Positions 1 through 54,708 are shown, counted from the first letter of the stretch. The stretch: 54,708 bases of DNA from a virus (IMGVR_UViG_3300035670_000266:1-54708); one strand, 5' to 3'. The notes: a model not told the origin generated them from the letters alone. Program-made: numbers and translations.

Positions 1-17
1 ATATAGAATAGATTGTT

Positions 18-743
18 ATGTCTTCACCATTACCTACTTTGTCTGTGCCTACTTATGAGGTAGCACTACCATCAACAGGAAAGACAGTTAAATACAGACC
101 ATTCCTAGTAAAAGAAGAGAAGGTTTTACTTCTTGCTATGGAATCAGAAGATGAAAAGCAAATCGAATCTGCTGTTAGAGACATCTTAAAGAACTGTATT
201 CAGACTAGAGGATTCAAAGTTGAGAGCCTGGCATCTTTTGATCTCGAATACTTGTTCCTGAAGATTAGATCTGTATCAGCAGGATCAGAAGTCAAGATGA
301 AAGTGACCTGTCTTGATGACAACGAAACTCAGGTTACTGTTTCTATTGATCTTGATGAAGTTGAGGTAGAAAAACCAGAAGGTCATACTAATAAGATCAT
401 GGTTCAGGATGATGTTGGTATGGTCATGAAGTATCCTGGTATGGATCAGTTTATTCAAATTACTTTACTCAACAAAGATCTATCAACTACAGAAGAACTC
501 TTTACTTTGATTGCTAAGTGTGTTGATCAAATCTTTAGCGGAGAAGAAGTATGGGAAGCATCTGATCTGAAACCTCAATACATTATTGACTTTCTGGATC
601 AAATGACTCAAGAACAGTTTGAGAAAGTACAACAATTTTTTGAAACAATGCCTGTACTTAGACACAGTTTCAAGGTAATCAATCCGAATACTAATGTTGA
701 ATCGACATATACGTTGGAGGGTTTACAAAGTTTTTTCGGATAG
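18..743 (+). CDS. gp26: Baseplate hub assembly protein gp26 (T4-like)
   Basis: N-terminus LPTLSVPTYEVALPSTGKTVKYRPFLVKEEKVLL, FDLEYLFLKIRSVS and C-terminal LEGLQSFF are typical of T4-like gp26. Confidence 0.9.
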   Translation: MSSPLPTLSVPTYEVALPSTGKTVKYRPFLVKEEKVLLLAMESEDEKQIESAVRDILKNCIQTRGFKVESLASFDLEYLFLKIRSVSAGSEVKMKVTCLDDNETQVTVSIDLDEVEVEKPEGHTNKIMVQDDVGMVMKYPGMDQFIQITLLNKDLSTTEELFTLIAKCVDQIFSGEEVWEASDLKPQYIIDFLDQMTQEQFEKVQQFFETMPVLRHSFKVINPNTNVESTYTLEGLQSFFG

Positions 744-781
744 GGATGTTCTATAATAACCTTGAGAATTATTATAGAACA
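716..781 (+). promoter_or_regulatory. Putative -1 programmed ribosomal frameshift signal (gp26 to gp51)
   Basis: GGAGG at 716-720; in-frame heptamer T_TTT_TTC at 731-737; perfect 13-bp stem 747-759/769-781; the -1 frame runs into the ATG at 746. Confidence 0.75.
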
Positions 782-922
782 AATTTCTCCCTCATGCAGC
801 ACCATAAATATAGCTTGACAGAGGTCGAGAATATGATGCCCTGGGAGAGAACTGTTTACATCTCTCTGTTGAACCAATGGATTAAGGAACAAGAAGAACA
901 GAGGAAAGCAGCACAGAGATGA
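746..922 (+). CDS. gp51: gp51-like baseplate hub assembly catalyst (58 aa, not in ORF track); probably the -1 frame extension of gp26
   Basis: Translated by hand: MFYNNLENYYRTNFSLMQHHKYSLTEVENMMPWERTVYISLLNQWIKEQEEQRKAAQR; LMQHHKYSLTE.ENMMPWER motif of cyanophage gp51; ATGA overlap with next gene. Confidence 0.85.
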   Translation: MFYNNLENYYRTNFSLMQHHKYSLTEVENMMPWERTVYISLLNQWIKEQEEQRKAAQR

Positions 923-3900
923 TCCCTCAAAAGGCAATCAAAAAATTTAAAAACGATGCTCATCGAGAAATCGTTGCTGGGATTTTACTTGCCTATGGAT
1001 TCTTTCCTAGAACATCCGAGGGTATTGAAGAAGCAAAAAGATTTGTTGCTGGATTGACTGAATGGATTGCCCCATCTGATTTACCTAATTATTATAATGA
1101 GATTGAAAGTGATCTAATGACTGGCAGAGAAACTGCTGGCATTATGAATATTAGAATGATAATGCAGGAGTTTTATTTTGGCGGAGGTAATAAAGAATCG
1201 GAACAAGAAGAGATACCTGTTGAAGTAGAAATCGTTGAGGTTGAACAGAAGCAACCAGACGAACCTGTTGTTGTAACAATAGAAGCACCATTCGAAAATC
1301 CAGTATCACCTGGACTTCCACGTAGGATTAGATTACCACGTAGAAAGAATGTAATTAGAGTTCCTAGACAAAAGAAAAAAGATACTGCCGAGAGAATGGC
1401 AGATGCTTTTGATGCTAGGTTAGACGATCTTCTTGATACAATTAGAAATCCAGATCCAGGATCAGCTCCACCTAGAGTAAGAAAAAAGAAGCAAGTACTG
1501 GCAACTAAAGTTAAGAAAGTATCTGCTAAGTTTGAAAATATAGATCCATACAAAGCAAAAACATTTACTGGGTTTTTAGGATTAAAGGTAAAGAAAGCAT
1601 TTGGTAGAGCTGCCGAGGCAAGAAGGATTGCTAAGGAGCAAGGTGCTGAGGAACAAGGTAGGGGTTATTTTTTAAAGAAGGCACTAGGATTTGAGTTTGG
1701 TGGTGATAAGTTATCAAGAATAAAAGGAACATTTTCCAAGAGTCCTACTGCTGTAAATGATCCAGCTCTAAGTCCAGATCAAAGATTCCTTGCTGGCATT
1801 GCTTCTGATATTACACCACCTCCAGTAAAGCAGGGAGAACTATTCAACACCAAACAGTATGAAACTAAGACAGGTCTAACAAAATTCTTTGATGACAGTG
1901 TAAGTAGATTACAAAATTCATTTGCTAGAGTAGATAAGAAGTTTGCTGATCTTATTCAGATAAAGAGAAGTGTTTCTGATGATCGTAATCAATTACTAGG
2001 AATACAAAAGACTATTGATGGATTGAAGAATGCTTTAAGAAAAAATAATGATACTCAGTCTGATATTAATGACACAAAGACGAGACAACTAGAATTATTA
2101 TTTGATATAGCAGATGCTGAACAGACAGCAGCTGCTGAATCTGGATTGGAAAAAGGTGAAGACTTAAGTACAACAGTAAAATATCAAGATCCTTATGGAA
2201 AACTTAAATCTATAGCAGCAGGGGCCACTGGAGGTGGACTATTAGATGGATTACTTGATTTCTTAGACCTCAAAGATTTAAAAAATGTGAAAAATCTTGG
2301 TCGTGGTGCTTTGAATGTAGGAAAGAATATTGGTCGTGGTGCTTTAAATTTAGGAAGAAATGCTGTAAGTGGTGTGAAAGGGTTTGTTTCTGGTGGTGCT
2401 GCTACAGCAGCTGCTATAGTTGCGGGAACTGGACTTGCTGCTTCTGGTGTTGGAGAAGGCTTTTTTCAACTGACAAAAAAAGGCGGAATTGGTGAGCAAG
2501 TTAGAGACTCCCTTAAACAAATGGGAGAAAAAAGATCTAAGCAAGATCCTATAGGAGGAATGATATTAGGAGGACTTGGGAATCTTGCTGGAGTATCAAC
2601 CGAGGCAACTAAAACTACTGGTGTAGCACTCGATGCTATCGGTGCTCCTTTTAGATATGCTGTAGAAGCAATACGAAATCCTTTCTTAAACAAGGAAGAT
2701 AAAGAAAAGCAAGCAAATAATCTTGCTAAATTTGATTCCAGAATAAGAGAGTTCTCTCGTGGGTGGATGAACCAAATAGATTTTCTTAATGTTATTTCTG
2801 ATGAAAAGGGTGGTTTTGGAAACATTTATGGCAATGCCGAAGCACAATCTCAGATGATGGAAAAAATGTCTGAAGGTGGTGTAGTCAAGTTTGCTGAAGG
2901 TGGAACAGTTAAGGCAATGATTGGTGAAGCTGGTCCCGAAATGCTATTAAGAAATGGTCAAGATGGTGGACTCAATCCATATCAATCTCTAGCACCAATG
3001 ATCATTGCTACCAGGGAAATTACGAAACGAGTTGGTAACTGGGCAGATCCTATAGAAAATTATGTCAAGAAAATTACAGATCCGATTGCTAAACAAATGA
3101 GACTGTCAGTTGTTCCATTGTCCACTTCTTTGGGCAAAACTGAACCACCAAAAATTCAACAAGAAGATCCAAACAAAAAAGGTGGTATATTAGAATTCTT
3201 GAAAAATCTTTTTAAAGGAAAAGACGATAAGAAATCTAACTCTACTGGATCTGGAGGAACTACAGATCCAGGTCCAGGTCCAGCTTCTGGGGATTTTTGG
3301 TTATTGGCTGTAGCTTCTTTGTTTGAAAATTCTAATCCACAAGGAGCAGCAGATGTTGCTCAAGCAATATATAACAGACTTGCTTTACCTGGATGGGGGA
3401 AAACAATTAGAGATATTATTTTATCTCCAAATCAATTTCAACCAGTAAGACAATATGGTGGAGTTGGTCAATGGTCTAAAATTACTGATAGACAAACAGC
3501 TGTTGATTTTATAACTAAACACGGAAAGACAGAGGATCAATTAAACAAAGTAGTTTCTGCCTTACAAGATCCAGCGATGCAATCTAATGCCAGACAATTT
3601 GTTGGTGCTAGAGATAATTTTAGGGCAGATTCGTATGAGAGAACCGCTAATCATTTAGATGATTCGACAGAAGTTAGTCGTCATGGGCATACATTTGGAA
3701 TGGAAGCAGGGGGTGCTAATTATGGTGCTTTCAAAGCAGGTAAATTATCTGCTGGTGGTGTCCCTACGTTTGATTCATCAGGAACCTCAGATGCTCAACG
3801 TGCTCAATTACAAACACCACAACCACCTTCCCCCGCTAAGGCGTCAATGAAGTCTCCTATACAACCTCCATCCAGTAATTCTTTACAACCTCTAGCACTC

Positions 3901-4065
3901 CCAGCAGCACCAGCACCTGGCGGTGGAATATTTGTGATGCCAGGAGCAGCCCCAATGCCAGCAGCAGGAACTGGTTCACAAGCATTTTCATTTTTACCAC
4001 AGAGCAATAGACAACCAGAGTTATCACTTGAAAGTATTAGACAGCTGTCTCTTGGTAGACGATAA
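919..4065 (+). CDS. Tape-measure/hub-like virion protein with C-terminal SleB-like (Hydrolase_2) cell-wall hydrolase domain
   Basis: Position after gp26/gp51; coiled-coil and Gly/Ala-rich segments; FAEGG..GEAGPE motif; ENSNPQGAADVAQAIYNR...IILSPNQFQPV resembles SleB/CwlJ. Confidence 0.7.
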   Translation: MIPQKAIKKFKNDAHREIVAGILLAYGFFPRTSEGIEEAKRFVAGLTEWIAPSDLPNYYNEIESDLMTGRETAGIMNIRMIMQEFYFGGGNKESEQEEIPVEVEIVEVEQKQPDEPVVVTIEAPFENPVSPGLPRRIRLPRRKNVIRVPRQKKKDTAERMADAFDARLDDLLDTIRNPDPGSAPPRVRKKKQVLATKVKKVSAKFENIDPYKAKTFTGFLGLKVKKAFGRAAEARRIAKEQGAEEQGRGYFLKKALGFEFGGDKLSRIKGTFSKSPTAVNDPALSPDQRFLAGIASDITPPPVKQGELFNTKQYETKTGLTKFFDDSVSRLQNSFARVDKKFADLIQIKRSVSDDRNQLLGIQKTIDGLKNALRKNNDTQSDINDTKTRQLELLFDIADAEQTAAAESGLEKGEDLSTTVKYQDPYGKLKSIAAGATGGGLLDGLLDFLDLKDLKNVKNLGRGALNVGKNIGRGALNLGRNAVSGVKGFVSGGAATAAAIVAGTGLAASGVGEGFFQLTKKGGIGEQVRDSLKQMGEKRSKQDPIGGMILGGLGNLAGVSTEATKTTGVALDAIGAPFRYAVEAIRNPFLNKEDKEKQANNLAKFDSRIREFSRGWMNQIDFLNVISDEKGGFGNIYGNAEAQSQMMEKMSEGGVVKFAEGGTVKAMIGEAGPEMLLRNGQDGGLNPYQSLAPMIIATREITKRVGNWADPIENYVKKITDPIAKQMRLSVVPLSTSLGKTEPPKIQQEDPNKKGGILEFLKNLFKGKDDKKSNSTGSGGTTDPGPGPASGDFWLLAVASLFENSNPQGAADVAQAIYNRLALPGWGKTIRDIILSPNQFQPVRQYGGVGQWSKITDRQTAVDFITKHGKTEDQLNKVVSALQDPAMQSNARQFVGARDNFRADSYERTANHLDDSTEVSRHGHTFGMEAGGANYGAFKAGKLSAGGVPTFDSSGTSDAQRAQLQTPQPPSPAKASMKSPIQPPSSNSLQPLALPAAPAPGGGIFVMPGAAPMPAAGTGSQAFSFLPQSNRQPELSLESIRQLSLGRR
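2290..2355 (+). repeat. Tandem 33-nt (11-aa) repeat, KN(L/I)GRGALN(V/L)G x2
   Basis: aaaaatcttggtcgtggtgctttgaatgtagga followed by aagaatattggtcgtggtgctttaaatttagga. Confidence 0.85.
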
Positions 4066-4068
4066 ATA
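4061..4068 (+). promoter_or_regulatory. T4-type late promoter (GATAAATA)
   Basis: TAAATA core 25 nt upstream of ATG 4094. Confidence 0.6.
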
Positions 4069-4093
4069 TTCACGGGATAAAGTATCTTTATAA

Positions 4094-6328
4094 ATGGCAC
4101 ACGGGTTTGTATCATATTCAAAACCAAAGTACGGTAATTTATCAGGATACATAGCCGATAAAATTAAATCTGCTGCGGGAATGGCGGCAGAAGAAAGAAA
4201 GGCAAGAGACGAAGAAATAAAATCATTACAGAAGAAAGAAGAATTAACAGATGAAGAACAAGAAAGATTAGATTTTCTTACAGAACAACAGGGTGGAAGA
4301 AAAGGATCTTTCTTCGGTAAAGCATTAGCAGCAGAGTTTGGTGGCGATAGAGCAAGAAGATTAAAGGGAACTTTTTCTAAAGATCCTTCCAAAGAAAATG
4401 ATCCAGCACTATCAAAGGGCGAAAGATTTAGTGCTCTTCTAGATAAACCAGATGCTCCAGCAGAAGAACCAGTAAAACCAGAGACGCCTTATACTCAGTT
4501 GTCTTTACCTGGCATGGGTGCTGAACCAGAATCTGGAGACATCAAAGAATCTTTAAGCAAAATATTTTCTACGATATTAAAATCGTATGATACTATTGCC
4601 GATAGAGTTTCGGCGGTTGGATCTGCCGAGCGAGAAAATGTATCAAAGTCTGATAAAAGAAATAATTTTCTAGCATCTATATCTTCTGGATTGGCATCTT
4701 TTAAAGATTATTTTTCTACTGATAATAAGTTAAAAGAAAAGGAATTAGATACTGAAGTAAAACAATTAGAGTTCGCTATTGATCAGCAAGAAAATGCTGA
4801 ATCAATAGCAAATGAATCTAAGTTAGAAGCTGGTCAAGATCTTAGTACCACTGTTGGATATGAAGATCCATATGCTAAGAAAGAAAAAGAAGGCGATGAT
4901 GGCGGTGGTATCTTAGGTTCTATTGGTAATCTATTAAAAAATTTCCTTCCTAAAGGTGGAAAAGTACCAGGCAAAGGTGGTGGTAAGTTTGGTGCTCTTA
5001 AAAATATAGCGGGATCTTTTGGTAAGGGAGGAATGTCTCCCACAAAGATGTCAGAAGGAGGAGTTATATCTCCTGTAAAAAAAGAAGCACCAAAGAAAGT
5101 AGAAGCAGCAAATAATATTAAGAAACTTTCTAAAGGTGGCATTGTTCCTTCACCAAAAGCAAAGCCAGAGAAAACAAAAATGGCTGCTGGTGGAATAGTT
5201 GACAATCCAACAGTAACGAATTTAAATCCTGGTGATGCTGTTGTTCCTTTGAATAGAAACAATGCCATGGGTAAGATGTTCCAGTCTGCTGGATCATCTG
5301 CTAGTAGAGTAATGGCAGATCCGCTAGCAAAGGTTATGCAACTTCCATCTCAAGTTGGTGGTGGATTGATGATGGGATTATTGTCTCAAGGCATGGAAAA
5401 ACTTGGCGGTATTGCCAACTTTTTCAAACCAGCAATCATGAAGATTGCTACTCCGTTAGCACAGATGTTTGGACTGCCAGCAACTATCATCTCATCCTTC
5501 TTTGGTGGCCCAGCAGCAGCTGCTACTATGGACTTCGATCCAAGCAAGTACATGGGCACTGGTGGCGACTCTACTGCCCCTGGCGGCGCTGCTCCTTCGT
5601 CCCCAGCCCCTCCCCCTGGTGGGTCTGGTGGGGTTGGTCCTGGAATGACTGCTAGTGGAGGTTCAAAAGCATCTGGAAACATCACTTCTGGGTTTGGTAA
5701 CAGATCATCACCTGGAGGTATTGGATCTACTAATCATGGTGGTATTGATATTGCTGGTGGTGCTTGGGTACAAGGAGCTCCTGTTTCTGTAATTAAACCT
5801 GGAACTGTCGAAGAGACTGGAGATCTTGGTAAAAGTGGTTGGGGTAAGTATGTTGTGGTTAAACATGATGATAAAACTCATTCTTTATATGGTCACTTAA
5901 GTCAGATTAATGTAAAGAAAGGAGACAAAATAGAAAATAAAGCTGGTGCTGCCAGAGTTATTGGAAAAATTGGAAGCACGGGAGCATCTACTGGACCACA
6001 TTTACACTTTGAATTGGGTAGTGGGTGGAATGGAACTATCACGGGCAAAATGGATCCTGCTCCATATGTTGATAATTATATTAGAGGTGGCGGCAATGTT
6101 ATGATTGACGCTCCAGTAATGGCAGCTGGTGCTCAACCAGCACCAGCAGGAACACCAGTACAACCTAATAGACCTCCAGCACGAGCAGCAAAACCTGCTT
6201 TTGCTGGACTGACACTGCCATCAGCACAACCACCACAGCAACAAGCAGCTGCTCCTATGGGTCTTAATGCTGCCTTTGGATTAACCAATCCAACTGGAAT
6301 CTATAACAACTATTACAATGGATGGTAA
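4094..6328 (+). CDS. Virion protein paralogous to 919..4065, with C-terminal M23 metallopeptidase
   Basis: M23 motifs HGGID, YGHL and GSTGASTGPHLHFE; shared blocks EFGGD..R.KGTFSK.P...NDPALS and DLSTTV.Y.DPY. Confidence 0.85.
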   Translation: MAHGFVSYSKPKYGNLSGYIADKIKSAAGMAAEERKARDEEIKSLQKKEELTDEEQERLDFLTEQQGGRKGSFFGKALAAEFGGDRARRLKGTFSKDPSKENDPALSKGERFSALLDKPDAPAEEPVKPETPYTQLSLPGMGAEPESGDIKESLSKIFSTILKSYDTIADRVSAVGSAERENVSKSDKRNNFLASISSGLASFKDYFSTDNKLKEKELDTEVKQLEFAIDQQENAESIANESKLEAGQDLSTTVGYEDPYAKKEKEGDDGGGILGSIGNLLKNFLPKGGKVPGKGGGKFGALKNIAGSFGKGGMSPTKMSEGGVISPVKKEAPKKVEAANNIKKLSKGGIVPSPKAKPEKTKMAAGGIVDNPTVTNLNPGDAVVPLNRNNAMGKMFQSAGSSASRVMADPLAKVMQLPSQVGGGLMMGLLSQGMEKLGGIANFFKPAIMKIATPLAQMFGLPATIISSFFGGPAAAATMDFDPSKYMGTGGDSTAPGGAAPSSPAPPPGGSGGVGPGMTASGGSKASGNITSGFGNRSSPGGIGSTNHGGIDIAGGAWVQGAPVSVIKPGTVEETGDLGKSGWGKYVVVKHDDKTHSLYGHLSQINVKKGDKIENKAGAARVIGKIGSTGASTGPHLHFELGSGWNGTITGKMDPAPYVDNYIRGGGNVMIDAPVMAAGAQPAPAGTPVQPNRPPARAAKPAFAGLTLPSAQPPQQQAAAPMGLNAAFGLTNPTGIYNNYYNGW

Positions 6329-6334
6329 CTAGTA

Positions 6335-7732
6335 ATGGCAACTAATAAACAAAGTTTAAAAGCAATTGAAATAAAAGAGATGATCGTCTATGATGTAGAC
6401 GGTGATCCTCATAACTTAACTAAAGTTGTCACTGGATTTTTTTATTATGAAAATATTTTTCAACCATTTGTATCTGGAGTTGCAAACATAGCGGATTCTG
6501 GTAATAACTTTATTGGAACTCTACCAATACAAGGTGGGGAAAGAGTATTCATTAAGATTAAAGATGCTTTCGAGGACACCCATGAGTATGAGATGTACAT
6601 TTGGAAAGTATACAATAGAACTTTCACTAAGAATCTACAGACATATAATTTAGCATTGATATCTAGAGAAGCATTATATAATGAAGGTGTTAGATTAACC
6701 GAGATACTCAAAGGAACACCAGACAATATTACTAAAAAAATTCTAAAGGATTATCTAAACACTGGCAAAGAAATTATTACAGAAACTAGCAAGTATCAAG
6801 TAGTCTTCTATCCTAACGGTAAGAAAGCACATAGTATTATACAATCGTTAGCACAAAAAGCAGTTCCTTCCGTATCATCTTCAGCAAAAGGTGATGCTGG
6901 TAAAACAACACAGGGGGGAAAGACTGGTTTATCTGGCGACACCAAGAAAGCATCTGGTACAGCTGGGTATCTTTTCTTTGAAAACAAAGATGGATTTAAT
7001 TTTAAATCTATAGATTATTACTATAGTACGGGAGATGATAAATTTGGTGGTGACCAAGAAGTAGCGGAATACTCTGCTCGCCCAGCAAATCCAGATAATA
7101 GATTTACTATTGAAGAGTATAAATTCTCAAATGAAATTGACATCTTAGAACAGATGAGAAGTGGTGCTTATGCTAGTCACTTAGTTCTTTATAACTATTC
7201 GACAGGTTTTTATGAAGAGTATAGATTTAATTTAAAAGAAAACTTTGATAGCATGGCTCACTTGGGAAGTCAATCTAAACTAGGATCAATGCAAGAAACA
7301 TTATCGGTAAATCCTAGTAGAGTTATGTCTATCATTTTAGACCATGAAACGTTTCATGATGATAAAGCTCCTGGATCTCCAGATGAACGAGATAATGCTG
7401 ACGGCAAAGGGGCAGACTTTCCAGACTATCAAAAGCATTGGTTAGCACAAAGCATTGCTCGTAGATACTTCATGGAAAATCAGAAGATGGAAATTACTAT
7501 TCCAGGTAACATGAATTTAAAAGTTGGAGATAAAATTAAAGTGATGCTACCCAATATGGCGGCAGAAACTATAAGAAAAGAAGAAAAATATGATAGAGAA
7601 AACAGCGGAACGTATTTGATTTCCGCTCTATCACATAACAATGTCTTCCTAAATAGTAGCACATGTACAACCAAGTTAGAATTGATAAGAGATATTTACG
7701 GAATGAAGGATTATACTAGCAACGTAAAGTGA
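6335..7732 (+). CDS. Baseplate hub protein (gp27-like / Mu gp44-like)
   Basis: LPIQGGERV, GYLFFENKDGFNFKSID, ITIPGNMNLKVGDKI, SGTYLISALSH; directly upstream of gp5. Confidence 0.7.
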   Translation: MATNKQSLKAIEIKEMIVYDVDGDPHNLTKVVTGFFYYENIFQPFVSGVANIADSGNNFIGTLPIQGGERVFIKIKDAFEDTHEYEMYIWKVYNRTFTKNLQTYNLALISREALYNEGVRLTEILKGTPDNITKKILKDYLNTGKEIITETSKYQVVFYPNGKKAHSIIQSLAQKAVPSVSSSAKGDAGKTTQGGKTGLSGDTKKASGTAGYLFFENKDGFNFKSIDYYYSTGDDKFGGDQEVAEYSARPANPDNRFTIEEYKFSNEIDILEQMRSGAYASHLVLYNYSTGFYEEYRFNLKENFDSMAHLGSQSKLGSMQETLSVNPSRVMSIILDHETFHDDKAPGSPDERDNADGKGADFPDYQKHWLAQSIARRYFMENQKMEITIPGNMNLKVGDKIKVMLPNMAAETIRKEEKYDRENSGTYLISALSHNNVFLNSSTCTTKLELIRDIYGMKDYTSNVK

Positions 7733-7733
7733 T

Positions 7734-10700
7734 ATGGATCCAGCACTATCTTCGCTATTTCCGATACACCAGATTGGTTCTGATGGTTTCTCTTGGTGGA
7801 TAGGACAAGTAGAATCAGAAAAATCTACAGACCCAAAATATTCTGGCAGGTATAGAGTACGTGTTGTTGGCACACACCTGAAAGATTGTGATGCCACACC
7901 AACAGAACAATTACCATGGGCCCAGGTAATGATGCCTGTCACCACACCATTTAGTGATGGTGGTGTTACTGGTGCCACAGTAGATCTTAGACAAGGCAAT
8001 TGGGTTGTTGGATTTTATTTAGATAATGATAGACAGAAACCAATCATCATGGGATCGATTGGGCATACTGCTGGTGCTACAAAGAAGTCTAACGTTGACG
8101 GTGCTGATCCAAATCCTGGTGGAACATGTAAATCATTCACAACATTTCTTAGAGATGATGTGAATCCAAATCTCCATAAGCCTATGGCTTCTAGTGAGAA
8201 AAGAAATGGAGATCAACCAGCAGCATCAACTACAGCAGAAGACACTGGGGTCACATCCCCTGGAGAGGCAGGACAAATCGCTGCTGCTGTTCCTGGTCAG
8301 ATGCCAGCAGCATTTTATGGATTGTTTGCCGAGGCATCTACAACTAACCCAACAGGTAATAAAGTCTGTGTGGAGATTGCTAATCCTAATTGTGGATCTG
8401 AAAATGATCTAAAGGGTGGACTAACAAATATTATTGGAGAGATGCTAAAAGCAACTCAACAATCTGGTGGCAACATAGGAACATTTTATGTTAGCAAAAT
8501 CAATGGAGAACTGAACAGTTACATTGATCATGGAATGGAGTATGTAAACAAAGCTGTTAGACTTGTTAGGAGTTTTGTTTCTAGAGTTAAGGGGGAGATT
8601 GTAAAACTTATTAGGCAAGGTGTTGATAAACTGGTTGATCTAATTTTATTTGAAGAAGTAGCAGCAACTGATGAATTAGGAAATACAAACACTGGTCCTG
8701 TTGCTCCAGATCTAGGAGTTGAACCATTCAAACCAATCACCAAAAAACAAAGTAGATTAAAGACAATTATTGATACTGTCAACGACGTGTTGGATGATCT
8801 TGGTTGTTCTATGGCAGATCTAACAGATAGATTAGCACAGTGGTTGACTGATCTTTTATTGGGATTCTTGATGGATGCCTATTCAAATGCTGCTTGTCTT
8901 GTGGACACTATTGTTAATGGTATCCTAAATCAAATACTTGCTTTCCTAGAAGAACTAATCTCTACAGTTCTTGGTCCCTTACAACAAATTCTATCTCTCA
9001 TAGCATCGCCATTAGATATGATTGGTAATGCTATAGCAACTGTGTTAAATCTTTTGGGTATATCTTGTGATGGTCCAAACTCCCAATGTGAAAAGACAAC
9101 TAAAGAGTGTACTGATTGTGGATCGGGTGAGACTGAGGACTGGTTGGACAGTTTAATTAAACAACTAGAAGACGGCAATCTAGATAGTTCTTCTTACGTT
9201 TGTGATGAGGCAAAGAATACAACAGCTTTAGATTCTTTACCACCAACTGATATTATTTTCGTCGGAGGAACTTTCCCACCTGGAGAAGAAGATCCAGTAG
9301 AAAATACTATCCCAACAGATATCTTTATTAGATACAAGTCTACTGATATTGAAGTAACTGAAGGAGAAAAAGCAAAATTTGTTATCGAAAGATCTGGCAA
9401 TATTACAACAGCATCTAGTCTAACGGTTACTATTCTTGGTGGTACTGCTACTCAAGGTGTTGACTACGATAAAATTTACACAGGAAGTTCTATTGGTTTT
9501 GCTCCTGGAGCTTCCAAAAAAGAAATTACATTTGAAACATACAAAGATAGTGTATCCGAAGGACCAGAAACATTCTATATCAAAATAGAACCAAACTTTA
9601 CTCCAGATGGATTGTATCCAACATTCCCAGGCGGAAATGTTTATAAGTGTACGATCAATGACTTTGATCCACAAAAAACTATCGGAGTTCCATTTGATTT
9701 GCCACCAGGAACACCATACATTCCACCAGCACTAAAAGGTGTTGACGATATTGTACCTGGAGAACCACTTAAAAAGTTTACTCCATTACTACCAACATTT
9801 GAGGTCACTACTGATAAACAATATTATAAAGAGGGAGAAACAATAACATATACTATCACAACTGCCAACGTTACTAATCTTGGTCCATATACTTACACCT
9901 TAGAAGGAGATATTATAGCAAATGATATTGTTGGTGGTAACTTAACTGGAAACTTTACACTAGATGCTACAGGTCAAGCTACAGTTACTGTTGGTCTTGT
10001 TGTAAATACAGACAGTCCTTCCTTCGAAGTTACTTCTATTGATGAAGATGGAAATGTGACTACAGAAACTGTGACTCCAGTTGATGGTATCGAGAGCATT
10101 ACATTCTTTATAGAAGATACTCCTGCTTATGCTACAGCTTTCATTCTTGGTGATGATGATCCTCTTGCTACAGAAGCAACATGGTTTGTTTCTAGTGATC
10201 TAGGATATGTTTCAGAAGGAGAAACAGTTACGTTTACTGTATCTACAGTTAACGTTCCTGATGGAACTAATTTTACCTATAAGATAGTTGGTGATAACAT
10301 TACCAAAGATGACATTGTTGGTTATAGATTAAAATCTAGTGTAGATTTTGATGGAAACCCATTACAAATAGTTAATGGTAAGTGTACTATTCCTATTCAG
10401 ATTGCTGCCGATGTATCCATAGAAGAATCCGAGAACTTTGATTTTATTATTGAGTCATATGTAGATGAAGATGGTGTTATTCAATTAGTAGATGATGTAA
10501 GTACAAATGTTATTATTCTAGGAGATTCTACCACAGTTATCACGCCTACACAAGTAACACCAGCATTCTTTGTCAGTGCTGACAAACTTGTGTACAAAGA
10601 AGGAGAAACAGCAATCTTCACAATTACATCTACTAATGTAATCGATGGGACAGTTCTTCAGTATGGATTGTATGGAGATAATTTAACCAACGAAGACTTT

Positions 10701-11441
10701 GTTAACAACTCATTGTTTGGATCATTCGTTATGATCGACAACACCGCTAAAGTTTATGTTGGTATTGCTGATGATTTAAGTATAGAAGGAAGTGAGTCTG
10801 TTACATTCTTGATTTCTGGTACTGGTGCTTCAGCTGATATTATTATCACAGATAACACTGCCGAGGAACCTCAAGCACCAGATCCAAATCCAAGAAAACC
10901 ATGTTTTGATAAACCAATTGCTGGAGCTCCAATTACAGATGCTAATGGATCAATCATTAGTATTCCTATTGTCAGTACTGGTTGTCCCTATGTGTTCCCA
11001 CCAAAAGTAATCATCACTGGTCCTGGTTACGGTGCTTCTGCTATTGCTTTAACTGATTCTCTTGGTAGAGTAACAGAAATTAGAGTAACAAGATCTGGTA
11101 TTGGATATAACTTGAATCGTCCAGAAGATTCAGACTTACGTTGTGTCATTGATTCATATACCATCATCAGTCCTGGTGTTGGATACACATCGGCCCCAGA
11201 TGTTTATATCGATGGTGTTGCTGGTAGAGCAACAGCTATCATCGATGATAGAGGATATGTTGTCAGTATCCAACCAACAGATAGAACTACAACATACAAT
11301 GAGATACCACAAATTAAAATCATTGGTGGGGGTGGAGCTGGTGCCAGAGTTTTACCTTCTGTTGTCTGCCTAGATACTACAGAATATGAAAATCAAGGTT
11401 ATGCCAAGATTGGTACAGGTCGTTATGTTGATTGTCCATAA
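7734..11441 (+). CDS. gp5: gp5-like baseplate hub protein: N-terminal OB-fold, Calx-beta and Ig-like repeats; no lysozyme domain recognised
   Basis: GFSWWIGQVE...GRYRVRVVG.H...LPWAQVMMPVT...GNWVVGFYLD...PIIMGSI is the gp5 N-terminal signature; VTEGEKAKF...TATQGVDY...EGPETF is Calx-beta-like. Confidence 0.85.
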   Translation: MDPALSSLFPIHQIGSDGFSWWIGQVESEKSTDPKYSGRYRVRVVGTHLKDCDATPTEQLPWAQVMMPVTTPFSDGGVTGATVDLRQGNWVVGFYLDNDRQKPIIMGSIGHTAGATKKSNVDGADPNPGGTCKSFTTFLRDDVNPNLHKPMASSEKRNGDQPAASTTAEDTGVTSPGEAGQIAAAVPGQMPAAFYGLFAEASTTNPTGNKVCVEIANPNCGSENDLKGGLTNIIGEMLKATQQSGGNIGTFYVSKINGELNSYIDHGMEYVNKAVRLVRSFVSRVKGEIVKLIRQGVDKLVDLILFEEVAATDELGNTNTGPVAPDLGVEPFKPITKKQSRLKTIIDTVNDVLDDLGCSMADLTDRLAQWLTDLLLGFLMDAYSNAACLVDTIVNGILNQILAFLEELISTVLGPLQQILSLIASPLDMIGNAIATVLNLLGISCDGPNSQCEKTTKECTDCGSGETEDWLDSLIKQLEDGNLDSSSYVCDEAKNTTALDSLPPTDIIFVGGTFPPGEEDPVENTIPTDIFIRYKSTDIEVTEGEKAKFVIERSGNITTASSLTVTILGGTATQGVDYDKIYTGSSIGFAPGASKKEITFETYKDSVSEGPETFYIKIEPNFTPDGLYPTFPGGNVYKCTINDFDPQKTIGVPFDLPPGTPYIPPALKGVDDIVPGEPLKKFTPLLPTFEVTTDKQYYKEGETITYTITTANVTNLGPYTYTLEGDIIANDIVGGNLTGNFTLDATGQATVTVGLVVNTDSPSFEVTSIDEDGNVTTETVTPVDGIESITFFIEDTPAYATAFILGDDDPLATEATWFVSSDLGYVSEGETVTFTVSTVNVPDGTNFTYKIVGDNITKDDIVGYRLKSSVDFDGNPLQIVNGKCTIPIQIAADVSIEESENFDFIIESYVDEDGVIQLVDDVSTNVIILGDSTTVITPTQVTPAFFVSADKLVYKEGETAIFTITSTNVIDGTVLQYGLYGDNLTNEDFVNNSLFGSFVMIDNTAKVYVGIADDLSIEGSESVTFLISGTGASADIIITDNTAEEPQAPDPNPRKPCFDKPIAGAPITDANGSIISIPIVSTGCPYVFPPKVIITGPGYGASAIALTDSLGRVTEIRVTRSGIGYNLNRPEDSDLRCVIDSYTIISPGVGYTSAPDVYIDGVAGRATAIIDDRGYVVSIQPTDRTTTYNEIPQIKIIGGGGAGARVLPSVVCLDTTEYENQGYAKIGTGRYVDCP

Positions 11442-11453
11442 GGAGTGTGAATA

Positions 11454-12713
11454 ATGGCAGACTCAACCAACAAAGCTCCATCAAAATCTACACAGAAGAA
11501 AATAAACAATGGGTTTACTACTGATGTAGAAGGTTTAGGTAGTAATTATTATGCTGAAGGACCTATCCCAGATTACTCACAGGTAATTGGTGGATTTAAT
11601 ATCACAGCATACAAATTTCCAGATGGAAGTAATGGCATTGCTTTATATAATGGTAAAGCAGCATTTCATATTGACAACAACAATAACATAACTCTTGCTG
11701 CTGGACCACCAGGACAGTCTGGTTGTGGCGGTAAAATGATTGAAAATGTTCAATCAAAACTTACAAAAGCAAAGTCTGTAACAATTGAAGTTACTGGTAG
11801 AGATGATGGTGGTGTTGTAGACAAGAAAGAGAATGCTGATGGTAACATAGAGGAGTCCACTTTACCAGCATACTCTCTTAAAGTCTATGGTCCTTGCTAC
11901 ATTGAAGCTATTGGTGGGGACGTAGCAATTAAAGGAGATAATATTACACTCAATGCTAGTAGCACATTAAATCTCAAATCAAATAAAGATATTAACATAC
12001 AAGCTGGAGAAAACGGTGGAAAGATTAGTATGTATGGTGGATCATTTGATCTCAATACAGCATTCTTCAACAAAAAACTAACTGGCGGTGAATATAGCGA
12101 AGGTTCTGGTGAATTTGCCGTTGATCAAAACAAACCAGGAGCAAGTGTTAACATCAACACACCTGGCGGAGTTAATTATACGGTCAATGGAGATTATACT
12201 GTCGGCGTGACAGGTGATTATAAACTAGGAGTTTCTGGTAACTCCGCAATCAACGTGAAAAAAGACTTTGCCTTGGAAGTAAAAGGAAAGTATGGTGAAG
12301 TCATCGACGGCAAGATGAAGACAGAAATTAAAGGTGTTGATAGTAAACCAGCATCATCACAGCAAGAAAATTATGTCATTGAAGTTGGACCAAATTCCAA
12401 GAAAAATAATGCTGGATTAAAAATAAGTTCTGATAGCAAAGTTGAGTTTGCCAATAGAGAAGGCGGATACAAAATGGAAGTTGGTAAACAACTAGCATCA
12501 CTTGAGTTGAATAGCAAAAAATTTAGTGCTACAACTGGATCTAAGTTGGGATCTATTAACATGGACGAGAAGCAGGCACAAATGAAATTTGGTGAGACTG
12601 CTAAAGTATCTGTTAGTCAAAAAGAATCTGTACTTGAAAATTCTAAGTCATCTAAGATCACTGTCAAGCCTGATGGTGTTGACATCGTTGGTCCTAAGAT
12701 TTTCCTAAATTGA
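11454..12713 (+). CDS. gp5 C-terminal beta-helix spike-like protein
   Basis: 8-residue VxGxxxxx periodicity (VNGDYTVGVTGDYKLGVSGNSAINV); ends GPKIFLN like spike C-termini. Confidence 0.7.
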   Translation: MADSTNKAPSKSTQKKINNGFTTDVEGLGSNYYAEGPIPDYSQVIGGFNITAYKFPDGSNGIALYNGKAAFHIDNNNNITLAAGPPGQSGCGGKMIENVQSKLTKAKSVTIEVTGRDDGGVVDKKENADGNIEESTLPAYSLKVYGPCYIEAIGGDVAIKGDNITLNASSTLNLKSNKDINIQAGENGGKISMYGGSFDLNTAFFNKKLTGGEYSEGSGEFAVDQNKPGASVNINTPGGVNYTVNGDYTVGVTGDYKLGVSGNSAINVKKDFALEVKGKYGEVIDGKMKTEIKGVDSKPASSQQENYVIEVGPNSKKNNAGLKISSDSKVEFANREGGYKMEVGKQLASLELNSKKFSATTGSKLGSINMDEKQAQMKFGETAKVSVSQKESVLENSKSSKITVKPDGVDIVGPKIFLN

Positions 12714-12772
12714 TTTTTTGATTACCTGAATTCGGAAAAAAATTTCCCGCCAAAAATTTAATAAAAAGGTTG
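12707..12772. repeat. Intergenic A/T-tract element, copy 1
   Basis: aaattgattttttgattacctgaattcggaaaaaaatttcccgccaaaaatttaataaaaaggttg; aligns with 15274-15339. Confidence 0.8.
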
Positions 12773-12773
12773 A

Positions 12774-12781
12774 CCTAAATA
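12774..12781 (+). promoter_or_regulatory. T4-type late promoter (CCTAAATA)
   Basis: TAAATA core 24 nt upstream of ATG 12806. Confidence 0.55.
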
Positions 12782-12805
12782 AACCTAGTTGTGAACGAGT
12801 GTTTT

Positions 12806-13132
12806 ATGCTTTCTACACAGTATCGTCTTCGCCTTGAATCAATCTGTGGAAAAATTGTAGCAAATGGAGAAGTGAGTTTGGAAGATATGATATGGGCAGA
12901 AAAGTTAGCAAAAGCAAACAGAACAGCGGGAACAATGCTTCGCCAAGCAAGAAGGACAGCAGCAAATCCTGAAATGCAAGAAGGAGACATGGATGATTTT
13001 TTAAACCAACTTGATATCGGCGGGATTGGTCACGAAGCAAAGGGTATTGCTCGTTTCAATTCTGTTGATGAAATTGTTGATTTCTTTACTGATGGCAGGG
13101 ATAAACCAGAAGACTGGCGCCAAAGGGATTGA
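12806..13132 (+). CDS. Cyanophage-type hypothetical protein
   Basis: MLSTQYRLRLESIC...MDDFLNQLDIG; ATG 12806 preferred over GTG 12791. Confidence 0.75.
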   Translation: MLSTQYRLRLESICGKIVANGEVSLEDMIWAEKLAKANRTAGTMLRQARRTAANPEMQEGDMDDFLNQLDIGGIGHEAKGIARFNSVDEIVDFFTDGRDKPEDWRQRD

Positions 13133-13157
13133 CAAACCTCACAAAACTCAGTAGAAT
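13129..13157 (+). promoter_or_regulatory. Sigma70-type promoter
   Basis: TTGACA-N17-TAGAAT upstream of 13179. Confidence 0.8.
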
Positions 13158-13178
13158 AACTCTGTGGCAGGTTAAGCA

Positions 13179-13802
13179 ATGTATGCGTTAAATGATATTA
13201 CTATAGTAGATAATTTTTTAGAGGATGAGAGTTATCTAAAAATATATTCTTTAATTACTAGCGGTCCTTTTACATGGATTAGAGGATCTATTTTAATGAA
13301 AAGAACAGAGGATTTAGATTCAGATCTTTGTTACTATCAAGACGAAGAAATGTATAACGTACAAATGATGCACGTTATATACAGAAATTTAGATCCTTAT
13401 TCTAAAGAAAAATCTTTAATTGTAGCTGGTAAAAATAAATCTACAAATTTAATTACAGAAACTGAATATATGAGAGTTTTTGTTCCGTTATTATCTAAAA
13501 TAAAACCAGAAATATTAACGAGAATGAAAGTAAATATGACATTTAATTGGGGCAAACAGATATTTTCTGGTTATCATATTGATGAATCTAAATATGTTGA
13601 CAATGGAATGGTTGGTATATATTATTTAAATACCAACAATGGATACACTCAATTTGAAAATGGACAGATAGTAAATTCTGTTGCTAATAGGATGTTATTT
13701 TTTCCGATGAATATGTATCATAGTTGTGTTACTGCTACTGATGTTTCTAATCGATTTGTAATAAATATGAATTGGATTGACAGCAGACGGTTGATCGGGT
13801 AG
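13179..13802 (+). CDS. 2OG-Fe(II) oxygenase-like protein
   Basis: HID, IYYLNTNNGYT, NRMLFFP...YHS...R.VIN motifs. Confidence 0.8.
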   Translation: MYALNDITIVDNFLEDESYLKIYSLITSGPFTWIRGSILMKRTEDLDSDLCYYQDEEMYNVQMMHVIYRNLDPYSKEKSLIVAGKNKSTNLITETEYMRVFVPLLSKIKPEILTRMKVNMTFNWGKQIFSGYHIDESKYVDNGMVGIYYLNTNNGYTQFENGQIVNSVANRMLFFPMNMYHSCVTATDVSNRFVINMNWIDSRRLIG

Positions 13803-13805
13803 GAT
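13777..13805 (+). promoter_or_regulatory. Sigma70-type promoter for first tRNA
   Basis: TTGACA-N17-TAGGAT ending 9 nt before the tRNA. Confidence 0.65.
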
Positions 13806-13814
13806 AGGGACATC

Positions 13815-13887
13815 GCTCGATTAGCTATCTGGTGAAAGCACCCGACTCATAATCGGATATAGGTGGGTTCGATCCCCTCATCGAGCA
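13815..13887 (+). tRNA. tRNA with CAT anticodon, probably Ile2 (lysidine type) rather than Met
   Basis: Acceptor GCTCGAT/ATCGAGC; anticodon arm CCGA-CTCATAA-TCGG like bacterial and plastid trnI-CAU; T loop TTCGATC; no encoded CCA. Confidence 0.85.
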
Positions 13888-13888
13888 C

Positions 13889-13917
13889 TTGACAGTCTCG
13901 GCACTCTATGCTATGAT
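13889..13917 (+). promoter_or_regulatory. Sigma70-type promoter with extended -10
   Basis: TTGACA-N17-TATGAT with TGn before the -10. Confidence 0.8.
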
Positions 13918-13931
13918 TGTCTCATACACAA

Positions 13932-14004
13932 GCCCGTGTAGTCCAACGGTAGAGACAGGAGACTTAAAATCTCTACAGTGTCGGTTCGAATCCGACCACG
14001 GGTA
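13932..14004 (+). tRNA. trnL: tRNA-Leu(TAA) with short variable loop
   Basis: GCCCGTG/CACGGGT acceptor; GGAGA-CTTAAAA-TCTCT; GTCGG-TTCGAAT-CCGAC; 73 nt. Confidence 0.9.
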
Positions 14005-14008
14005 TTCC

Positions 14009-14016
14009 ACTAAATA
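14009..14016 (+). promoter_or_regulatory. T4-type late promoter (ACTAAATA) upstream of the hypothetical-cpeT pair
   Basis: TAAATA 14011-14016, 18 nt before ATG 14035. Confidence 0.6.
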
Positions 14017-14034
14017 ATTTGTAGTGGAAATGCT

Positions 14035-14301
14035 ATGAAATACGCGCTATCTCAAGCATATGTCTTTTATATGGGAGAGGTTGTTCGTATGTATTTCATA
14101 CAAAACATACCATATACTTTTGATGAACTCCCACAAATAATACAAGATCATCCATCTGTTCAAACAGAAGCTCTTCAAAATCGTGATTATGATGACGAAG
14201 ATTTATATATGTCTTGCAATTATTTGATGATAGAAGCATGTCATCCATTAATGTTTGAACTTGAATTAGAAAATCCTGATTTATTACCACAAGATGATTA
14301 A
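14035..14301 (+). CDS. Hypothetical protein coupled to cpeT
   Basis: 88-aa acidic ORF; overlaps cpeT start by 8 nt. Confidence 0.75.
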   Translation: MKYALSQAYVFYMGEVVRMYFIQNIPYTFDELPQIIQDHPSVQTEALQNRDYDDEDLYMSCNYLMIEACHPLMFELELENPDLLPQDD

Positions 14302-14818
14302 AGAATTTTGTAGATTACTTGAAGGAAAATTTGAAAACAAAATTCAAGCATTTTCTCATCCCAGTAAGTATGCTTTTATTCGTGTCACTCATGTGCTATT
14401 AGGTGATGGATTGTTTTACGGTGAGCAAGCATATAATTATCAACTAAATAAACCTTATAGACAGTTTGTTCTTGAACCTATTCTTGAAGGAAATCATATT
14501 CGTATATACAATTACGAAATAGATGATAAGCAAAATTATGTTAATTTTCAAAATCTTGACCAAATCGACCGTAGTGTGCTAAAATTAAAAAGTGGTTGTG
14601 ATGTGGTTGTCGAGCAATTTGATGATTCTTTCAAAGGGAGCTTGACAGGTTGTGATTGTATGGTAGATTGGATGGGGAGACAAACCTATCTTCAAAATGA
14701 GATAGAATTGACTCCCACACACTACTATGTTATGGATCGTGGATTTTGTGCTGAACATCATCATCAAATCTGGGGTTCAAAGTATGGTAGATTTGAGTTT
14801 GCTAGAATGCCCTTGTAG
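14294..14818 (+). CDS. cpeT: T-type phycobiliprotein (bilin) lyase CpeT/CpcT
   Basis: G.FENKIQAFSHP..YAFIRV.H, FYGEQAY..QLNKPYRQ, GCD, DRGF.....QIWGS..G.FEF motifs. Confidence 0.92.
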   Translation: MIKEFCRLLEGKFENKIQAFSHPSKYAFIRVTHVLLGDGLFYGEQAYNYQLNKPYRQFVLEPILEGNHIRIYNYEIDDKQNYVNFQNLDQIDRSVLKLKSGCDVVVEQFDDSFKGSLTGCDCMVDWMGRQTYLQNEIELTPTHYYVMDRGFCAEHHHQIWGSKYGRFEFARMPL

Positions 14819-14880
14819 CTCAGTGGTAGAGCAACGGTTTTGTAAACCGTTGGTCGTCTGTTCGAATCAGATCGGGGGCT
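14809..14880 (+). tRNA. trnT: tRNA-Thr(TGT), overlapping the cpeT stop codon
   Basis: GCCCTTG/CGGGGGC; GCTC-AGTGGTA-GAGC; ACGGT-TTTGTAA-ACCGT; GTCTG-TTCGAAT-CAGAT. Confidence 0.92.
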
Positions 14881-14881
14881 T

Positions 14882-14980
14882 TGATAGGGTTGGAAATATC
14901 CGATCTTATCATACGTTTCGGGATCATCATAACCGAAACAACCAAGTGCCTGGTGTGCCGCTGGCACTAGCGGCACCTTT
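14882..14980 (+). ncRNA. Candidate structured RNA (three hairpins) between tRNAs
   Basis: 13-bp stem 14882-14911; GTTTCGG/CCGAAAC 14915-14939; GTGCCGCT/AGCGGCAC 14955-14976 followed by a T run. Confidence 0.55.
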
Positions 14981-14981
14981 T

Positions 14982-15058
14982 GTCGGGGTAGTGAAGCCTG
15001 GTATCACGGCGGTCTCATAAGCCGCAGAACGTGGGTTCAAATCCCACCCCCGCTCCCA
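14982..15058 (+). tRNA. tRNA-Met(CAT), initiator-like but divergent
   Basis: CGGGG/CCCCG acceptor core, D loop AGCCTGGTA and T loop TTCAAAT as in fMet tRNA; GCGGT-CTCATAA-GCCGC; encoded CCA. Confidence 0.82.
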
Positions 15059-15059
15059 A

Positions 15060-15131
15060 ATCCTGTTAGTCTATTGGTAAGGACGGGTGGACAACACACA
15101 TGGAAACTGGGTTCGATTCCCAGCCAGGATT
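15060..15131 (+). ncRNA. tRNA-like RNA with non-canonical anticodon arm
   Basis: ATCCTG/CAGGAT acceptor, GTCT-ATTGGTAA-GGAC D arm, CTGGG-TTCGATT-CCCAG T arm; no 5-bp stem with 7-nt loop in the anticodon position. Confidence 0.7.
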
Positions 15132-15135
15132 CAAC

Positions 15136-15173
15136 ACCCCTCAAGCCTCTCAACGATGCTCAAACAGAGGGGT
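15136..15173 (+). ncRNA. Small hairpin element between tRNA-like RNA and tRNA-Leu
   Basis: ACCCCTC ... GAGGGGT closing stem with inner AGC/GCT. Confidence 0.35.
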
Positions 15174-15178
15174 CACTA

Positions 15179-15260
15179 GTCGATGTGGCGGAATTGGTAG
15201 ACGCGCTGGGTTTAGGTTCCAGTGAGGTAACTCGTGGAGGTTCAAGTCCTCTCATCGACA
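15179..15260 (+). tRNA. trnL: tRNA-Leu(TAG)
   Basis: GTCGATG/CATCGAC; CTGGG-TTTAGGT-TCCAG; long variable arm GAGGTAACTC; GGAGG-TTCAAGT-CCTCT. Confidence 0.93.
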
Positions 15261-15273
15261 TATATAAATTTCA

Positions 15274-15339
15274 AAATTGACTTTTTGATTACATAAATTG
15301 GGGAAAAAATTCTCCGCCCAAAAATCGTCAAAAAGGTCG
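15274..15339. repeat. Intergenic A/T-tract element, copy 2
   Basis: aaattgactttttgattacataaattggggaaaaaattctccgcccaaaaatcgtcaaaaaggtcg; aligns with 12707-12772. Confidence 0.8.
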
Positions 15340-15341
15340 TG

Positions 15342-15349
15342 TATAAATA
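15342..15349 (+). promoter_or_regulatory. T4 late promoter TATAAATA
   Basis: Exact T4 gp55 consensus 39 nt upstream of the giant structural gene. Confidence 0.8.
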
Positions 15350-15388
15350 CATTGAAGAAGAAAGAAACTATCCTGGGTTTGGCTAATT

Positions 15389-18300
15389 ATGGCTCTTACA
15401 AGACTTGATAATCTGTATTCAAGCAAAACTGGTAAATACCTTTATGTATCTCCAGATGACTTTAATGCTACTGACGAATTAGATAACAGAGGCAATTCTC
15501 CTCTACGTCCTTTCAAGACAATTCAAAGAGCATTTATTGAGGTAGCAAGATATTCGTTCCTACCTGCTGAAAACGGTCAAAGCGTTCCTGATAGATTTGA
15601 CCAGTTCAGCATCATGCTAATGCCTGGTGATCACTATATTGATAACCGTCCAGGTCTTGTAGAAATTGATACTGGTAAAAAACAACGTTATTATGATGCA
15701 AAAACCCTAATTACAGCAAACCGCCAAGAAATTATTGATCGTGCGTTTGCTCAGATTGCTATTGATTACAATGAAGTACTTTGGGGCGCTAATTGGGTAG
15801 TTCCTGGCGATCCTGCTGTTCAGGATAAAAATAGATATTATGATTCATATCGTTTAATTCAAAAAAATAGAGATTATATTAGAGATAGAGCAACTGCTGA
15901 GGTAGCCATTCAATTTCCTGATTTTTATTTTCCAGATGAACCAGAAACTGATACTGCTAGCAGATTTGCTGATGCTTATCGTTTAATTCAGCAAAATAGA
16001 CAAAATATTATTGATTCTGCCTTTGCTAACACCGCTTTAACTTATCCTGCGGTTGGTTCTGTTGGAGACAAGTGTAAGCGTGATATCGGTTACTTTATTG
16101 ATCACACTACACTAGACCTTTTCTTTGGCGGCAACAAGTACACCAGAGAATTTGTACTTCAGTACTTTGATGCTAATGGTAACCAAATTACCAATGGTCT
16201 TCAAGGCGAAGAAACTCAATCTAACTATGCTTTCAATGCTGCTAAAGCTTTCATGAAAGCAGCATTAACAAATCAAAGTTCTGTTGTTGTTAATGGAACA
16301 ACTTATAATATTGCTTCTTGGACAAAAGACTTAACTATAACTGCTGATCCTTTAACTGGTTCTAATACTAGTGCTGCTTCTTGTGCTAACGTACAGACTA
16401 CACTTGATAACTTAACTACCATTGTTACTGATGTTTTCCTTGCTGGTAATCTTTCAAGTCTTCCTCCAGTAAACACAGGAAATGCTTCTGTAGGTAAATT
16501 AAAGTGTGCTAGAGATATTGGATTCTATATTGATGCTATTTCTCTAGATATTGCTCAGGGTGGTGGTAACGTATACACTAGAAAGTATATCAAAAACTAC
16601 TTCAACCCAGCTGGCACTGCTTGGATTGATGATGGTCTACAGGGAGAAGAAGTACAATCTTTAGTTGCTTTTAATTTTGCTAAAAATTTGATGAAGCAAG
16701 CAGTATCCAATCAACTTGGATACAAAGATCTATCTTTAACTCACAACACATCTAATCCTGGCACTTATAATGGGGACAATTATGACCCAGCTTCTTGTGC
16801 TAATGTAAAAACAACAATTGACAACCTTGCTGGTATCGTACAAACTTTCTTCACTCAAGGTACATTAGATAACTTTGTAGCAGAAACTGTAGCAGACACA
16901 GAACCAGGCGAGAGCAAGTGTAAGCGTGACATTGGTTATATTGTTGATGCTGTTGCTGCTGACTTAGCAAATGGTGGTAATGGTAGCATTATTGCTGCTG
17001 CTAAAGCATATTTTAACAAAAATGGCACTCCAATCAGTAATGGTTTAGTTGGTGAAGAAGCACAATCAATTGTTGCTTTTAATGCCGCCAGAGACATGAT
17101 GAAGAAAGCTGTAACCAACCAGCTTTATTCTAAAGATCTCACTATTCTTGCTGGCCCTGCTGAGTACATTGGATATGAAACTAACGAACCAATTGTACCA
17201 AATCTTCCATCAGGTAATGCTGCTACTTGTATTGATGTACAAGCAAGTATCGATACTCTTGTTGGTATTATCACCACAGTTATCAATGATGGAAATCTAG
17301 ATAGTCTCACTAATGTACAAATCACTGGTGATATCCCAGTATTTAACTTTAACAGAGCTCTACAAGAATGGCAAGATAACAGTATTCTTGACCTTAGCAA
17401 CCCAGATAACGTTCTTTACAAGTTTAACTCTTCTACAGGCGGTTGTATCGTTCCTAGAGGTTGTTCTTTGATTGGTTATGACCTTCGTAGAACGATTGTT
17501 CGTCCTCTTTATGTTCCAGATCCTGCCGATGGAACACAAGAAAGAACTTCTATCTTCAACTTAACTGGTGGTTGCTATATTTGGCAGTTTACTATTAAAG
17601 ATGGTGATCTCTCTTCAAATTCACCGCTATTTGATTCAACTGCTAATGTTGGTAAGGTTTACTTCCAGAAGGGCAATAACTCACAGTTAGCTATTCCTGA
17701 GTATTCTCACCATAAGATCACTATTATGACTTATGCTGATCAAGATGATCTTGATCTGTATTATCAAAAGGTAGCAACTGCTTTTGCTTTGTTCCAACCA
17801 ACTATTGATGATGGTGATTTTGAAGCACTGCCACAAGAAAACAGAATTGTTGGTCCTCTTTCTGATACCAGAAGTATTAGTAAAATTAGACTAAAGGGAC
17901 AAACTGCTGGCGGCAAGACAACCATTGAAGCTACCACAAAAGTTGCTCATGGATACTTCAAGGAGCAGTATGTTGCTATTATTGATACTGGATTGAATGA
18001 TGGATTAAACGGTACTTTCAAAATTACCGCTATTTCGGATAATCCTAAGATTTTTGAATATGAAGTTGATCTAACTCCTCAGCAACTAGGATTGGATATT
18101 AACGAGACTGGATATACTATTCCAGATCTTAGCTTAAATGCCAGAGCACAAGCAGAAATCGACTCTGTAGAATCTGCTTCACCATACGTCTTCAACTGCT
18201 CAATCAGATCCACCTGGGGTATCTGTGGTATGTGGGCAGATGGATCCAAAGCAACTGGATTCAAGTCGATGGTTGTTGCTCAGTACACAGGTGTTTCGCT

Positions 18301-21300
18301 ACAAAAAGATGACCGTGCTTTTATCCGTTATGATGAATTTAGCAACACCTGGAACCAGGCATCACTAACTGATGCTTTTGCTACCGTTGCTTATCATACT
18401 AAAGGTGATGCTTATTGGAAAGATGACTGGAGAAACTTCCACATCCGTGCTTCGGATGACTCATTTATTCAGTGTGTTAGCGTCTTTGCTGTAGGATTCT
18501 TTGATCACTTCTTGATGGAGTCTGGCGGTGACATGTCAATCACCAACTCCAACTCTAACTTTGGTAATACATCTCTACACTCTATTGGTTATAAGGGATT
18601 TTCTTTCAACCAAGATAAGGGTGGATATATTACTGATATTATTCCTGTCAAAAAAGTTGATACCAGTGCTTTTAACGAATTAGAACTTAAGTATTATCCT
18701 CTGTCTAATCAGGCTACTAAAGTTAATGGTAATCAAACTAAACTATATTATAGTGGAGATGATGTATATTCTCCATTTGAAAAACCAGCAACTTCAATTG
18801 ATGGTTATAGACTTGGCGCTTTAACTAATGATAAATTGTTCCTAAAACTACCAAAACTTGGTGGCGGGACGGACATTTACGAAGCAACTGTTTCTCCATC
18901 TGGATTTGAACAGTACAAAGTTTCTCTAGAAACTCTAAATCCAGATGGTGTTCAGATTAATAATCTAGCACAAGATGCTTCTAATTTGATTGAAGCAAAT
19001 AAGGAGTTTATTCAAAGTGAAGCATACAAGTATATTATTACGAAGTATCCAGCTCTTCAGACAAATACTAATATCACTATTTCTAAGTGTGAAAGAGATA
19101 TTGGTTATATCGTTGATGCTGTAATTCAAGACTTGAGACTTGGCGGTAATATTAATACTATTCAAGCTGCTGAAGGTTATTACGTTGGTGGTACGCTTGC
19201 TTATATTGATGGAGAACTCAACGAATCGATTGAAGCATATGAGTATGTGAAGAATCTTTGTATTGCTGCTATGAGAAATTTTGACTATCTCATTAGAGAT
19301 TGTCAAACAACTAATGGATCTGCTATTATCAATGTTGGTAATACACAAGGACTTCTCGTTGGAATGAGAGTCACTCAGTATGATTATAACACCACTAATT
19401 TCACCAATGGTAGACTAAATCGTGGTACTGCTGTTCCAACTACAATAAATCCATCAATTCCTACTGGTGCTTACGTTAGAAGAGTTATTGACTCCGAAAA
19501 GATTGAAATTGGAAATAGTGCTCCTGTATTGACGGAAACTAATGGTATTTTATCAGCAACATTTGGAAATGCTATTACAGCAAACTTAACTTCTACTTCT
19601 GGCGTATATCTACACTTTGAATTCTCACAAACAGCATCTATTTCAGATAGCAATGATGTTCTTGTTGGTGGATTCAGCTCAGTTAATCCTGTAAGAGATA
19701 GTTCTGTTCTTCAAGACACAACAGCGTGGTCTCCAACTGGTGCTGATGGATATCCTGAATGTGCTAGCATTGCTGCTACTATCGAAGAATATTTCACTAA
19801 CTTCTTCTTGATTCTAAACAATGGATTAACTCCCCTTGGCGGTAAAGAAGTAGATGCTTCTAACTTAATTCTTGCTAATAAAGAATTTATTGCTGCTGAA
19901 GCTGTAGATAGAATGTTGGCAAACAATCCAGGATTTAGTGTTCCTGGCGGTAGTCAAAATTGTATTGATGACGTTATTGATGTTCTAGAGACATATGCCT
20001 ACAATATCAAGTTTGGTGGAAATGATAAAGTTTATGATGCTGCTAGAATCTATGTTCTACAACCAGGACTACTAGCTGGAGAAAGAACACAATCTGTTGA
20101 AGTTTATACAGAAGCAAGAGATCTTGCTACTTCTGTAATGAGAAATCAACCAATTATCATTGAAGGTTCTCATGGTTTGACTCAAACTTTTGATAATAAT
20201 GTCATTGGTGAAACTTCTAATCAAGCTGGCGTTTATAACTATGCCAATGATTGTGTTAGTGTTGCTCAAACTCTAACTACATTTACTGCTATTATTACTC
20301 AAGCAATTGGTACTGAAGCAAATCCAGGAAATCTAACTGGTATTACTAGAACAGAACCAACATTCAATGTTGTCACTAGAGTAGAACCAGTAGTAGATAC
20401 TGCTAATCTTGCCACTCGTGCTACATTATTCACTGTTAACACTGGTGCTTCTACTTCAGATCCACACTTATTTGAAACTGGAACTCCTGTAAGACTTGTT
20501 CCAAAAATTAGAGATGGTGTAGACCCTGCTACTGTAGATAAGAGAGTAATTCGTCTTCCAAAAGGATTTGATACTAATACAATTTACTATGTAATTGCTC
20601 CTGGTAGAAGAACTGAACCTGAAGATTATTCTGATGGTGCTACATATCCAAATGTTTTCACCAAGAATCAAACAACTAAGTTGATGTTGGCGACAACAAA
20701 AGAAAATGCGGCCGCTGGCATTTACATGTATTCGCCAGAGACTGACTCTGTTGATTTCAACGTACAAATAGAACTTCATCAGTTTGTTCTTGATGAAAGT
20801 TATGATCTTCATCAATATCTCTGTAATTTCCCAACTGGTCAAACTAATGTAATTCAAACTGATGTTCCCCACATTTTTGATGTTCCAGGAACTCAGGCAC
20901 ATGTACAAAAAATCTTCTTTAGAACATTTGGAGAATCATCAACTCTACCTCAGTTTACTGATGGTTCGAGTGTAAATCCAAATCAGTATTACTATGCTAG
21001 ATTTGTAACTCCAAAGACATTTGCTGTTTATCTAACAGCTGCCGACGCTGTTAATGGATCTCTTAGCGTAACATTTGCTAATGGATTTGGACAAAACTTC
21101 TATGTATTTGCTGATAAGAGGGTATCTCCAGTAAGATTTGATGCTACTAGAGATGATAGTGCTTTACCAGAAGATGATCGTGAAACAACAACTGGACAGT
21201 GGTACATTCAGACAACTGATGATTATGATCCAGCTGTAAACATTCAAGCTAGAATGAATCAAATTGGTGCTGATTTGAAAGATGCTAGATCTAAAAATAC

Positions 21301-24300
21301 TACATTCAAGAGACTTAAGGACGATAGAACAGCACAAGATAGAATCTATCGTTTACGTTATGTAATTCCTAAATATGCTGATGGTGTAAGAGATCCTCTA
21401 AATGGGTTTGTTCTCAAGGCAAGAACCGACGAAACAAGAAAACTGCTACCACAAAAAATTGTTCTTAAACCAGTTTCTAGTGGTATTGCTAGTGTTGCTT
21501 TGTTTGAAGTTGAAACTCAACTTGCCCAGGGTGGAACAATTAATCAGCAACTAGGTCTTCCAGCAAGTGAATTAAATTCGAGCTTTGACTATGATCCATA
21601 TAATGTAGATCAGGTTAAGATTATTCCTAGCGATAGAACGGAATCAAAAGTTTCTTTTACTATTCAATCTGCTAGAAAGGTAACAATTTCTAGCACTGAA
21701 TATTTAGAATTAACTGTATTTGATCTTGGAATCACTTCTGATTCTGTAAGAAACGAGCAGTTTGTAACTGTTAAGATTAATGCTCCTCAAGGCGGATCAT
21801 TCAGAATTAATTCTTCTGTAAGTAATGAGCTTAACAAAGTTACTTGGAATGGATTCTCCTCTGGATTTGCTTATATTCAAGGATACTTCAATCCAGATGG
21901 CACTGACGAACATTACTTAGTTCTTAAGGGATTAGATGAAGATGTGATTTCTTACAATAGAAATTCTTCAACTGTTTTCTCACAACCAGTATTAAATGTT
22001 GATAATGATCCAGTTCTTGATAGTAATGGCAATCAAGTTCTTATCTATGCTACTCTTCAAGCAAAACCAAATAGTGTAGGAAGTCCTAACAATACTCTCA
22101 GCAAGTCTGATAGAAAGGATTATCTCTATAGTGATAAGAACGCTAACGTTCTTACAATGACTCCTGGTGATAAGATTATTGATGACGATGGTAATCAATA
22201 TGAAATTGCTAGCGTTGTAGACGCTGGCGAAATTGAAGATACATTCTATATCTTTGATATTGAAGAAGTTAAGAGAAGAATTCCTAATCAGCAAGAAGGT
22301 ATTTACTACCTAACTTGTGTTAAGGGTAATGTTTCTCCATATCCAACTGGTCCAGGTGTTGGTACAAACTTCAGAAACTTTAGATTCTCTCAACCAATTG
22401 GTCAACTATATCCACTAGATTATAAGAACGATCCACTTTGGTTCCAAGTTAGACCAGATGGTACAAGAGATACCAGTATTCTAGATACTCCAGCTACTGT
22501 TTGTGCTGCTGATAACTTTATTCATGGTTTAGTAACAACTAATGACTATAAGAATAGTGAAACAAAAGAAGTTATTCTAGACTTCATTGAAAATCCTGCT
22601 TTAAACAGATATGATTATGTAACCAATGCTATTGAAGCACAGTCTGGAAACGCTGCTTCTGGATCTGAAGATAGATTAATTCCTATCTGTGGTGATTCTC
22701 CATATCCAACTGAGCGTAGACTGTATGTTGAACTACGTAGACCATCTATTGCTCGTTCTGGTAACCACACATTTGAATACCTAGGTTTTGGTCCTGGTAA
22801 CTACTCAACTGGTTTCCCACTTCGTCAGGAAGTTGTCCTTAGAGACATTCAGGACTTCTATGCTCAGGCAAAGCGTGAGGACGGCGGTATCGTCTTCTAC
22901 ACTGGTCTAAACTCTAATGGTGACCTCTATATCGGTAACCGTAAAATCAACGCTATTACAGGCGAAGAAACATTCTTAGAGAGAGCAGAATTGCTAGCTT
23001 CGGATGATGATGAAGGTGATATTGGTGGTCTTGTTACTACTTTTGAACTTCCTGTTGCTTTCGAACAAGAAATTACTGTTGATGGCGATGCTCTGTTTAA
23101 TAATCCAGTAACAATTAACGTTGATGATGATGAACCAAATGCTTTCACCGTTATTTCTAACGTTGATTCGAATGCTGGCGGTGATTTATCACTAGATAGC
23201 AGTGCCTTCAGTAGAAGTATTATTGCTTCTCAAGGTAATGTTGTTATACATCAAAACCAAATTTGGTCTGCCGTATACAGATTAAATCCAAGAGGAAATA
23301 CACTATTATCTGGTCAGGATTATAGCATTAGAACAGCTGTTGATAATACAGCTGGCAATACTCCCACTAACCAAACACCTAATCAAACAAATAGCAATCT
23401 TGGATATGCTGTAGCATATGGTAATCAGCAACCAACCGCTGGTGATATCATTCTAAAAGGTGAACAGGTAGATAGATCTGGATCTCTTGGTTGGATTTAT
23501 GCTAACTTCTATGATCCCGTAACTGCTTCTATTGAGTCTTCAACTGCTCTCGGCGGATCAACAGTTCAATTTAATACAGTAACTGGCACTTCAGTTTCTT
23601 CTCTTGGTATTGTAGTTAATACAATCATCAAGATTGAAGGTATGACTGGTAGATACCTCAATCTCAATGGATTAAGAAAGGTTACTGAAGTATCTGGGTC
23701 ATTCTTCAAAGTTAATGCTCCTGTATTGATTGAAGTTAGTGCTGTTGATGATCCTCAAGCTATTGGATCTGGAGTTGTTATTTCCGTTGCCAGAAACAGT
23801 TGGAAAGAAGTTGGAGTTGTTGGATCTGAAGTATTCAGAACCTACACCGATATTCCTGGTAAGTATGCTGTTGGTATCAACACTATTGCTAGAGCAGCAC
23901 ATGCTGATAAAGATACAGCATTTATTTCTACTGTTACATATCCAAGAGCAACCCTGGATGTTGTTGGTACTATGTTTATTAGTGGCAAGACACTATCTGA
24001 TACTAACTTTACTAACAACTCTACTCTTTCACAAAGAACATTTAATGTTGAAGATAACGCTGTATTAATTGGCGGCGATTCATTACTACCAAATACTACA
24101 GCTACATTAAGAGTTGCCACTTCTAATGGAACTCAGTCTAATGGATCTCCAAGACTTTATACTGGTGGTCGTTTAGGACTTAATGTTTCTGAATCAAATA
24201 TGAACCATACACTCACAGTTGTGGGTGATATGAGATTGACTGAAGATGCTACTTTTGAAGAAAATCTGGCAGTAAATGGTGGATCACTATCAACTACATC

Positions 24301-26767
24301 AACAAACTTTAGTTTACTTGACGGTGGTGCTACTACAGTATTCTTTGCTTCTAATGCTACGGAATTAAATATAGGTAATTCTGTAGCGTCTGGCGATGAT
24401 CAAGTAATTAACATTGGTACAAATGGTGATTCTCAGATTGTTAATATTGGTACTTCTGTTCCAACTACAGAATTAAATCTTCATAATGGTGGTGACATTG
24501 CCAAAGTCAAGATTGGTACATCTAGCAATGTAGGAACTACTAAAGTTTCTGTTATTGAAATTGGTGGTGCTTATGGTAAAATTTCAAACTCCTTAACCGA
24601 GGGTTCTGTTGTTAAGTTAAGAACTAGATTTACTGAAGTTGATGGAGATCTTACCATCGGCGCTGCTGTTGTCAGTGGAACTGGAGTTGCTTCTTTAGCA
24701 TCACCAGCAGAAAGATTTGATTTATTAACAGTAACTACATCTAGAATTAATTTTGGTAGTGCTGCTAGCAGAATCTCGATGGGTGCCCAGGGTGGATTTA
24801 CTCAAATTAATAACAGCCTTACTGTTAAATCTGCTACTAAATTAGAAGGTGATGCTACTTTATCTGGTGGATTAAACTCTGGTGAATTTGAAGTAACAAG
24901 AGGATCGTTTGGAACAACTGCTACGTCTCATGCTCAAGGAAGTATTGATCTTCCTAATATCGACTTGTTCACCAAACAAGAAATTGGACAATTTATCGAT
25001 CTTGAAGGTGGATCTTATTGGGGTCACACTGGAGTGGAAACTGGTGGCGTTAGTGATAATCGTTATCTTGCTGGTTTAGATACTAATGGTGAACCTCTGT
25101 ATTACTTACCAATCGCTATTCCGAGTAATACGACAGCATTCCAAGTTGGAATGTATATTTTACTCGATCGTTCACAGGAAGCACAATACTGGAATGGCAC
25201 TCAATTTGTTTCAACTCAAGGTAATGCTCCAATTGGCCAACAATATAGTGAATTAGTACAAGTTGTTGAATTAACAAACATCAACAACGTTTCTGATTTG
25301 CCATTAAGAGTGAAAGTCAGAAGAGCTATGAACCAACGTAATTCTGATGGTTCTCGTATTACTGGAACTCCTGCTGGATTGCCTGGTGATGTGACAAATT
25401 CTGGTTATAAGTTTATGAGAACTGATCACCCAGATAATACAGTTCTAATTCGTTATAACTTAGCAGAAAATGTGAGTTTTATTGATGATGTTGGTGGTAT
25501 TCCATCTGCTACTTCTGGAACATCGGCTGATATTAATACTGGAGATTTTTCTGGATCTGTTTTAGTAGGAGACATCTTAAGATTTACAGATTCTGAACTA
25601 GCTTTTATTACTGGCATCAATACTACATCTCCACAAAGATTTGTCATTACTGATGGCAATGATGCGAATCCAGTTGAACAGTTTGTAGTTGACTCTACAA
25701 ATGGTAATACATCAATTCTTGGTGACGTAACGGTATTTAAGAACTTCACTCTTTCTGGATCCACAACTGCTGGATCACAAAAATTAATTATTACAAATGG
25801 TGCTTCTACTCCAATTACTAAATTTGAAGTGGATTCTGCTACTGGCACTGTTTGCTTGAAAGGAGATCTTAAGGCTGGTGGAGATAATTGTGATCGATTA
25901 ACTGTAATTGGTTCTACTGGTAATACGACTTTATTGGGCGGAAACTTTGTAATTAGAAATTCTGATGCTACTGTTGACAAGCTTATTCTCCAGAATAGCA
26001 CTGGCAATCTAACATTAAGTGGAATAATTACCACTCAGGGTGCTGGAACTAGCACAATTGGTGGTCCGCTTAAAGTCAACGGCGGCACATTTACTGTCAA
26101 TAAGATTGATCAATCACCAGAATGGCAGGCAAATACTAATTATCTGAATGGTAGTACAATATTCTTTGGTGATAATATCTATACAGTTGTTACTGTTGGT
26201 GGTGTTGCTTCTGGACTTTCTGGAACAGTTGCTCCTATACACACTTCTGGAACACAAAATAATGGTGCTATTCAATTAACGTTCCTTAAGACTAAATCTG
26301 AAGAGCAAATCTTCCAGATTGAAACTGATGGTTCCATGAACTTTGCTGGTCAGCAAGGATTCTATACACCAACAGGTGCTAGAAAGTGGCAGTTTGTTGG
26401 CGCTGGTGAATCACAATTTGAAGTTGTGTCTAATATCAACTATTTTGTATCACCATCTTCTGACTTGACACTTCTTTTACCACAAAATCCAACTACTGGC
26501 GATATGATTAGAATTGTTGATGTTGGTGGAAATCTAACTTATAATGTTTCATTGAGACTTAGAGCACCAAACGGCATTAGTGTACAAGCAGATAACACAA
26601 ATGCTAATATTCCTAATTTAGCAAGTATAAATTATAATGGTGGTGAACTAGTTGTTCAAACTCCTAATGCTGGATTGGGTCTAATTTATCTTGGTAATAC
26701 AAATTATGATGGTACATCAACAGGTGCTCCATCATCTACACAAGGTTGGTGGTTAGTAGAAATCTAA
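15389..26767 (+). CDS. Giant (3792 aa) virion structural/fibre protein with five phycobiliprotein-like helical repeats, beta-helix-like regions, a possible carbohydrate-binding module and a gp9/gp10-like C-terminus
   Basis: N-terminus YLYVSPDDFNATD...RPFKTIQRA typical of cyanophage giant structural proteins; KCxRDIG(Y/F) repeats; WQANTNY..G....FGDNIY module; LTLLLPQNPTTGDMIRIVD C-terminus. Confidence 0.8.
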   Translation: MALTRLDNLYSSKTGKYLYVSPDDFNATDELDNRGNSPLRPFKTIQRAFIEVARYSFLPAENGQSVPDRFDQFSIMLMPGDHYIDNRPGLVEIDTGKKQRYYDAKTLITANRQEIIDRAFAQIAIDYNEVLWGANWVVPGDPAVQDKNRYYDSYRLIQKNRDYIRDRATAEVAIQFPDFYFPDEPETDTASRFADAYRLIQQNRQNIIDSAFANTALTYPAVGSVGDKCKRDIGYFIDHTTLDLFFGGNKYTREFVLQYFDANGNQITNGLQGEETQSNYAFNAAKAFMKAALTNQSSVVVNGTTYNIASWTKDLTITADPLTGSNTSAASCANVQTTLDNLTTIVTDVFLAGNLSSLPPVNTGNASVGKLKCARDIGFYIDAISLDIAQGGGNVYTRKYIKNYFNPAGTAWIDDGLQGEEVQSLVAFNFAKNLMKQAVSNQLGYKDLSLTHNTSNPGTYNGDNYDPASCANVKTTIDNLAGIVQTFFTQGTLDNFVAETVADTEPGESKCKRDIGYIVDAVAADLANGGNGSIIAAAKAYFNKNGTPISNGLVGEEAQSIVAFNAARDMMKKAVTNQLYSKDLTILAGPAEYIGYETNEPIVPNLPSGNAATCIDVQASIDTLVGIITTVINDGNLDSLTNVQITGDIPVFNFNRALQEWQDNSILDLSNPDNVLYKFNSSTGGCIVPRGCSLIGYDLRRTIVRPLYVPDPADGTQERTSIFNLTGGCYIWQFTIKDGDLSSNSPLFDSTANVGKVYFQKGNNSQLAIPEYSHHKITIMTYADQDDLDLYYQKVATAFALFQPTIDDGDFEALPQENRIVGPLSDTRSISKIRLKGQTAGGKTTIEATTKVAHGYFKEQYVAIIDTGLNDGLNGTFKITAISDNPKIFEYEVDLTPQQLGLDINETGYTIPDLSLNARAQAEIDSVESASPYVFNCSIRSTWGICGMWADGSKATGFKSMVVAQYTGVSLQKDDRAFIRYDEFSNTWNQASLTDAFATVAYHTKGDAYWKDDWRNFHIRASDDSFIQCVSVFAVGFFDHFLMESGGDMSITNSNSNFGNTSLHSIGYKGFSFNQDKGGYITDIIPVKKVDTSAFNELELKYYPLSNQATKVNGNQTKLYYSGDDVYSPFEKPATSIDGYRLGALTNDKLFLKLPKLGGGTDIYEATVSPSGFEQYKVSLETLNPDGVQINNLAQDASNLIEANKEFIQSEAYKYIITKYPALQTNTNITISKCERDIGYIVDAVIQDLRLGGNINTIQAAEGYYVGGTLAYIDGELNESIEAYEYVKNLCIAAMRNFDYLIRDCQTTNGSAIINVGNTQGLLVGMRVTQYDYNTTNFTNGRLNRGTAVPTTINPSIPTGAYVRRVIDSEKIEIGNSAPVLTETNGILSATFGNAITANLTSTSGVYLHFEFSQTASISDSNDVLVGGFSSVNPVRDSSVLQDTTAWSPTGADGYPECASIAATIEEYFTNFFLILNNGLTPLGGKEVDASNLILANKEFIAAEAVDRMLANNPGFSVPGGSQNCIDDVIDVLETYAYNIKFGGNDKVYDAARIYVLQPGLLAGERTQSVEVYTEARDLATSVMRNQPIIIEGSHGLTQTFDNNVIGETSNQAGVYNYANDCVSVAQTLTTFTAIITQAIGTEANPGNLTGITRTEPTFNVVTRVEPVVDTANLATRATLFTVNTGASTSDPHLFETGTPVRLVPKIRDGVDPATVDKRVIRLPKGFDTNTIYYVIAPGRRTEPEDYSDGATYPNVFTKNQTTKLMLATTKENAAAGIYMYSPETDSVDFNVQIELHQFVLDESYDLHQYLCNFPTGQTNVIQTDVPHIFDVPGTQAHVQKIFFRTFGESSTLPQFTDGSSVNPNQYYYARFVTPKTFAVYLTAADAVNGSLSVTFANGFGQNFYVFADKRVSPVRFDATRDDSALPEDDRETTTGQWYIQTTDDYDPAVNIQARMNQIGADLKDARSKNTTFKRLKDDRTAQDRIYRLRYVIPKYADGVRDPLNGFVLKARTDETRKLLPQKIVLKPVSSGIASVALFEVETQLAQGGTINQQLGLPASELNSSFDYDPYNVDQVKIIPSDRTESKVSFTIQSARKVTISSTEYLELTVFDLGITSDSVRNEQFVTVKINAPQGGSFRINSSVSNELNKVTWNGFSSGFAYIQGYFNPDGTDEHYLVLKGLDEDVISYNRNSSTVFSQPVLNVDNDPVLDSNGNQVLIYATLQAKPNSVGSPNNTLSKSDRKDYLYSDKNANVLTMTPGDKIIDDDGNQYEIASVVDAGEIEDTFYIFDIEEVKRRIPNQQEGIYYLTCVKGNVSPYPTGPGVGTNFRNFRFSQPIGQLYPLDYKNDPLWFQVRPDGTRDTSILDTPATVCAADNFIHGLVTTNDYKNSETKEVILDFIENPALNRYDYVTNAIEAQSGNAASGSEDRLIPICGDSPYPTERRLYVELRRPSIARSGNHTFEYLGFGPGNYSTGFPLRQEVVLRDIQDFYAQAKREDGGIVFYTGLNSNGDLYIGNRKINAITGEETFLERAELLASDDDEGDIGGLVTTFELPVAFEQEITVDGDALFNNPVTINVDDDEPNAFTVISNVDSNAGGDLSLDSSAFSRSIIASQGNVVIHQNQIWSAVYRLNPRGNTLLSGQDYSIRTAVDNTAGNTPTNQTPNQTNSNLGYAVAYGNQQPTAGDIILKGEQVDRSGSLGWIYANFYDPVTASIESSTALGGSTVQFNTVTGTSVSSLGIVVNTIIKIEGMTGRYLNLNGLRKVTEVSGSFFKVNAPVLIEVSAVDDPQAIGSGVVISVARNSWKEVGVVGSEVFRTYTDIPGKYAVGINTIARAAHADKDTAFISTVTYPRATLDVVGTMFISGKTLSDTNFTNNSTLSQRTFNVEDNAVLIGGDSLLPNTTATLRVATSNGTQSNGSPRLYTGGRLGLNVSESNMNHTLTVVGDMRLTEDATFEENLAVNGGSLSTTSTNFSLLDGGATTVFFASNATELNIGNSVASGDDQVINIGTNGDSQIVNIGTSVPTTELNLHNGGDIAKVKIGTSSNVGTTKVSVIEIGGAYGKISNSLTEGSVVKLRTRFTEVDGDLTIGAAVVSGTGVASLASPAERFDLLTVTTSRINFGSAASRISMGAQGGFTQINNSLTVKSATKLEGDATLSGGLNSGEFEVTRGSFGTTATSHAQGSIDLPNIDLFTKQEIGQFIDLEGGSYWGHTGVETGGVSDNRYLAGLDTNGEPLYYLPIAIPSNTTAFQVGMYILLDRSQEAQYWNGTQFVSTQGNAPIGQQYSELVQVVELTNINNVSDLPLRVKVRRAMNQRNSDGSRITGTPAGLPGDVTNSGYKFMRTDHPDNTVLIRYNLAENVSFIDDVGGIPSATSGTSADINTGDFSGSVLVGDILRFTDSELAFITGINTTSPQRFVITDGNDANPVEQFVVDSTNGNTSILGDVTVFKNFTLSGSTTAGSQKLIITNGASTPITKFEVDSATGTVCLKGDLKAGGDNCDRLTVIGSTGNTTLLGGNFVIRNSDATVDKLILQNSTGNLTLSGIITTQGAGTSTIGGPLKVNGGTFTVNKIDQSPEWQANTNYLNGSTIFFGDNIYTVVTVGGVASGLSGTVAPIHTSGTQNNGAIQLTFLKTKSEEQIFQIETDGSMNFAGQQGFYTPTGARKWQFVGAGESQFEVVSNINYFVSPSSDLTLLLPQNPTTGDMIRIVDVGGNLTYNVSLRLRAPNGISVQADNTNANIPNLASINYNGGELVVQTPNAGLGLIYLGNTNYDGTSTGAPSSTQGWWLVEI

Positions 26768-26768
26768 T

Positions 26769-28493
26769 ATGGCAGGATATAACGTAACAAAATCACAAAG
26801 AGCACTCCCCGTTGGATCTGTACAACCATGGGGAGGTAATCTTTCGGAGATTCCTAATGGATGGTTGTTATGTAATGGAGCAGAAATTAATGCTGGTGAT
26901 TATCCATTATTAGCTCGTATAATTAGAGATAGTTATGGCGGAACTGGATTTGAAGGAAATTTTCCAAATTATAGTGGAACTATTAGATTGCCACAAACTA
27001 ATAATAAAGCTATAGCAGATATATCAACAAATTATTTTGGTGCTTATAATTCAACAACAGGAACTGTACCATCACCAATTGATAATGAAGAAGCATTAAC
27101 TGTAGTTGAAGAATTTATTGGAGACTCTGTTCCAGGATTTGAACCAGGAGATCTTTCTCCTCCCACAGTTGTTAATGCTAAAACTGATTTGAATTTTACA
27201 TATACCCCAGATCCTCAGGGAACAATTGTTAATTTAACAACAACTGGCACAGCTCCTACTGTTGCTTTGACTAAAATATATAAAAATGTCACAGCAGTAA
27301 ATGGAACTAATTCTCAAACTGGTCTTGTTGTTACTGGATCTGGAGCAGAATTTACAGTTGTCTTGAATACTGATAATACGTATGATGTTGTTACGAAAGT
27401 AAAAGGTTCTGGATATAAAGTTTCTGATAGATTAACAATATCGGGGACAACATTTGCTGCTGATGGTGGAGCATCTCCAACTAATAATATAGAAATTACT
27501 ATTACACAGATTGGTAATTCATTTTTTACTGGAACTATTGCGGGGCAAAGTTTAATTCCAGGATTTAGTATTAAAGAAGTTTATATTGTTCCTAGAAAAT
27601 TAGGTAGATTGCATTTTCCTCAGCATATTCACGAGGATCAATATTCTAGTATTAATACAGGAGATAACGGAGAAAATCCTGGTCGTGGATCAACTGTTTG
27701 GTTAACTCCAGAAGTTAATATGAGAGAACACTATAATAGAGTTCATCCTTGCCCAGATGGTATTTTTACTATTATTAACCCATGCCCTAGACCTGGAAGC
27801 GGAATTTTACAATGTGCTGGTGACCCAACTACAGGATTTTACATTGGTAATTCTCCAACACAAACTATTACTGCTTTCAATACTTCCCCATTTCAACCTG
27901 GAGTCGGAAGATTTGCTATTGCTAGTATAGCTGGTAGTAAACCAATTAACGATCATAGACCATATTTAACTGAAGCTGCTGGCCATGGCGTAGCAAAAAC
28001 GTGGTTTATTGGATCTGGATCTAGATTTAATTTGAGAGACAAAGCAGCTGCTACTTCATCTGGATCTACCGCTAATAAAGATGGATCTGCTGGACAAAAA
28101 TTGGCAGCACTAAAACAGGACGGAAGAATATATCCAGGATATACAATACCATTTTCTGATTCTGCTACTACAGTAAAATCACCAAACTTTGATGATGGCA
28201 CCAATGGATCGGATAATACGCATGGTTATACTAAAACTTTGTTTAATCACGCTGGAGTTAAATTTACAAACGAAACCCAAACTGGCGGCGGTGTTCTTGA
28301 TTTAATTGAACCACATGATCATGATGGTACTATGAATATTAAATATGATGGTACTAATTTAGAAGTTACTGAAGAACTTGCTGTTCAAGTTCAACCAAAC
28401 GTTGTTCCAGATTCTCTTACTGGAGCTTTACAAGTTAAATTTATAACGACAGTTCCATCTTTGTCAATAACAAATTTAATTAGAGCTTATTAA
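26769..28493 (+). CDS. Tail collar-domain fibre protein (gp12-like short fibre)
   Basis: PVGSVQPWGG...IPNGWLLCNG...YPLL collar motif; HxH motifs (PQHIH, PHDH); C-terminal LIRAY. Confidence 0.8.
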   Translation: MAGYNVTKSQRALPVGSVQPWGGNLSEIPNGWLLCNGAEINAGDYPLLARIIRDSYGGTGFEGNFPNYSGTIRLPQTNNKAIADISTNYFGAYNSTTGTVPSPIDNEEALTVVEEFIGDSVPGFEPGDLSPPTVVNAKTDLNFTYTPDPQGTIVNLTTTGTAPTVALTKIYKNVTAVNGTNSQTGLVVTGSGAEFTVVLNTDNTYDVVTKVKGSGYKVSDRLTISGTTFAADGGASPTNNIEITITQIGNSFFTGTIAGQSLIPGFSIKEVYIVPRKLGRLHFPQHIHEDQYSSINTGDNGENPGRGSTVWLTPEVNMREHYNRVHPCPDGIFTIINPCPRPGSGILQCAGDPTTGFYIGNSPTQTITAFNTSPFQPGVGRFAIASIAGSKPINDHRPYLTEAAGHGVAKTWFIGSGSRFNLRDKAAATSSGSTANKDGSAGQKLAALKQDGRIYPGYTIPFSDSATTVKSPNFDDGTNGSDNTHGYTKTLFNHAGVKFTNETQTGGGVLDLIEPHDHDGTMNIKYDGTNLEVTEELAVQVQPNVVPDSLTGALQVKFITTVPSLSITNLIRAY

Positions 28494-28495
28494 CA

Positions 28496-29389
28496 ATGAC
28501 AGTCTATTACACAAAGGAAAAAGCAAAATTTGGTGGCGTTAGTGGTACTATAATACCATATGTGAAAAAAATGCCAACAAGCAATGATCCTGGAGTAGGT
28601 GAGTGGAAAGAATTTCTTCCAGCTGGATTTTTGAGATGTAATGGCGAAATTTTTAAAGCAGTTGAATATCCTGTTCTGGCAAGTATTTTAGGTGTTGGTG
28701 ATGATTGTAAATTTAAAAAAGATGATCAAGAACTAGCAGCAGATGAATTTCAATTGCCAGATTTGGGGTCAAAATATGTGCTTGGTGGTAATTCTTCTGG
28801 TGCTTATTTAAATACTAGAGTATTGAATGAAGAAGGAAATAATCAATACAGAGTTGGGTGTGAAATTGAAGTAACTTCTCTTGTTGGCACATCAAAAGAA
28901 ATTTCTTATGGCGGAACTTTTACTGTTGTTGGGCAAGGAGAAATATCTTTTATCGGTAACCCGACCTTTACAACAACCACCAGCGATGGTAAAACATTAA
29001 ATGCTTTTCTGGGCGAGCAAAATTTCCAAGCACATGGTCATGAAGCTGATGTTGGTGTCTTTTCTTACTTGGGAAAATGGACAGATTCGGCTTTTATTGA
29101 TTCTGCTGCTTCTAACGGTGCTAATGATGGGCAAAATGAAGGATCTAATGAGTTAATTACGATCGATGCTCCAACGGGATCATCTGCTGTAGTTTCTCAT
29201 GGTCATTTAATAAATTTCCCAAATACCGCTACAATTACCACCAATAATCAGCTGAGATATTCTTTTGAGGATTTTCCAGTTGATGCTTTTGGATTGAAAT
29301 CTACGGTTACTATCACTACAAATAATATATTTAAATTAGATGAAGCAACTCCGCCATATATTTTAGTAGAATATTTAATTAAAATTTAA
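28496..29389 (+). CDS. Tail collar-domain protein
   Basis: PAGFLRCNG....AVEYPVLA...FQLPDL; HGH x2; C-terminal PPYILVEYLIKI. Confidence 0.8.
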   Translation: MTVYYTKEKAKFGGVSGTIIPYVKKMPTSNDPGVGEWKEFLPAGFLRCNGEIFKAVEYPVLASILGVGDDCKFKKDDQELAADEFQLPDLGSKYVLGGNSSGAYLNTRVLNEEGNNQYRVGCEIEVTSLVGTSKEISYGGTFTVVGQGEISFIGNPTFTTTTSDGKTLNAFLGEQNFQAHGHEADVGVFSYLGKWTDSAFIDSAASNGANDGQNEGSNELITIDAPTGSSAVVSHGHLINFPNTATITTNNQLRYSFEDFPVDAFGLKSTVTITTNNIFKLDEATPPYILVEYLIKI

Positions 29390-29397
29390 TTAAAATA

Positions 29398-31290
29398 ATG
29401 GGATTATTTTATAGAGAAGATGGAGCTTCTGGTACTTGGACTAGACCATCAAACGTAAAAAAAGTTTATGCTTTTGGTATTGGTGGTGGTGGACCTTCTG
29501 ACGGAGCTAGTTATTCGGGCGGCGGTGGTGGATATGGATGGTTAGTTCCAGATGTTTCTTCATCTTCGACATTAACTGTTCAATCTGGTGTTTTTGGATC
29601 TATATGTTATACTGTTGTTGGTATAACTTGTCAAGCTAGAGATGGTGGAGACAGCACTGTCACTTGGAATGGTGGTTCTGTTACTGGATTTGGTGGAAGG
29701 GGATCTTTTGTTAGCACTGGACCTTTTCAGTATAGTGGATATAGTCAATATCCTTCTGGCGGTGGTCATACGGGAAATGGCAATAATGGTAGAGATGGGC
29801 GCCCAGGAAATCGAGCTGGAATTACTGGAGGTGATGTTGGCGCAGGAGAAGATGATTGGTCGGCTTCTAATCATCCTGGCGGCGGCGGCGCTGGAGGAAG
29901 AACTGTAATTGGTGATAATGGTAGATCAGCTCATGAAAATCTTCCTCCAGAAATTGCTGCTCAATATCCTCCGTGTCCATTTGAAGGATTAGGACCATAT
30001 ATAATCGGATATGGTGATAGTGATGGCACTCCAATTGTTCAATGTGGATATCTATGCGGATCTGAAGGTGGTCAAGGAGTAAGCTTATTAGGAAATTCCG
30101 TTACTTCTGGAAGTAGTTCTATAGGAATTTGTGGTGCTGGATATGGCACCACTAGTGGCGGCAATGCTATTGGCGGTGGATATGGTGGCGGCGGAGGATT
30201 GGATGTAAGTTACTATGGATGTCGTGGTGGCCCAGGCGCTGCTGGAATTGCTTGGGTTGATATAAATTCTGTTTCAAAAACTACATTAACTCCAGGAGAA
30301 ACTGCCACAGTATCTTGGAGTTCTCCATTTGGATCTGGAACTTCTGTTGCTGGACCTTTTACAAATACTACTGAAGGTAATATAACTGTAGAATATGATG
30401 TCACAGATCCAATCGGTGCTCAATCTACAGTAACTTTTACTATATTAGCGCCGACAAAAATTACCAATTTTACATATAATCCTAGTCCACAAAATAGTTC
30501 TACTGGTACACCTCAATATTCTGTACAGTTATTTTGGAGTGTTACAGGAGGAAATGGTTCTTTTACACACACAATAACTAATTTATCTACAGGTCAAGTT
30601 TATAATAATGTTTCTAGTGGAATGACTTTATCTGGTCTTCCTCAATCAAATGCTAATGGAAATTCTCCAGCATCTGTTAATGTTAAATTGACATCAACAG
30701 ATGGTTCTACGAGTGATGAAGAAACCATAACTATTCAAGTTCGTAATGATAATACTCCTTCAAATTCTTGGACTGCATCTTTTATTAATTTAGAACCATC
30801 AACAGAATATTCATTGTCATTGGGGCAACTTGAGGGAGTTGATATGCCAACGATAGCTTCTGCAGCTGGAGATGGAAATTTTGTTGGCAAATCTGTCAAT
30901 GGACCATTTGGAAATCCATTAATTTTCAATAATGGTGAAGGTGTATTTTTAAAATTTACATCAATGCCATTTAATACAACTGTTCCTTCCTCTGGGACAT
31001 TTGGATTTACAAATAGTAAAACTATATCCGTAACTATAGGATCTCAAGCTTTTAATGTAACGGTAACTACACGGGCACCAAGAGTTGCTGAAGATTTTAA
31101 TTACTTTGATAAAGAGGGCGAATATCCATATCAAGATATTGATCTTATATCTAACAACCCAACTCAATATTTAACAACTGCCAATGTCGTAACAAATGAC
31201 ATTGAAATACCCGTGGAGATTAAAGCATCTGATCCAGGTGTACAGGTAAATATAAATGGATCTGGGTGGCAAAATGTGAGGAGTATATAA
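29398..31290 (+). CDS. Gly-rich tail-associated protein, paralog 1 of 3
   Basis: Gly-rich N-terminal domain; shared C-terminal module NDNTP..W..SF.NLEP...GVDMPT...AEDFNY...ING.GW.NVRSI. Confidence 0.75.
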   Translation: MGLFYREDGASGTWTRPSNVKKVYAFGIGGGGPSDGASYSGGGGGYGWLVPDVSSSSTLTVQSGVFGSICYTVVGITCQARDGGDSTVTWNGGSVTGFGGRGSFVSTGPFQYSGYSQYPSGGGHTGNGNNGRDGRPGNRAGITGGDVGAGEDDWSASNHPGGGGAGGRTVIGDNGRSAHENLPPEIAAQYPPCPFEGLGPYIIGYGDSDGTPIVQCGYLCGSEGGQGVSLLGNSVTSGSSSIGICGAGYGTTSGGNAIGGGYGGGGGLDVSYYGCRGGPGAAGIAWVDINSVSKTTLTPGETATVSWSSPFGSGTSVAGPFTNTTEGNITVEYDVTDPIGAQSTVTFTILAPTKITNFTYNPSPQNSSTGTPQYSVQLFWSVTGGNGSFTHTITNLSTGQVYNNVSSGMTLSGLPQSNANGNSPASVNVKLTSTDGSTSDEETITIQVRNDNTPSNSWTASFINLEPSTEYSLSLGQLEGVDMPTIASAAGDGNFVGKSVNGPFGNPLIFNNGEGVFLKFTSMPFNTTVPSSGTFGFTNSKTISVTIGSQAFNVTVTTRAPRVAEDFNYFDKEGEYPYQDIDLISNNPTQYLTTANVVTNDIEIPVEIKASDPGVQVNINGSGWQNVRSI

Positions 31291-32598
31291 ATGCCATTAC
31301 CTCCCGTAGTATCTGTTAATTGGACATTATCTCAATCTGGAGTTGGATCTCCATATGGTTGGAATATTTCAAATAGTGGTAATACAATAAGATTTGATGT
31401 TCAAGATTCTGCCAATTGTGGTGGACCAAATAGTAATATTCAAAGTGGAACTGCTTCTGCTGTACTAACCGCTCAAGCAAGATTTAATATGCTTGTTTCA
31501 TTAACTGGTCTTGGGGAAACACAAGATTCTGGATATGAAAATATGACTCTTAGATATAATGGAACAAATATTATTACTGCCACATCTCCAGGTGGACAAC
31601 AAGGATGTGCTGCTGGAGGCCCAGTATTACAGACAATTTTAGTTCCAGGACCATATTTTATACCAAAAAATAGTAGTAATACGTTTGAATTATCATTTAC
31701 CACATTAGATAATTTATTTCATATCGGATGTTTTTACCAATGTAATTTAACATTTCAATTATTAGATCCTCCAGAAATAATTAGTTTTAGTGCCAATCCA
31801 AATCCACAAACAAATTCTAATGGTACGCCTACGTCTGATACTATTTTAACGTGGGCTACTTTTGGCGCCGAAACTCTTTCTATAAATCAGGGAGTTGGTG
31901 ATTTATCTACTGCTTCTGGAAATACGGGGGTTATTAGTGCTGGTATACAATCGATTGTGGGATCTTTATCTCCAGCACAAAAAACTTATACGTTGACAGC
32001 TACCAACACTGCTGGATCTGTTACACAAGATGTTACAGTTTCTGTTTTTAATGACAACACACCGTCAACTTCTTGGACTACTTCATTTAGTAATTTAGAA
32101 CCCAATACTGAATATCAATTGTCTTTGGGACAACTTCAGGGGGTAGATATGCCTACTGTAGGATCTACTTCCGCGTCTGGATCTTCTCTTAGCAATGGAG
32201 TTGGGGGAATATTTTCAAATCCAAAAACATTTACCAGTGGCAATAATGTTGTATTGAAATTTACTACTCTTCCTTTTAATACTGACATATCTGGAGAAAC
32301 TGGAATTTATGGAAAAACAAATAGTAAAATAATTCCAGTAACTATAGGAACTCAAACTTTTAATGTGACAGTAACTACAAAGGCGCCAAGAATAGCAGAA
32401 GACTTTAATTATCCTAATAGAGTAGTTGAATATCCTTTTGAAGATATTGATCTAATTAATAATTCTCCTACAAATTATATTAACAGTGGCACTATAGTTA
32501 CCGATGACATTGATATTCCTGTTGAAATAAAAGTGTCTGACCCGAATTTAGAGGTAAATATTAATGGAACTGGTTGGAAAAACGTGAGGAGTATCTAA
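31291..32598 (+). CDS. Tail-associated protein, paralog 2 of 3
   Basis: Distinct beta-rich N-terminus; same C-terminal module. Confidence 0.75.
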   Translation: MPLPPVVSVNWTLSQSGVGSPYGWNISNSGNTIRFDVQDSANCGGPNSNIQSGTASAVLTAQARFNMLVSLTGLGETQDSGYENMTLRYNGTNIITATSPGGQQGCAAGGPVLQTILVPGPYFIPKNSSNTFELSFTTLDNLFHIGCFYQCNLTFQLLDPPEIISFSANPNPQTNSNGTPTSDTILTWATFGAETLSINQGVGDLSTASGNTGVISAGIQSIVGSLSPAQKTYTLTATNTAGSVTQDVTVSVFNDNTPSTSWTTSFSNLEPNTEYQLSLGQLQGVDMPTVGSTSASGSSLSNGVGGIFSNPKTFTSGNNVVLKFTTLPFNTDISGETGIYGKTNSKIIPVTIGTQTFNVTVTTKAPRIAEDFNYPNRVVEYPFEDIDLINNSPTNYINSGTIVTDDIDIPVEIKVSDPNLEVNINGTGWKNVRSI

Positions 32599-34158
32599 AT
32601 GCCAACATTCGAATATACTAATCCAGGAGAATATACTGTTGCTATTCCAGGTAATGCTGTTAACATTACAGCAGTTGTTCGTGGCGCTAGAGGCGGCAGG
32701 GGTGGTACTGATGCTGGGGCTCAAGGTGGTCCTGGTGGAGTAACGACTATACAAAATTTTACTTTTACTCAAAATTTTGTTACTAGAACTGTAAGACTTT
32801 GGGTTGGTGGTGCTGGAGGAAATGGTGTAGATAGTCAAGGAAGTGCTGCTGGTGGTGCTGGTGGATATGGATTAGTTAGCGGAGGTACTGGTGGTAGAGC
32901 TGGATCTCCACCATTCTCTGGCGGTGGAGGAGGCGGAGGCGGAGCATCTGCTGTCGGTGTTGATGGTAGTGGTGTTTATATTGTTATGGGTGGCGCTGGC
33001 GGCGGCGGAGGTGCTTCTGACAATAGATCTGGTGCTCAAGGTGGATTTCCATCTGTTTCTGCTACACCAACAACTTCAATTTCCCCAACAGCAGGTGGAA
33101 CTGGACAAAGCCCAGGCGGATCTGATGGTGGTGGTGGCGGCGGCGGCGGCGGTGGTGTCCCTGGCGGTGCTGGTGGTATTTTTGGACTTGATAATAATAG
33201 AGGTGGCGGTGGTGGATCTGCTGGAACATCAGCATACAACGTAAATTTTGTTGTAGCTGGAACTGCTACTAGTGGTCAAGGTTCATTTAACGGATATGTA
33301 TCTATTTCATATGATATAGCTAATCCTGCTATTAGCACTTTTAATGCTAATCCAAATCCACAAGGAAGTTTTAATGGCATTCCTCAGTATTCTACTACTT
33401 TAAATTGGAATACAGTTAATGCCACTACTGTTACTATTACTAGTTCTGCTGGAGAAACTTTTAGTAATCTTTCTGCTGGTGGTAGTTTAAATATAACAAA
33501 TTTAGCACAGTCTGTAACTGGTAGTAATAGTCCTAGAATTAGAAGTTATACATTAACAGCATCAAATCCAGGTGCCACCACATCTTCTACTATAGAAGTC
33601 CAAGCTTATAACGATAACAGTCCAACAACTTCTTGGACAACATCATTTAGTAATTTAGAACCATCTACTGAATACGAATTCTTTATTGGTAAATTGTCTG
33701 GAGTAGATATGCCAACAAATATTTCTGTTTCTGGATCTGGCAATTTTGTTGGAAAAAGTTTTGGAGGTCAGTTCACAAGTTCAGCTTTATTCAATGATCA
33801 AGATAATGTTATATTGAAATTTACTACATTACCATTTAATACTGATATATCTGGAGAAACAGGAATATATGGCAAGTCAAATTCAAAAACCGTGCCAGTT
33901 ACTGCTGGTACACAATCATTTAATGTTACTGTAACTACAAGACCTCCTAGAATTGCTGAAGATTTTAATTATTTTGACAATCAAGGTCAATATCCTTATG
34001 AAGATATTGATTTAATTACAAATAATCCTGTAGAATACTTAAATACCGCTATTGTAACTGCTGATGATATTGAAGTTCCAGTCGAGATTAAAACTGACAA
34101 TCCTGATATACAAGTGAGAATAAATAATGGTACTTGGACTAACATAAGGCAAATCTAA
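32599..34158 (+). CDS. Gly-rich tail-associated protein, paralog 3 of 3
   Basis: Poly-Gly N-terminal domain; same C-terminal module. Confidence 0.75.
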   Translation: MPTFEYTNPGEYTVAIPGNAVNITAVVRGARGGRGGTDAGAQGGPGGVTTIQNFTFTQNFVTRTVRLWVGGAGGNGVDSQGSAAGGAGGYGLVSGGTGGRAGSPPFSGGGGGGGGASAVGVDGSGVYIVMGGAGGGGGASDNRSGAQGGFPSVSATPTTSISPTAGGTGQSPGGSDGGGGGGGGGGVPGGAGGIFGLDNNRGGGGGSAGTSAYNVNFVVAGTATSGQGSFNGYVSISYDIANPAISTFNANPNPQGSFNGIPQYSTTLNWNTVNATTVTITSSAGETFSNLSAGGSLNITNLAQSVTGSNSPRIRSYTLTASNPGATTSSTIEVQAYNDNSPTTSWTTSFSNLEPSTEYEFFIGKLSGVDMPTNISVSGSGNFVGKSFGGQFTSSALFNDQDNVILKFTTLPFNTDISGETGIYGKSNSKTVPVTAGTQSFNVTVTTRPPRIAEDFNYFDNQGQYPYEDIDLITNNPVEYLNTAIVTADDIEVPVEIKTDNPDIQVRINNGTWTNIRQI

Positions 34159-34404
34159 ATGACTGTTCGTAGAGAAGTAAGACTAGATAAAATAGAGTGG
34201 AGACCTAATTTAGATCCATCTGTCAAAGTTCCACATACAACTCCTCCAGGGCAAATAGGAGTTACTAAAATAGTAACTACATACGAAGGTGATGAGATTG
34301 TATCTACAAACATTCTACAAAATTATTATAAAGTGACTGATGATATTTCTGAGGAAGACGAAATAGTTCAAAAAGCAGCAAAATTATTTTGGAGCGAAGC
34401 ATGA
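34159..34404 (+). CDS. Hypothetical protein
   Basis: 81-aa ORF abutting previous stop; ATGA overlap with next ORF. Confidence 0.65.
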   Translation: MTVRREVRLDKIEWRPNLDPSVKVPHTTPPGQIGVTKIVTTYEGDEIVSTNILQNYYKVTDDISEEDEIVQKAAKLFWSEA

Positions 34405-34586
34405 GTAAATTTCCTGTTGTGTATGATATGGATCCAAATGATCCATATTACAAATCTAAAGTGTTTAAATTAGAAGATCTCGATGAAAATGAAAAGGTTG
34501 AGATCTCAGCTGACAAACCAATTCAAGTTAGAATTAATAATGGTCCTTGGATTGATGTTAGACAAGCAGACCTAAATAATCTGTAG
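34401..34586 (+). CDS. Mini-protein carrying only the terminal motif of the three paralogs
   Basis: VEISADKPIQVRINNGPWIDVRQ versus VEIKTDNPDIQVRINNGTWTNIRQI; ATG 34401 preferred over TTG 34389. Confidence 0.7.
   Translation: MSKFPVVYDMDPNDPYYKSKVFKLEDLDENEKVEISADKPIQVRINNGPWIDVRQADLNNL
34571..34578 (+). promoter_or_regulatory. T4-type late promoter (CCTAAATA)
   Basis: TAAATA core 34 nt upstream of ATG 34613. Confidence 0.55.
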
Positions 34587-34612
34587 AAATAGTATTTGTG
34601 ACAGAGTAATCG

Positions 34613-37600
34613 ATGCCATTTAGTAGTTCTCCCGTATTAGTTGGTAGAAATGATCAAATACAGGTTCGTTATCCAACACCAGATTTCTGGAACGAGCAAG
34701 TTACCGTTCAGATAAAAATTGGTAACGGACAAGATCCTGATGGTATCACTTTTGGTACTAAGATTCCTGATGCAACACCAGATTCTTTTACTTTTACAAA
34801 TCAATCTGGATTTACTGGTGCTTTTAATGGCACTTCAAGTAGTGGTTCTACAAGTACTTTTCAAAGAAATACAACATACTATTCTCAGGTAATTGATATT
34901 ACTGGAATTGAAGTACCAATTCCTGCCACTATTTCTGCCGTATCTAGTGGACCCAAGAATAATAATACTGCTAATACTACAGCAGCTTTTAGAATCTACA
35001 GAAATGGATCTTTCTTAACAGGTTGGATTACATCCAGAACTGCTAATTATGTTACTCCAGGTGATAGTGGTTTACAACCTGGAGATAAGATTCAACTTAG
35101 AGTTACTACTCCAGATTGGTATACAACAGCGACTACAGTTACTTTCACAGTTTCTGATGAAACTTGGGGTACAAATATTGGACAACCAGCTGCTTCTTTC
35201 TCTAGAACATGGTCTATTACAACTAGAGCACAAGATCAAAATATTCCTCAGTATAGTTTTACTGATCAAGTAGATGTTAAAACAGTAGCTGATGGTGGAC
35301 CCGATTATCATTATCAAGATATTACAATAAACAACATCGATGGAGATGCTGTTTTAAGAGCAACCTCAACGGGTAATTTACAAGTCAGAAAAAATGGTTC
35401 TGGATCTTGGAGCACATCGGTAACTAATCTGGTATTGAACGATACTCTAAACACTAGATTATTGAGTGGTCCTGGATATACAACAAAAACAACTGGAGCA
35501 CTGGATGTTTTTGCTGTTGGTGGGGATACTTATACCTCTGGTGGAAACTCATACGAGAATAATATATCTGGAACTTGGGGATCTAGTACATATGCTGTTA
35601 CACAAAGTTTAGGAACTATAACTGATAACTGGCAGGCGTGGACTGAAGTAGATCGATATCCAAATGCCATTTCAGCTTCACCTATTTTTACATATGGTGT
35701 ACAACCTACGGTAACAGTTGCTAGTGGAGGATTTTCTGCTAACACAAACTATAGTCCAACTGGTGGTAGTGGATCTGGGATGGTCGTTAAGACTGTTGGA
35801 AATAATACTACTTTTGGATTTGGTGTAGTTGTTGTCGATCCTGGTTATGGTTATCAAATTGGTGATACACTTAGCGTAGCGAGTCCTGTGTCTGGAATTC
35901 CTCCAGCACAATTTGTATTGTCTGAATATCAGAAGATAAATGTATCTACTACATCTACTAATGCTGTAGCAGAACCAGGATTTATGTACTTTGCTGATTT
36001 TAATGTCAGTGGATTGGGTACAGAATATTCAAGTGGTTCTTATAACGATTTAGAATCTCCTATTTCTGGACTAGTTAATACTGTAGCAGTTGCTCAAAGT
36101 CGTGTTAATACTTTGAATGGATCTACAGTACAAATGACTGCCATTATTGATGGCACTGGTGGATTTATTAGAAAAAATAATAGCGGAACATGGGTACAAC
36201 AATTAACTGTACAAAATGGTGATGTAATTAATCTCAAAGTAGCATCAAGCACTACATATGGAGCTAGCGTTAATGCTTCTGTTAGATTAAAAGGTCCGCC
36301 AGATGGAAATCCAACAACAGGAAATCCAACTGGTGGACCATCTACAGCAACGTTTGCTGACAAAACAACCACATTATCATTAACGACACGAGCGGAAAGA
36401 TCGACTCCATATCCATTTCATGCTGAAGCAGTTTATCTTTCAGATCCTGGTGAGCAACATGTTGCTCAGGTTTATTTTTCTGGATTAGATGTTGCTACGA
36501 CAGCGGTTATTCAAAGTGGATCTGGATCTTTAAGTAGAGATGGTGTTAATTGGGGTAATAATATTACTGTACAACCAACAGATCAATTTATTTACGTAAG
36601 ACAAAATGCGTCTAGTTCTTCTGGTGGATTAGCACAGTTAACATATAGAATTGGAACATACAGCGATACATTTAGAATTTACACTATTCAATCTAATGTT
36701 CAAGGAGAATTTATTACTTATAGTCAAACAGGAGATGCTCAAAATAATTTTGTAGAATATACATTGCCAGATTTTGCTGGATACTTATTTTATCTTACTT
36801 TAGTTGGAGCTGGCGGCGGTAAAGGTGGGGATGATGCTCCAAATAGTTATGGTGGTCCTGGTGGAGCTGGTAATACACTAAGAGTTCAAGTACAAATACC
36901 AGATTCGGCATGGCCTTTAGATGGTGGTGGTAGTCCAGATAGAAAATTGAGAATATATGCTCCCGATCACGGTAATGATGGAAGTAACTTTGTACAGGGA
37001 TCTGGTGGCGGATTGGGTGGATTTGGGTATTGTTATGGTGGTGATGGCGGTAACGCTGGTCCTAGCGATAAATCAGGTGGCGGCGGCGGCGGCGGCGGAG
37101 CAGCTGCTATAACATTTTCTAATAATGTTTTGATCGCTATGGCAGGTGGCGGCGGAGGCGGAGCAGGTGCTGGTAACGATACAACAATTCCTGCTGCCAA
37201 TTCATACGGTAATTATGGAAGCAATTATGGTACATTACAAACCAGTACTGTTAATTTAAATCTTCCTGGTGATGATGGTCCAAATGCCACTGGAGAGGGT
37301 GGTGGTGCAGGTGGTGGTGGCGGTGGTTATGATGGTAATGCTGGTGTTTTATTAACACAAAAATTAGATGCTAGTGGTGGAGTTATTCAAACATCAGATT
37401 TAGATGCTACTGGTGGAACTGGTGGCGGATCATACTACAATGCAACATATTGTACACTTGTTTCTGCTGCTGCTGTGTCTGGAGATGGTGCTGCTCCTGG
37501 AGAAGCTGGTGCTGTTTATATTGAATTCCCCCAACAAGATATTACTCCAGATCCATTCTCTTTCCCAGATTACGAGGGTGCTGATATTGGCGAAACTGTG

Positions 37601-40384
37601 CTATCAAATATTGTTCAAATTACTGGCATTACTGGACCTGTCCCCGTTACAGTAAATGCTCCTGGATTTAGTGCTGATATGAGACTATGTTCAGGATCTA
37701 CTGCTGCTACTTGTGGATCTTTCAACAGTAGTATTTCTATTACAAATGGTCAATATCTTCAGATTAGAGCAATCGTTGGGAATCAATATAATAATACATA
37801 TACAGTTACGGTTTCTATTGGAACCGTAACTAATCAATGGAATATTAACACTGGACCACCACCAGATGATGAACCAGCTCCATATTTCTTTCGAGACGTT
37901 GATAACGCTAATATCAACACGGATACTTTGAGTGAGACTGTAACTATTTCTGGTATTAATGTTCCTGTAGTTGTAACAGCAACAGATGGGGCGTATGTTT
38001 CTATTAATGGTGGTTCTTTTGTTGATGGTGATACTTCTCCTGAATCACAAAGAACAATTACTAACGGACAAACACTACAAATTAGATTAACATCATCTCC
38101 AGATTTTCTAAGTTCTGTGTCAACGTCAATAACTGTTGGCACTGGTGATACAGCAGTGTGGACTGTAACAACAGCAGAAGAAAAAGATAGTGTTCCTATT
38201 GGATTTACTTGGATTTATAAACTTGGAGCAGATTTGTTAACAACCTATGAAAGTAATACTATTATTATGAAAGGAATTGAAGTGCCAGTGGATTTTATTG
38301 TTGAAAGTGGAAGTGGAGATGGAAATCCTTCTGGTCCTTTACCAAGAATTAAAGTCAATGATGTATTACAACCAGTAGGAGTCACTCAAGTAACTATAAA
38401 CAATTTTGATACTGTTGCTCTTGTTTATACTACTTCGAATGTTATTGGCGAAACTAGAATTTTTAATACAAAAACTGGATTGGCGACATCTACGGTTGGA
38501 TATTATGAAACAGAGTGGGGAGTTGTAACCGCTGGTCAATTTGGAACTACACCAACAGCATTTGCTTTCTTGACAACTTTAGCAACTGCTCCTAATGTAT
38601 ACACAGAAGCTAAAGATTCTGGTGGTAATGTTCAGGTAGTTACAATTAGTGGATTGTCAACAGGAATTTCTATTGCTTTATTTGGTAATAATAATATTGA
38701 GTTTAATATTAATAATGGTGGATACAACATTTATACTTTGGCATCTCCAGCTAACGTTTCTAACGGAGATACATTTAAAGTTAGATTAAGATCATCGGCA
38801 ATTCAAGGATTTACTAGATCTGCTCAAGTTTATGCTGGATCTTTTAGCACTACATTTAATGTACAAACACCAGCAGCGGTTCAAGATCCTATTTTTGGCC
38901 AATGGTATAGTGCTATACAACCAGTTAAATATGTTGGATCTCAACAAGTGAGGTACAGTACAAAATATGATGGATTGCCAGTAGCATCAATGATTCCTGT
39001 TTTCCAAGATGAAACTCAAGAAGACGGGTGGGGCAATTTAGATGGTAGTCTAGCTTCCAGATTCCATGGATGGTTATATTGTGATGGAGGATATTATGAT
39101 CCAGCAGATTATCCAGCATTGTATGAAGTAATTGGAACCAGTTATGGATCTAAATCTGTGGGTGGTGTTGTTTATTTTAGACTTCCAGATATGAGAAATA
39201 GATATCTGAAAGGAACTGGTGTTATTGATGGCAACTCTCTTGCTTCTCCAGGGTTAACCCCAGAATATAATAGAACTAAACAATCTGGTGCTCCTGGTAA
39301 TGAAGAACCAGGATCATTTGGTGGCATGTGGTTTATCGATACTATTGCTGATCCAGGGGCAGAATTGGAGCAAGTAGAGACACCAGCAACTGGACAACCA
39401 GCACAAGAATCTCAATTCTTTGGTATTGCTCAGGTAACTACCACTGGATACACTGATGTTACTGGGTTGATAGAATTTCAAACATATGGTAGCATTGATG
39501 TTCCTCTTAGCTTGGAAGGAGATAAACAGTATGATATACCATTACACTTTCACGACTTAGTTACTGGTGTTGCTGATCCAGGAAACTTCAAGGGAAGAAT
39601 TAACTGGAATGGTAGAGGTGGTGCTGGCGCTGACATTGCTGCTACAACTAACAATATTATTGGTACTAATAGCGCCCAATTTACAGCAGATACATCATTC
39701 TCAATTAATTTGTGGGGATATGCTGTAGCAAATTATACTTTAGATAGTAGTAATCTTCCTGATTCTTTATATTGTGGTGGTACTCCAGTTTGGTGGAATG
39801 GTAACGTTAGTTTTTATAATGGAAATGCTTTCATGTCTGGCGCTGGATATGAAGGTGCTGTTATAGCATCAACTGGACAATACGCAAATGTTACGGTTAC
39901 TCAAAGTTCTATTACTGTCGGAAGTTCAAATTATAATGAAATAAACACATATATTGATCTAGATACTAAACCTTTCTCGGGAACATCTGGAGCTGTTGGG
40001 TCTGACAACGCTTTGAAATTTGTTGGTGCTCTTGATATTCCGAGAAAAGATGTGACAGTTAAATCATATAATCCCCCATCTAAATTAAAACATACTCATT
40101 ACCTTTCATTGACTGCTATCACAGATACAAATACTGTTTATGGATACGGCAATAATGAAACTGGTGGAACAGCAAGTGCAGGATTACAGAGTTTTGTTGG
40201 TGGAATCAATACTACAGTAGATTTGAATTTCTCTGCTTTAGACATTGGTATCCAAGTTTTACCTGGATCATTTACATTGTCTGAAACTAAACAACTTATT
40301 CCAACACCAGAATTTGCTCCACAAGAGAAAGTTCCTTTGCTTACTCCGTATGTTTGGACTAAGTGGTTAATCAAAGCATTCTAA
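34613..40384 (+). CDS. Large tail fibre protein (repeated Ig-like modules, Gly-rich domain, collar domain, HxH tip)
   Basis: Repeated TPDxFxF-type modules; HGWLYCDG...YPALYEVIGTSYG...FRLPDMR collar; HFH and HTH; C-terminal WLIKAF. Confidence 0.8.
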   Translation: MPFSSSPVLVGRNDQIQVRYPTPDFWNEQVTVQIKIGNGQDPDGITFGTKIPDATPDSFTFTNQSGFTGAFNGTSSSGSTSTFQRNTTYYSQVIDITGIEVPIPATISAVSSGPKNNNTANTTAAFRIYRNGSFLTGWITSRTANYVTPGDSGLQPGDKIQLRVTTPDWYTTATTVTFTVSDETWGTNIGQPAASFSRTWSITTRAQDQNIPQYSFTDQVDVKTVADGGPDYHYQDITINNIDGDAVLRATSTGNLQVRKNGSGSWSTSVTNLVLNDTLNTRLLSGPGYTTKTTGALDVFAVGGDTYTSGGNSYENNISGTWGSSTYAVTQSLGTITDNWQAWTEVDRYPNAISASPIFTYGVQPTVTVASGGFSANTNYSPTGGSGSGMVVKTVGNNTTFGFGVVVVDPGYGYQIGDTLSVASPVSGIPPAQFVLSEYQKINVSTTSTNAVAEPGFMYFADFNVSGLGTEYSSGSYNDLESPISGLVNTVAVAQSRVNTLNGSTVQMTAIIDGTGGFIRKNNSGTWVQQLTVQNGDVINLKVASSTTYGASVNASVRLKGPPDGNPTTGNPTGGPSTATFADKTTTLSLTTRAERSTPYPFHAEAVYLSDPGEQHVAQVYFSGLDVATTAVIQSGSGSLSRDGVNWGNNITVQPTDQFIYVRQNASSSSGGLAQLTYRIGTYSDTFRIYTIQSNVQGEFITYSQTGDAQNNFVEYTLPDFAGYLFYLTLVGAGGGKGGDDAPNSYGGPGGAGNTLRVQVQIPDSAWPLDGGGSPDRKLRIYAPDHGNDGSNFVQGSGGGLGGFGYCYGGDGGNAGPSDKSGGGGGGGGAAAITFSNNVLIAMAGGGGGGAGAGNDTTIPAANSYGNYGSNYGTLQTSTVNLNLPGDDGPNATGEGGGAGGGGGGYDGNAGVLLTQKLDASGGVIQTSDLDATGGTGGGSYYNATYCTLVSAAAVSGDGAAPGEAGAVYIEFPQQDITPDPFSFPDYEGADIGETVLSNIVQITGITGPVPVTVNAPGFSADMRLCSGSTAATCGSFNSSISITNGQYLQIRAIVGNQYNNTYTVTVSIGTVTNQWNINTGPPPDDEPAPYFFRDVDNANINTDTLSETVTISGINVPVVVTATDGAYVSINGGSFVDGDTSPESQRTITNGQTLQIRLTSSPDFLSSVSTSITVGTGDTAVWTVTTAEEKDSVPIGFTWIYKLGADLLTTYESNTIIMKGIEVPVDFIVESGSGDGNPSGPLPRIKVNDVLQPVGVTQVTINNFDTVALVYTTSNVIGETRIFNTKTGLATSTVGYYETEWGVVTAGQFGTTPTAFAFLTTLATAPNVYTEAKDSGGNVQVVTISGLSTGISIALFGNNNIEFNINNGGYNIYTLASPANVSNGDTFKVRLRSSAIQGFTRSAQVYAGSFSTTFNVQTPAAVQDPIFGQWYSAIQPVKYVGSQQVRYSTKYDGLPVASMIPVFQDETQEDGWGNLDGSLASRFHGWLYCDGGYYDPADYPALYEVIGTSYGSKSVGGVVYFRLPDMRNRYLKGTGVIDGNSLASPGLTPEYNRTKQSGAPGNEEPGSFGGMWFIDTIADPGAELEQVETPATGQPAQESQFFGIAQVTTTGYTDVTGLIEFQTYGSIDVPLSLEGDKQYDIPLHFHDLVTGVADPGNFKGRINWNGRGGAGADIAATTNNIIGTNSAQFTADTSFSINLWGYAVANYTLDSSNLPDSLYCGGTPVWWNGNVSFYNGNAFMSGAGYEGAVIASTGQYANVTVTQSSITVGSSNYNEINTYIDLDTKPFSGTSGAVGSDNALKFVGALDIPRKDVTVKSYNPPSKLKHTHYLSLTAITDTNTVYGYGNNETGGTASAGLQSFVGGINTTVDLNFSALDIGIQVLPGSFTLSETKQLIPTPEFAPQEKVPLLTPYVWTKWLIKAF

Positions 40385-40387
40385 ATA
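40380..40387 (+). promoter_or_regulatory. T4-type late promoter (TCTAAATA)
   Basis: TAAATA 40382-40387 overlapping the stop codon, upstream of 40404. Confidence 0.5.
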
Positions 40388-40403
40388 GTTAATAAAATTA
40401 TAG

Positions 40404-41345
40404 ATGACGATGGCTTTTAATCCTGACGATTTTAAATTTGAAAGAATTCTACCTCCAGAAGAAATGAAACCTATTTTGGAGTGGGATGCTTTACATCGCT
40501 TGATTCTCGTTAGAGTGAAGGAAAAGGAAGAATGGATTTATCTAACAGCAAAGTTAGATCCACAAGTCAATAAAAATTTACACGATCACCTACCAGATGA
40601 ATGGTCTCACGAGAATGATCGTATTGTTAGTTTTTCTATCTATGAAGATGGCACCTATCTTTTAGAAAAAGAGAAACTTAAGTTTGACTTCGACAAAAAA
40701 ATGTCTAAGTGGGTGAGATATGAATATAAAGATTTAGATGTAGCACAAGTTAAAGAAATATTTGAGATTCTCAAAGCGGCATTAGCAGTACAACAACTTG
40801 ATAATGAAATTATTAAATCAAAAGCTATCGTAGATTTAGCAACTAGAGAAGAATATTTTGAGCAAGTTGAAGAAGATAAAATTAGAAAAGCAAATAAACT
40901 ACTAAGAGCATCCGACTGGACTCAATTACCAGATGCTACAGATACTTTCCCTGGAGAATTAGAATTGTGGAGTAAGTATAGAAAGTTCATTAAAGAAAAT
41001 GTAAAAAAACCATCTGATTTTGATGACGTTTTAGATTTTCTTATTTACGATGAAGAGTTTAGATGGCCTATTGATCCATTTAGATATCATGAAATAGATC
41101 CTGAACACGAAACAGAATATCTTACATCCAATGAACATTTTACATATATTGTTGAAGGTTCGGGAACATTTGCTGCTGAAACTCTGCTTGGCAATATCAA
41201 ACAAGCAGCAGCATATGAACTACAGAGACAGCAAGAAGGTGGTATTTCAATCCAAAAACAAATTTGGGATAAAGTTCAGCAATATAAGTTGAACGATGGA
41301 TTAACTGGTGCTATTATTGATAATATAAAAGTAGAGGGAATTTGA
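40404..41345 (+). CDS. Tail fibre assembly chaperone-like protein
   Basis: NKLLRASDWTQLPD...W.KYR...WP motif; follows the fibre gene. Confidence 0.7.
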   Translation: MTMAFNPDDFKFERILPPEEMKPILEWDALHRLILVRVKEKEEWIYLTAKLDPQVNKNLHDHLPDEWSHENDRIVSFSIYEDGTYLLEKEKLKFDFDKKMSKWVRYEYKDLDVAQVKEIFEILKAALAVQQLDNEIIKSKAIVDLATREEYFEQVEEDKIRKANKLLRASDWTQLPDATDTFPGELELWSKYRKFIKENVKKPSDFDDVLDFLIYDEEFRWPIDPFRYHEIDPEHETEYLTSNEHFTYIVEGSGTFAAETLLGNIKQAAAYELQRQQEGGISIQKQIWDKVQQYKLNDGLTGAIIDNIKVEGI

Positions 41346-41346
41346 A

Positions 41347-41727
41347 ATGTACGTTACAACTAGAAACTTTATGCAATTTTTGGTGGAGTACACCAAATCT
41401 CTTAATACTACTATTGTTTTGCTGAGAACTATTGGACCAGATAATGTTAGCGATGCTGATAAAGCAAATGCTATCTATTCTGCTTATTATATGAATATGC
41501 AATCTGAGAATCCAAAGATTTTTGATACAATGCTATACAATGAGTTTACATTTGTTGAATTCTCGGATGAAGAAAGTGCTTGGGAGTTCTGTAGAGATAA
41601 CTTTCCACTCAATAGAACTATTGATGACGATTACTTTGTTCAGTATGTAATTTATTCTAATGGTAATTATCTTCGTGGCAATGATGGAAACACTGGGTTG
41701 AGGGAACCGCCCCCAGAACCAGTTTGA
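41347..41727 (+). CDS. Hypothetical protein, last gene of the tail operon
   Basis: 126-aa ORF followed by a terminator hairpin. Confidence 0.75.
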   Translation: MYVTTRNFMQFLVEYTKSLNTTIVLLRTIGPDNVSDADKANAIYSAYYMNMQSENPKIFDTMLYNEFTFVEFSDEESAWEFCRDNFPLNRTIDDDYFVQYVIYSNGNYLRGNDGNTGLREPPPEPV

Positions 41728-41774
41728 AAAGTGGCACAGGGGGGTCTTCGGACCCCTTTCTTGTGCCCTATAAT
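41717..41774 (+). promoter_or_regulatory. Phage early-type promoter, copy A (palindrome plus TATAAT)
   Basis: acca-gtttgaaaag-TGGCAC; TATAAT starts 37 nt after the start of TGGCA. Confidence 0.7.
41741..41762 (+). terminator. Intrinsic terminator with UUCG tetraloop
   Basis: GGGGTC-TTCG-GACCCC followed by TTTCTT. Confidence 0.8.
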
Positions 41775-41798
41775 AATGACATCATCAGCGATGACCCC

Positions 41799-43046
41799 GT
41801 GATTCCGACTCTCCGTCCCTATCAGCAGCGTGTCCTTGATATTATGGCATCTGCTACTCATGGTCAGATTGTTTCCCCCACTGGCAGCGGCAAGACTCTT
41901 TGTATCATCAAAGATGTTGAGCGTCGCCTTAAAGATGCTACCCACAAAGTTGTTGTGGTGGTGGCACCGCGCATCCTGCTCGCTAATCAACTGTGTGAAG
42001 AGTTCATCACTGCCCTGAATGGTAGTGTTGAGTTTGTTCCTGGTCATGTTCACAGTGGTGAAACTCATCACTGGTCTAGCACCAAACCCGATAAAATTGC
42101 TTCCTTTGCTGAGCTTCGCCTTGTCTGTAATACAAACGTTGTACTTTTTACTACCTATAACTCTCTCCGTCGTGTTGTTGAGTCTGGTATTCCTATTGAC
42201 GTTATATATTATGACGAAGCACACAACGCTGTGAAACGTAACTTCTTCGAGTCTGTTCTCGAAGTTGACGCTACCAACTACTATTTCTTTACTGCCACTC
42301 CTAAGCACACTCGTAATGCTATGGGTCGTGGCATGAACAATAGTCTGGTCTATGGTCCTGTTCTTGTCAACATCCCTGCTCCAGAACTTGTCAACAACGG
42401 AGCTATTCTTCCTCCCGAAGTTTCTTCGTATGAGGTTGATTTCGAACGTATCAAGGGTCAATTTTCCTACGAGAATGACCGTGATATGCTCATCAATCTG
42501 ATCGATGACATTGATGCTCCTGGCACCAAGATTCTGGTTGCTGCTCCTAGTAGCAAAATTATGTTCAGTCTGCTTAGCAAGACTGACATTCTCAACCAGT
42601 TCCATGATCGTGGTTACGATGTGCTTCACATCACCAGTAAGTATGGTGCTTATGTGAACAAAACCAAGGTAAACCGTGAACAGTTCTTCGACACTTTCAA
42701 CGCTTGGGGTAAAGATTCTAACCGTAAGTTCGTGCTGTTTCACTATAGCATCCTGTCTGAAGGCATCAACGTTCATGGTCTGACTCACACGATCTTCCTC
42801 CGCCAACTGGACATTATTCAGATGGCACAAACTGTAGGTCGTGTAATCCGTCTTAACAAAGATGACGCTGCTGACATCGCTTGTGGTAAGATTATCCCAG
42901 GCAAGTTCGATATGTACCGTAAACCGTCTGGTAAGGTGATCGTGCCTGTCTTCAAGAACTACGGTTCTGCTACCATCAAGCGTCTACAGTCGCTCGTAGA
43001 CACCATCTTTGTTAAAGGTCTTCCTGCCATCTCTGTCACTGCCTGA
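41799..43046 (+). CDS. SF2 DEAD/DEAH-box helicase (ResIII-like)
   Basis: LRPYQQ, PTGSGKT, DEAH, FTATP, LSEGINV, QTVGRVIR; start moved to GTG 41799, downstream of the promoter. Confidence 0.9.
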   Translation: MIPTLRPYQQRVLDIMASATHGQIVSPTGSGKTLCIIKDVERRLKDATHKVVVVVAPRILLANQLCEEFITALNGSVEFVPGHVHSGETHHWSSTKPDKIASFAELRLVCNTNVVLFTTYNSLRRVVESGIPIDVIYYDEAHNAVKRNFFESVLEVDATNYYFFTATPKHTRNAMGRGMNNSLVYGPVLVNIPAPELVNNGAILPPEVSSYEVDFERIKGQFSYENDRDMLINLIDDIDAPGTKILVAAPSSKIMFSLLSKTDILNQFHDRGYDVLHITSKYGAYVNKTKVNREQFFDTFNAWGKDSNRKFVLFHYSILSEGINVHGLTHTIFLRQLDIIQMAQTVGRVIRLNKDDAADIACGKIIPGKFDMYRKPSGKVIVPVFKNYGSATIKRLQSLVDTIFVKGLPAISVTA

Positions 43047-43048
43047 TT

Positions 43049-44053
43049 ATGGAATCGAAACGTATCGTTGGGAATCAAATTCTCACCTGGCACCAAGTTC
43101 AGGGTCTCCTTGCTAATCGGGAGACTCTTTTAGCTGGTCCTGATGCTATTCGAGAGAAAGCATTTGTTATTGACACAACATGGAATGCTGCTGCTGAATA
43201 CTATTTCAGTCACACTACAGAGCAACGTGCCATGATTCGTAAGAATGGGCAGCAAGGTAAGTGTCATGATGGTGAAAATAGTCTTGGTTGGTGGGATCCT
43301 AAGACTCAAATTTACACTTCTAATCCTACCCATGAGCGTGGTATTCTGATCTGTCAGATGTACCTAAATCAGAATGGTCGTTGTGCTTACACTAGGACAG
43401 GACCTTACAGTATTCTTGACTTTCAAGTAGAACACATCAATCCTAATGCTGGAGATCATCCAGATAACATGATCCTGGTTGTTTACAACGTCAATGAGAA
43501 TCGTAAGCAGTCTAGCATGGAAACATTCATCAAGAGATGGGAGCATCGTGCTCGAAAGGGAGAAGAAGCATTCAATTTGTGGTGTGAAGACTTGAAAAAA
43601 GCTGTGTCTAAAGGACAAGCAGCAAAAATTAAAATTCTGGGCATGACAGAGGAGGAACTGGCAGACTATGTTCCCTCATGTCCAAAAAAATATGAAAAAT
43701 ACCTGTGGCGTGTGATTGGCATGTCCTCTCTACAACCATTCCGTCTCACTAAAGCAGGAGTTGCTCGCCCAGGTGGCAGTCAGGGCAACTACAAGGAGGT
43801 TCTGAATACAGTCTTGTACGAATACCTTTATGGCAACAAAGACTTGGCACAGAGGATCTACGGTATGGCACGATCAGCTGCTGATCGATACGTTCGTGGG
43901 TTCATTCAGAACACTCAGTATATCGAAGAGGTCTGTGATGCCATTGAGTTGTCAGATCACGTAGTTTCAGGTTATAATAGAAGCAAGTTCACTGCTAAGG
44001 TTCTCCGTAACACCTATTCTTGGTCCCATCTGTCATGTCATACCCGTTTATGA
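43049..44053 (+). CDS. HNH-family endonuclease
   Basis: QNGRCAYT...FQVEHINP..GDHPDNMILV...VNENRK. Confidence 0.75.
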   Translation: MESKRIVGNQILTWHQVQGLLANRETLLAGPDAIREKAFVIDTTWNAAAEYYFSHTTEQRAMIRKNGQQGKCHDGENSLGWWDPKTQIYTSNPTHERGILICQMYLNQNGRCAYTRTGPYSILDFQVEHINPNAGDHPDNMILVVYNVNENRKQSSMETFIKRWEHRARKGEEAFNLWCEDLKKAVSKGQAAKIKILGMTEEELADYVPSCPKKYEKYLWRVIGMSSLQPFRLTKAGVARPGGSQGNYKEVLNTVLYEYLYGNKDLAQRIYGMARSAADRYVRGFIQNTQYIEEVCDAIELSDHVVSGYNRSKFTAKVLRNTYSWSHLSCHTRL

Positions 44054-44877
44054 AAACAACTAATCATTCCCTGTATCGCTACGCTGGTGGCAAGAACAGG
44101 ATGAAGAAAGATCTGATTGAAATCATCCGTGATGTCAATCCTGGTCTGAAATATATTGTGTCTCCATTCTTTGGTGGTGGAAGTACAGAAATGCTCCTGG
44201 CATCTCAGGGCGTCAAGGTCCAAGGATACGATATTTTCCGACCCCTGGCAGACTTCTGGGAGATTCTCAAGACAGAGGGCGGTTGGCGCCTGGCAGACGA
44301 GGTTGAGAAGCATCATCCATTAGTTGACAGCGATCACTACAAATCCTTCCTTCCGTTGTTAGATAGTGACGATAAGTTCACCCGAGCATGGGCATTTTAC
44401 ATAGCTATCAAGGGTTCGTACTCAGGTAAGATCGGATGTTCGACCGTTCGTAGTAGAGCAGAGTTCAGACTTGTTGGAATTGATAAACTTAGGAATTTTC
44501 ATGCTCCGAACCTGTCGTTTGCCTACGGTAGTTGCTTCGACACGATCCCGAAGCACGAAAATGACTTTTTGTACCTGGATCCACCATATTATGAGACTGT
44601 TAGCCACTATTATGGCAAAGATGGTGCTCTTCATAAGTCATTTGATCACGAAGCTTTCTGTGATGTCTTGAAGCAACACAAAGGTGGGTTCGTGATGTCT
44701 TATGACAACAGCGATTCTGTTCGTGAACTTTACGAAGGATGGACTGAGTTCAGGTATCTCACATTTCCGTATCAAATGTCTGGCACCAAACGCTACGATA
44801 AGACGGAACTTGTGATTGTTAAATATCCTCAGAATGTACGACCAAAACAAAAAGCATTAGAGGCATTTTTAGTATGA
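44050..44877 (+). CDS. Dam-like (D12 class) N6-adenine DNA methyltransferase
   Basis: RYAGGK, PFFGGGS, YLDPPYY, FVMSYDN, ELVI; ATG 44050 overlaps the HNH stop (ATGA). Confidence 0.9.
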   Translation: MKTTNHSLYRYAGGKNRMKKDLIEIIRDVNPGLKYIVSPFFGGGSTEMLLASQGVKVQGYDIFRPLADFWEILKTEGGWRLADEVEKHHPLVDSDHYKSFLPLLDSDDKFTRAWAFYIAIKGSYSGKIGCSTVRSRAEFRLVGIDKLRNFHAPNLSFAYGSCFDTIPKHENDFLYLDPPYYETVSHYYGKDGALHKSFDHEAFCDVLKQHKGGFVMSYDNSDSVRELYEGWTEFRYLTFPYQMSGTKRYDKTELVIVKYPQNVRPKQKALEAFLV

Positions 44878-45518
44878 ATATCACTAGACATACAAAATAC
44901 ATATGGGAAGTGGAAAATCTCATCACAGAAGAGGAATGTGATGAGTTTAATAATTTGTTTGATAATCTAGGATTAGAACCAGTAGAAGGATTCAGAAATC
45001 TCGTTAGGAAAAACGATTCATATTCGTTCGAAGATCAAACAGCACAAGAAGTAGATAATCTAGCTTGGAGTTTTGTGTTGAGAGCACACAAACTTTTCTT
45101 AGAAAAGAATCAATGGATTTTTTTTAATTGGGATAAAGGAGAATTGACAGGTGATACTGCTTGGAAAGGTAAGAATATTATTAGATCTTACAATGCTGAT
45201 GATTTTTACGACTGGCATACAGATCACAACAAAACAAACTTATCTGAGCTGTCGTATATCATCTATTTGAACGATGATTTCCAAGGAGGAGAAACATGTT
45301 TCAAGAATGATAATCTGTCTGTACAACCTAAAAAGTGTAGTGCTCTGTGTTTCCCTGTAGACCATTACCATATACATAGAAGTAATAAGATAATTTCTGG
45401 CAACAAGAGAATTATCTGGAATTGTCTATTCAGATCTGAATTAAAAGTTTCTGAAAGAACAACAGGTTATGGTTCTATAGTAGGAGCTCCCCGTGGAAGC
45501 AAAAAAAGTATTTGGTGA
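44874..45518 (+). CDS. 2OG-Fe(II) oxygenase
   Basis: YDWHTD, IIYLNDDFQGGET.F, H.S.KI.SG.K. Confidence 0.85.
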   Translation: MNITRHTKYIWEVENLITEEECDEFNNLFDNLGLEPVEGFRNLVRKNDSYSFEDQTAQEVDNLAWSFVLRAHKLFLEKNQWIFFNWDKGELTGDTAWKGKNIIRSYNADDFYDWHTDHNKTNLSELSYIIYLNDDFQGGETCFKNDNLSVQPKKCSALCFPVDHYHIHRSNKIISGNKRIIWNCLFRSELKVSERTTGYGSIVGAPRGSKKSIW

Positions 45519-45524
45519 TAGATA

Positions 45525-45755
45525 ATGACATTATACTATTATGGACTGCTAACGATTTTTGGCATTGTGGCTTGTATAATGGTCATTGATCCCAATGTTG
45601 GAACATATATTGATTTACAAGTAAGAAATGTATTTGTACAAATAAAACGATTTTGGTATCTTGCTACTTTATATCCAACAATTAAGTATAACAACTGGCA
45701 ATTGATGAGACAGTTGAAAAAAATTAGAAAAGAGCACAATTTACCCGATGAATAA
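45525..45755 (+). CDS. Hypothetical membrane protein
   Basis: N-terminal hydrophobic helix; overlaps next start. Confidence 0.65.
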   Translation: MTLYYYGLLTIFGIVACIMVIDPNVGTYIDLQVRNVFVQIKRFWYLATLYPTIKYNNWQLMRQLKKIRKEHNLPDE

Positions 45756-46290
45756 TCTATTTGATTACGTTTATGTAGAAAATATTCTATCTAAACAATT
45801 TTGTGAACGATCTATAGAACTACTTGATAATCTTAGATGGGAACCTCATACATGGTATGGTAGCGAGAATGGATCTGAACGAAAGCTATTAGATAGGAAA
45901 GATTTTTCGGTAACCTACGATCTGATGCTTCAGATTGAAATTAAGGATAGATTGTTTGATGCTCTTGAGAACTATTTCAAAAAGCATCCAGAATCATACT
46001 GTAGAGATTGTTCTGTTCTTCGATTCAATAAGTATTCTGTTGGAGAAAAAATAGATCCACATGTAGATCATATCAGTGGAATCTTTAATGACAAAAAAGG
46101 CATTCCAATTCTTAGTGTAGTTGGATTATTAAATGATAATTTTGATGGTGGTGAGTTTATGCTCTGTAATCAAAAAGTTGACTTAAAAGCTGGGGATGTG
46201 CTAATATTCCCATCTATCTTTCTCTATCCACATGAGGTAAAACCAGTGACAAAAGGAACTAGATACTCTTGGGTTTTGTGGGGGTTCTAA
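45748..46290 (+). CDS. 2OG-Fe(II) oxygenase (prolyl-hydroxylase-like)
   Basis: HVD, LNDNFDGGEF, FPSIFLYPHEVKPVTKGTRYS. Confidence 0.9.
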   Translation: MNNLFDYVYVENILSKQFCERSIELLDNLRWEPHTWYGSENGSERKLLDRKDFSVTYDLMLQIEIKDRLFDALENYFKKHPESYCRDCSVLRFNKYSVGEKIDPHVDHISGIFNDKKGIPILSVVGLLNDNFDGGEFMLCNQKVDLKAGDVLIFPSIFLYPHEVKPVTKGTRYSWVLWGF

Positions 46291-46475
46291 TGACACACTA
46301 CGATAAGTTAATGGATGCTATTAAAGATCATTTGTATGCCTATTATATTAGTGGCACACATAATGATGGATGGGATGAAGCAGCTGCTCAAGAATCTGCT
46401 AGCGATATTCTACAAACTGTAGAAGAGTTTCAACAGAAACGTGCTGATTTTACTCGTTGGAGAGCATCAGATTGA
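46290..46475 (+). CDS. Hypothetical protein
   Basis: MTHYDKLMDAIKDH..., TAATG coupling to previous gene. Confidence 0.65.
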   Translation: MTHYDKLMDAIKDHLYAYYISGTHNDGWDEAAAQESASDILQTVEEFQQKRADFTRWRASD

Positions 46476-46699
46476 AATACCTTAGAATTTATTGGAGAAT
46501 TTGGGCTAAAGCACTTGGTCAAAAAGCAAGTGATTGTGACAAAGAATCTGATAAAGTTGCTGTTGTCAGAACTATCATTTTGATGACATATATGATTACA
46601 AACATTGCTATTGTTGCTAACGCTATAAGACATTGGAACGATGATTCTAGACAACTCATATCTCCTGGAGGATGTATTCCAAATGCCAGGATACGTTAG
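46457..46699 (+). CDS. Hypothetical membrane protein (start uncertain)
   Basis: WRIWAKALG.KAS..DKESDKVA..RT...N..IVAN..RHW. Confidence 0.6.
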   Translation: MESIRLKYLRIYWRIWAKALGQKASDCDKESDKVAVVRTIILMTYMITNIAIVANAIRHWNDDSRQLISPGGCIPNARIR

Positions 46700-46850
46700 T
46701 AAAAATATGGAATGGGCAGCTATTCCATATGCTGATGGACAGTTTATCGTCTGTCACAAGGGTCAGCAAGTCAAATGGTGTAAAGACTATAATACTGCTG
46801 TAACTTTCATTCAAAAGTACAACAAACCTAAGCGAAGGAAAAAATTATGA
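46641..46850 (+). CDS. Hypothetical protein
   Basis: 69-aa ORF with ATGA overlap to next. Confidence 0.6.
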   Translation: MILDNSYLLEDVFQMPGYVSKNMEWAAIPYADGQFIVCHKGQQVKWCKDYNTAVTFIQKYNKPKRRKKL

Positions 46851-47101
46851 AACTCAACACTGTTGATGGTCGTCCCGAAGTTCAAGAAGATTGGAATGCT
46901 CGATTTAAGCAAGAACGTAAGGATCGTCTGGCTGATGCTATTGGTGAATATCTGACTGATGAAGATGTTACTGCCGAGTCGGCATATGAAGATATGCTTG
47001 CTGAGGTGGAAGGATGGGTGAAATACTATAGAACTTATCTTGATAAAGCAGAGGGTCTTCGTGATCGTTTGCTTGGAATGAAACCAGTTACTTTTGATTG
47101 A
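46847..47101 (+). CDS. Hypothetical protein
   Basis: 84-aa ORF in coupled chain. Confidence 0.7.
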   Translation: MKLNTVDGRPEVQEDWNARFKQERKDRLADAIGEYLTDEDVTAESAYEDMLAEVEGWVKYYRTYLDKAEGLRDRLLGMKPVTFD

Positions 47102-47306
47102 TATGACAGAAGATTTTGTTAGACTTAATGTACATGAGATTGGCATCATTCTCTCAGCACTTCAGTATATTGATTTGAGAGAAGAGCTACAGATTGCTAA
47201 AGAATATGGTAGTGTGCCAGCACTGTATAACAAACTATACAGTGTCTGGGAGGGGATGGACAGATCTCAAACTGTCCTAACCAACGACGTGGTGCCGTCC
47301 TTCTGA
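47094..47306 (+). CDS. Hypothetical protein (start may be ATG 47103)
   Basis: VRLNVHEIGIILSALQ...YGSVPALYNKL. Confidence 0.65.
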   Translation: MIDMTEDFVRLNVHEIGIILSALQYIDLREELQIAKEYGSVPALYNKLYSVWEGMDRSQTVLTNDVVPSF

Positions 47307-47315
47307 CGCTATAAT
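47258..47315 (+). promoter_or_regulatory. Phage early-type promoter, copy B
   Basis: GGACAG-atctcaaa-CTGTCC palindrome; TATAAT 37 nt after the start of TGTCC. Confidence 0.7.
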
Positions 47316-47340
47316 TACAAGGTAATCGAGAGACACCCCG

Positions 47341-47604
47341 ATGTCCGACTTCCCCACCCTCCAGTCCAAAGACGGCACCATGCTGGTCGGATACTATCCT
47401 GTCAAGACCCCCTATGGTGACATCAGTAAAGAGTGGTGCCTTCAGGTTTTGTCCTGGAAAGGTGTAGACCAGATCTCCAAGAAGTTTCTCAATCGTGTTG
47501 AGAAGATTGTTGCTATTCGAGATCGTCTGGCACATGATTACGTTGTGACTGGTGACAATAGCGACCTGCCTCAACTCGGCAATCCTTTCTATGGAGCTTG
47601 CTGA
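47341..47604 (+). CDS. Hypothetical protein
   Basis: 87-aa ORF directly after promoter copy B. Confidence 0.75.
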   Translation: MSDFPTLQSKDGTMLVGYYPVKTPYGDISKEWCLQVLSWKGVDQISKKFLNRVEKIVAIRDRLAHDYVVTGDNSDLPQLGNPFYGAC

Positions 47605-47648
47605 ACTGGCACACTCACCCCACATTGGGGTGATTTCACCCCTATAAT
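47603..47648 (+). promoter_or_regulatory. Phage early-type promoter, copy C (right half-site), with embedded hairpin
   Basis: gaacTGGCAC; TCACCCCA-CAT-TGGGGTGA hairpin at 47615-47633; TATAAT 36 nt after TGGCA. Confidence 0.65.
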
Positions 47649-47669
47649 GAGTACATCTTCAAAAGACCA

Positions 47670-47855
47670 ATGACTGTCTCCTATCTTACCAAAGATCATC
47701 ATCTTGCTGCTCTTTACGATGCTTGTGCTGTCATCGTAGACACGTATTTACATACGGATGTGCTTGATGGAGCAAATACTGAATTGTATACTCCATATCA
47801 ACTGATGAAAAGTGCTAGACTGATTATGAATCAAATTGCTGATGGTAATCTGTGA
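47670..47855 (+). CDS. Hypothetical protein
   Basis: 61-aa ORF after promoter copy C. Confidence 0.7.
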   Translation: MTVSYLTKDHHLAALYDACAVIVDTYLHTDVLDGANTELYTPYQLMKSARLIMNQIADGNL

Positions 47856-48010
47856 TGAAATTTTATCCTTGGTTCTTTCTTGTGATTGCTATTCTAATGT
47901 GGAATGGTATGTTGATCAAACGTGATCAAGAACTATTCAAAGCATATGATGAAGCATGTGCTGCTCTGCCTCAACCTCACCCCGATTGTATTTACGTTAA
48001 AAACAAATGA
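47855..48010 (+). CDS. Small membrane protein (51 aa, not in ORF track)
   Basis: MKFYPWFFLVIAILMWNGMLIKRDQELFKAYD...; TGATG and ATGA coupling. Confidence 0.65.
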   Translation: MKFYPWFFLVIAILMWNGMLIKRDQELFKAYDEACAALPQPHPDCIYVKNK

Positions 48011-48174
48011 ATCCCGACACTTACACTTTTGCTGGCGATGCTGTTACCTTCCTTGGTTTTGTTGGTGTTGCTTCGGCGTTTATTATCGTTGTTACTGCTT
48101 TCCGTCGTTTCTTCAACTCTCCTTATAACATTCGTTATGTGAAGACTGATAACAACGATAATATCGATCAATAA
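48007..48174 (+). CDS. Small single-pass membrane protein (55 aa, not in ORF track)
   Basis: MNPDTYTFAGDAVTFLGFVGVASAFIIVVTAFRRFFNSPYN... Confidence 0.65.
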   Translation: MNPDTYTFAGDAVTFLGFVGVASAFIIVVTAFRRFFNSPYNIRYVKTDNNDNIDQ

Positions 48175-48201
48175 ATATCTAACGTACTAAACATAAAACG
48201 T

Positions 48202-48357
48202 ATGTCTGATCTACAATCAGAAGCTATGTTAGCAGATCTTAGAAAACTCTTGGCAGAGTTACAAGTTACTATCATAGAACAGAAAAAACAAATTGAAGAT
48301 TTGAGCTATGAATTATACCTAGTGAATTCTGACAGGGACAAAGAACATGATTGCTGA
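48202..48357 (+). CDS. Small coiled-coil protein (51 aa, not in ORF track)
   Basis: MSDLQSEAMLADLRKLLAELQVTIIEQKKQIEDLSYEL...; TAAATA at 48172-48177 upstream. Confidence 0.55.
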   Translation: MSDLQSEAMLADLRKLLAELQVTIIEQKKQIEDLSYELYLVNSDRDKEHDC

Positions 48358-48619
48358 TATTGTTGTAGATTTTACTTCTCATCTTAAACATGGCAATGTA
48401 TTTCTAGTTGAACTAGATTTGCCATTACAAGATCATCCTGATGATGTTCCTAGTCATATTTCTGTAGAACTTTACTTAATTGCTCATGATTGTGAACAAG
48501 CCCAGTACATTGCCCACACAATGTATCCAGATGCAGAAGGAATCTCAGTCCACATTGACCCAATCGACGAGTTCACCTATGTATCCAGAAGGAATAGAAG
48601 TATACTACAGGGGACATAA
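48347..48619 (+). CDS. Hypothetical protein
   Basis: 90-aa ORF. Confidence 0.65.
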   Translation: MIADIVVDFTSHLKHGNVFLVELDLPLQDHPDDVPSHISVELYLIAHDCEQAQYIAHTMYPDAEGISVHIDPIDEFTYVSRRNRSILQGT

Positions 48620-48773
48620 AGGTATCATTAAATTTTCGTGTCCAGATTATGTCAGTATATGTATTAGAGTCTTCCCAGATGAACCAGTAAGAAATGTTTG
48701 TCTAATATGCCATAAATCAAATTTTGATGAAATTGAACTTGTAATTGGAAATCATTCGAGACAAGATGACTAA
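48579..48773 (+). CDS. Hypothetical protein
   Basis: MYPEGIEVYYRGHKGIIKF...; ATG 48579 preferred. Confidence 0.6.
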   Translation: MYPEGIEVYYRGHKGIIKFSCPDYVSICIRVFPDEPVRNVCLICHKSNFDEIELVIGNHSRQDD

Positions 48774-48921
48774 GTATGCCGTAGTTTACCTGGAACCTAA
48801 GAAAAAAGGATTTTCCCGCCAGGAAGCCGTCTTCTATGACCTAGAGGACGCTGCTGCCTGGGAAAAACATGTAAAAACATTGTTTAACACTAAAACTGAA
48901 ATTGTGCCTTTGTTTAACTAG
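48766..48921 (+). CDS. Small hypothetical protein (51 aa, not in ORF track)
   Basis: MTKYAVVYLEPKKKGFSRQEAVFYDLEDAAAWEKHVK... Confidence 0.6.
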   Translation: MTKYAVVYLEPKKKGFSRQEAVFYDLEDAAAWEKHVKTLFNTKTEIVPLFN

Positions 48922-48922
48922 T

Positions 48923-49072
48923 ATGTACGACGATTTTGACTATTATTCTATTGATAACGACAGCATTTTTAACAATTACGATCTACGAGAGAGTATTATC
49001 AGGGAAATGAGTGAGCAAGAGCTGTGGGACACTTTTGAAACTGTCCCAGAGGACCTCCTGGCGAACTACTGA
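48923..49072 (+). CDS. Small acidic protein (49 aa, not in ORF track)
   Basis: MYDDFDYYSIDNDSIFNNYDLRESIIREMSEQELWDTFETVPEDLLANY. Confidence 0.5.
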   Translation: MYDDFDYYSIDNDSIFNNYDLRESIIREMSEQELWDTFETVPEDLLANY

Positions 49073-49083
49073 CACCCTATAAT
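49026..49083 (+). promoter_or_regulatory. Phage early-type promoter, copy D
   Basis: GGGACA-cttttgaaac-TGTCCC palindrome; TATAAT 36 nt after TGTCC; followed by AAGTACATC. Confidence 0.72.
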
Positions 49084-49107
49084 AAGTACATCGACAGGGG
49101 ACATCCC

Positions 49108-49563
49108 ATGACCACCACCTTCGCCCAGTTCGCTTCTGAGCAGACTGCTCGTAACACTATCCATCTCAACATCGTCAAGTATTGCTTGATGCTGTGTGAT
49201 GCTCTTCGCCAGAACTACATTGATTACAGCATCAAGACTCACACTAGTGCTCTTGCTCGTCTTGAGGGTAACACCGAGACTGCTGTTGCTTATCACAAAG
49301 CATGTATCGAAGATCTTAAGAATGGTCGTTGTGACTATGACTTTACTATTGAGTCTGGTCGTAAGTATCACAAGATCATGATGAGTGCTGCTGGTGCTCG
49401 TTCTATTCATGCTTTTATTGACAAGAAAACTGGTGAAGTGTACAAACCTGCCAGCATTAAAGGTCCTGCCAAGAATGTTCGTTTCAATCTTCTCGTTATC
49501 AACGAACGTGAATGGTTGTTTCAACATGCTGACTGGGCGGGTGGTTATCTTTACCAACGTTAA
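49108..49563 (+). CDS. Conserved-type phage hypothetical protein
   Basis: GRKYHKI...SIHAFIDKKTGEVYKPAS.K.PAKNVRF...DWAGGYLY. Confidence 0.8.
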   Translation: MTTTFAQFASEQTARNTIHLNIVKYCLMLCDALRQNYIDYSIKTHTSALARLEGNTETAVAYHKACIEDLKNGRCDYDFTIESGRKYHKIMMSAAGARSIHAFIDKKTGEVYKPASIKGPAKNVRFNLLVINEREWLFQHADWAGGYLYQR

Positions 49564-49583
49564 TTTTTAATTTAATTTTAATC

Positions 49584-49844
49584 ATGGCAAACATCAAATT
49601 TGGTTCATACGATCAGTTTAAAGTCACTGACTTTGGGCGAAAAGTTAATTATCGATATCCATGGGATAAAGTTGTTGCAACTGGTAGAGACTATGGTTTT
49701 TTTGTTGGTTGTAAAGATAAACCAGCACCACCAAAAACTCTCAAAAATCGTAAATGGGAAATTCTCCCAGCTATGGATGAAGGAGAACGTGGTTGGTATG
49801 TTTATTTAAAAAACTATACCAACGGATATAAGCCAGAGAGTTGA
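49584..49844 (+). CDS. Hypothetical protein
   Basis: 86-aa ORF with YRYPW motif. Confidence 0.65.
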   Translation: MANIKFGSYDQFKVTDFGRKVNYRYPWDKVVATGRDYGFFVGCKDKPAPPKTLKNRKWEILPAMDEGERGWYVYLKNYTNGYKPES

Positions 49845-49869
49845 CAACCCTCTTTTTTTCTGATAAATT
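49841..49869 (+). promoter_or_regulatory. Sigma70-type promoter with extended -10
   Basis: TTGACA-N17-TAAATT with TGn; followed by GAGTACAT. Confidence 0.6.
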
Positions 49870-49895
49870 ACTAGAGTACATTCAACACGGAACAC

Positions 49896-50129
49896 ATGGA
49901 AGATCTCTTCATTGTAATTGAATCCCTTGGAATTGCCGTGGCACTTGATGATCGTGGCACTCCATTCACTTGTCCTATCGATTCTGATGGGAATATTGAA
50001 TGGGAGTTTGATTCCGATATTGATTGGGATGATCTCTCTCCTGCTCAATACAAACTGTTCATGACTGCTTTCAAAGCTCTTCAAGAACTGTCTCTGCTCA
50101 CCCAAAACGTTTCTCTTTTCGTAAAATGA
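49896..50129 (+). CDS. Hypothetical protein
   Basis: 77-aa acidic ORF. Confidence 0.65.
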   Translation: MEDLFIVIESLGIAVALDDRGTPFTCPIDSDGNIEWEFDSDIDWDDLSPAQYKLFMTAFKALQELSLLTQNVSLFVK

Positions 50130-50353
50130 AGAAATTTTCTCACATCTCCGATCTATTTGCTCCTATTAATTATGAAGAAGCACCAGTACGGATTCGCCCC
50201 CGTGCTGATCTTGAACCAGAGCAAGTGCAAAAGTTCTGGCGTTATCATGGACGCTTTCCAAATGACTTCGCCCGTGCTATAGTAGAAGTGCTGCCAGAGG
50301 GTAAAATCTTTGTTCAGTATGATCACCTTGCTAACTCGCTCGTTATTAAATGA
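50126..50353 (+). CDS. Hypothetical protein
   Basis: 75-aa ORF, ATGA overlaps at both ends. Confidence 0.7.
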   Translation: MKKFSHISDLFAPINYEEAPVRIRPRADLEPEQVQKFWRYHGRFPNDFARAIVEVLPEGKIFVQYDHLANSLVIK

Positions 50354-50562
50354 CCCAACAAGAAAAAGAACACGATTCTGTTTGTAATCAAGTAGAAACT
50401 ATTCTTAAGAATAGGTTTCGTAGGTTCAAGCACCTTATGAAGAACGATCGTGTTGAAGATGCTGTTGCGATTGGCGAAGAGTTTACAGAATGGATGCTAG
50501 AGACAGATGAAATCATATATTTCAGTCTCAATGATTTGAAAGAACTCCTCGAATCTAAATGA
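50350..50562 (+). CDS. Hypothetical protein
   Basis: 70-aa ORF, ATGA overlaps. Confidence 0.7.
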   Translation: MTQQEKEHDSVCNQVETILKNRFRRFKHLMKNDRVEDAVAIGEEFTEWMLETDEIIYFSLNDLKELLESK

Positions 50563-51170
50563 AGAATCCAATCCAGTTAATTGAACCATCACCCTATGTA
50601 GTTTTTGCCACTAAACTGCCAGACTCATTGTGTGATGATATTTGCTCATACTTTTCTGATAAAGAAGTAGATATGGGCAAAACAGTCAATAACAAAGGTT
50701 ACCGTAGGGCGGGCATTCGATGGTCTAGCCCTGGTGATTGGATTGGACCTTTTATGTGGCAGTATTTGTCACAGGTAAATGAAACTCACTTCCAGTATGA
50801 TATTACTGGTACATATTTTGGTGAGACACATCAAATTGAATATCGCCCAGGTTGTCACTATAAATGGCATGAAGATGATAGCATCTCTCATTGTCTAATG
50901 TATGAGCATCCTGGATTTCATAAGTTTAGACCAGAGATAAAAGAATATATGAGAAAGCTGTCATATACTCTACAACTATCTCATCCTGATGATTACACTG
51001 GTGGTCAAGTACAGCTGTGGGATGAATCAAGAAAAATGTCATTCTTTATTCCAAAAGAAAAAGGAACGTTATGTATCTTTGATTCGAGAACTAGGCATCG
51101 TGTTCTACCAGTAAAAGAAGGAAAACGATTTGCTTTAGTTGGATGGGCAGTAGGACCAAGATGGAAGTAA
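50559..51170 (+). CDS. 2OG-Fe(II) oxygenase (PKHD/P4H-like)
   Basis: HYKWHED, RKLSYTLQLSHPDDYTGG, FDSRTRHRVLPV.EG.R.ALVGWAVGPRWK. Confidence 0.9.
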   Translation: MKNPIQLIEPSPYVVFATKLPDSLCDDICSYFSDKEVDMGKTVNNKGYRRAGIRWSSPGDWIGPFMWQYLSQVNETHFQYDITGTYFGETHQIEYRPGCHYKWHEDDSISHCLMYEHPGFHKFRPEIKEYMRKLSYTLQLSHPDDYTGGQVQLWDESRKMSFFIPKEKGTLCIFDSRTRHRVLPVKEGKRFALVGWAVGPRWK

Positions 51171-51319
51171 CAATCACATTGGGCGATGATCTTCAAGAAG
51201 ATTACGAATCGTGGATGGCAGTAAAAGAAAGTTTGAATATAGATAGATCTATTAATTCTTTTTTACATTATGTTCATTACTACGGTACATTTAAAAATCC
51301 AAAGATACCAGAGGACTAA
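51161..51319 (+). CDS. Small hypothetical protein (52 aa, not in ORF track)
   Basis: MEVTITLGDDLQEDYESWMAVKESLNIDRSINSFLHYV...; fills the gap exactly. Confidence 0.55.
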   Translation: MEVTITLGDDLQEDYESWMAVKESLNIDRSINSFLHYVHYYGTFKNPKIPED

Positions 51320-51321
51320 TC

Positions 51322-51597
51322 ATGACTGACATTCACTTGTTTGTACAAGAAGGTTGTCGCCCTTGTATGTACGCTGAGACACAACTTAAAAAGGTAGATG
51401 GTTGGGAGAATGTTGTCAACATCACCAACGCTAAAGATGGCAATCAGTGGACACAGTTTGCTACTGATTGTGGTGTAGTTGGCACACCAACTTTAATTGC
51501 TTTAATTGATGGTGTGGTTGTTGCTAAGGTTGAAGGATCTAATAGTATGACATCTGATTTCTGGAGGGCTACGGTAGAGAAGCATGGGAATGTTTGA
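51322..51597 (+). CDS. Thioredoxin/glutaredoxin-like protein
   Basis: FVQEGCRPC (CxxC) and VVGTPTL (cis-Pro loop). Confidence 0.85.
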   Translation: MTDIHLFVQEGCRPCMYAETQLKKVDGWENVVNITNAKDGNQWTQFATDCGVVGTPTLIALIDGVVVAKVEGSNSMTSDFWRATVEKHGNV

Positions 51598-52003
51598 TTA
51601 TTTCCGCTCATCGTATGATTTGGGTGAGCAGTTCACAAATGTAGTGTGTCAAACTAAAGATATCGAAGAGGGTATCGGTGGTACAATGACAGACTATTGG
51701 TTAGATCCAAATGGTTTGTTGTGGTATTCGAGCTATAGAGAAACTCATACCTTCCATGCTATTAATGAAGATGATCCTCGTTACGATCCAGATAAAAAGT
51801 TTCTGAACTTCGAATGGATTCCTACTGGTAAACATGGTAAGTTTCTAGCACATCCGATTACAAAGTACATTGAAATTCATCCAGAAGGGTGGAAAGGTAA
51901 GTGGGAAGACTGGCCTAGGTTGAAATTACACTTCAAATATGGTAAACTACAGGAATACATCAACATCACAGGAGAAAGGCAATGGCATTATCCCAATCAG
52001 TAG
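51584..52003 (+). CDS. Hypothetical protein (MGMFD family)
   Basis: MGMFDY...QTKD...F..G.L pattern common in phage ORFs. Confidence 0.75.
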   Translation: MGMFDYFRSSYDLGEQFTNVVCQTKDIEEGIGGTMTDYWLDPNGLLWYSSYRETHTFHAINEDDPRYDPDKKFLNFEWIPTGKHGKFLAHPITKYIEIHPEGWKGKWEDWPRLKLHFKYGKLQEYINITGERQWHYPNQ

Positions 52004-52173
52004 AAGAATCATTGAATGAAGCAGCATCAGCACTTCGTAATGCTTTAGCATACGCCGCTAGACAAGAACGACCAGTTGTGTGTAATTCAATTTCGGAAAT
52101 GATTTGCCGTATCGATCAAATTCAATCATTTGACGGTATCATGGATAAACTTGAAGAATTTAAAAATAAATGA
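51982..52173 (+). CDS. Hypothetical protein
   Basis: MALSQSVEESLNEA...LRNALAYAARQERP. Confidence 0.7.
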   Translation: MALSQSVEESLNEAASALRNALAYAARQERPVVCNSISEMICRIDQIQSFDGIMDKLEEFKNK

Positions 52174-52733
52174 TACGCCAACTTGAGAATCCACTTACCG
52201 AAACATATCTAGAATTTAAACAGATGTGTCTTGGTAAAGATATTCCATGGTTTTGGCACAAAGAACACATCGAAAATCTAAGTAAATCTGATTATGATCC
52301 TACTGAAAGATCTAACTTTGGATTCTATGGATTTGCTATTCTACAAAGGAAAGAATCTAGAGTTAAGGTTCCAACATCTGAACTAGGAACTGGTAAACTA
52401 ATAGAAATCTATCTAAGAAAAGCTGTACGAACATTCTCCGAAATTGCTAGACATAATGGAATAGAATACAGCACAATACATAGAATTTCTGTTAACGCTA
52501 CACATCCAGTTCCTCCTCCTAATCTTGGGATAGAACATGTTGACCATGAGTTTCCCCACAAAAACATGATTCTCTACTTTACAGATGTTGATAATGGTCC
52601 TACAATATGTGAGGGAGAATCATTTTATGGAAAAGAAGATGATGTAATTGTATTAGAAGGAATGCACTGTCTACGTGCTCCAGAAACCAAACGACGTATT
52701 ATTGTAGTATACACTTTCACACAAACTAATTAA
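52170..52733 (+). CDS. 2OG-Fe(II) oxygenase-like protein
   Basis: EHVDHEFPHKNMILYF...G.T...H....P....RR. Confidence 0.7.
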   Translation: MIRQLENPLTETYLEFKQMCLGKDIPWFWHKEHIENLSKSDYDPTERSNFGFYGFAILQRKESRVKVPTSELGTGKLIEIYLRKAVRTFSEIARHNGIEYSTIHRISVNATHPVPPPNLGIEHVDHEFPHKNMILYFTDVDNGPTICEGESFYGKEDDVIVLEGMHCLRAPETKRRIIVVYTFTQTN

Positions 52734-52736
52734 TTT

Positions 52737-53159
52737 ATGAAACCTGATTACTCTATGAAACCCGATCACACTGTTCGTAACTTTATTATTGTTGGTTCTT
52801 CTTTCTTTGTATCGCTGATTATTATCAGTTCTGTTATTGGTCCGATGTACAATGTCTGGGCACAATCTCTCGCTGGTAAAGCAGAACTACAGAAGGCAGA
52901 ATACACTCGCCAGGTAGCAGTTCTTGAAGCACAAGCAAAGAAAGATTCTGCATCACAACTTGCTGATGCTGAGGTGATTCGTGCTCAAGGTGTTGCTAAA
53001 GCAAACCAAATTATCGGTGATTCGCTGAAAGATAATCGTGAGTATCTTCAGTATCTGTATATTACTGGTCTGGAAGAAGGTGCTAACAAAGGTAACGTGA
53101 CCATCTATGTTCCTACCGAAGGTGGTATGCCTGTGCCTACACTTCAAATGAACAAATGA
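52737..53159 (+). CDS. Membrane-anchored coiled-coil protein (SPFH C-terminus-like)
   Basis: TM helix then AEVIRAQGVAKANQIIGDSL...YLQY...IYVPTE. Confidence 0.7.
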   Translation: MKPDYSMKPDHTVRNFIIVGSSFFVSLIIISSVIGPMYNVWAQSLAGKAELQKAEYTRQVAVLEAQAKKDSASQLADAEVIRAQGVAKANQIIGDSLKDNREYLQYLYITGLEEGANKGNVTIYVPTEGGMPVPTLQMNK

Positions 53160-53359
53160 TGAAACAACTTCCAGATAAGAAAGCACTAGATATCATGTGG
53201 ACAGTGGCTACGAGTGGCAGTTTGGAAACTGGCACTCGCCCCCACTATGGGTTCGCTGATCTGCTGTATGATTACCTCACAGACAACCTCAAAAACAAGT
53301 ACGGAGTTGAACTCTGCTATGAACCTCAAAGAAAAGAAATCACTACTCAAGAAACTTGA
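53156..53359 (+). CDS. Hypothetical protein
   Basis: 67-aa ORF, ATGA overlap. Confidence 0.6.
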   Translation: MMKQLPDKKALDIMWTVATSGSLETGTRPHYGFADLLYDYLTDNLKNKYGVELCYEPQRKEITTQET

Positions 53360-53591
53360 GACTGCTTACACATCATGTTCTGATTGTGGAAGTGAATATG
53401 GTGTGTATTCTGTAGGATGCTCATCTGTGTGGCAAGGAAAGTGTGATGTGTGTGGTGAGACCAAACCTGTCACTGAGTCCCGTGATTATGCTTACTTCAT
53501 TACTGGTATTCGTAAACTCAAACAAGAGATTCAAAATGAGAAAGGTAGTCGTCAAACCAAAGTCAAGCAAGGCGAAGAATCGCTTAGCTAA
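53319..53591 (+). CDS. Zinc-ribbon protein
   Basis: CSDC...CDVC; ATG 53319 preferred. Confidence 0.7.
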   Translation: MNLKEKKSLLKKLETAYTSCSDCGSEYGVYSVGCSSVWQGKCDVCGETKPVTESRDYAYFITGIRKLKQEIQNEKGSRQTKVKQGEESLS

Positions 53592-53766
53592 CACTATGGA
53601 TAACAATCCTGTCTGTATTGTAGAGCAGGATACTGGCGGTGAGTTGTTTCTTGCCGCCGAAAACCGTAAATACTTCTTCTGGGTCAGCACTAGAACTGGC
53701 AGCAATCGCTTCGGTGACAAAGCTGACAAAGATTGGGAAGTTATCACTGAAATCAATGTAATCTAA
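53536..53766 (+). CDS. Hypothetical protein
   Basis: MRKVVVKPKSSKAKNRLANTM...; ATG 53536 preferred. Confidence 0.7.
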   Translation: MRKVVVKPKSSKAKNRLANTMDNNPVCIVEQDTGGELFLAAENRKYFFWVSTRTGSNRFGDKADKDWEVITEINVI

Positions 53767-53942
53767 TGAATTACCTTTGTCTTGTTGATGGCGTGGTAGA
53801 ATATGCCAGCACTTCTGAAAGTAGTTTTGCTCACTATCAGTTGGTGTATGCCGAAGAACATAAAGATGCTGATGTTCAGTATCTCACACTGACTGATGAA
53901 GAGTATGATGAAATGTTCCCCTACGAAGAGGATGAAGAATGA
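53766..53942 (+). CDS. Small acidic protein (58 aa, not in ORF track)
   Basis: MNYLCLVDGVVEYAST...EEYDEMFPYEEDEE; TAATG coupling. Confidence 0.6.
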   Translation: MNYLCLVDGVVEYASTSESSFAHYQLVYAEEHKDADVQYLTLTDEEYDEMFPYEEDEE

Positions 53943-54115
53943 AACCCAAGTTTCGTGAAGTATTAGAGATGGCGATTACTGAAGGAGTACAGTATGGATA
54001 TAGACGTGCTCACAAGCACGTTGAAAATCCTACTGAAGGTGCTATAATTGACAGCATCTGTGCCAATGTCATGGATTGTATCTACGAATGGTTTGAATTT
54101 GAGGATCTGAAATGA
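53939..54115 (+). CDS. Small hypothetical protein (58 aa, not in ORF track)
   Basis: MKPKFREVLEMAITEGVQYGYRRAHKHVENP...EWFEF; ATGA overlaps at both ends. Confidence 0.65.
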   Translation: MKPKFREVLEMAITEGVQYGYRRAHKHVENPTEGAIIDSICANVMDCIYEWFEFEDLK

Positions 54116-54324
54116 CTTACGACCAACTCTACGAGCACATTGTCAATTATGTTGCTCTGCCTCACACAGCTATCACCAAGCATGATAAACGTCGTGCTTG
54201 TTTGATCCTTGGTGCTGTGATGGAGTTTAACCTGGATTGTCTTGATGAAGGTGTAGATCCACGCACTCTTGACATGACTGGTTTTGTGAATGAGAAACTT
54301 GATGAACTGGAGGAAAACAAATGA
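54112..54324 (+). CDS. Hypothetical protein
   Basis: 70-aa ORF. Confidence 0.7.
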   Translation: MTYDQLYEHIVNYVALPHTAITKHDKRRACLILGAVMEFNLDCLDEGVDPRTLDMTGFVNEKLDELEENK

Positions 54325-54692
54325 GCGGCGGACACTTCAACGATTGCGGATACGAATACTATAATGTCTCACAGTTTGCTGATGAACTTGAAGCAGAAGT
54401 TCGTAACAACTTTGAGAAGGATGAGTATGGTTTTTCTCACGAATATCCACCAGAAGTTTGTGAGTATCTGTTAGAGCAAGTTACCAAGATGCGTAAGATC
54501 GCAGAGATTATGAGGCATATTGATTATCTCTACAGTGGTGATCATGGTGAGGATACTTTTATGGAGCGTGTGAAAGAAGTAGAGAAAAAGTATAATGATC
54601 CTATTCAGCAGATCCTGAATGACCCTGATGATAACCTGAATGAAAAGATCGCAGAAGCCATGCAGCAAGCAGCAGCAGAGTATGACACTTGA
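54321..54692 (+). CDS. Hypothetical protein (MSGGHF family)
   Basis: MSGGHF...IDYLYSGDHGEDTF; GGAGG ribosome-binding site upstream. Confidence 0.75.
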   Translation: MSGGHFNDCGYEYYNVSQFADELEAEVRNNFEKDEYGFSHEYPPEVCEYLLEQVTKMRKIAEIMRHIDYLYSGDHGEDTFMERVKEVEKKYNDPIQQILNDPDDNLNEKIAEAMQQAAAEYDT

Positions 54693-54708
54693 TCAACTGG
54701 CACAGGGT
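54683..54708 (+). promoter_or_regulatory. Phage early-type promoter, copy E (truncated by window edge)
   Basis: TGACA-cttgatcaac-TGGCAC. Confidence 0.55.

Follow-up and report, generated by a model that had tools for sequence, protein, structure and literature searches.

Phycobiliprotein-derived domains in a giant tail-module protein encoded downstream of cpeT in a marine cyanomyovirus

Most T4-like cyanophages carry a gene for a bilin lyase but no phycobiliprotein (PBP) genes for it to serve, and in 2010 the function of cpeT in phages was described as 'unresolved' (PMC3037559). A second question concerns light. Adsorption of S-PM2, P-HM1 and P-HM2 requires light, independently of host photosynthesis; for P-SSM2 and P-SSP7, adsorption proceeds in darkness (PMC6628666). 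The window analyzed here, meaning the whole 54,708-nucleotide stretch of viral DNA IMGVR_UViG_3300035670_000266, contains a candidate answer to both questions: a phage-encoded putative substrate, with its attachment residues intact, on the tail.

The cpeT locus and the giant gene

The locus was initially annotated as spanning 14294-20340, with cpeT next to a gene for a giant virion protein. Both open reading frames were found, but the downstream limit takes in only the N-terminal 1650 residues of the giant gene. The two genes do lie on the same strand, 570 bp apart, but four tRNA genes occupy the space between them, an arrangement that counts against a bilin-related function for the giant protein. 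The features are collected in Table 1.

Table 1. Features of the locus, in window coordinates
Feature	Position	Strand	Basis
cpeT, T-type phycobilin lyase homologue, 174 aa	14294..14818	+	PF06206, phrog_488
Four tRNA genes (Thr-TGT, Met-CAT, Leu-CAA, Leu-TAG)	14809..15260	+	ARAGORN
TATAAATA, T4-type late-promoter consensus (candidate)	15342..15349	+	40 bp upstream of giant gene ATG
Giant tail/baseplate-module protein, 3792 aa	15389..26767	+	ORF call, phrog_4527
Two solitary leading helix pairs (aa 96-125, 147-175), without remaining unit	15674..15913	+	PF00502, model
PBP-like unit 1, aa 190-356; C229 (nt 16073) in KCKRD, C332	15956..16456	+	AF2, VIA, PF00502
PBP-like unit 2, aa 329-494; C373 (nt 16505) in KCARD, C470	16373..16870	+	profile, phmmer, model
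PBP-like unit 3, aa 467-638; C511 (nt 16919) in KCKRD, C614	16787..17302	+	profile, large model
PBP-like unit 4, aa 1194-1482; C1234 (nt 19088) in KCERD, C1458	18968..19834	+	profile, PF00502
PBP-like unit 5, aa 1484-1646; C1525 (nt 19961) in NCIDD, C1622	19838..20326	+	phmmer, PF00502

CpeT matched PF06206 over profile positions 2-181 of 181 (E 9.7e-39; 133.5 bits, cut-off 21), and its match in PHROGs was phrog_488, 'CpeT-like antenna protein'; judged by sequence, it is a true member of the family. A CpeT search of genome contigs returned one locus (L026), which had no PBP gene.

The giant protein is that of a T4-like cyanomyovirus, a marine cyanophage, and is covered over its entire length by phrog_4527. 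Its orthologue in S-PM2 (YP_195253.1) is annotated as 'short tail fiber protein'. This label comes from phrog_4527 and RefSeq; no fibre domain was found by Pfam in residues 1671-3792, and the S-PM2 orthologue is followed by another gene that bears the gp12 label. The surrounding genes encode baseplate, hub, collar and fibre proteins. In S-PM2 the orthologue occupies 165928-177267, cpeT being 1.45 kb upstream of it, and throughout the S-PM2-type clade cpeT precedes the giant gene by 1-3 kb.

The giant gene has its own candidate late-promoter motif, separate from cpeT, a further point against a bilin-related function. The motif, TATAAATA, which from established knowledge of T4 we take to be a late promoter, has its sole exact match within the window here; 4.9 matches were expected, so that a single occurrence in the window does not exceed chance.

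Homology and fold of the repeated unit

The giant protein holds five domains descended from a host phycobiliprotein. The initial annotation had compared its repeats with PBPs by eye, and the resemblance is now backed by Pfam, profile and structure searches. PF00502 matched residues 1-1670 with an E-value of 3.9e-12 and 46.8 bits (cut-off 22.2), a score summed over the repeats. Taken singly, 4/7 pieces matched at 13.7-21.6 bits, none above the cut-off alone, and in a six-frame scan the first site rose above it only together with its neighbours (24.6 bits). Using phmmer against the PDB, all 30 matches to residues 95-634 were phycocyanin alpha at Cys84, unit 2 being aligned to alpha residues 48-105. 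Unit 5 matched PBP beta chains in 28/30 cases (best E 9e-4), with its leading helix on beta residues 34-73, including 'NPG..PGG'. A 64-unit profile gave 98 PDB matches at E<=10, of which the best 60 were all PBPs (best E 5.3e-5), in alignments spanning helix B and the Cys84 helix. Overall identity between units and PBPs is 10-19%. Chance resemblance was considered and rejected, since the significant PDB matches were all PBPs in four independent searches.

All five repeats were recovered by the 64-unit profile, at residues 191-355, 345-493, 483-637, 1194-1306 and 1486-1645. Unit 1 scored 21.6 bits against PF00502. Unit 2 (profile E 1.9e-45), with its helices, and unit 3 (E 1.6e-53) are both present in the large model. 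Unit 4 matched the profile with E 6.3e-28 on residues 1194-1306 though it lay outside the training set, and scored 13.7 bits against PF00502. About 140 residues are inserted in it ahead of the closing helix bearing C1458; this helix was assigned by eye and from orthologues, and by itself (48 aa) it gave no PDB match with phmmer. Unit 5 scored 15.1 bits against PF00502 in the six-frame scan. The two solitary helix pairs ahead of unit 1 (14.3 bits, PF00502 profile positions 25-64) are conserved in orthologues and correspond to helices 2-31 and 53-81 of the large model m668447880f75. No PDB sequence match was found at E<=0.1 for the middle part of the protein (residues 651-1191), the first 104 residues gave chance rows only against the PDB, and tblastn of unit 2 against plasmids gave two chance rows. 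A near-length homologue search of a library of 5.8 billion proteins yielded just nine proteins at E<=10, all of them short and none a PBP, and the ESM Atlas gave no usable match.

When a 556-residue model of three units was submitted to Foldseek, mostly unrelated all-helical rows were returned, with 5aqd_M at rank 47 the informative one. A single-unit model was made for this reason. The AlphaFold2 model of unit 1 (pLDDT 96.5, pTM 0.92) gave PBP beta chains in all top matches listed by Foldseek (probability 1.00, TM 0.55-0.67), but the best E-value was 4.5e-3 and none reached 1e-3. Compared by VIA with 48,161 chains, the model had as its top eight matches PBPs or ApcE (Z 12.3-16.2), other globin folds reaching 11.2 at most. 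When VIA was applied to the Foldseek matches, 50/50 rows were beta chains (Z 15.7-17.5, rmsd 1.9-2.2 Å), with 128-143 of the 167 residues aligned. The PBP-fold domains of the initial annotation are thereby confirmed by PF00502, profile, Foldseek and VIA, and the modelled unit is globin-like, not of some other fold.

Helices A/B, E, F', G and H of the globin-type PBP fold were all found in the unit model. The X-Y hairpin is missing: model residue 1 aligned with chain residue 32-35 in 50/50 rows, and in units 2 and 3 the preceding helix is the closing helix of the previous unit and not an X-Y hairpin. The closing helix that the initial annotation had given to each unit is thus present, but within tandem units 1-3 it also occupies the place of the next unit's leading helix. 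The F helix region is missing as well and is replaced by a loop at model residues 69-85; both absences count against the bilin-binding explanation. By this model, the unit is a beta-type PBP globin core without the N-terminal X-Y dimerization hairpin. With the hairpin absent and the domain set in a tail protein, assembly into (alpha-beta)3 phycobilisome discs is unlikely.

Giant proteins of cyanomyoviruses contain arrays that arose by multiplication of the PBP-derived domain, and in the wider spread of 1,456 cluster representatives up to 36 units occur per protein. Arrays of this length resemble a building block, and the homology of fold would fit equally well if the domain had been captured as a structural part with no pigment, serving as spacer, stiffener or adhesion module in tail proteins; the absence of the X-Y hairpin and the F helix region points the same way. 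We consider such structural exaptation a serious possibility, at somewhat less than even odds. On that account the conserved Cys-x-Arg-Asp, Asp and Tyr residues would hold the fold or bind a ligand other than bilin, CpeT would act on host phycobiliproteins or buffer free bilin, and the link between CpeT and the repeats would reflect common ancestry and a common gene neighbourhood.

Chromophore cysteines and co-occurrence with CpeT

The ten cysteines listed in the initial annotation are all in place (Table 1), and each first cysteine is followed by GGN 18-20 residues downstream. Explicit alignments put KC.RDIGY of the units on KCARDIGYY of the PBPs. The C-x-R-D motif is present in 4/5 units of the window; unit 5 reads C-I-D-D. 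Loss of this Arg, like the lack of the first Cys in some orthologues of unit 5, speaks against bilin binding.

The family was surveyed in 150 representative metagenomic proteins with 1,550 domain matches, giving about 1,470 units per alignment column. The best-kept columns were Asp (1454/1467), Tyr (1452/1468), Cys (1433/1469), Asp (1427/1468) and Arg (1372/1468), that is, the C-x-R-D motif (Cys 97.5%, Arg 93.5%, Asp 99.1%) plus two others, an Asp and a Tyr. That these two match the Cys in conservation would be expected of a structural network and so suits exaptation. That account gives no reason, however, why the three positions that bind the chromophore in PBPs should be the best kept (94-99%) in domains with only 10-19% identity to PBPs. 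A nearly invariant Cys lacking a partner would also probably be out of the ordinary for a particle living in oxic sea water, and 102/313 units have a first Cys but no second.

The second Cys is present in 5/5 window units, in 77/81 units of the clade and in 207/313 of the wider family. Counted back from where the chains end (model residue 162 pairs with the final residue of beta chains 172, 177 and 184 aa long), it falls 19 residues ahead of the helix H terminus, like Cys153/158/165 of beta subunits, and in unit 5 a collinear but non-significant stretch sets 'DC' on 'GDC' of Cys158. The initial annotation had assigned both cysteines to beta-subunit bilin sites. For the first, explicit alignment bears out the assignment to Cys84; for the second, position and the non-significant sub-alignment suggest the T-type lyase site.

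That two cysteines recur in one unit also invites another reading, in which they would form a stabilizing disulfide after release into oxic water and neither would carry a chromophore. Extracellular proteins often use disulfides, and the two residues are kept together in 74 of the 81 near-full units of the clade and in 204/313 more widely. The pattern of losses is not that of a pair: the clade units show five single losses and two double ones, and 102 of the 313 units have only the first Cys and three only the second. Judged from these counts, the two cysteines appear not to be an obligate pair, each being lost independently, and the disulfide that might have refuted the initial annotation did not emerge. 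In addition, superposition of the model appears to place them at the positions of Cys84 and Cys153/158/165 of beta subunits, which in solved PBPs bear one bilin each, on either side of helix B. We hold the disulfide reading to be very unlikely.

T-type lyases are known for the second-Cys site and are not known for Cys84, so that CpeT would not account for the best-conserved site of the units; this point, and the presence of the second Cys in only 207/313 units of the wider family, speak against the bilin-binding explanation. CpcT acts on Cys-153 of the phycocyanin beta subunit (PMC10254012, in the part of the text available). Complex prediction for unit 1 with CpeT, made without control runs, gave a score of 0.00 in both runs, a result that is neutral as to binding.

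Co-occurrence of cpeT and the repeats across cyanophages had been suggested as a test of the initial annotation, and the two do co-occur. Among 29 phage records, both were found in 22, neither in six and only one of the two in a single record, and nine records chosen blind on both traits were all concordant. The discordant record is the siphovirus S-SKS1, which has a single unit and in which no CpeT was found even at E<=5, a point against a functional link and in favor of exaptation. The records amount to two independent contrasts on well-supported branches of the tree and three on all (sign test p 0.5), where at least six in the same direction would be needed for significance. So low a count weighs against the functional link and for exaptation; four of the five myoviruses lacking both traits form one clade. 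The portal protein served as tree marker, the tail protein of phrog_350 being too divergent (match in 15/27 records). Exaptation leaves unaccounted for the agreement of the traits in 27/27 T4-like cyanomyoviruses, among them S-CAM7, alone in its clade in having both. P-HM1 has CpeT plus five PBP-like units. Two of the four pebS-carrying phages of Sullivan's Table 3 (P-SSM2 and S-SSM7) have neither repeats nor cpeT, which counts against the bilin-binding explanation.

The adsorption phenotype follows the same trait: S-PM2, P-HM1 and P-HM2, of the light-dependent type, have repeats and CpeT, and P-SSM2 and P-SSP7 have neither, a link that comprises five phages only.

Proposed function and comparison with known systems

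The best explanation overall, to which we give a probability of about 0.42, is that the domains may still be bilin-binding modules, served by CpeT, on the virion tail. A bilin made by host or phage (PEB or PCB) would sit in a pocket lined by the conserved Cys-x-Arg-Asp and be joined by a thioether to the Cys of that motif. In this clade a second bilin could be carried by the Cys at the start of helix H, the site of T-type lyases. The co-inherited phage CpeT would act late in infection as lyase or bilin-delivering chaperone, and the mature virion would then bear covalent chromophores on a tail appendage. In the most speculative step, absorbed light would alter the appendage so that adsorption took place only in light. 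The complete proposal, a cyanomyovirus particle with its own photoreceptor in which light licenses adsorption through CpeT-loaded, PBP-derived tail domains, we rate as rather unlikely.

Bilin might also be bound for some purpose other than light sensing. Photoprotection or quenching at the tail, capture of bilin released when host phycobilisomes are dismantled, and a bilin-dependent folding checkpoint in assembly would all draw on the same evidence of binding, and the phenotype link covers just five phages; none of these options accounts for light-dependent adsorption tracking the trait in them. Taken jointly we think them improbable, with low odds.

If the photoreceptor proposal is true, it would explain both phage cpeT and photosynthesis-independent light adsorption, and the particle would be the first light-sensing virion. 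Even with no pigment, it is notable that a host antenna protein was captured and multiplied into arrays. The literature searched contained no such exaptation of a host gene into virion structure, no description of PBP-derived repeats in cyanophage virion proteins and no report of pigmented cyanophage particles, the last of these being also what exaptation would lead one to expect.

Several known systems can be set beside the phage units. Globin-coupled sensors, the N-terminal domain of RsbR and photocobilin proteins share the general fold (Z 8-11) and use it as a signal-receiving module; they score clearly below the PBPs, have no C-x-R-D and gave no sequence match in any search. CpeT of the window belongs to the same Pfam family as PhiCpeT of P-HM1 (Gasper et al. 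2017) but is of the longer S-PM2 type, of which only residues 1-61 were matched by tblastn in P-HM1 and P-HM2.

The PBP beta subunits (CpcB, CpeB and cryptophyte beta) share with the units the globin-type fold, beginning at residue 32-34 and running to the C-terminus, and the Cys-x-Arg-Asp with Gly-Gly 18-19 residues further on. They also carry a Cys where helix H starts, and the second Cys of the units, 19 residues ahead of the helix end, appears to correspond to it. The units differ in having no X-Y hairpin, and hence no alpha-beta monomer of the usual kind, in a loop between helices B and E that is shorter by about nine residues, in a loop in place of the F helix region, and in being repeated, five times here and up to 36 times elsewhere, inside viral proteins thousands of residues long.

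The bilin-binding domain of ApcE resembles the phage units in that a PBP fold is set within a very large multi-domain protein, and it was the second-best structural match to the unit (4xxi_A; Z 14.5, rmsd 1.9 Å, 115 residues aligned), with full-length ApcE chains 7eyd_19, 7sc7_BD and 9wg7_N2 at Z 12.3-12.8. ApcE has one PBP-fold domain followed by linker repeats and is located in the phycobilisome. Its bilin is joined, with no lyase involved, to a Cys away from the Cys84 position, which the phage units, unlike ApcE, retain.

Gene neighbourhood of the giant ORF

The window, which makes up its entire record of 54.7 kb, comes from a T4-like cyanomyovirus related to S-PM2, Sf-FR1 and S-CAM3; CheckV estimates completeness at 28%. 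Besides denV and genes for a T4 baseplate protein, a gp5-like hub, collar and fibres, it encodes a helicase, a Dam methylase and three 2OG-Fe(II) oxygenases. The cpeT gene is followed by four tRNA genes, by TATAAATA (1 copy in 54.7 kb versus 4.9 expected by chance) and by the giant ORF, whose S-PM2 orthologue (YP_195253.1) bears the same PHROGs and RefSeq label. S-PM2 has one 2OG-Fe(II) oxygenase gene in the interval that separates its cpeT from the giant gene. The RefSeq record of that phage also places 16 tRNA features within the giant CDS, all with its locus_tag, S-PM2t009; this looks like an annotation artefact.

Coordinates of features in the window and in related records
Record	Feature	Coordinates	Remarks
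Window	cpeT	14294-14818	174 aa; full-length PF06206 member, E 9.7e-39
Window	TATAAATA, T4-type late-promoter consensus	15342-15349	40 bp before giant-ORF ATG
Window	Giant ORF	15389-26767 (+)	3792 aa; 'short tail fiber protein' (PHROGs/RefSeq)
Window	Two solitary leading-helix pairs	15674-15913	Before unit 1; stand alone
Window	Insertion in unit 4	19307-19750	aa 1307-1454; ~140 aa between G-like and closing helices
Window	Three separate 2OG-Fe(II) oxygenase genes	44874-45515, 45748-46287, 50559-51167	
NC_006820.1 (S-PM2), locus L114	Giant CDS with tRNA features	165928-177267	
HQ633071.1 (S-SKS1; siphovirus, Llyrvirus)	Single unit	17301-17783	E 5.8e-35; 928-aa open frame
GU071105.1 (Syn1)	Full CpeT ORF	19938-20462	PF06206 E 1.5e-35; GenBank annotation cpeT
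Locus L020	Split cpeT homologue	6929-7408	Upstream of giant gene
G001 (IMG/VR cyanomyovirus; record of L006)	Two CpeT-like genes	2240-2668, 108907-109329	21 repeat matches
G003 (IMG/VR cyanomyovirus; record of L015)	Two CpeT-like genes	14624-15124, 53278-53697	14 repeat matches
Locus L026	CpeT relative	3188-3697	4.4-kb contig; MAG labelled Lewinella

Homology of the repeats to phycobiliproteins

The five repeats (units) had been likened by eye to phycobiliproteins (PBPs) in the initial annotation, and PF00502, phmmer, a 64-unit profile and structure models identify that resemblance as homology, with a probability of about 95%. Residues 1-1670 of the giant ORF scored 46.8 bits against PF00502 (cut-off 22.2); no single unit exceeded the cut-off alone, 4 of 7 pieces matching at 13.7-21.6 bits. 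Using phmmer, residues 95-634 gave 30 matches at E<=1, every one a phycocyanin alpha chain aligned at Cys84, while 28 of the 30 matches of unit 5 at E<=10 were PBP beta chains (best E 9e-4, over beta residues 34-73). The profile gave 98 matches, the best 60 of which were all PBPs (top E 5.3e-5). It also recovered the five units of the window, one of them from outside its training set.

AlphaFold2 modelled residues 95-650 with pLDDT 83.8 and unit 1 alone with pLDDT 96.5 and pTM 0.92. Among the Foldseek matches listed for the single-unit model there were solely PBP beta chains (probability 1.00, TM 0.55-0.67, best E 4.5e-3). When this model was compared with 48,161 chains using VIA-align, the top eight were PBP or ApcE chains (Z 12.3-16.2), with other globin folds ranking below (Z <=11.2). 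The realigned Foldseek matches were beta chains in 50 of 50 cases, with Z 15.7-17.5, rmsd 1.9-2.2 A and 128-143 of the 167 model residues aligned. Because the model covers the PBP chains from residue 32-35 to their very last residue, the unit is a globin core lacking the X-Y hairpin, and its closing helix is helix H.

The DUF3568 match at the insertion in unit 4 was sub-threshold (20.4 bits versus a cut-off of 23.2), and orthologues of this unit retain a Cys a few residues past the G-like helix. The solitary helices before unit 1 recur in many related proteins.

Literature searches of open-access main texts turned up no description of PBP-like domains in phage virion proteins. Three of nine short relatives carry an automatic PF00502 label; databases had therefore silently flagged the likeness.

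Candidate bilin sites

The ten Cys of the five repeats all lie where they had been placed initially. The first Cys, with its Arg and Asp, aligned explicitly with Cys84. Run against 1.84 billion representatives, the profile matched 1,456 proteins (E<=1e-3), and in the best 150 of these (1,550 domain hits) the most conserved columns were Asp (1454/1467), Tyr (1452/1468), Cys (1433/1469), Asp (1427/1468) and Arg (1372/1468).

The second Cys stands 19 residues ahead of model residue 162, the position matched to the C-terminal residue in beta chains 172, 177 and 184 aa long. CpcT acts on Cys-153 of PC beta and CpeT on Cys-165 of C-PE beta (PMC10254012), each 19 residues from the chain end when the target lengths in the VIA alignment are used. 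Since VIA reports just the ends of aligned ranges, we infer from this count that the second Cys maps to the T-type-lyase beta site. In phmmer the 'DC' of unit 5 fell on the 'GDC' of Cys158, in a collinear but weak sub-alignment.

The second Cys is less general than the first: within this clade 77 of 81 units carry it, whereas in the wider set of units aligning over both sites only 207 of 313 do. Among the 313, the first occurred without the second in 102, the second without the first in 3, and both were lost in 4. These independent losses argue against an obligate disulfide, which the initial annotation had named as an outcome that would count against its proposal.

Searching with the repeat region by tblastn matched 235 phage records, all of cyanophages. 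Unit-bearing proteins have up to 36 units each, and their annotations are tail protein, baseplate wedge protein or virion structural protein. The main rival to bilin binding is that a captured PBP fold serves a structural, pigment-free use; continued bilin binding by the domains is a possibility put at slightly below even.

Co-occurrence with cpeT and light-dependent adsorption

Whole phage records (n=29) were searched with the unit profile and PF06206. They comprised 11 already known to have repeats, 8 of known cpeT status (Sullivan's Table 3), the podovirus control P-SSP7 and 9 picked blind on both traits. Repeats and CpeT were both found in 22: P-HM1, P-HM2, S-PM2, Syn1, P-SSM4, Syn9, P-RSM4, P-SSM7 (solely via a summed 28.6 bits; best single E 0.0053), Syn33, S-SSM5, P-RSM1, P-RSM3, S-CAM8, Syn30, Syn2, S-CAM22, S-CAM7, S-RIM2, S-CREM1 and three IMG/VR records. 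Six had neither (P-SSM2, S-SM2, S-SSM7, S-CRM01, S-CAM9 and P-SSP7). The sole discordant genome was S-SKS1, in which the PF06206 search found no CpeT despite one unit. The blind-picked records were concordant in 9 of 9 cases.

In a portal-protein tree S-SM2, S-SSM7, S-CAM9 and P-SSM2 form one clade with S-CAM7. With P-SSM7 coded as lacking cpeT, the tree yielded 2 independent contrasts when restricted to well-supported branches and 3 when every branch counted; all were concordant, and the sign test gave p 0.5. The co-occurrence that the initial annotation had proposed to check is therefore suggestive and short of proof.

In the S-PM2-type clade cpeT precedes the giant gene by 1-3 kb; outside this clade, tens of kb separate cpeT from the repeat gene. 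The Syn1 CpeT ORF, just upstream of a 4026-aa repeat protein, contrasts with Table 3 of Sullivan et al. (2010), which shows no CpeT-like gene for this phage. At L020 the cpeT homologue is split across two reading frames, which may reflect a frameshift, a pseudogene or faulty assembly. L026 holds the sole CpeT relative found in the GTDB genome collection, and its contig is probably a mis-binned cyanophage contig. That CpeT serves the PBP-like domains, as initially proposed, is less likely than not, and a virion photoreceptor gating adsorption is less probable still.

Light-sensitive receptors or tail fibres were suggested by the authors of PMC6628666, who report that darkness prevents adsorption of P-HM1 and P-HM2 but not of P-SSM2 and P-SSP7, and that S-PM2 depends on light without requiring photosynthesis. 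Across these five phages, which represent few independent lineages, light-dependent P-HM1, P-HM2 and S-PM2 carry both repeats and CpeT, and P-SSM2 and P-SSP7 carry neither.
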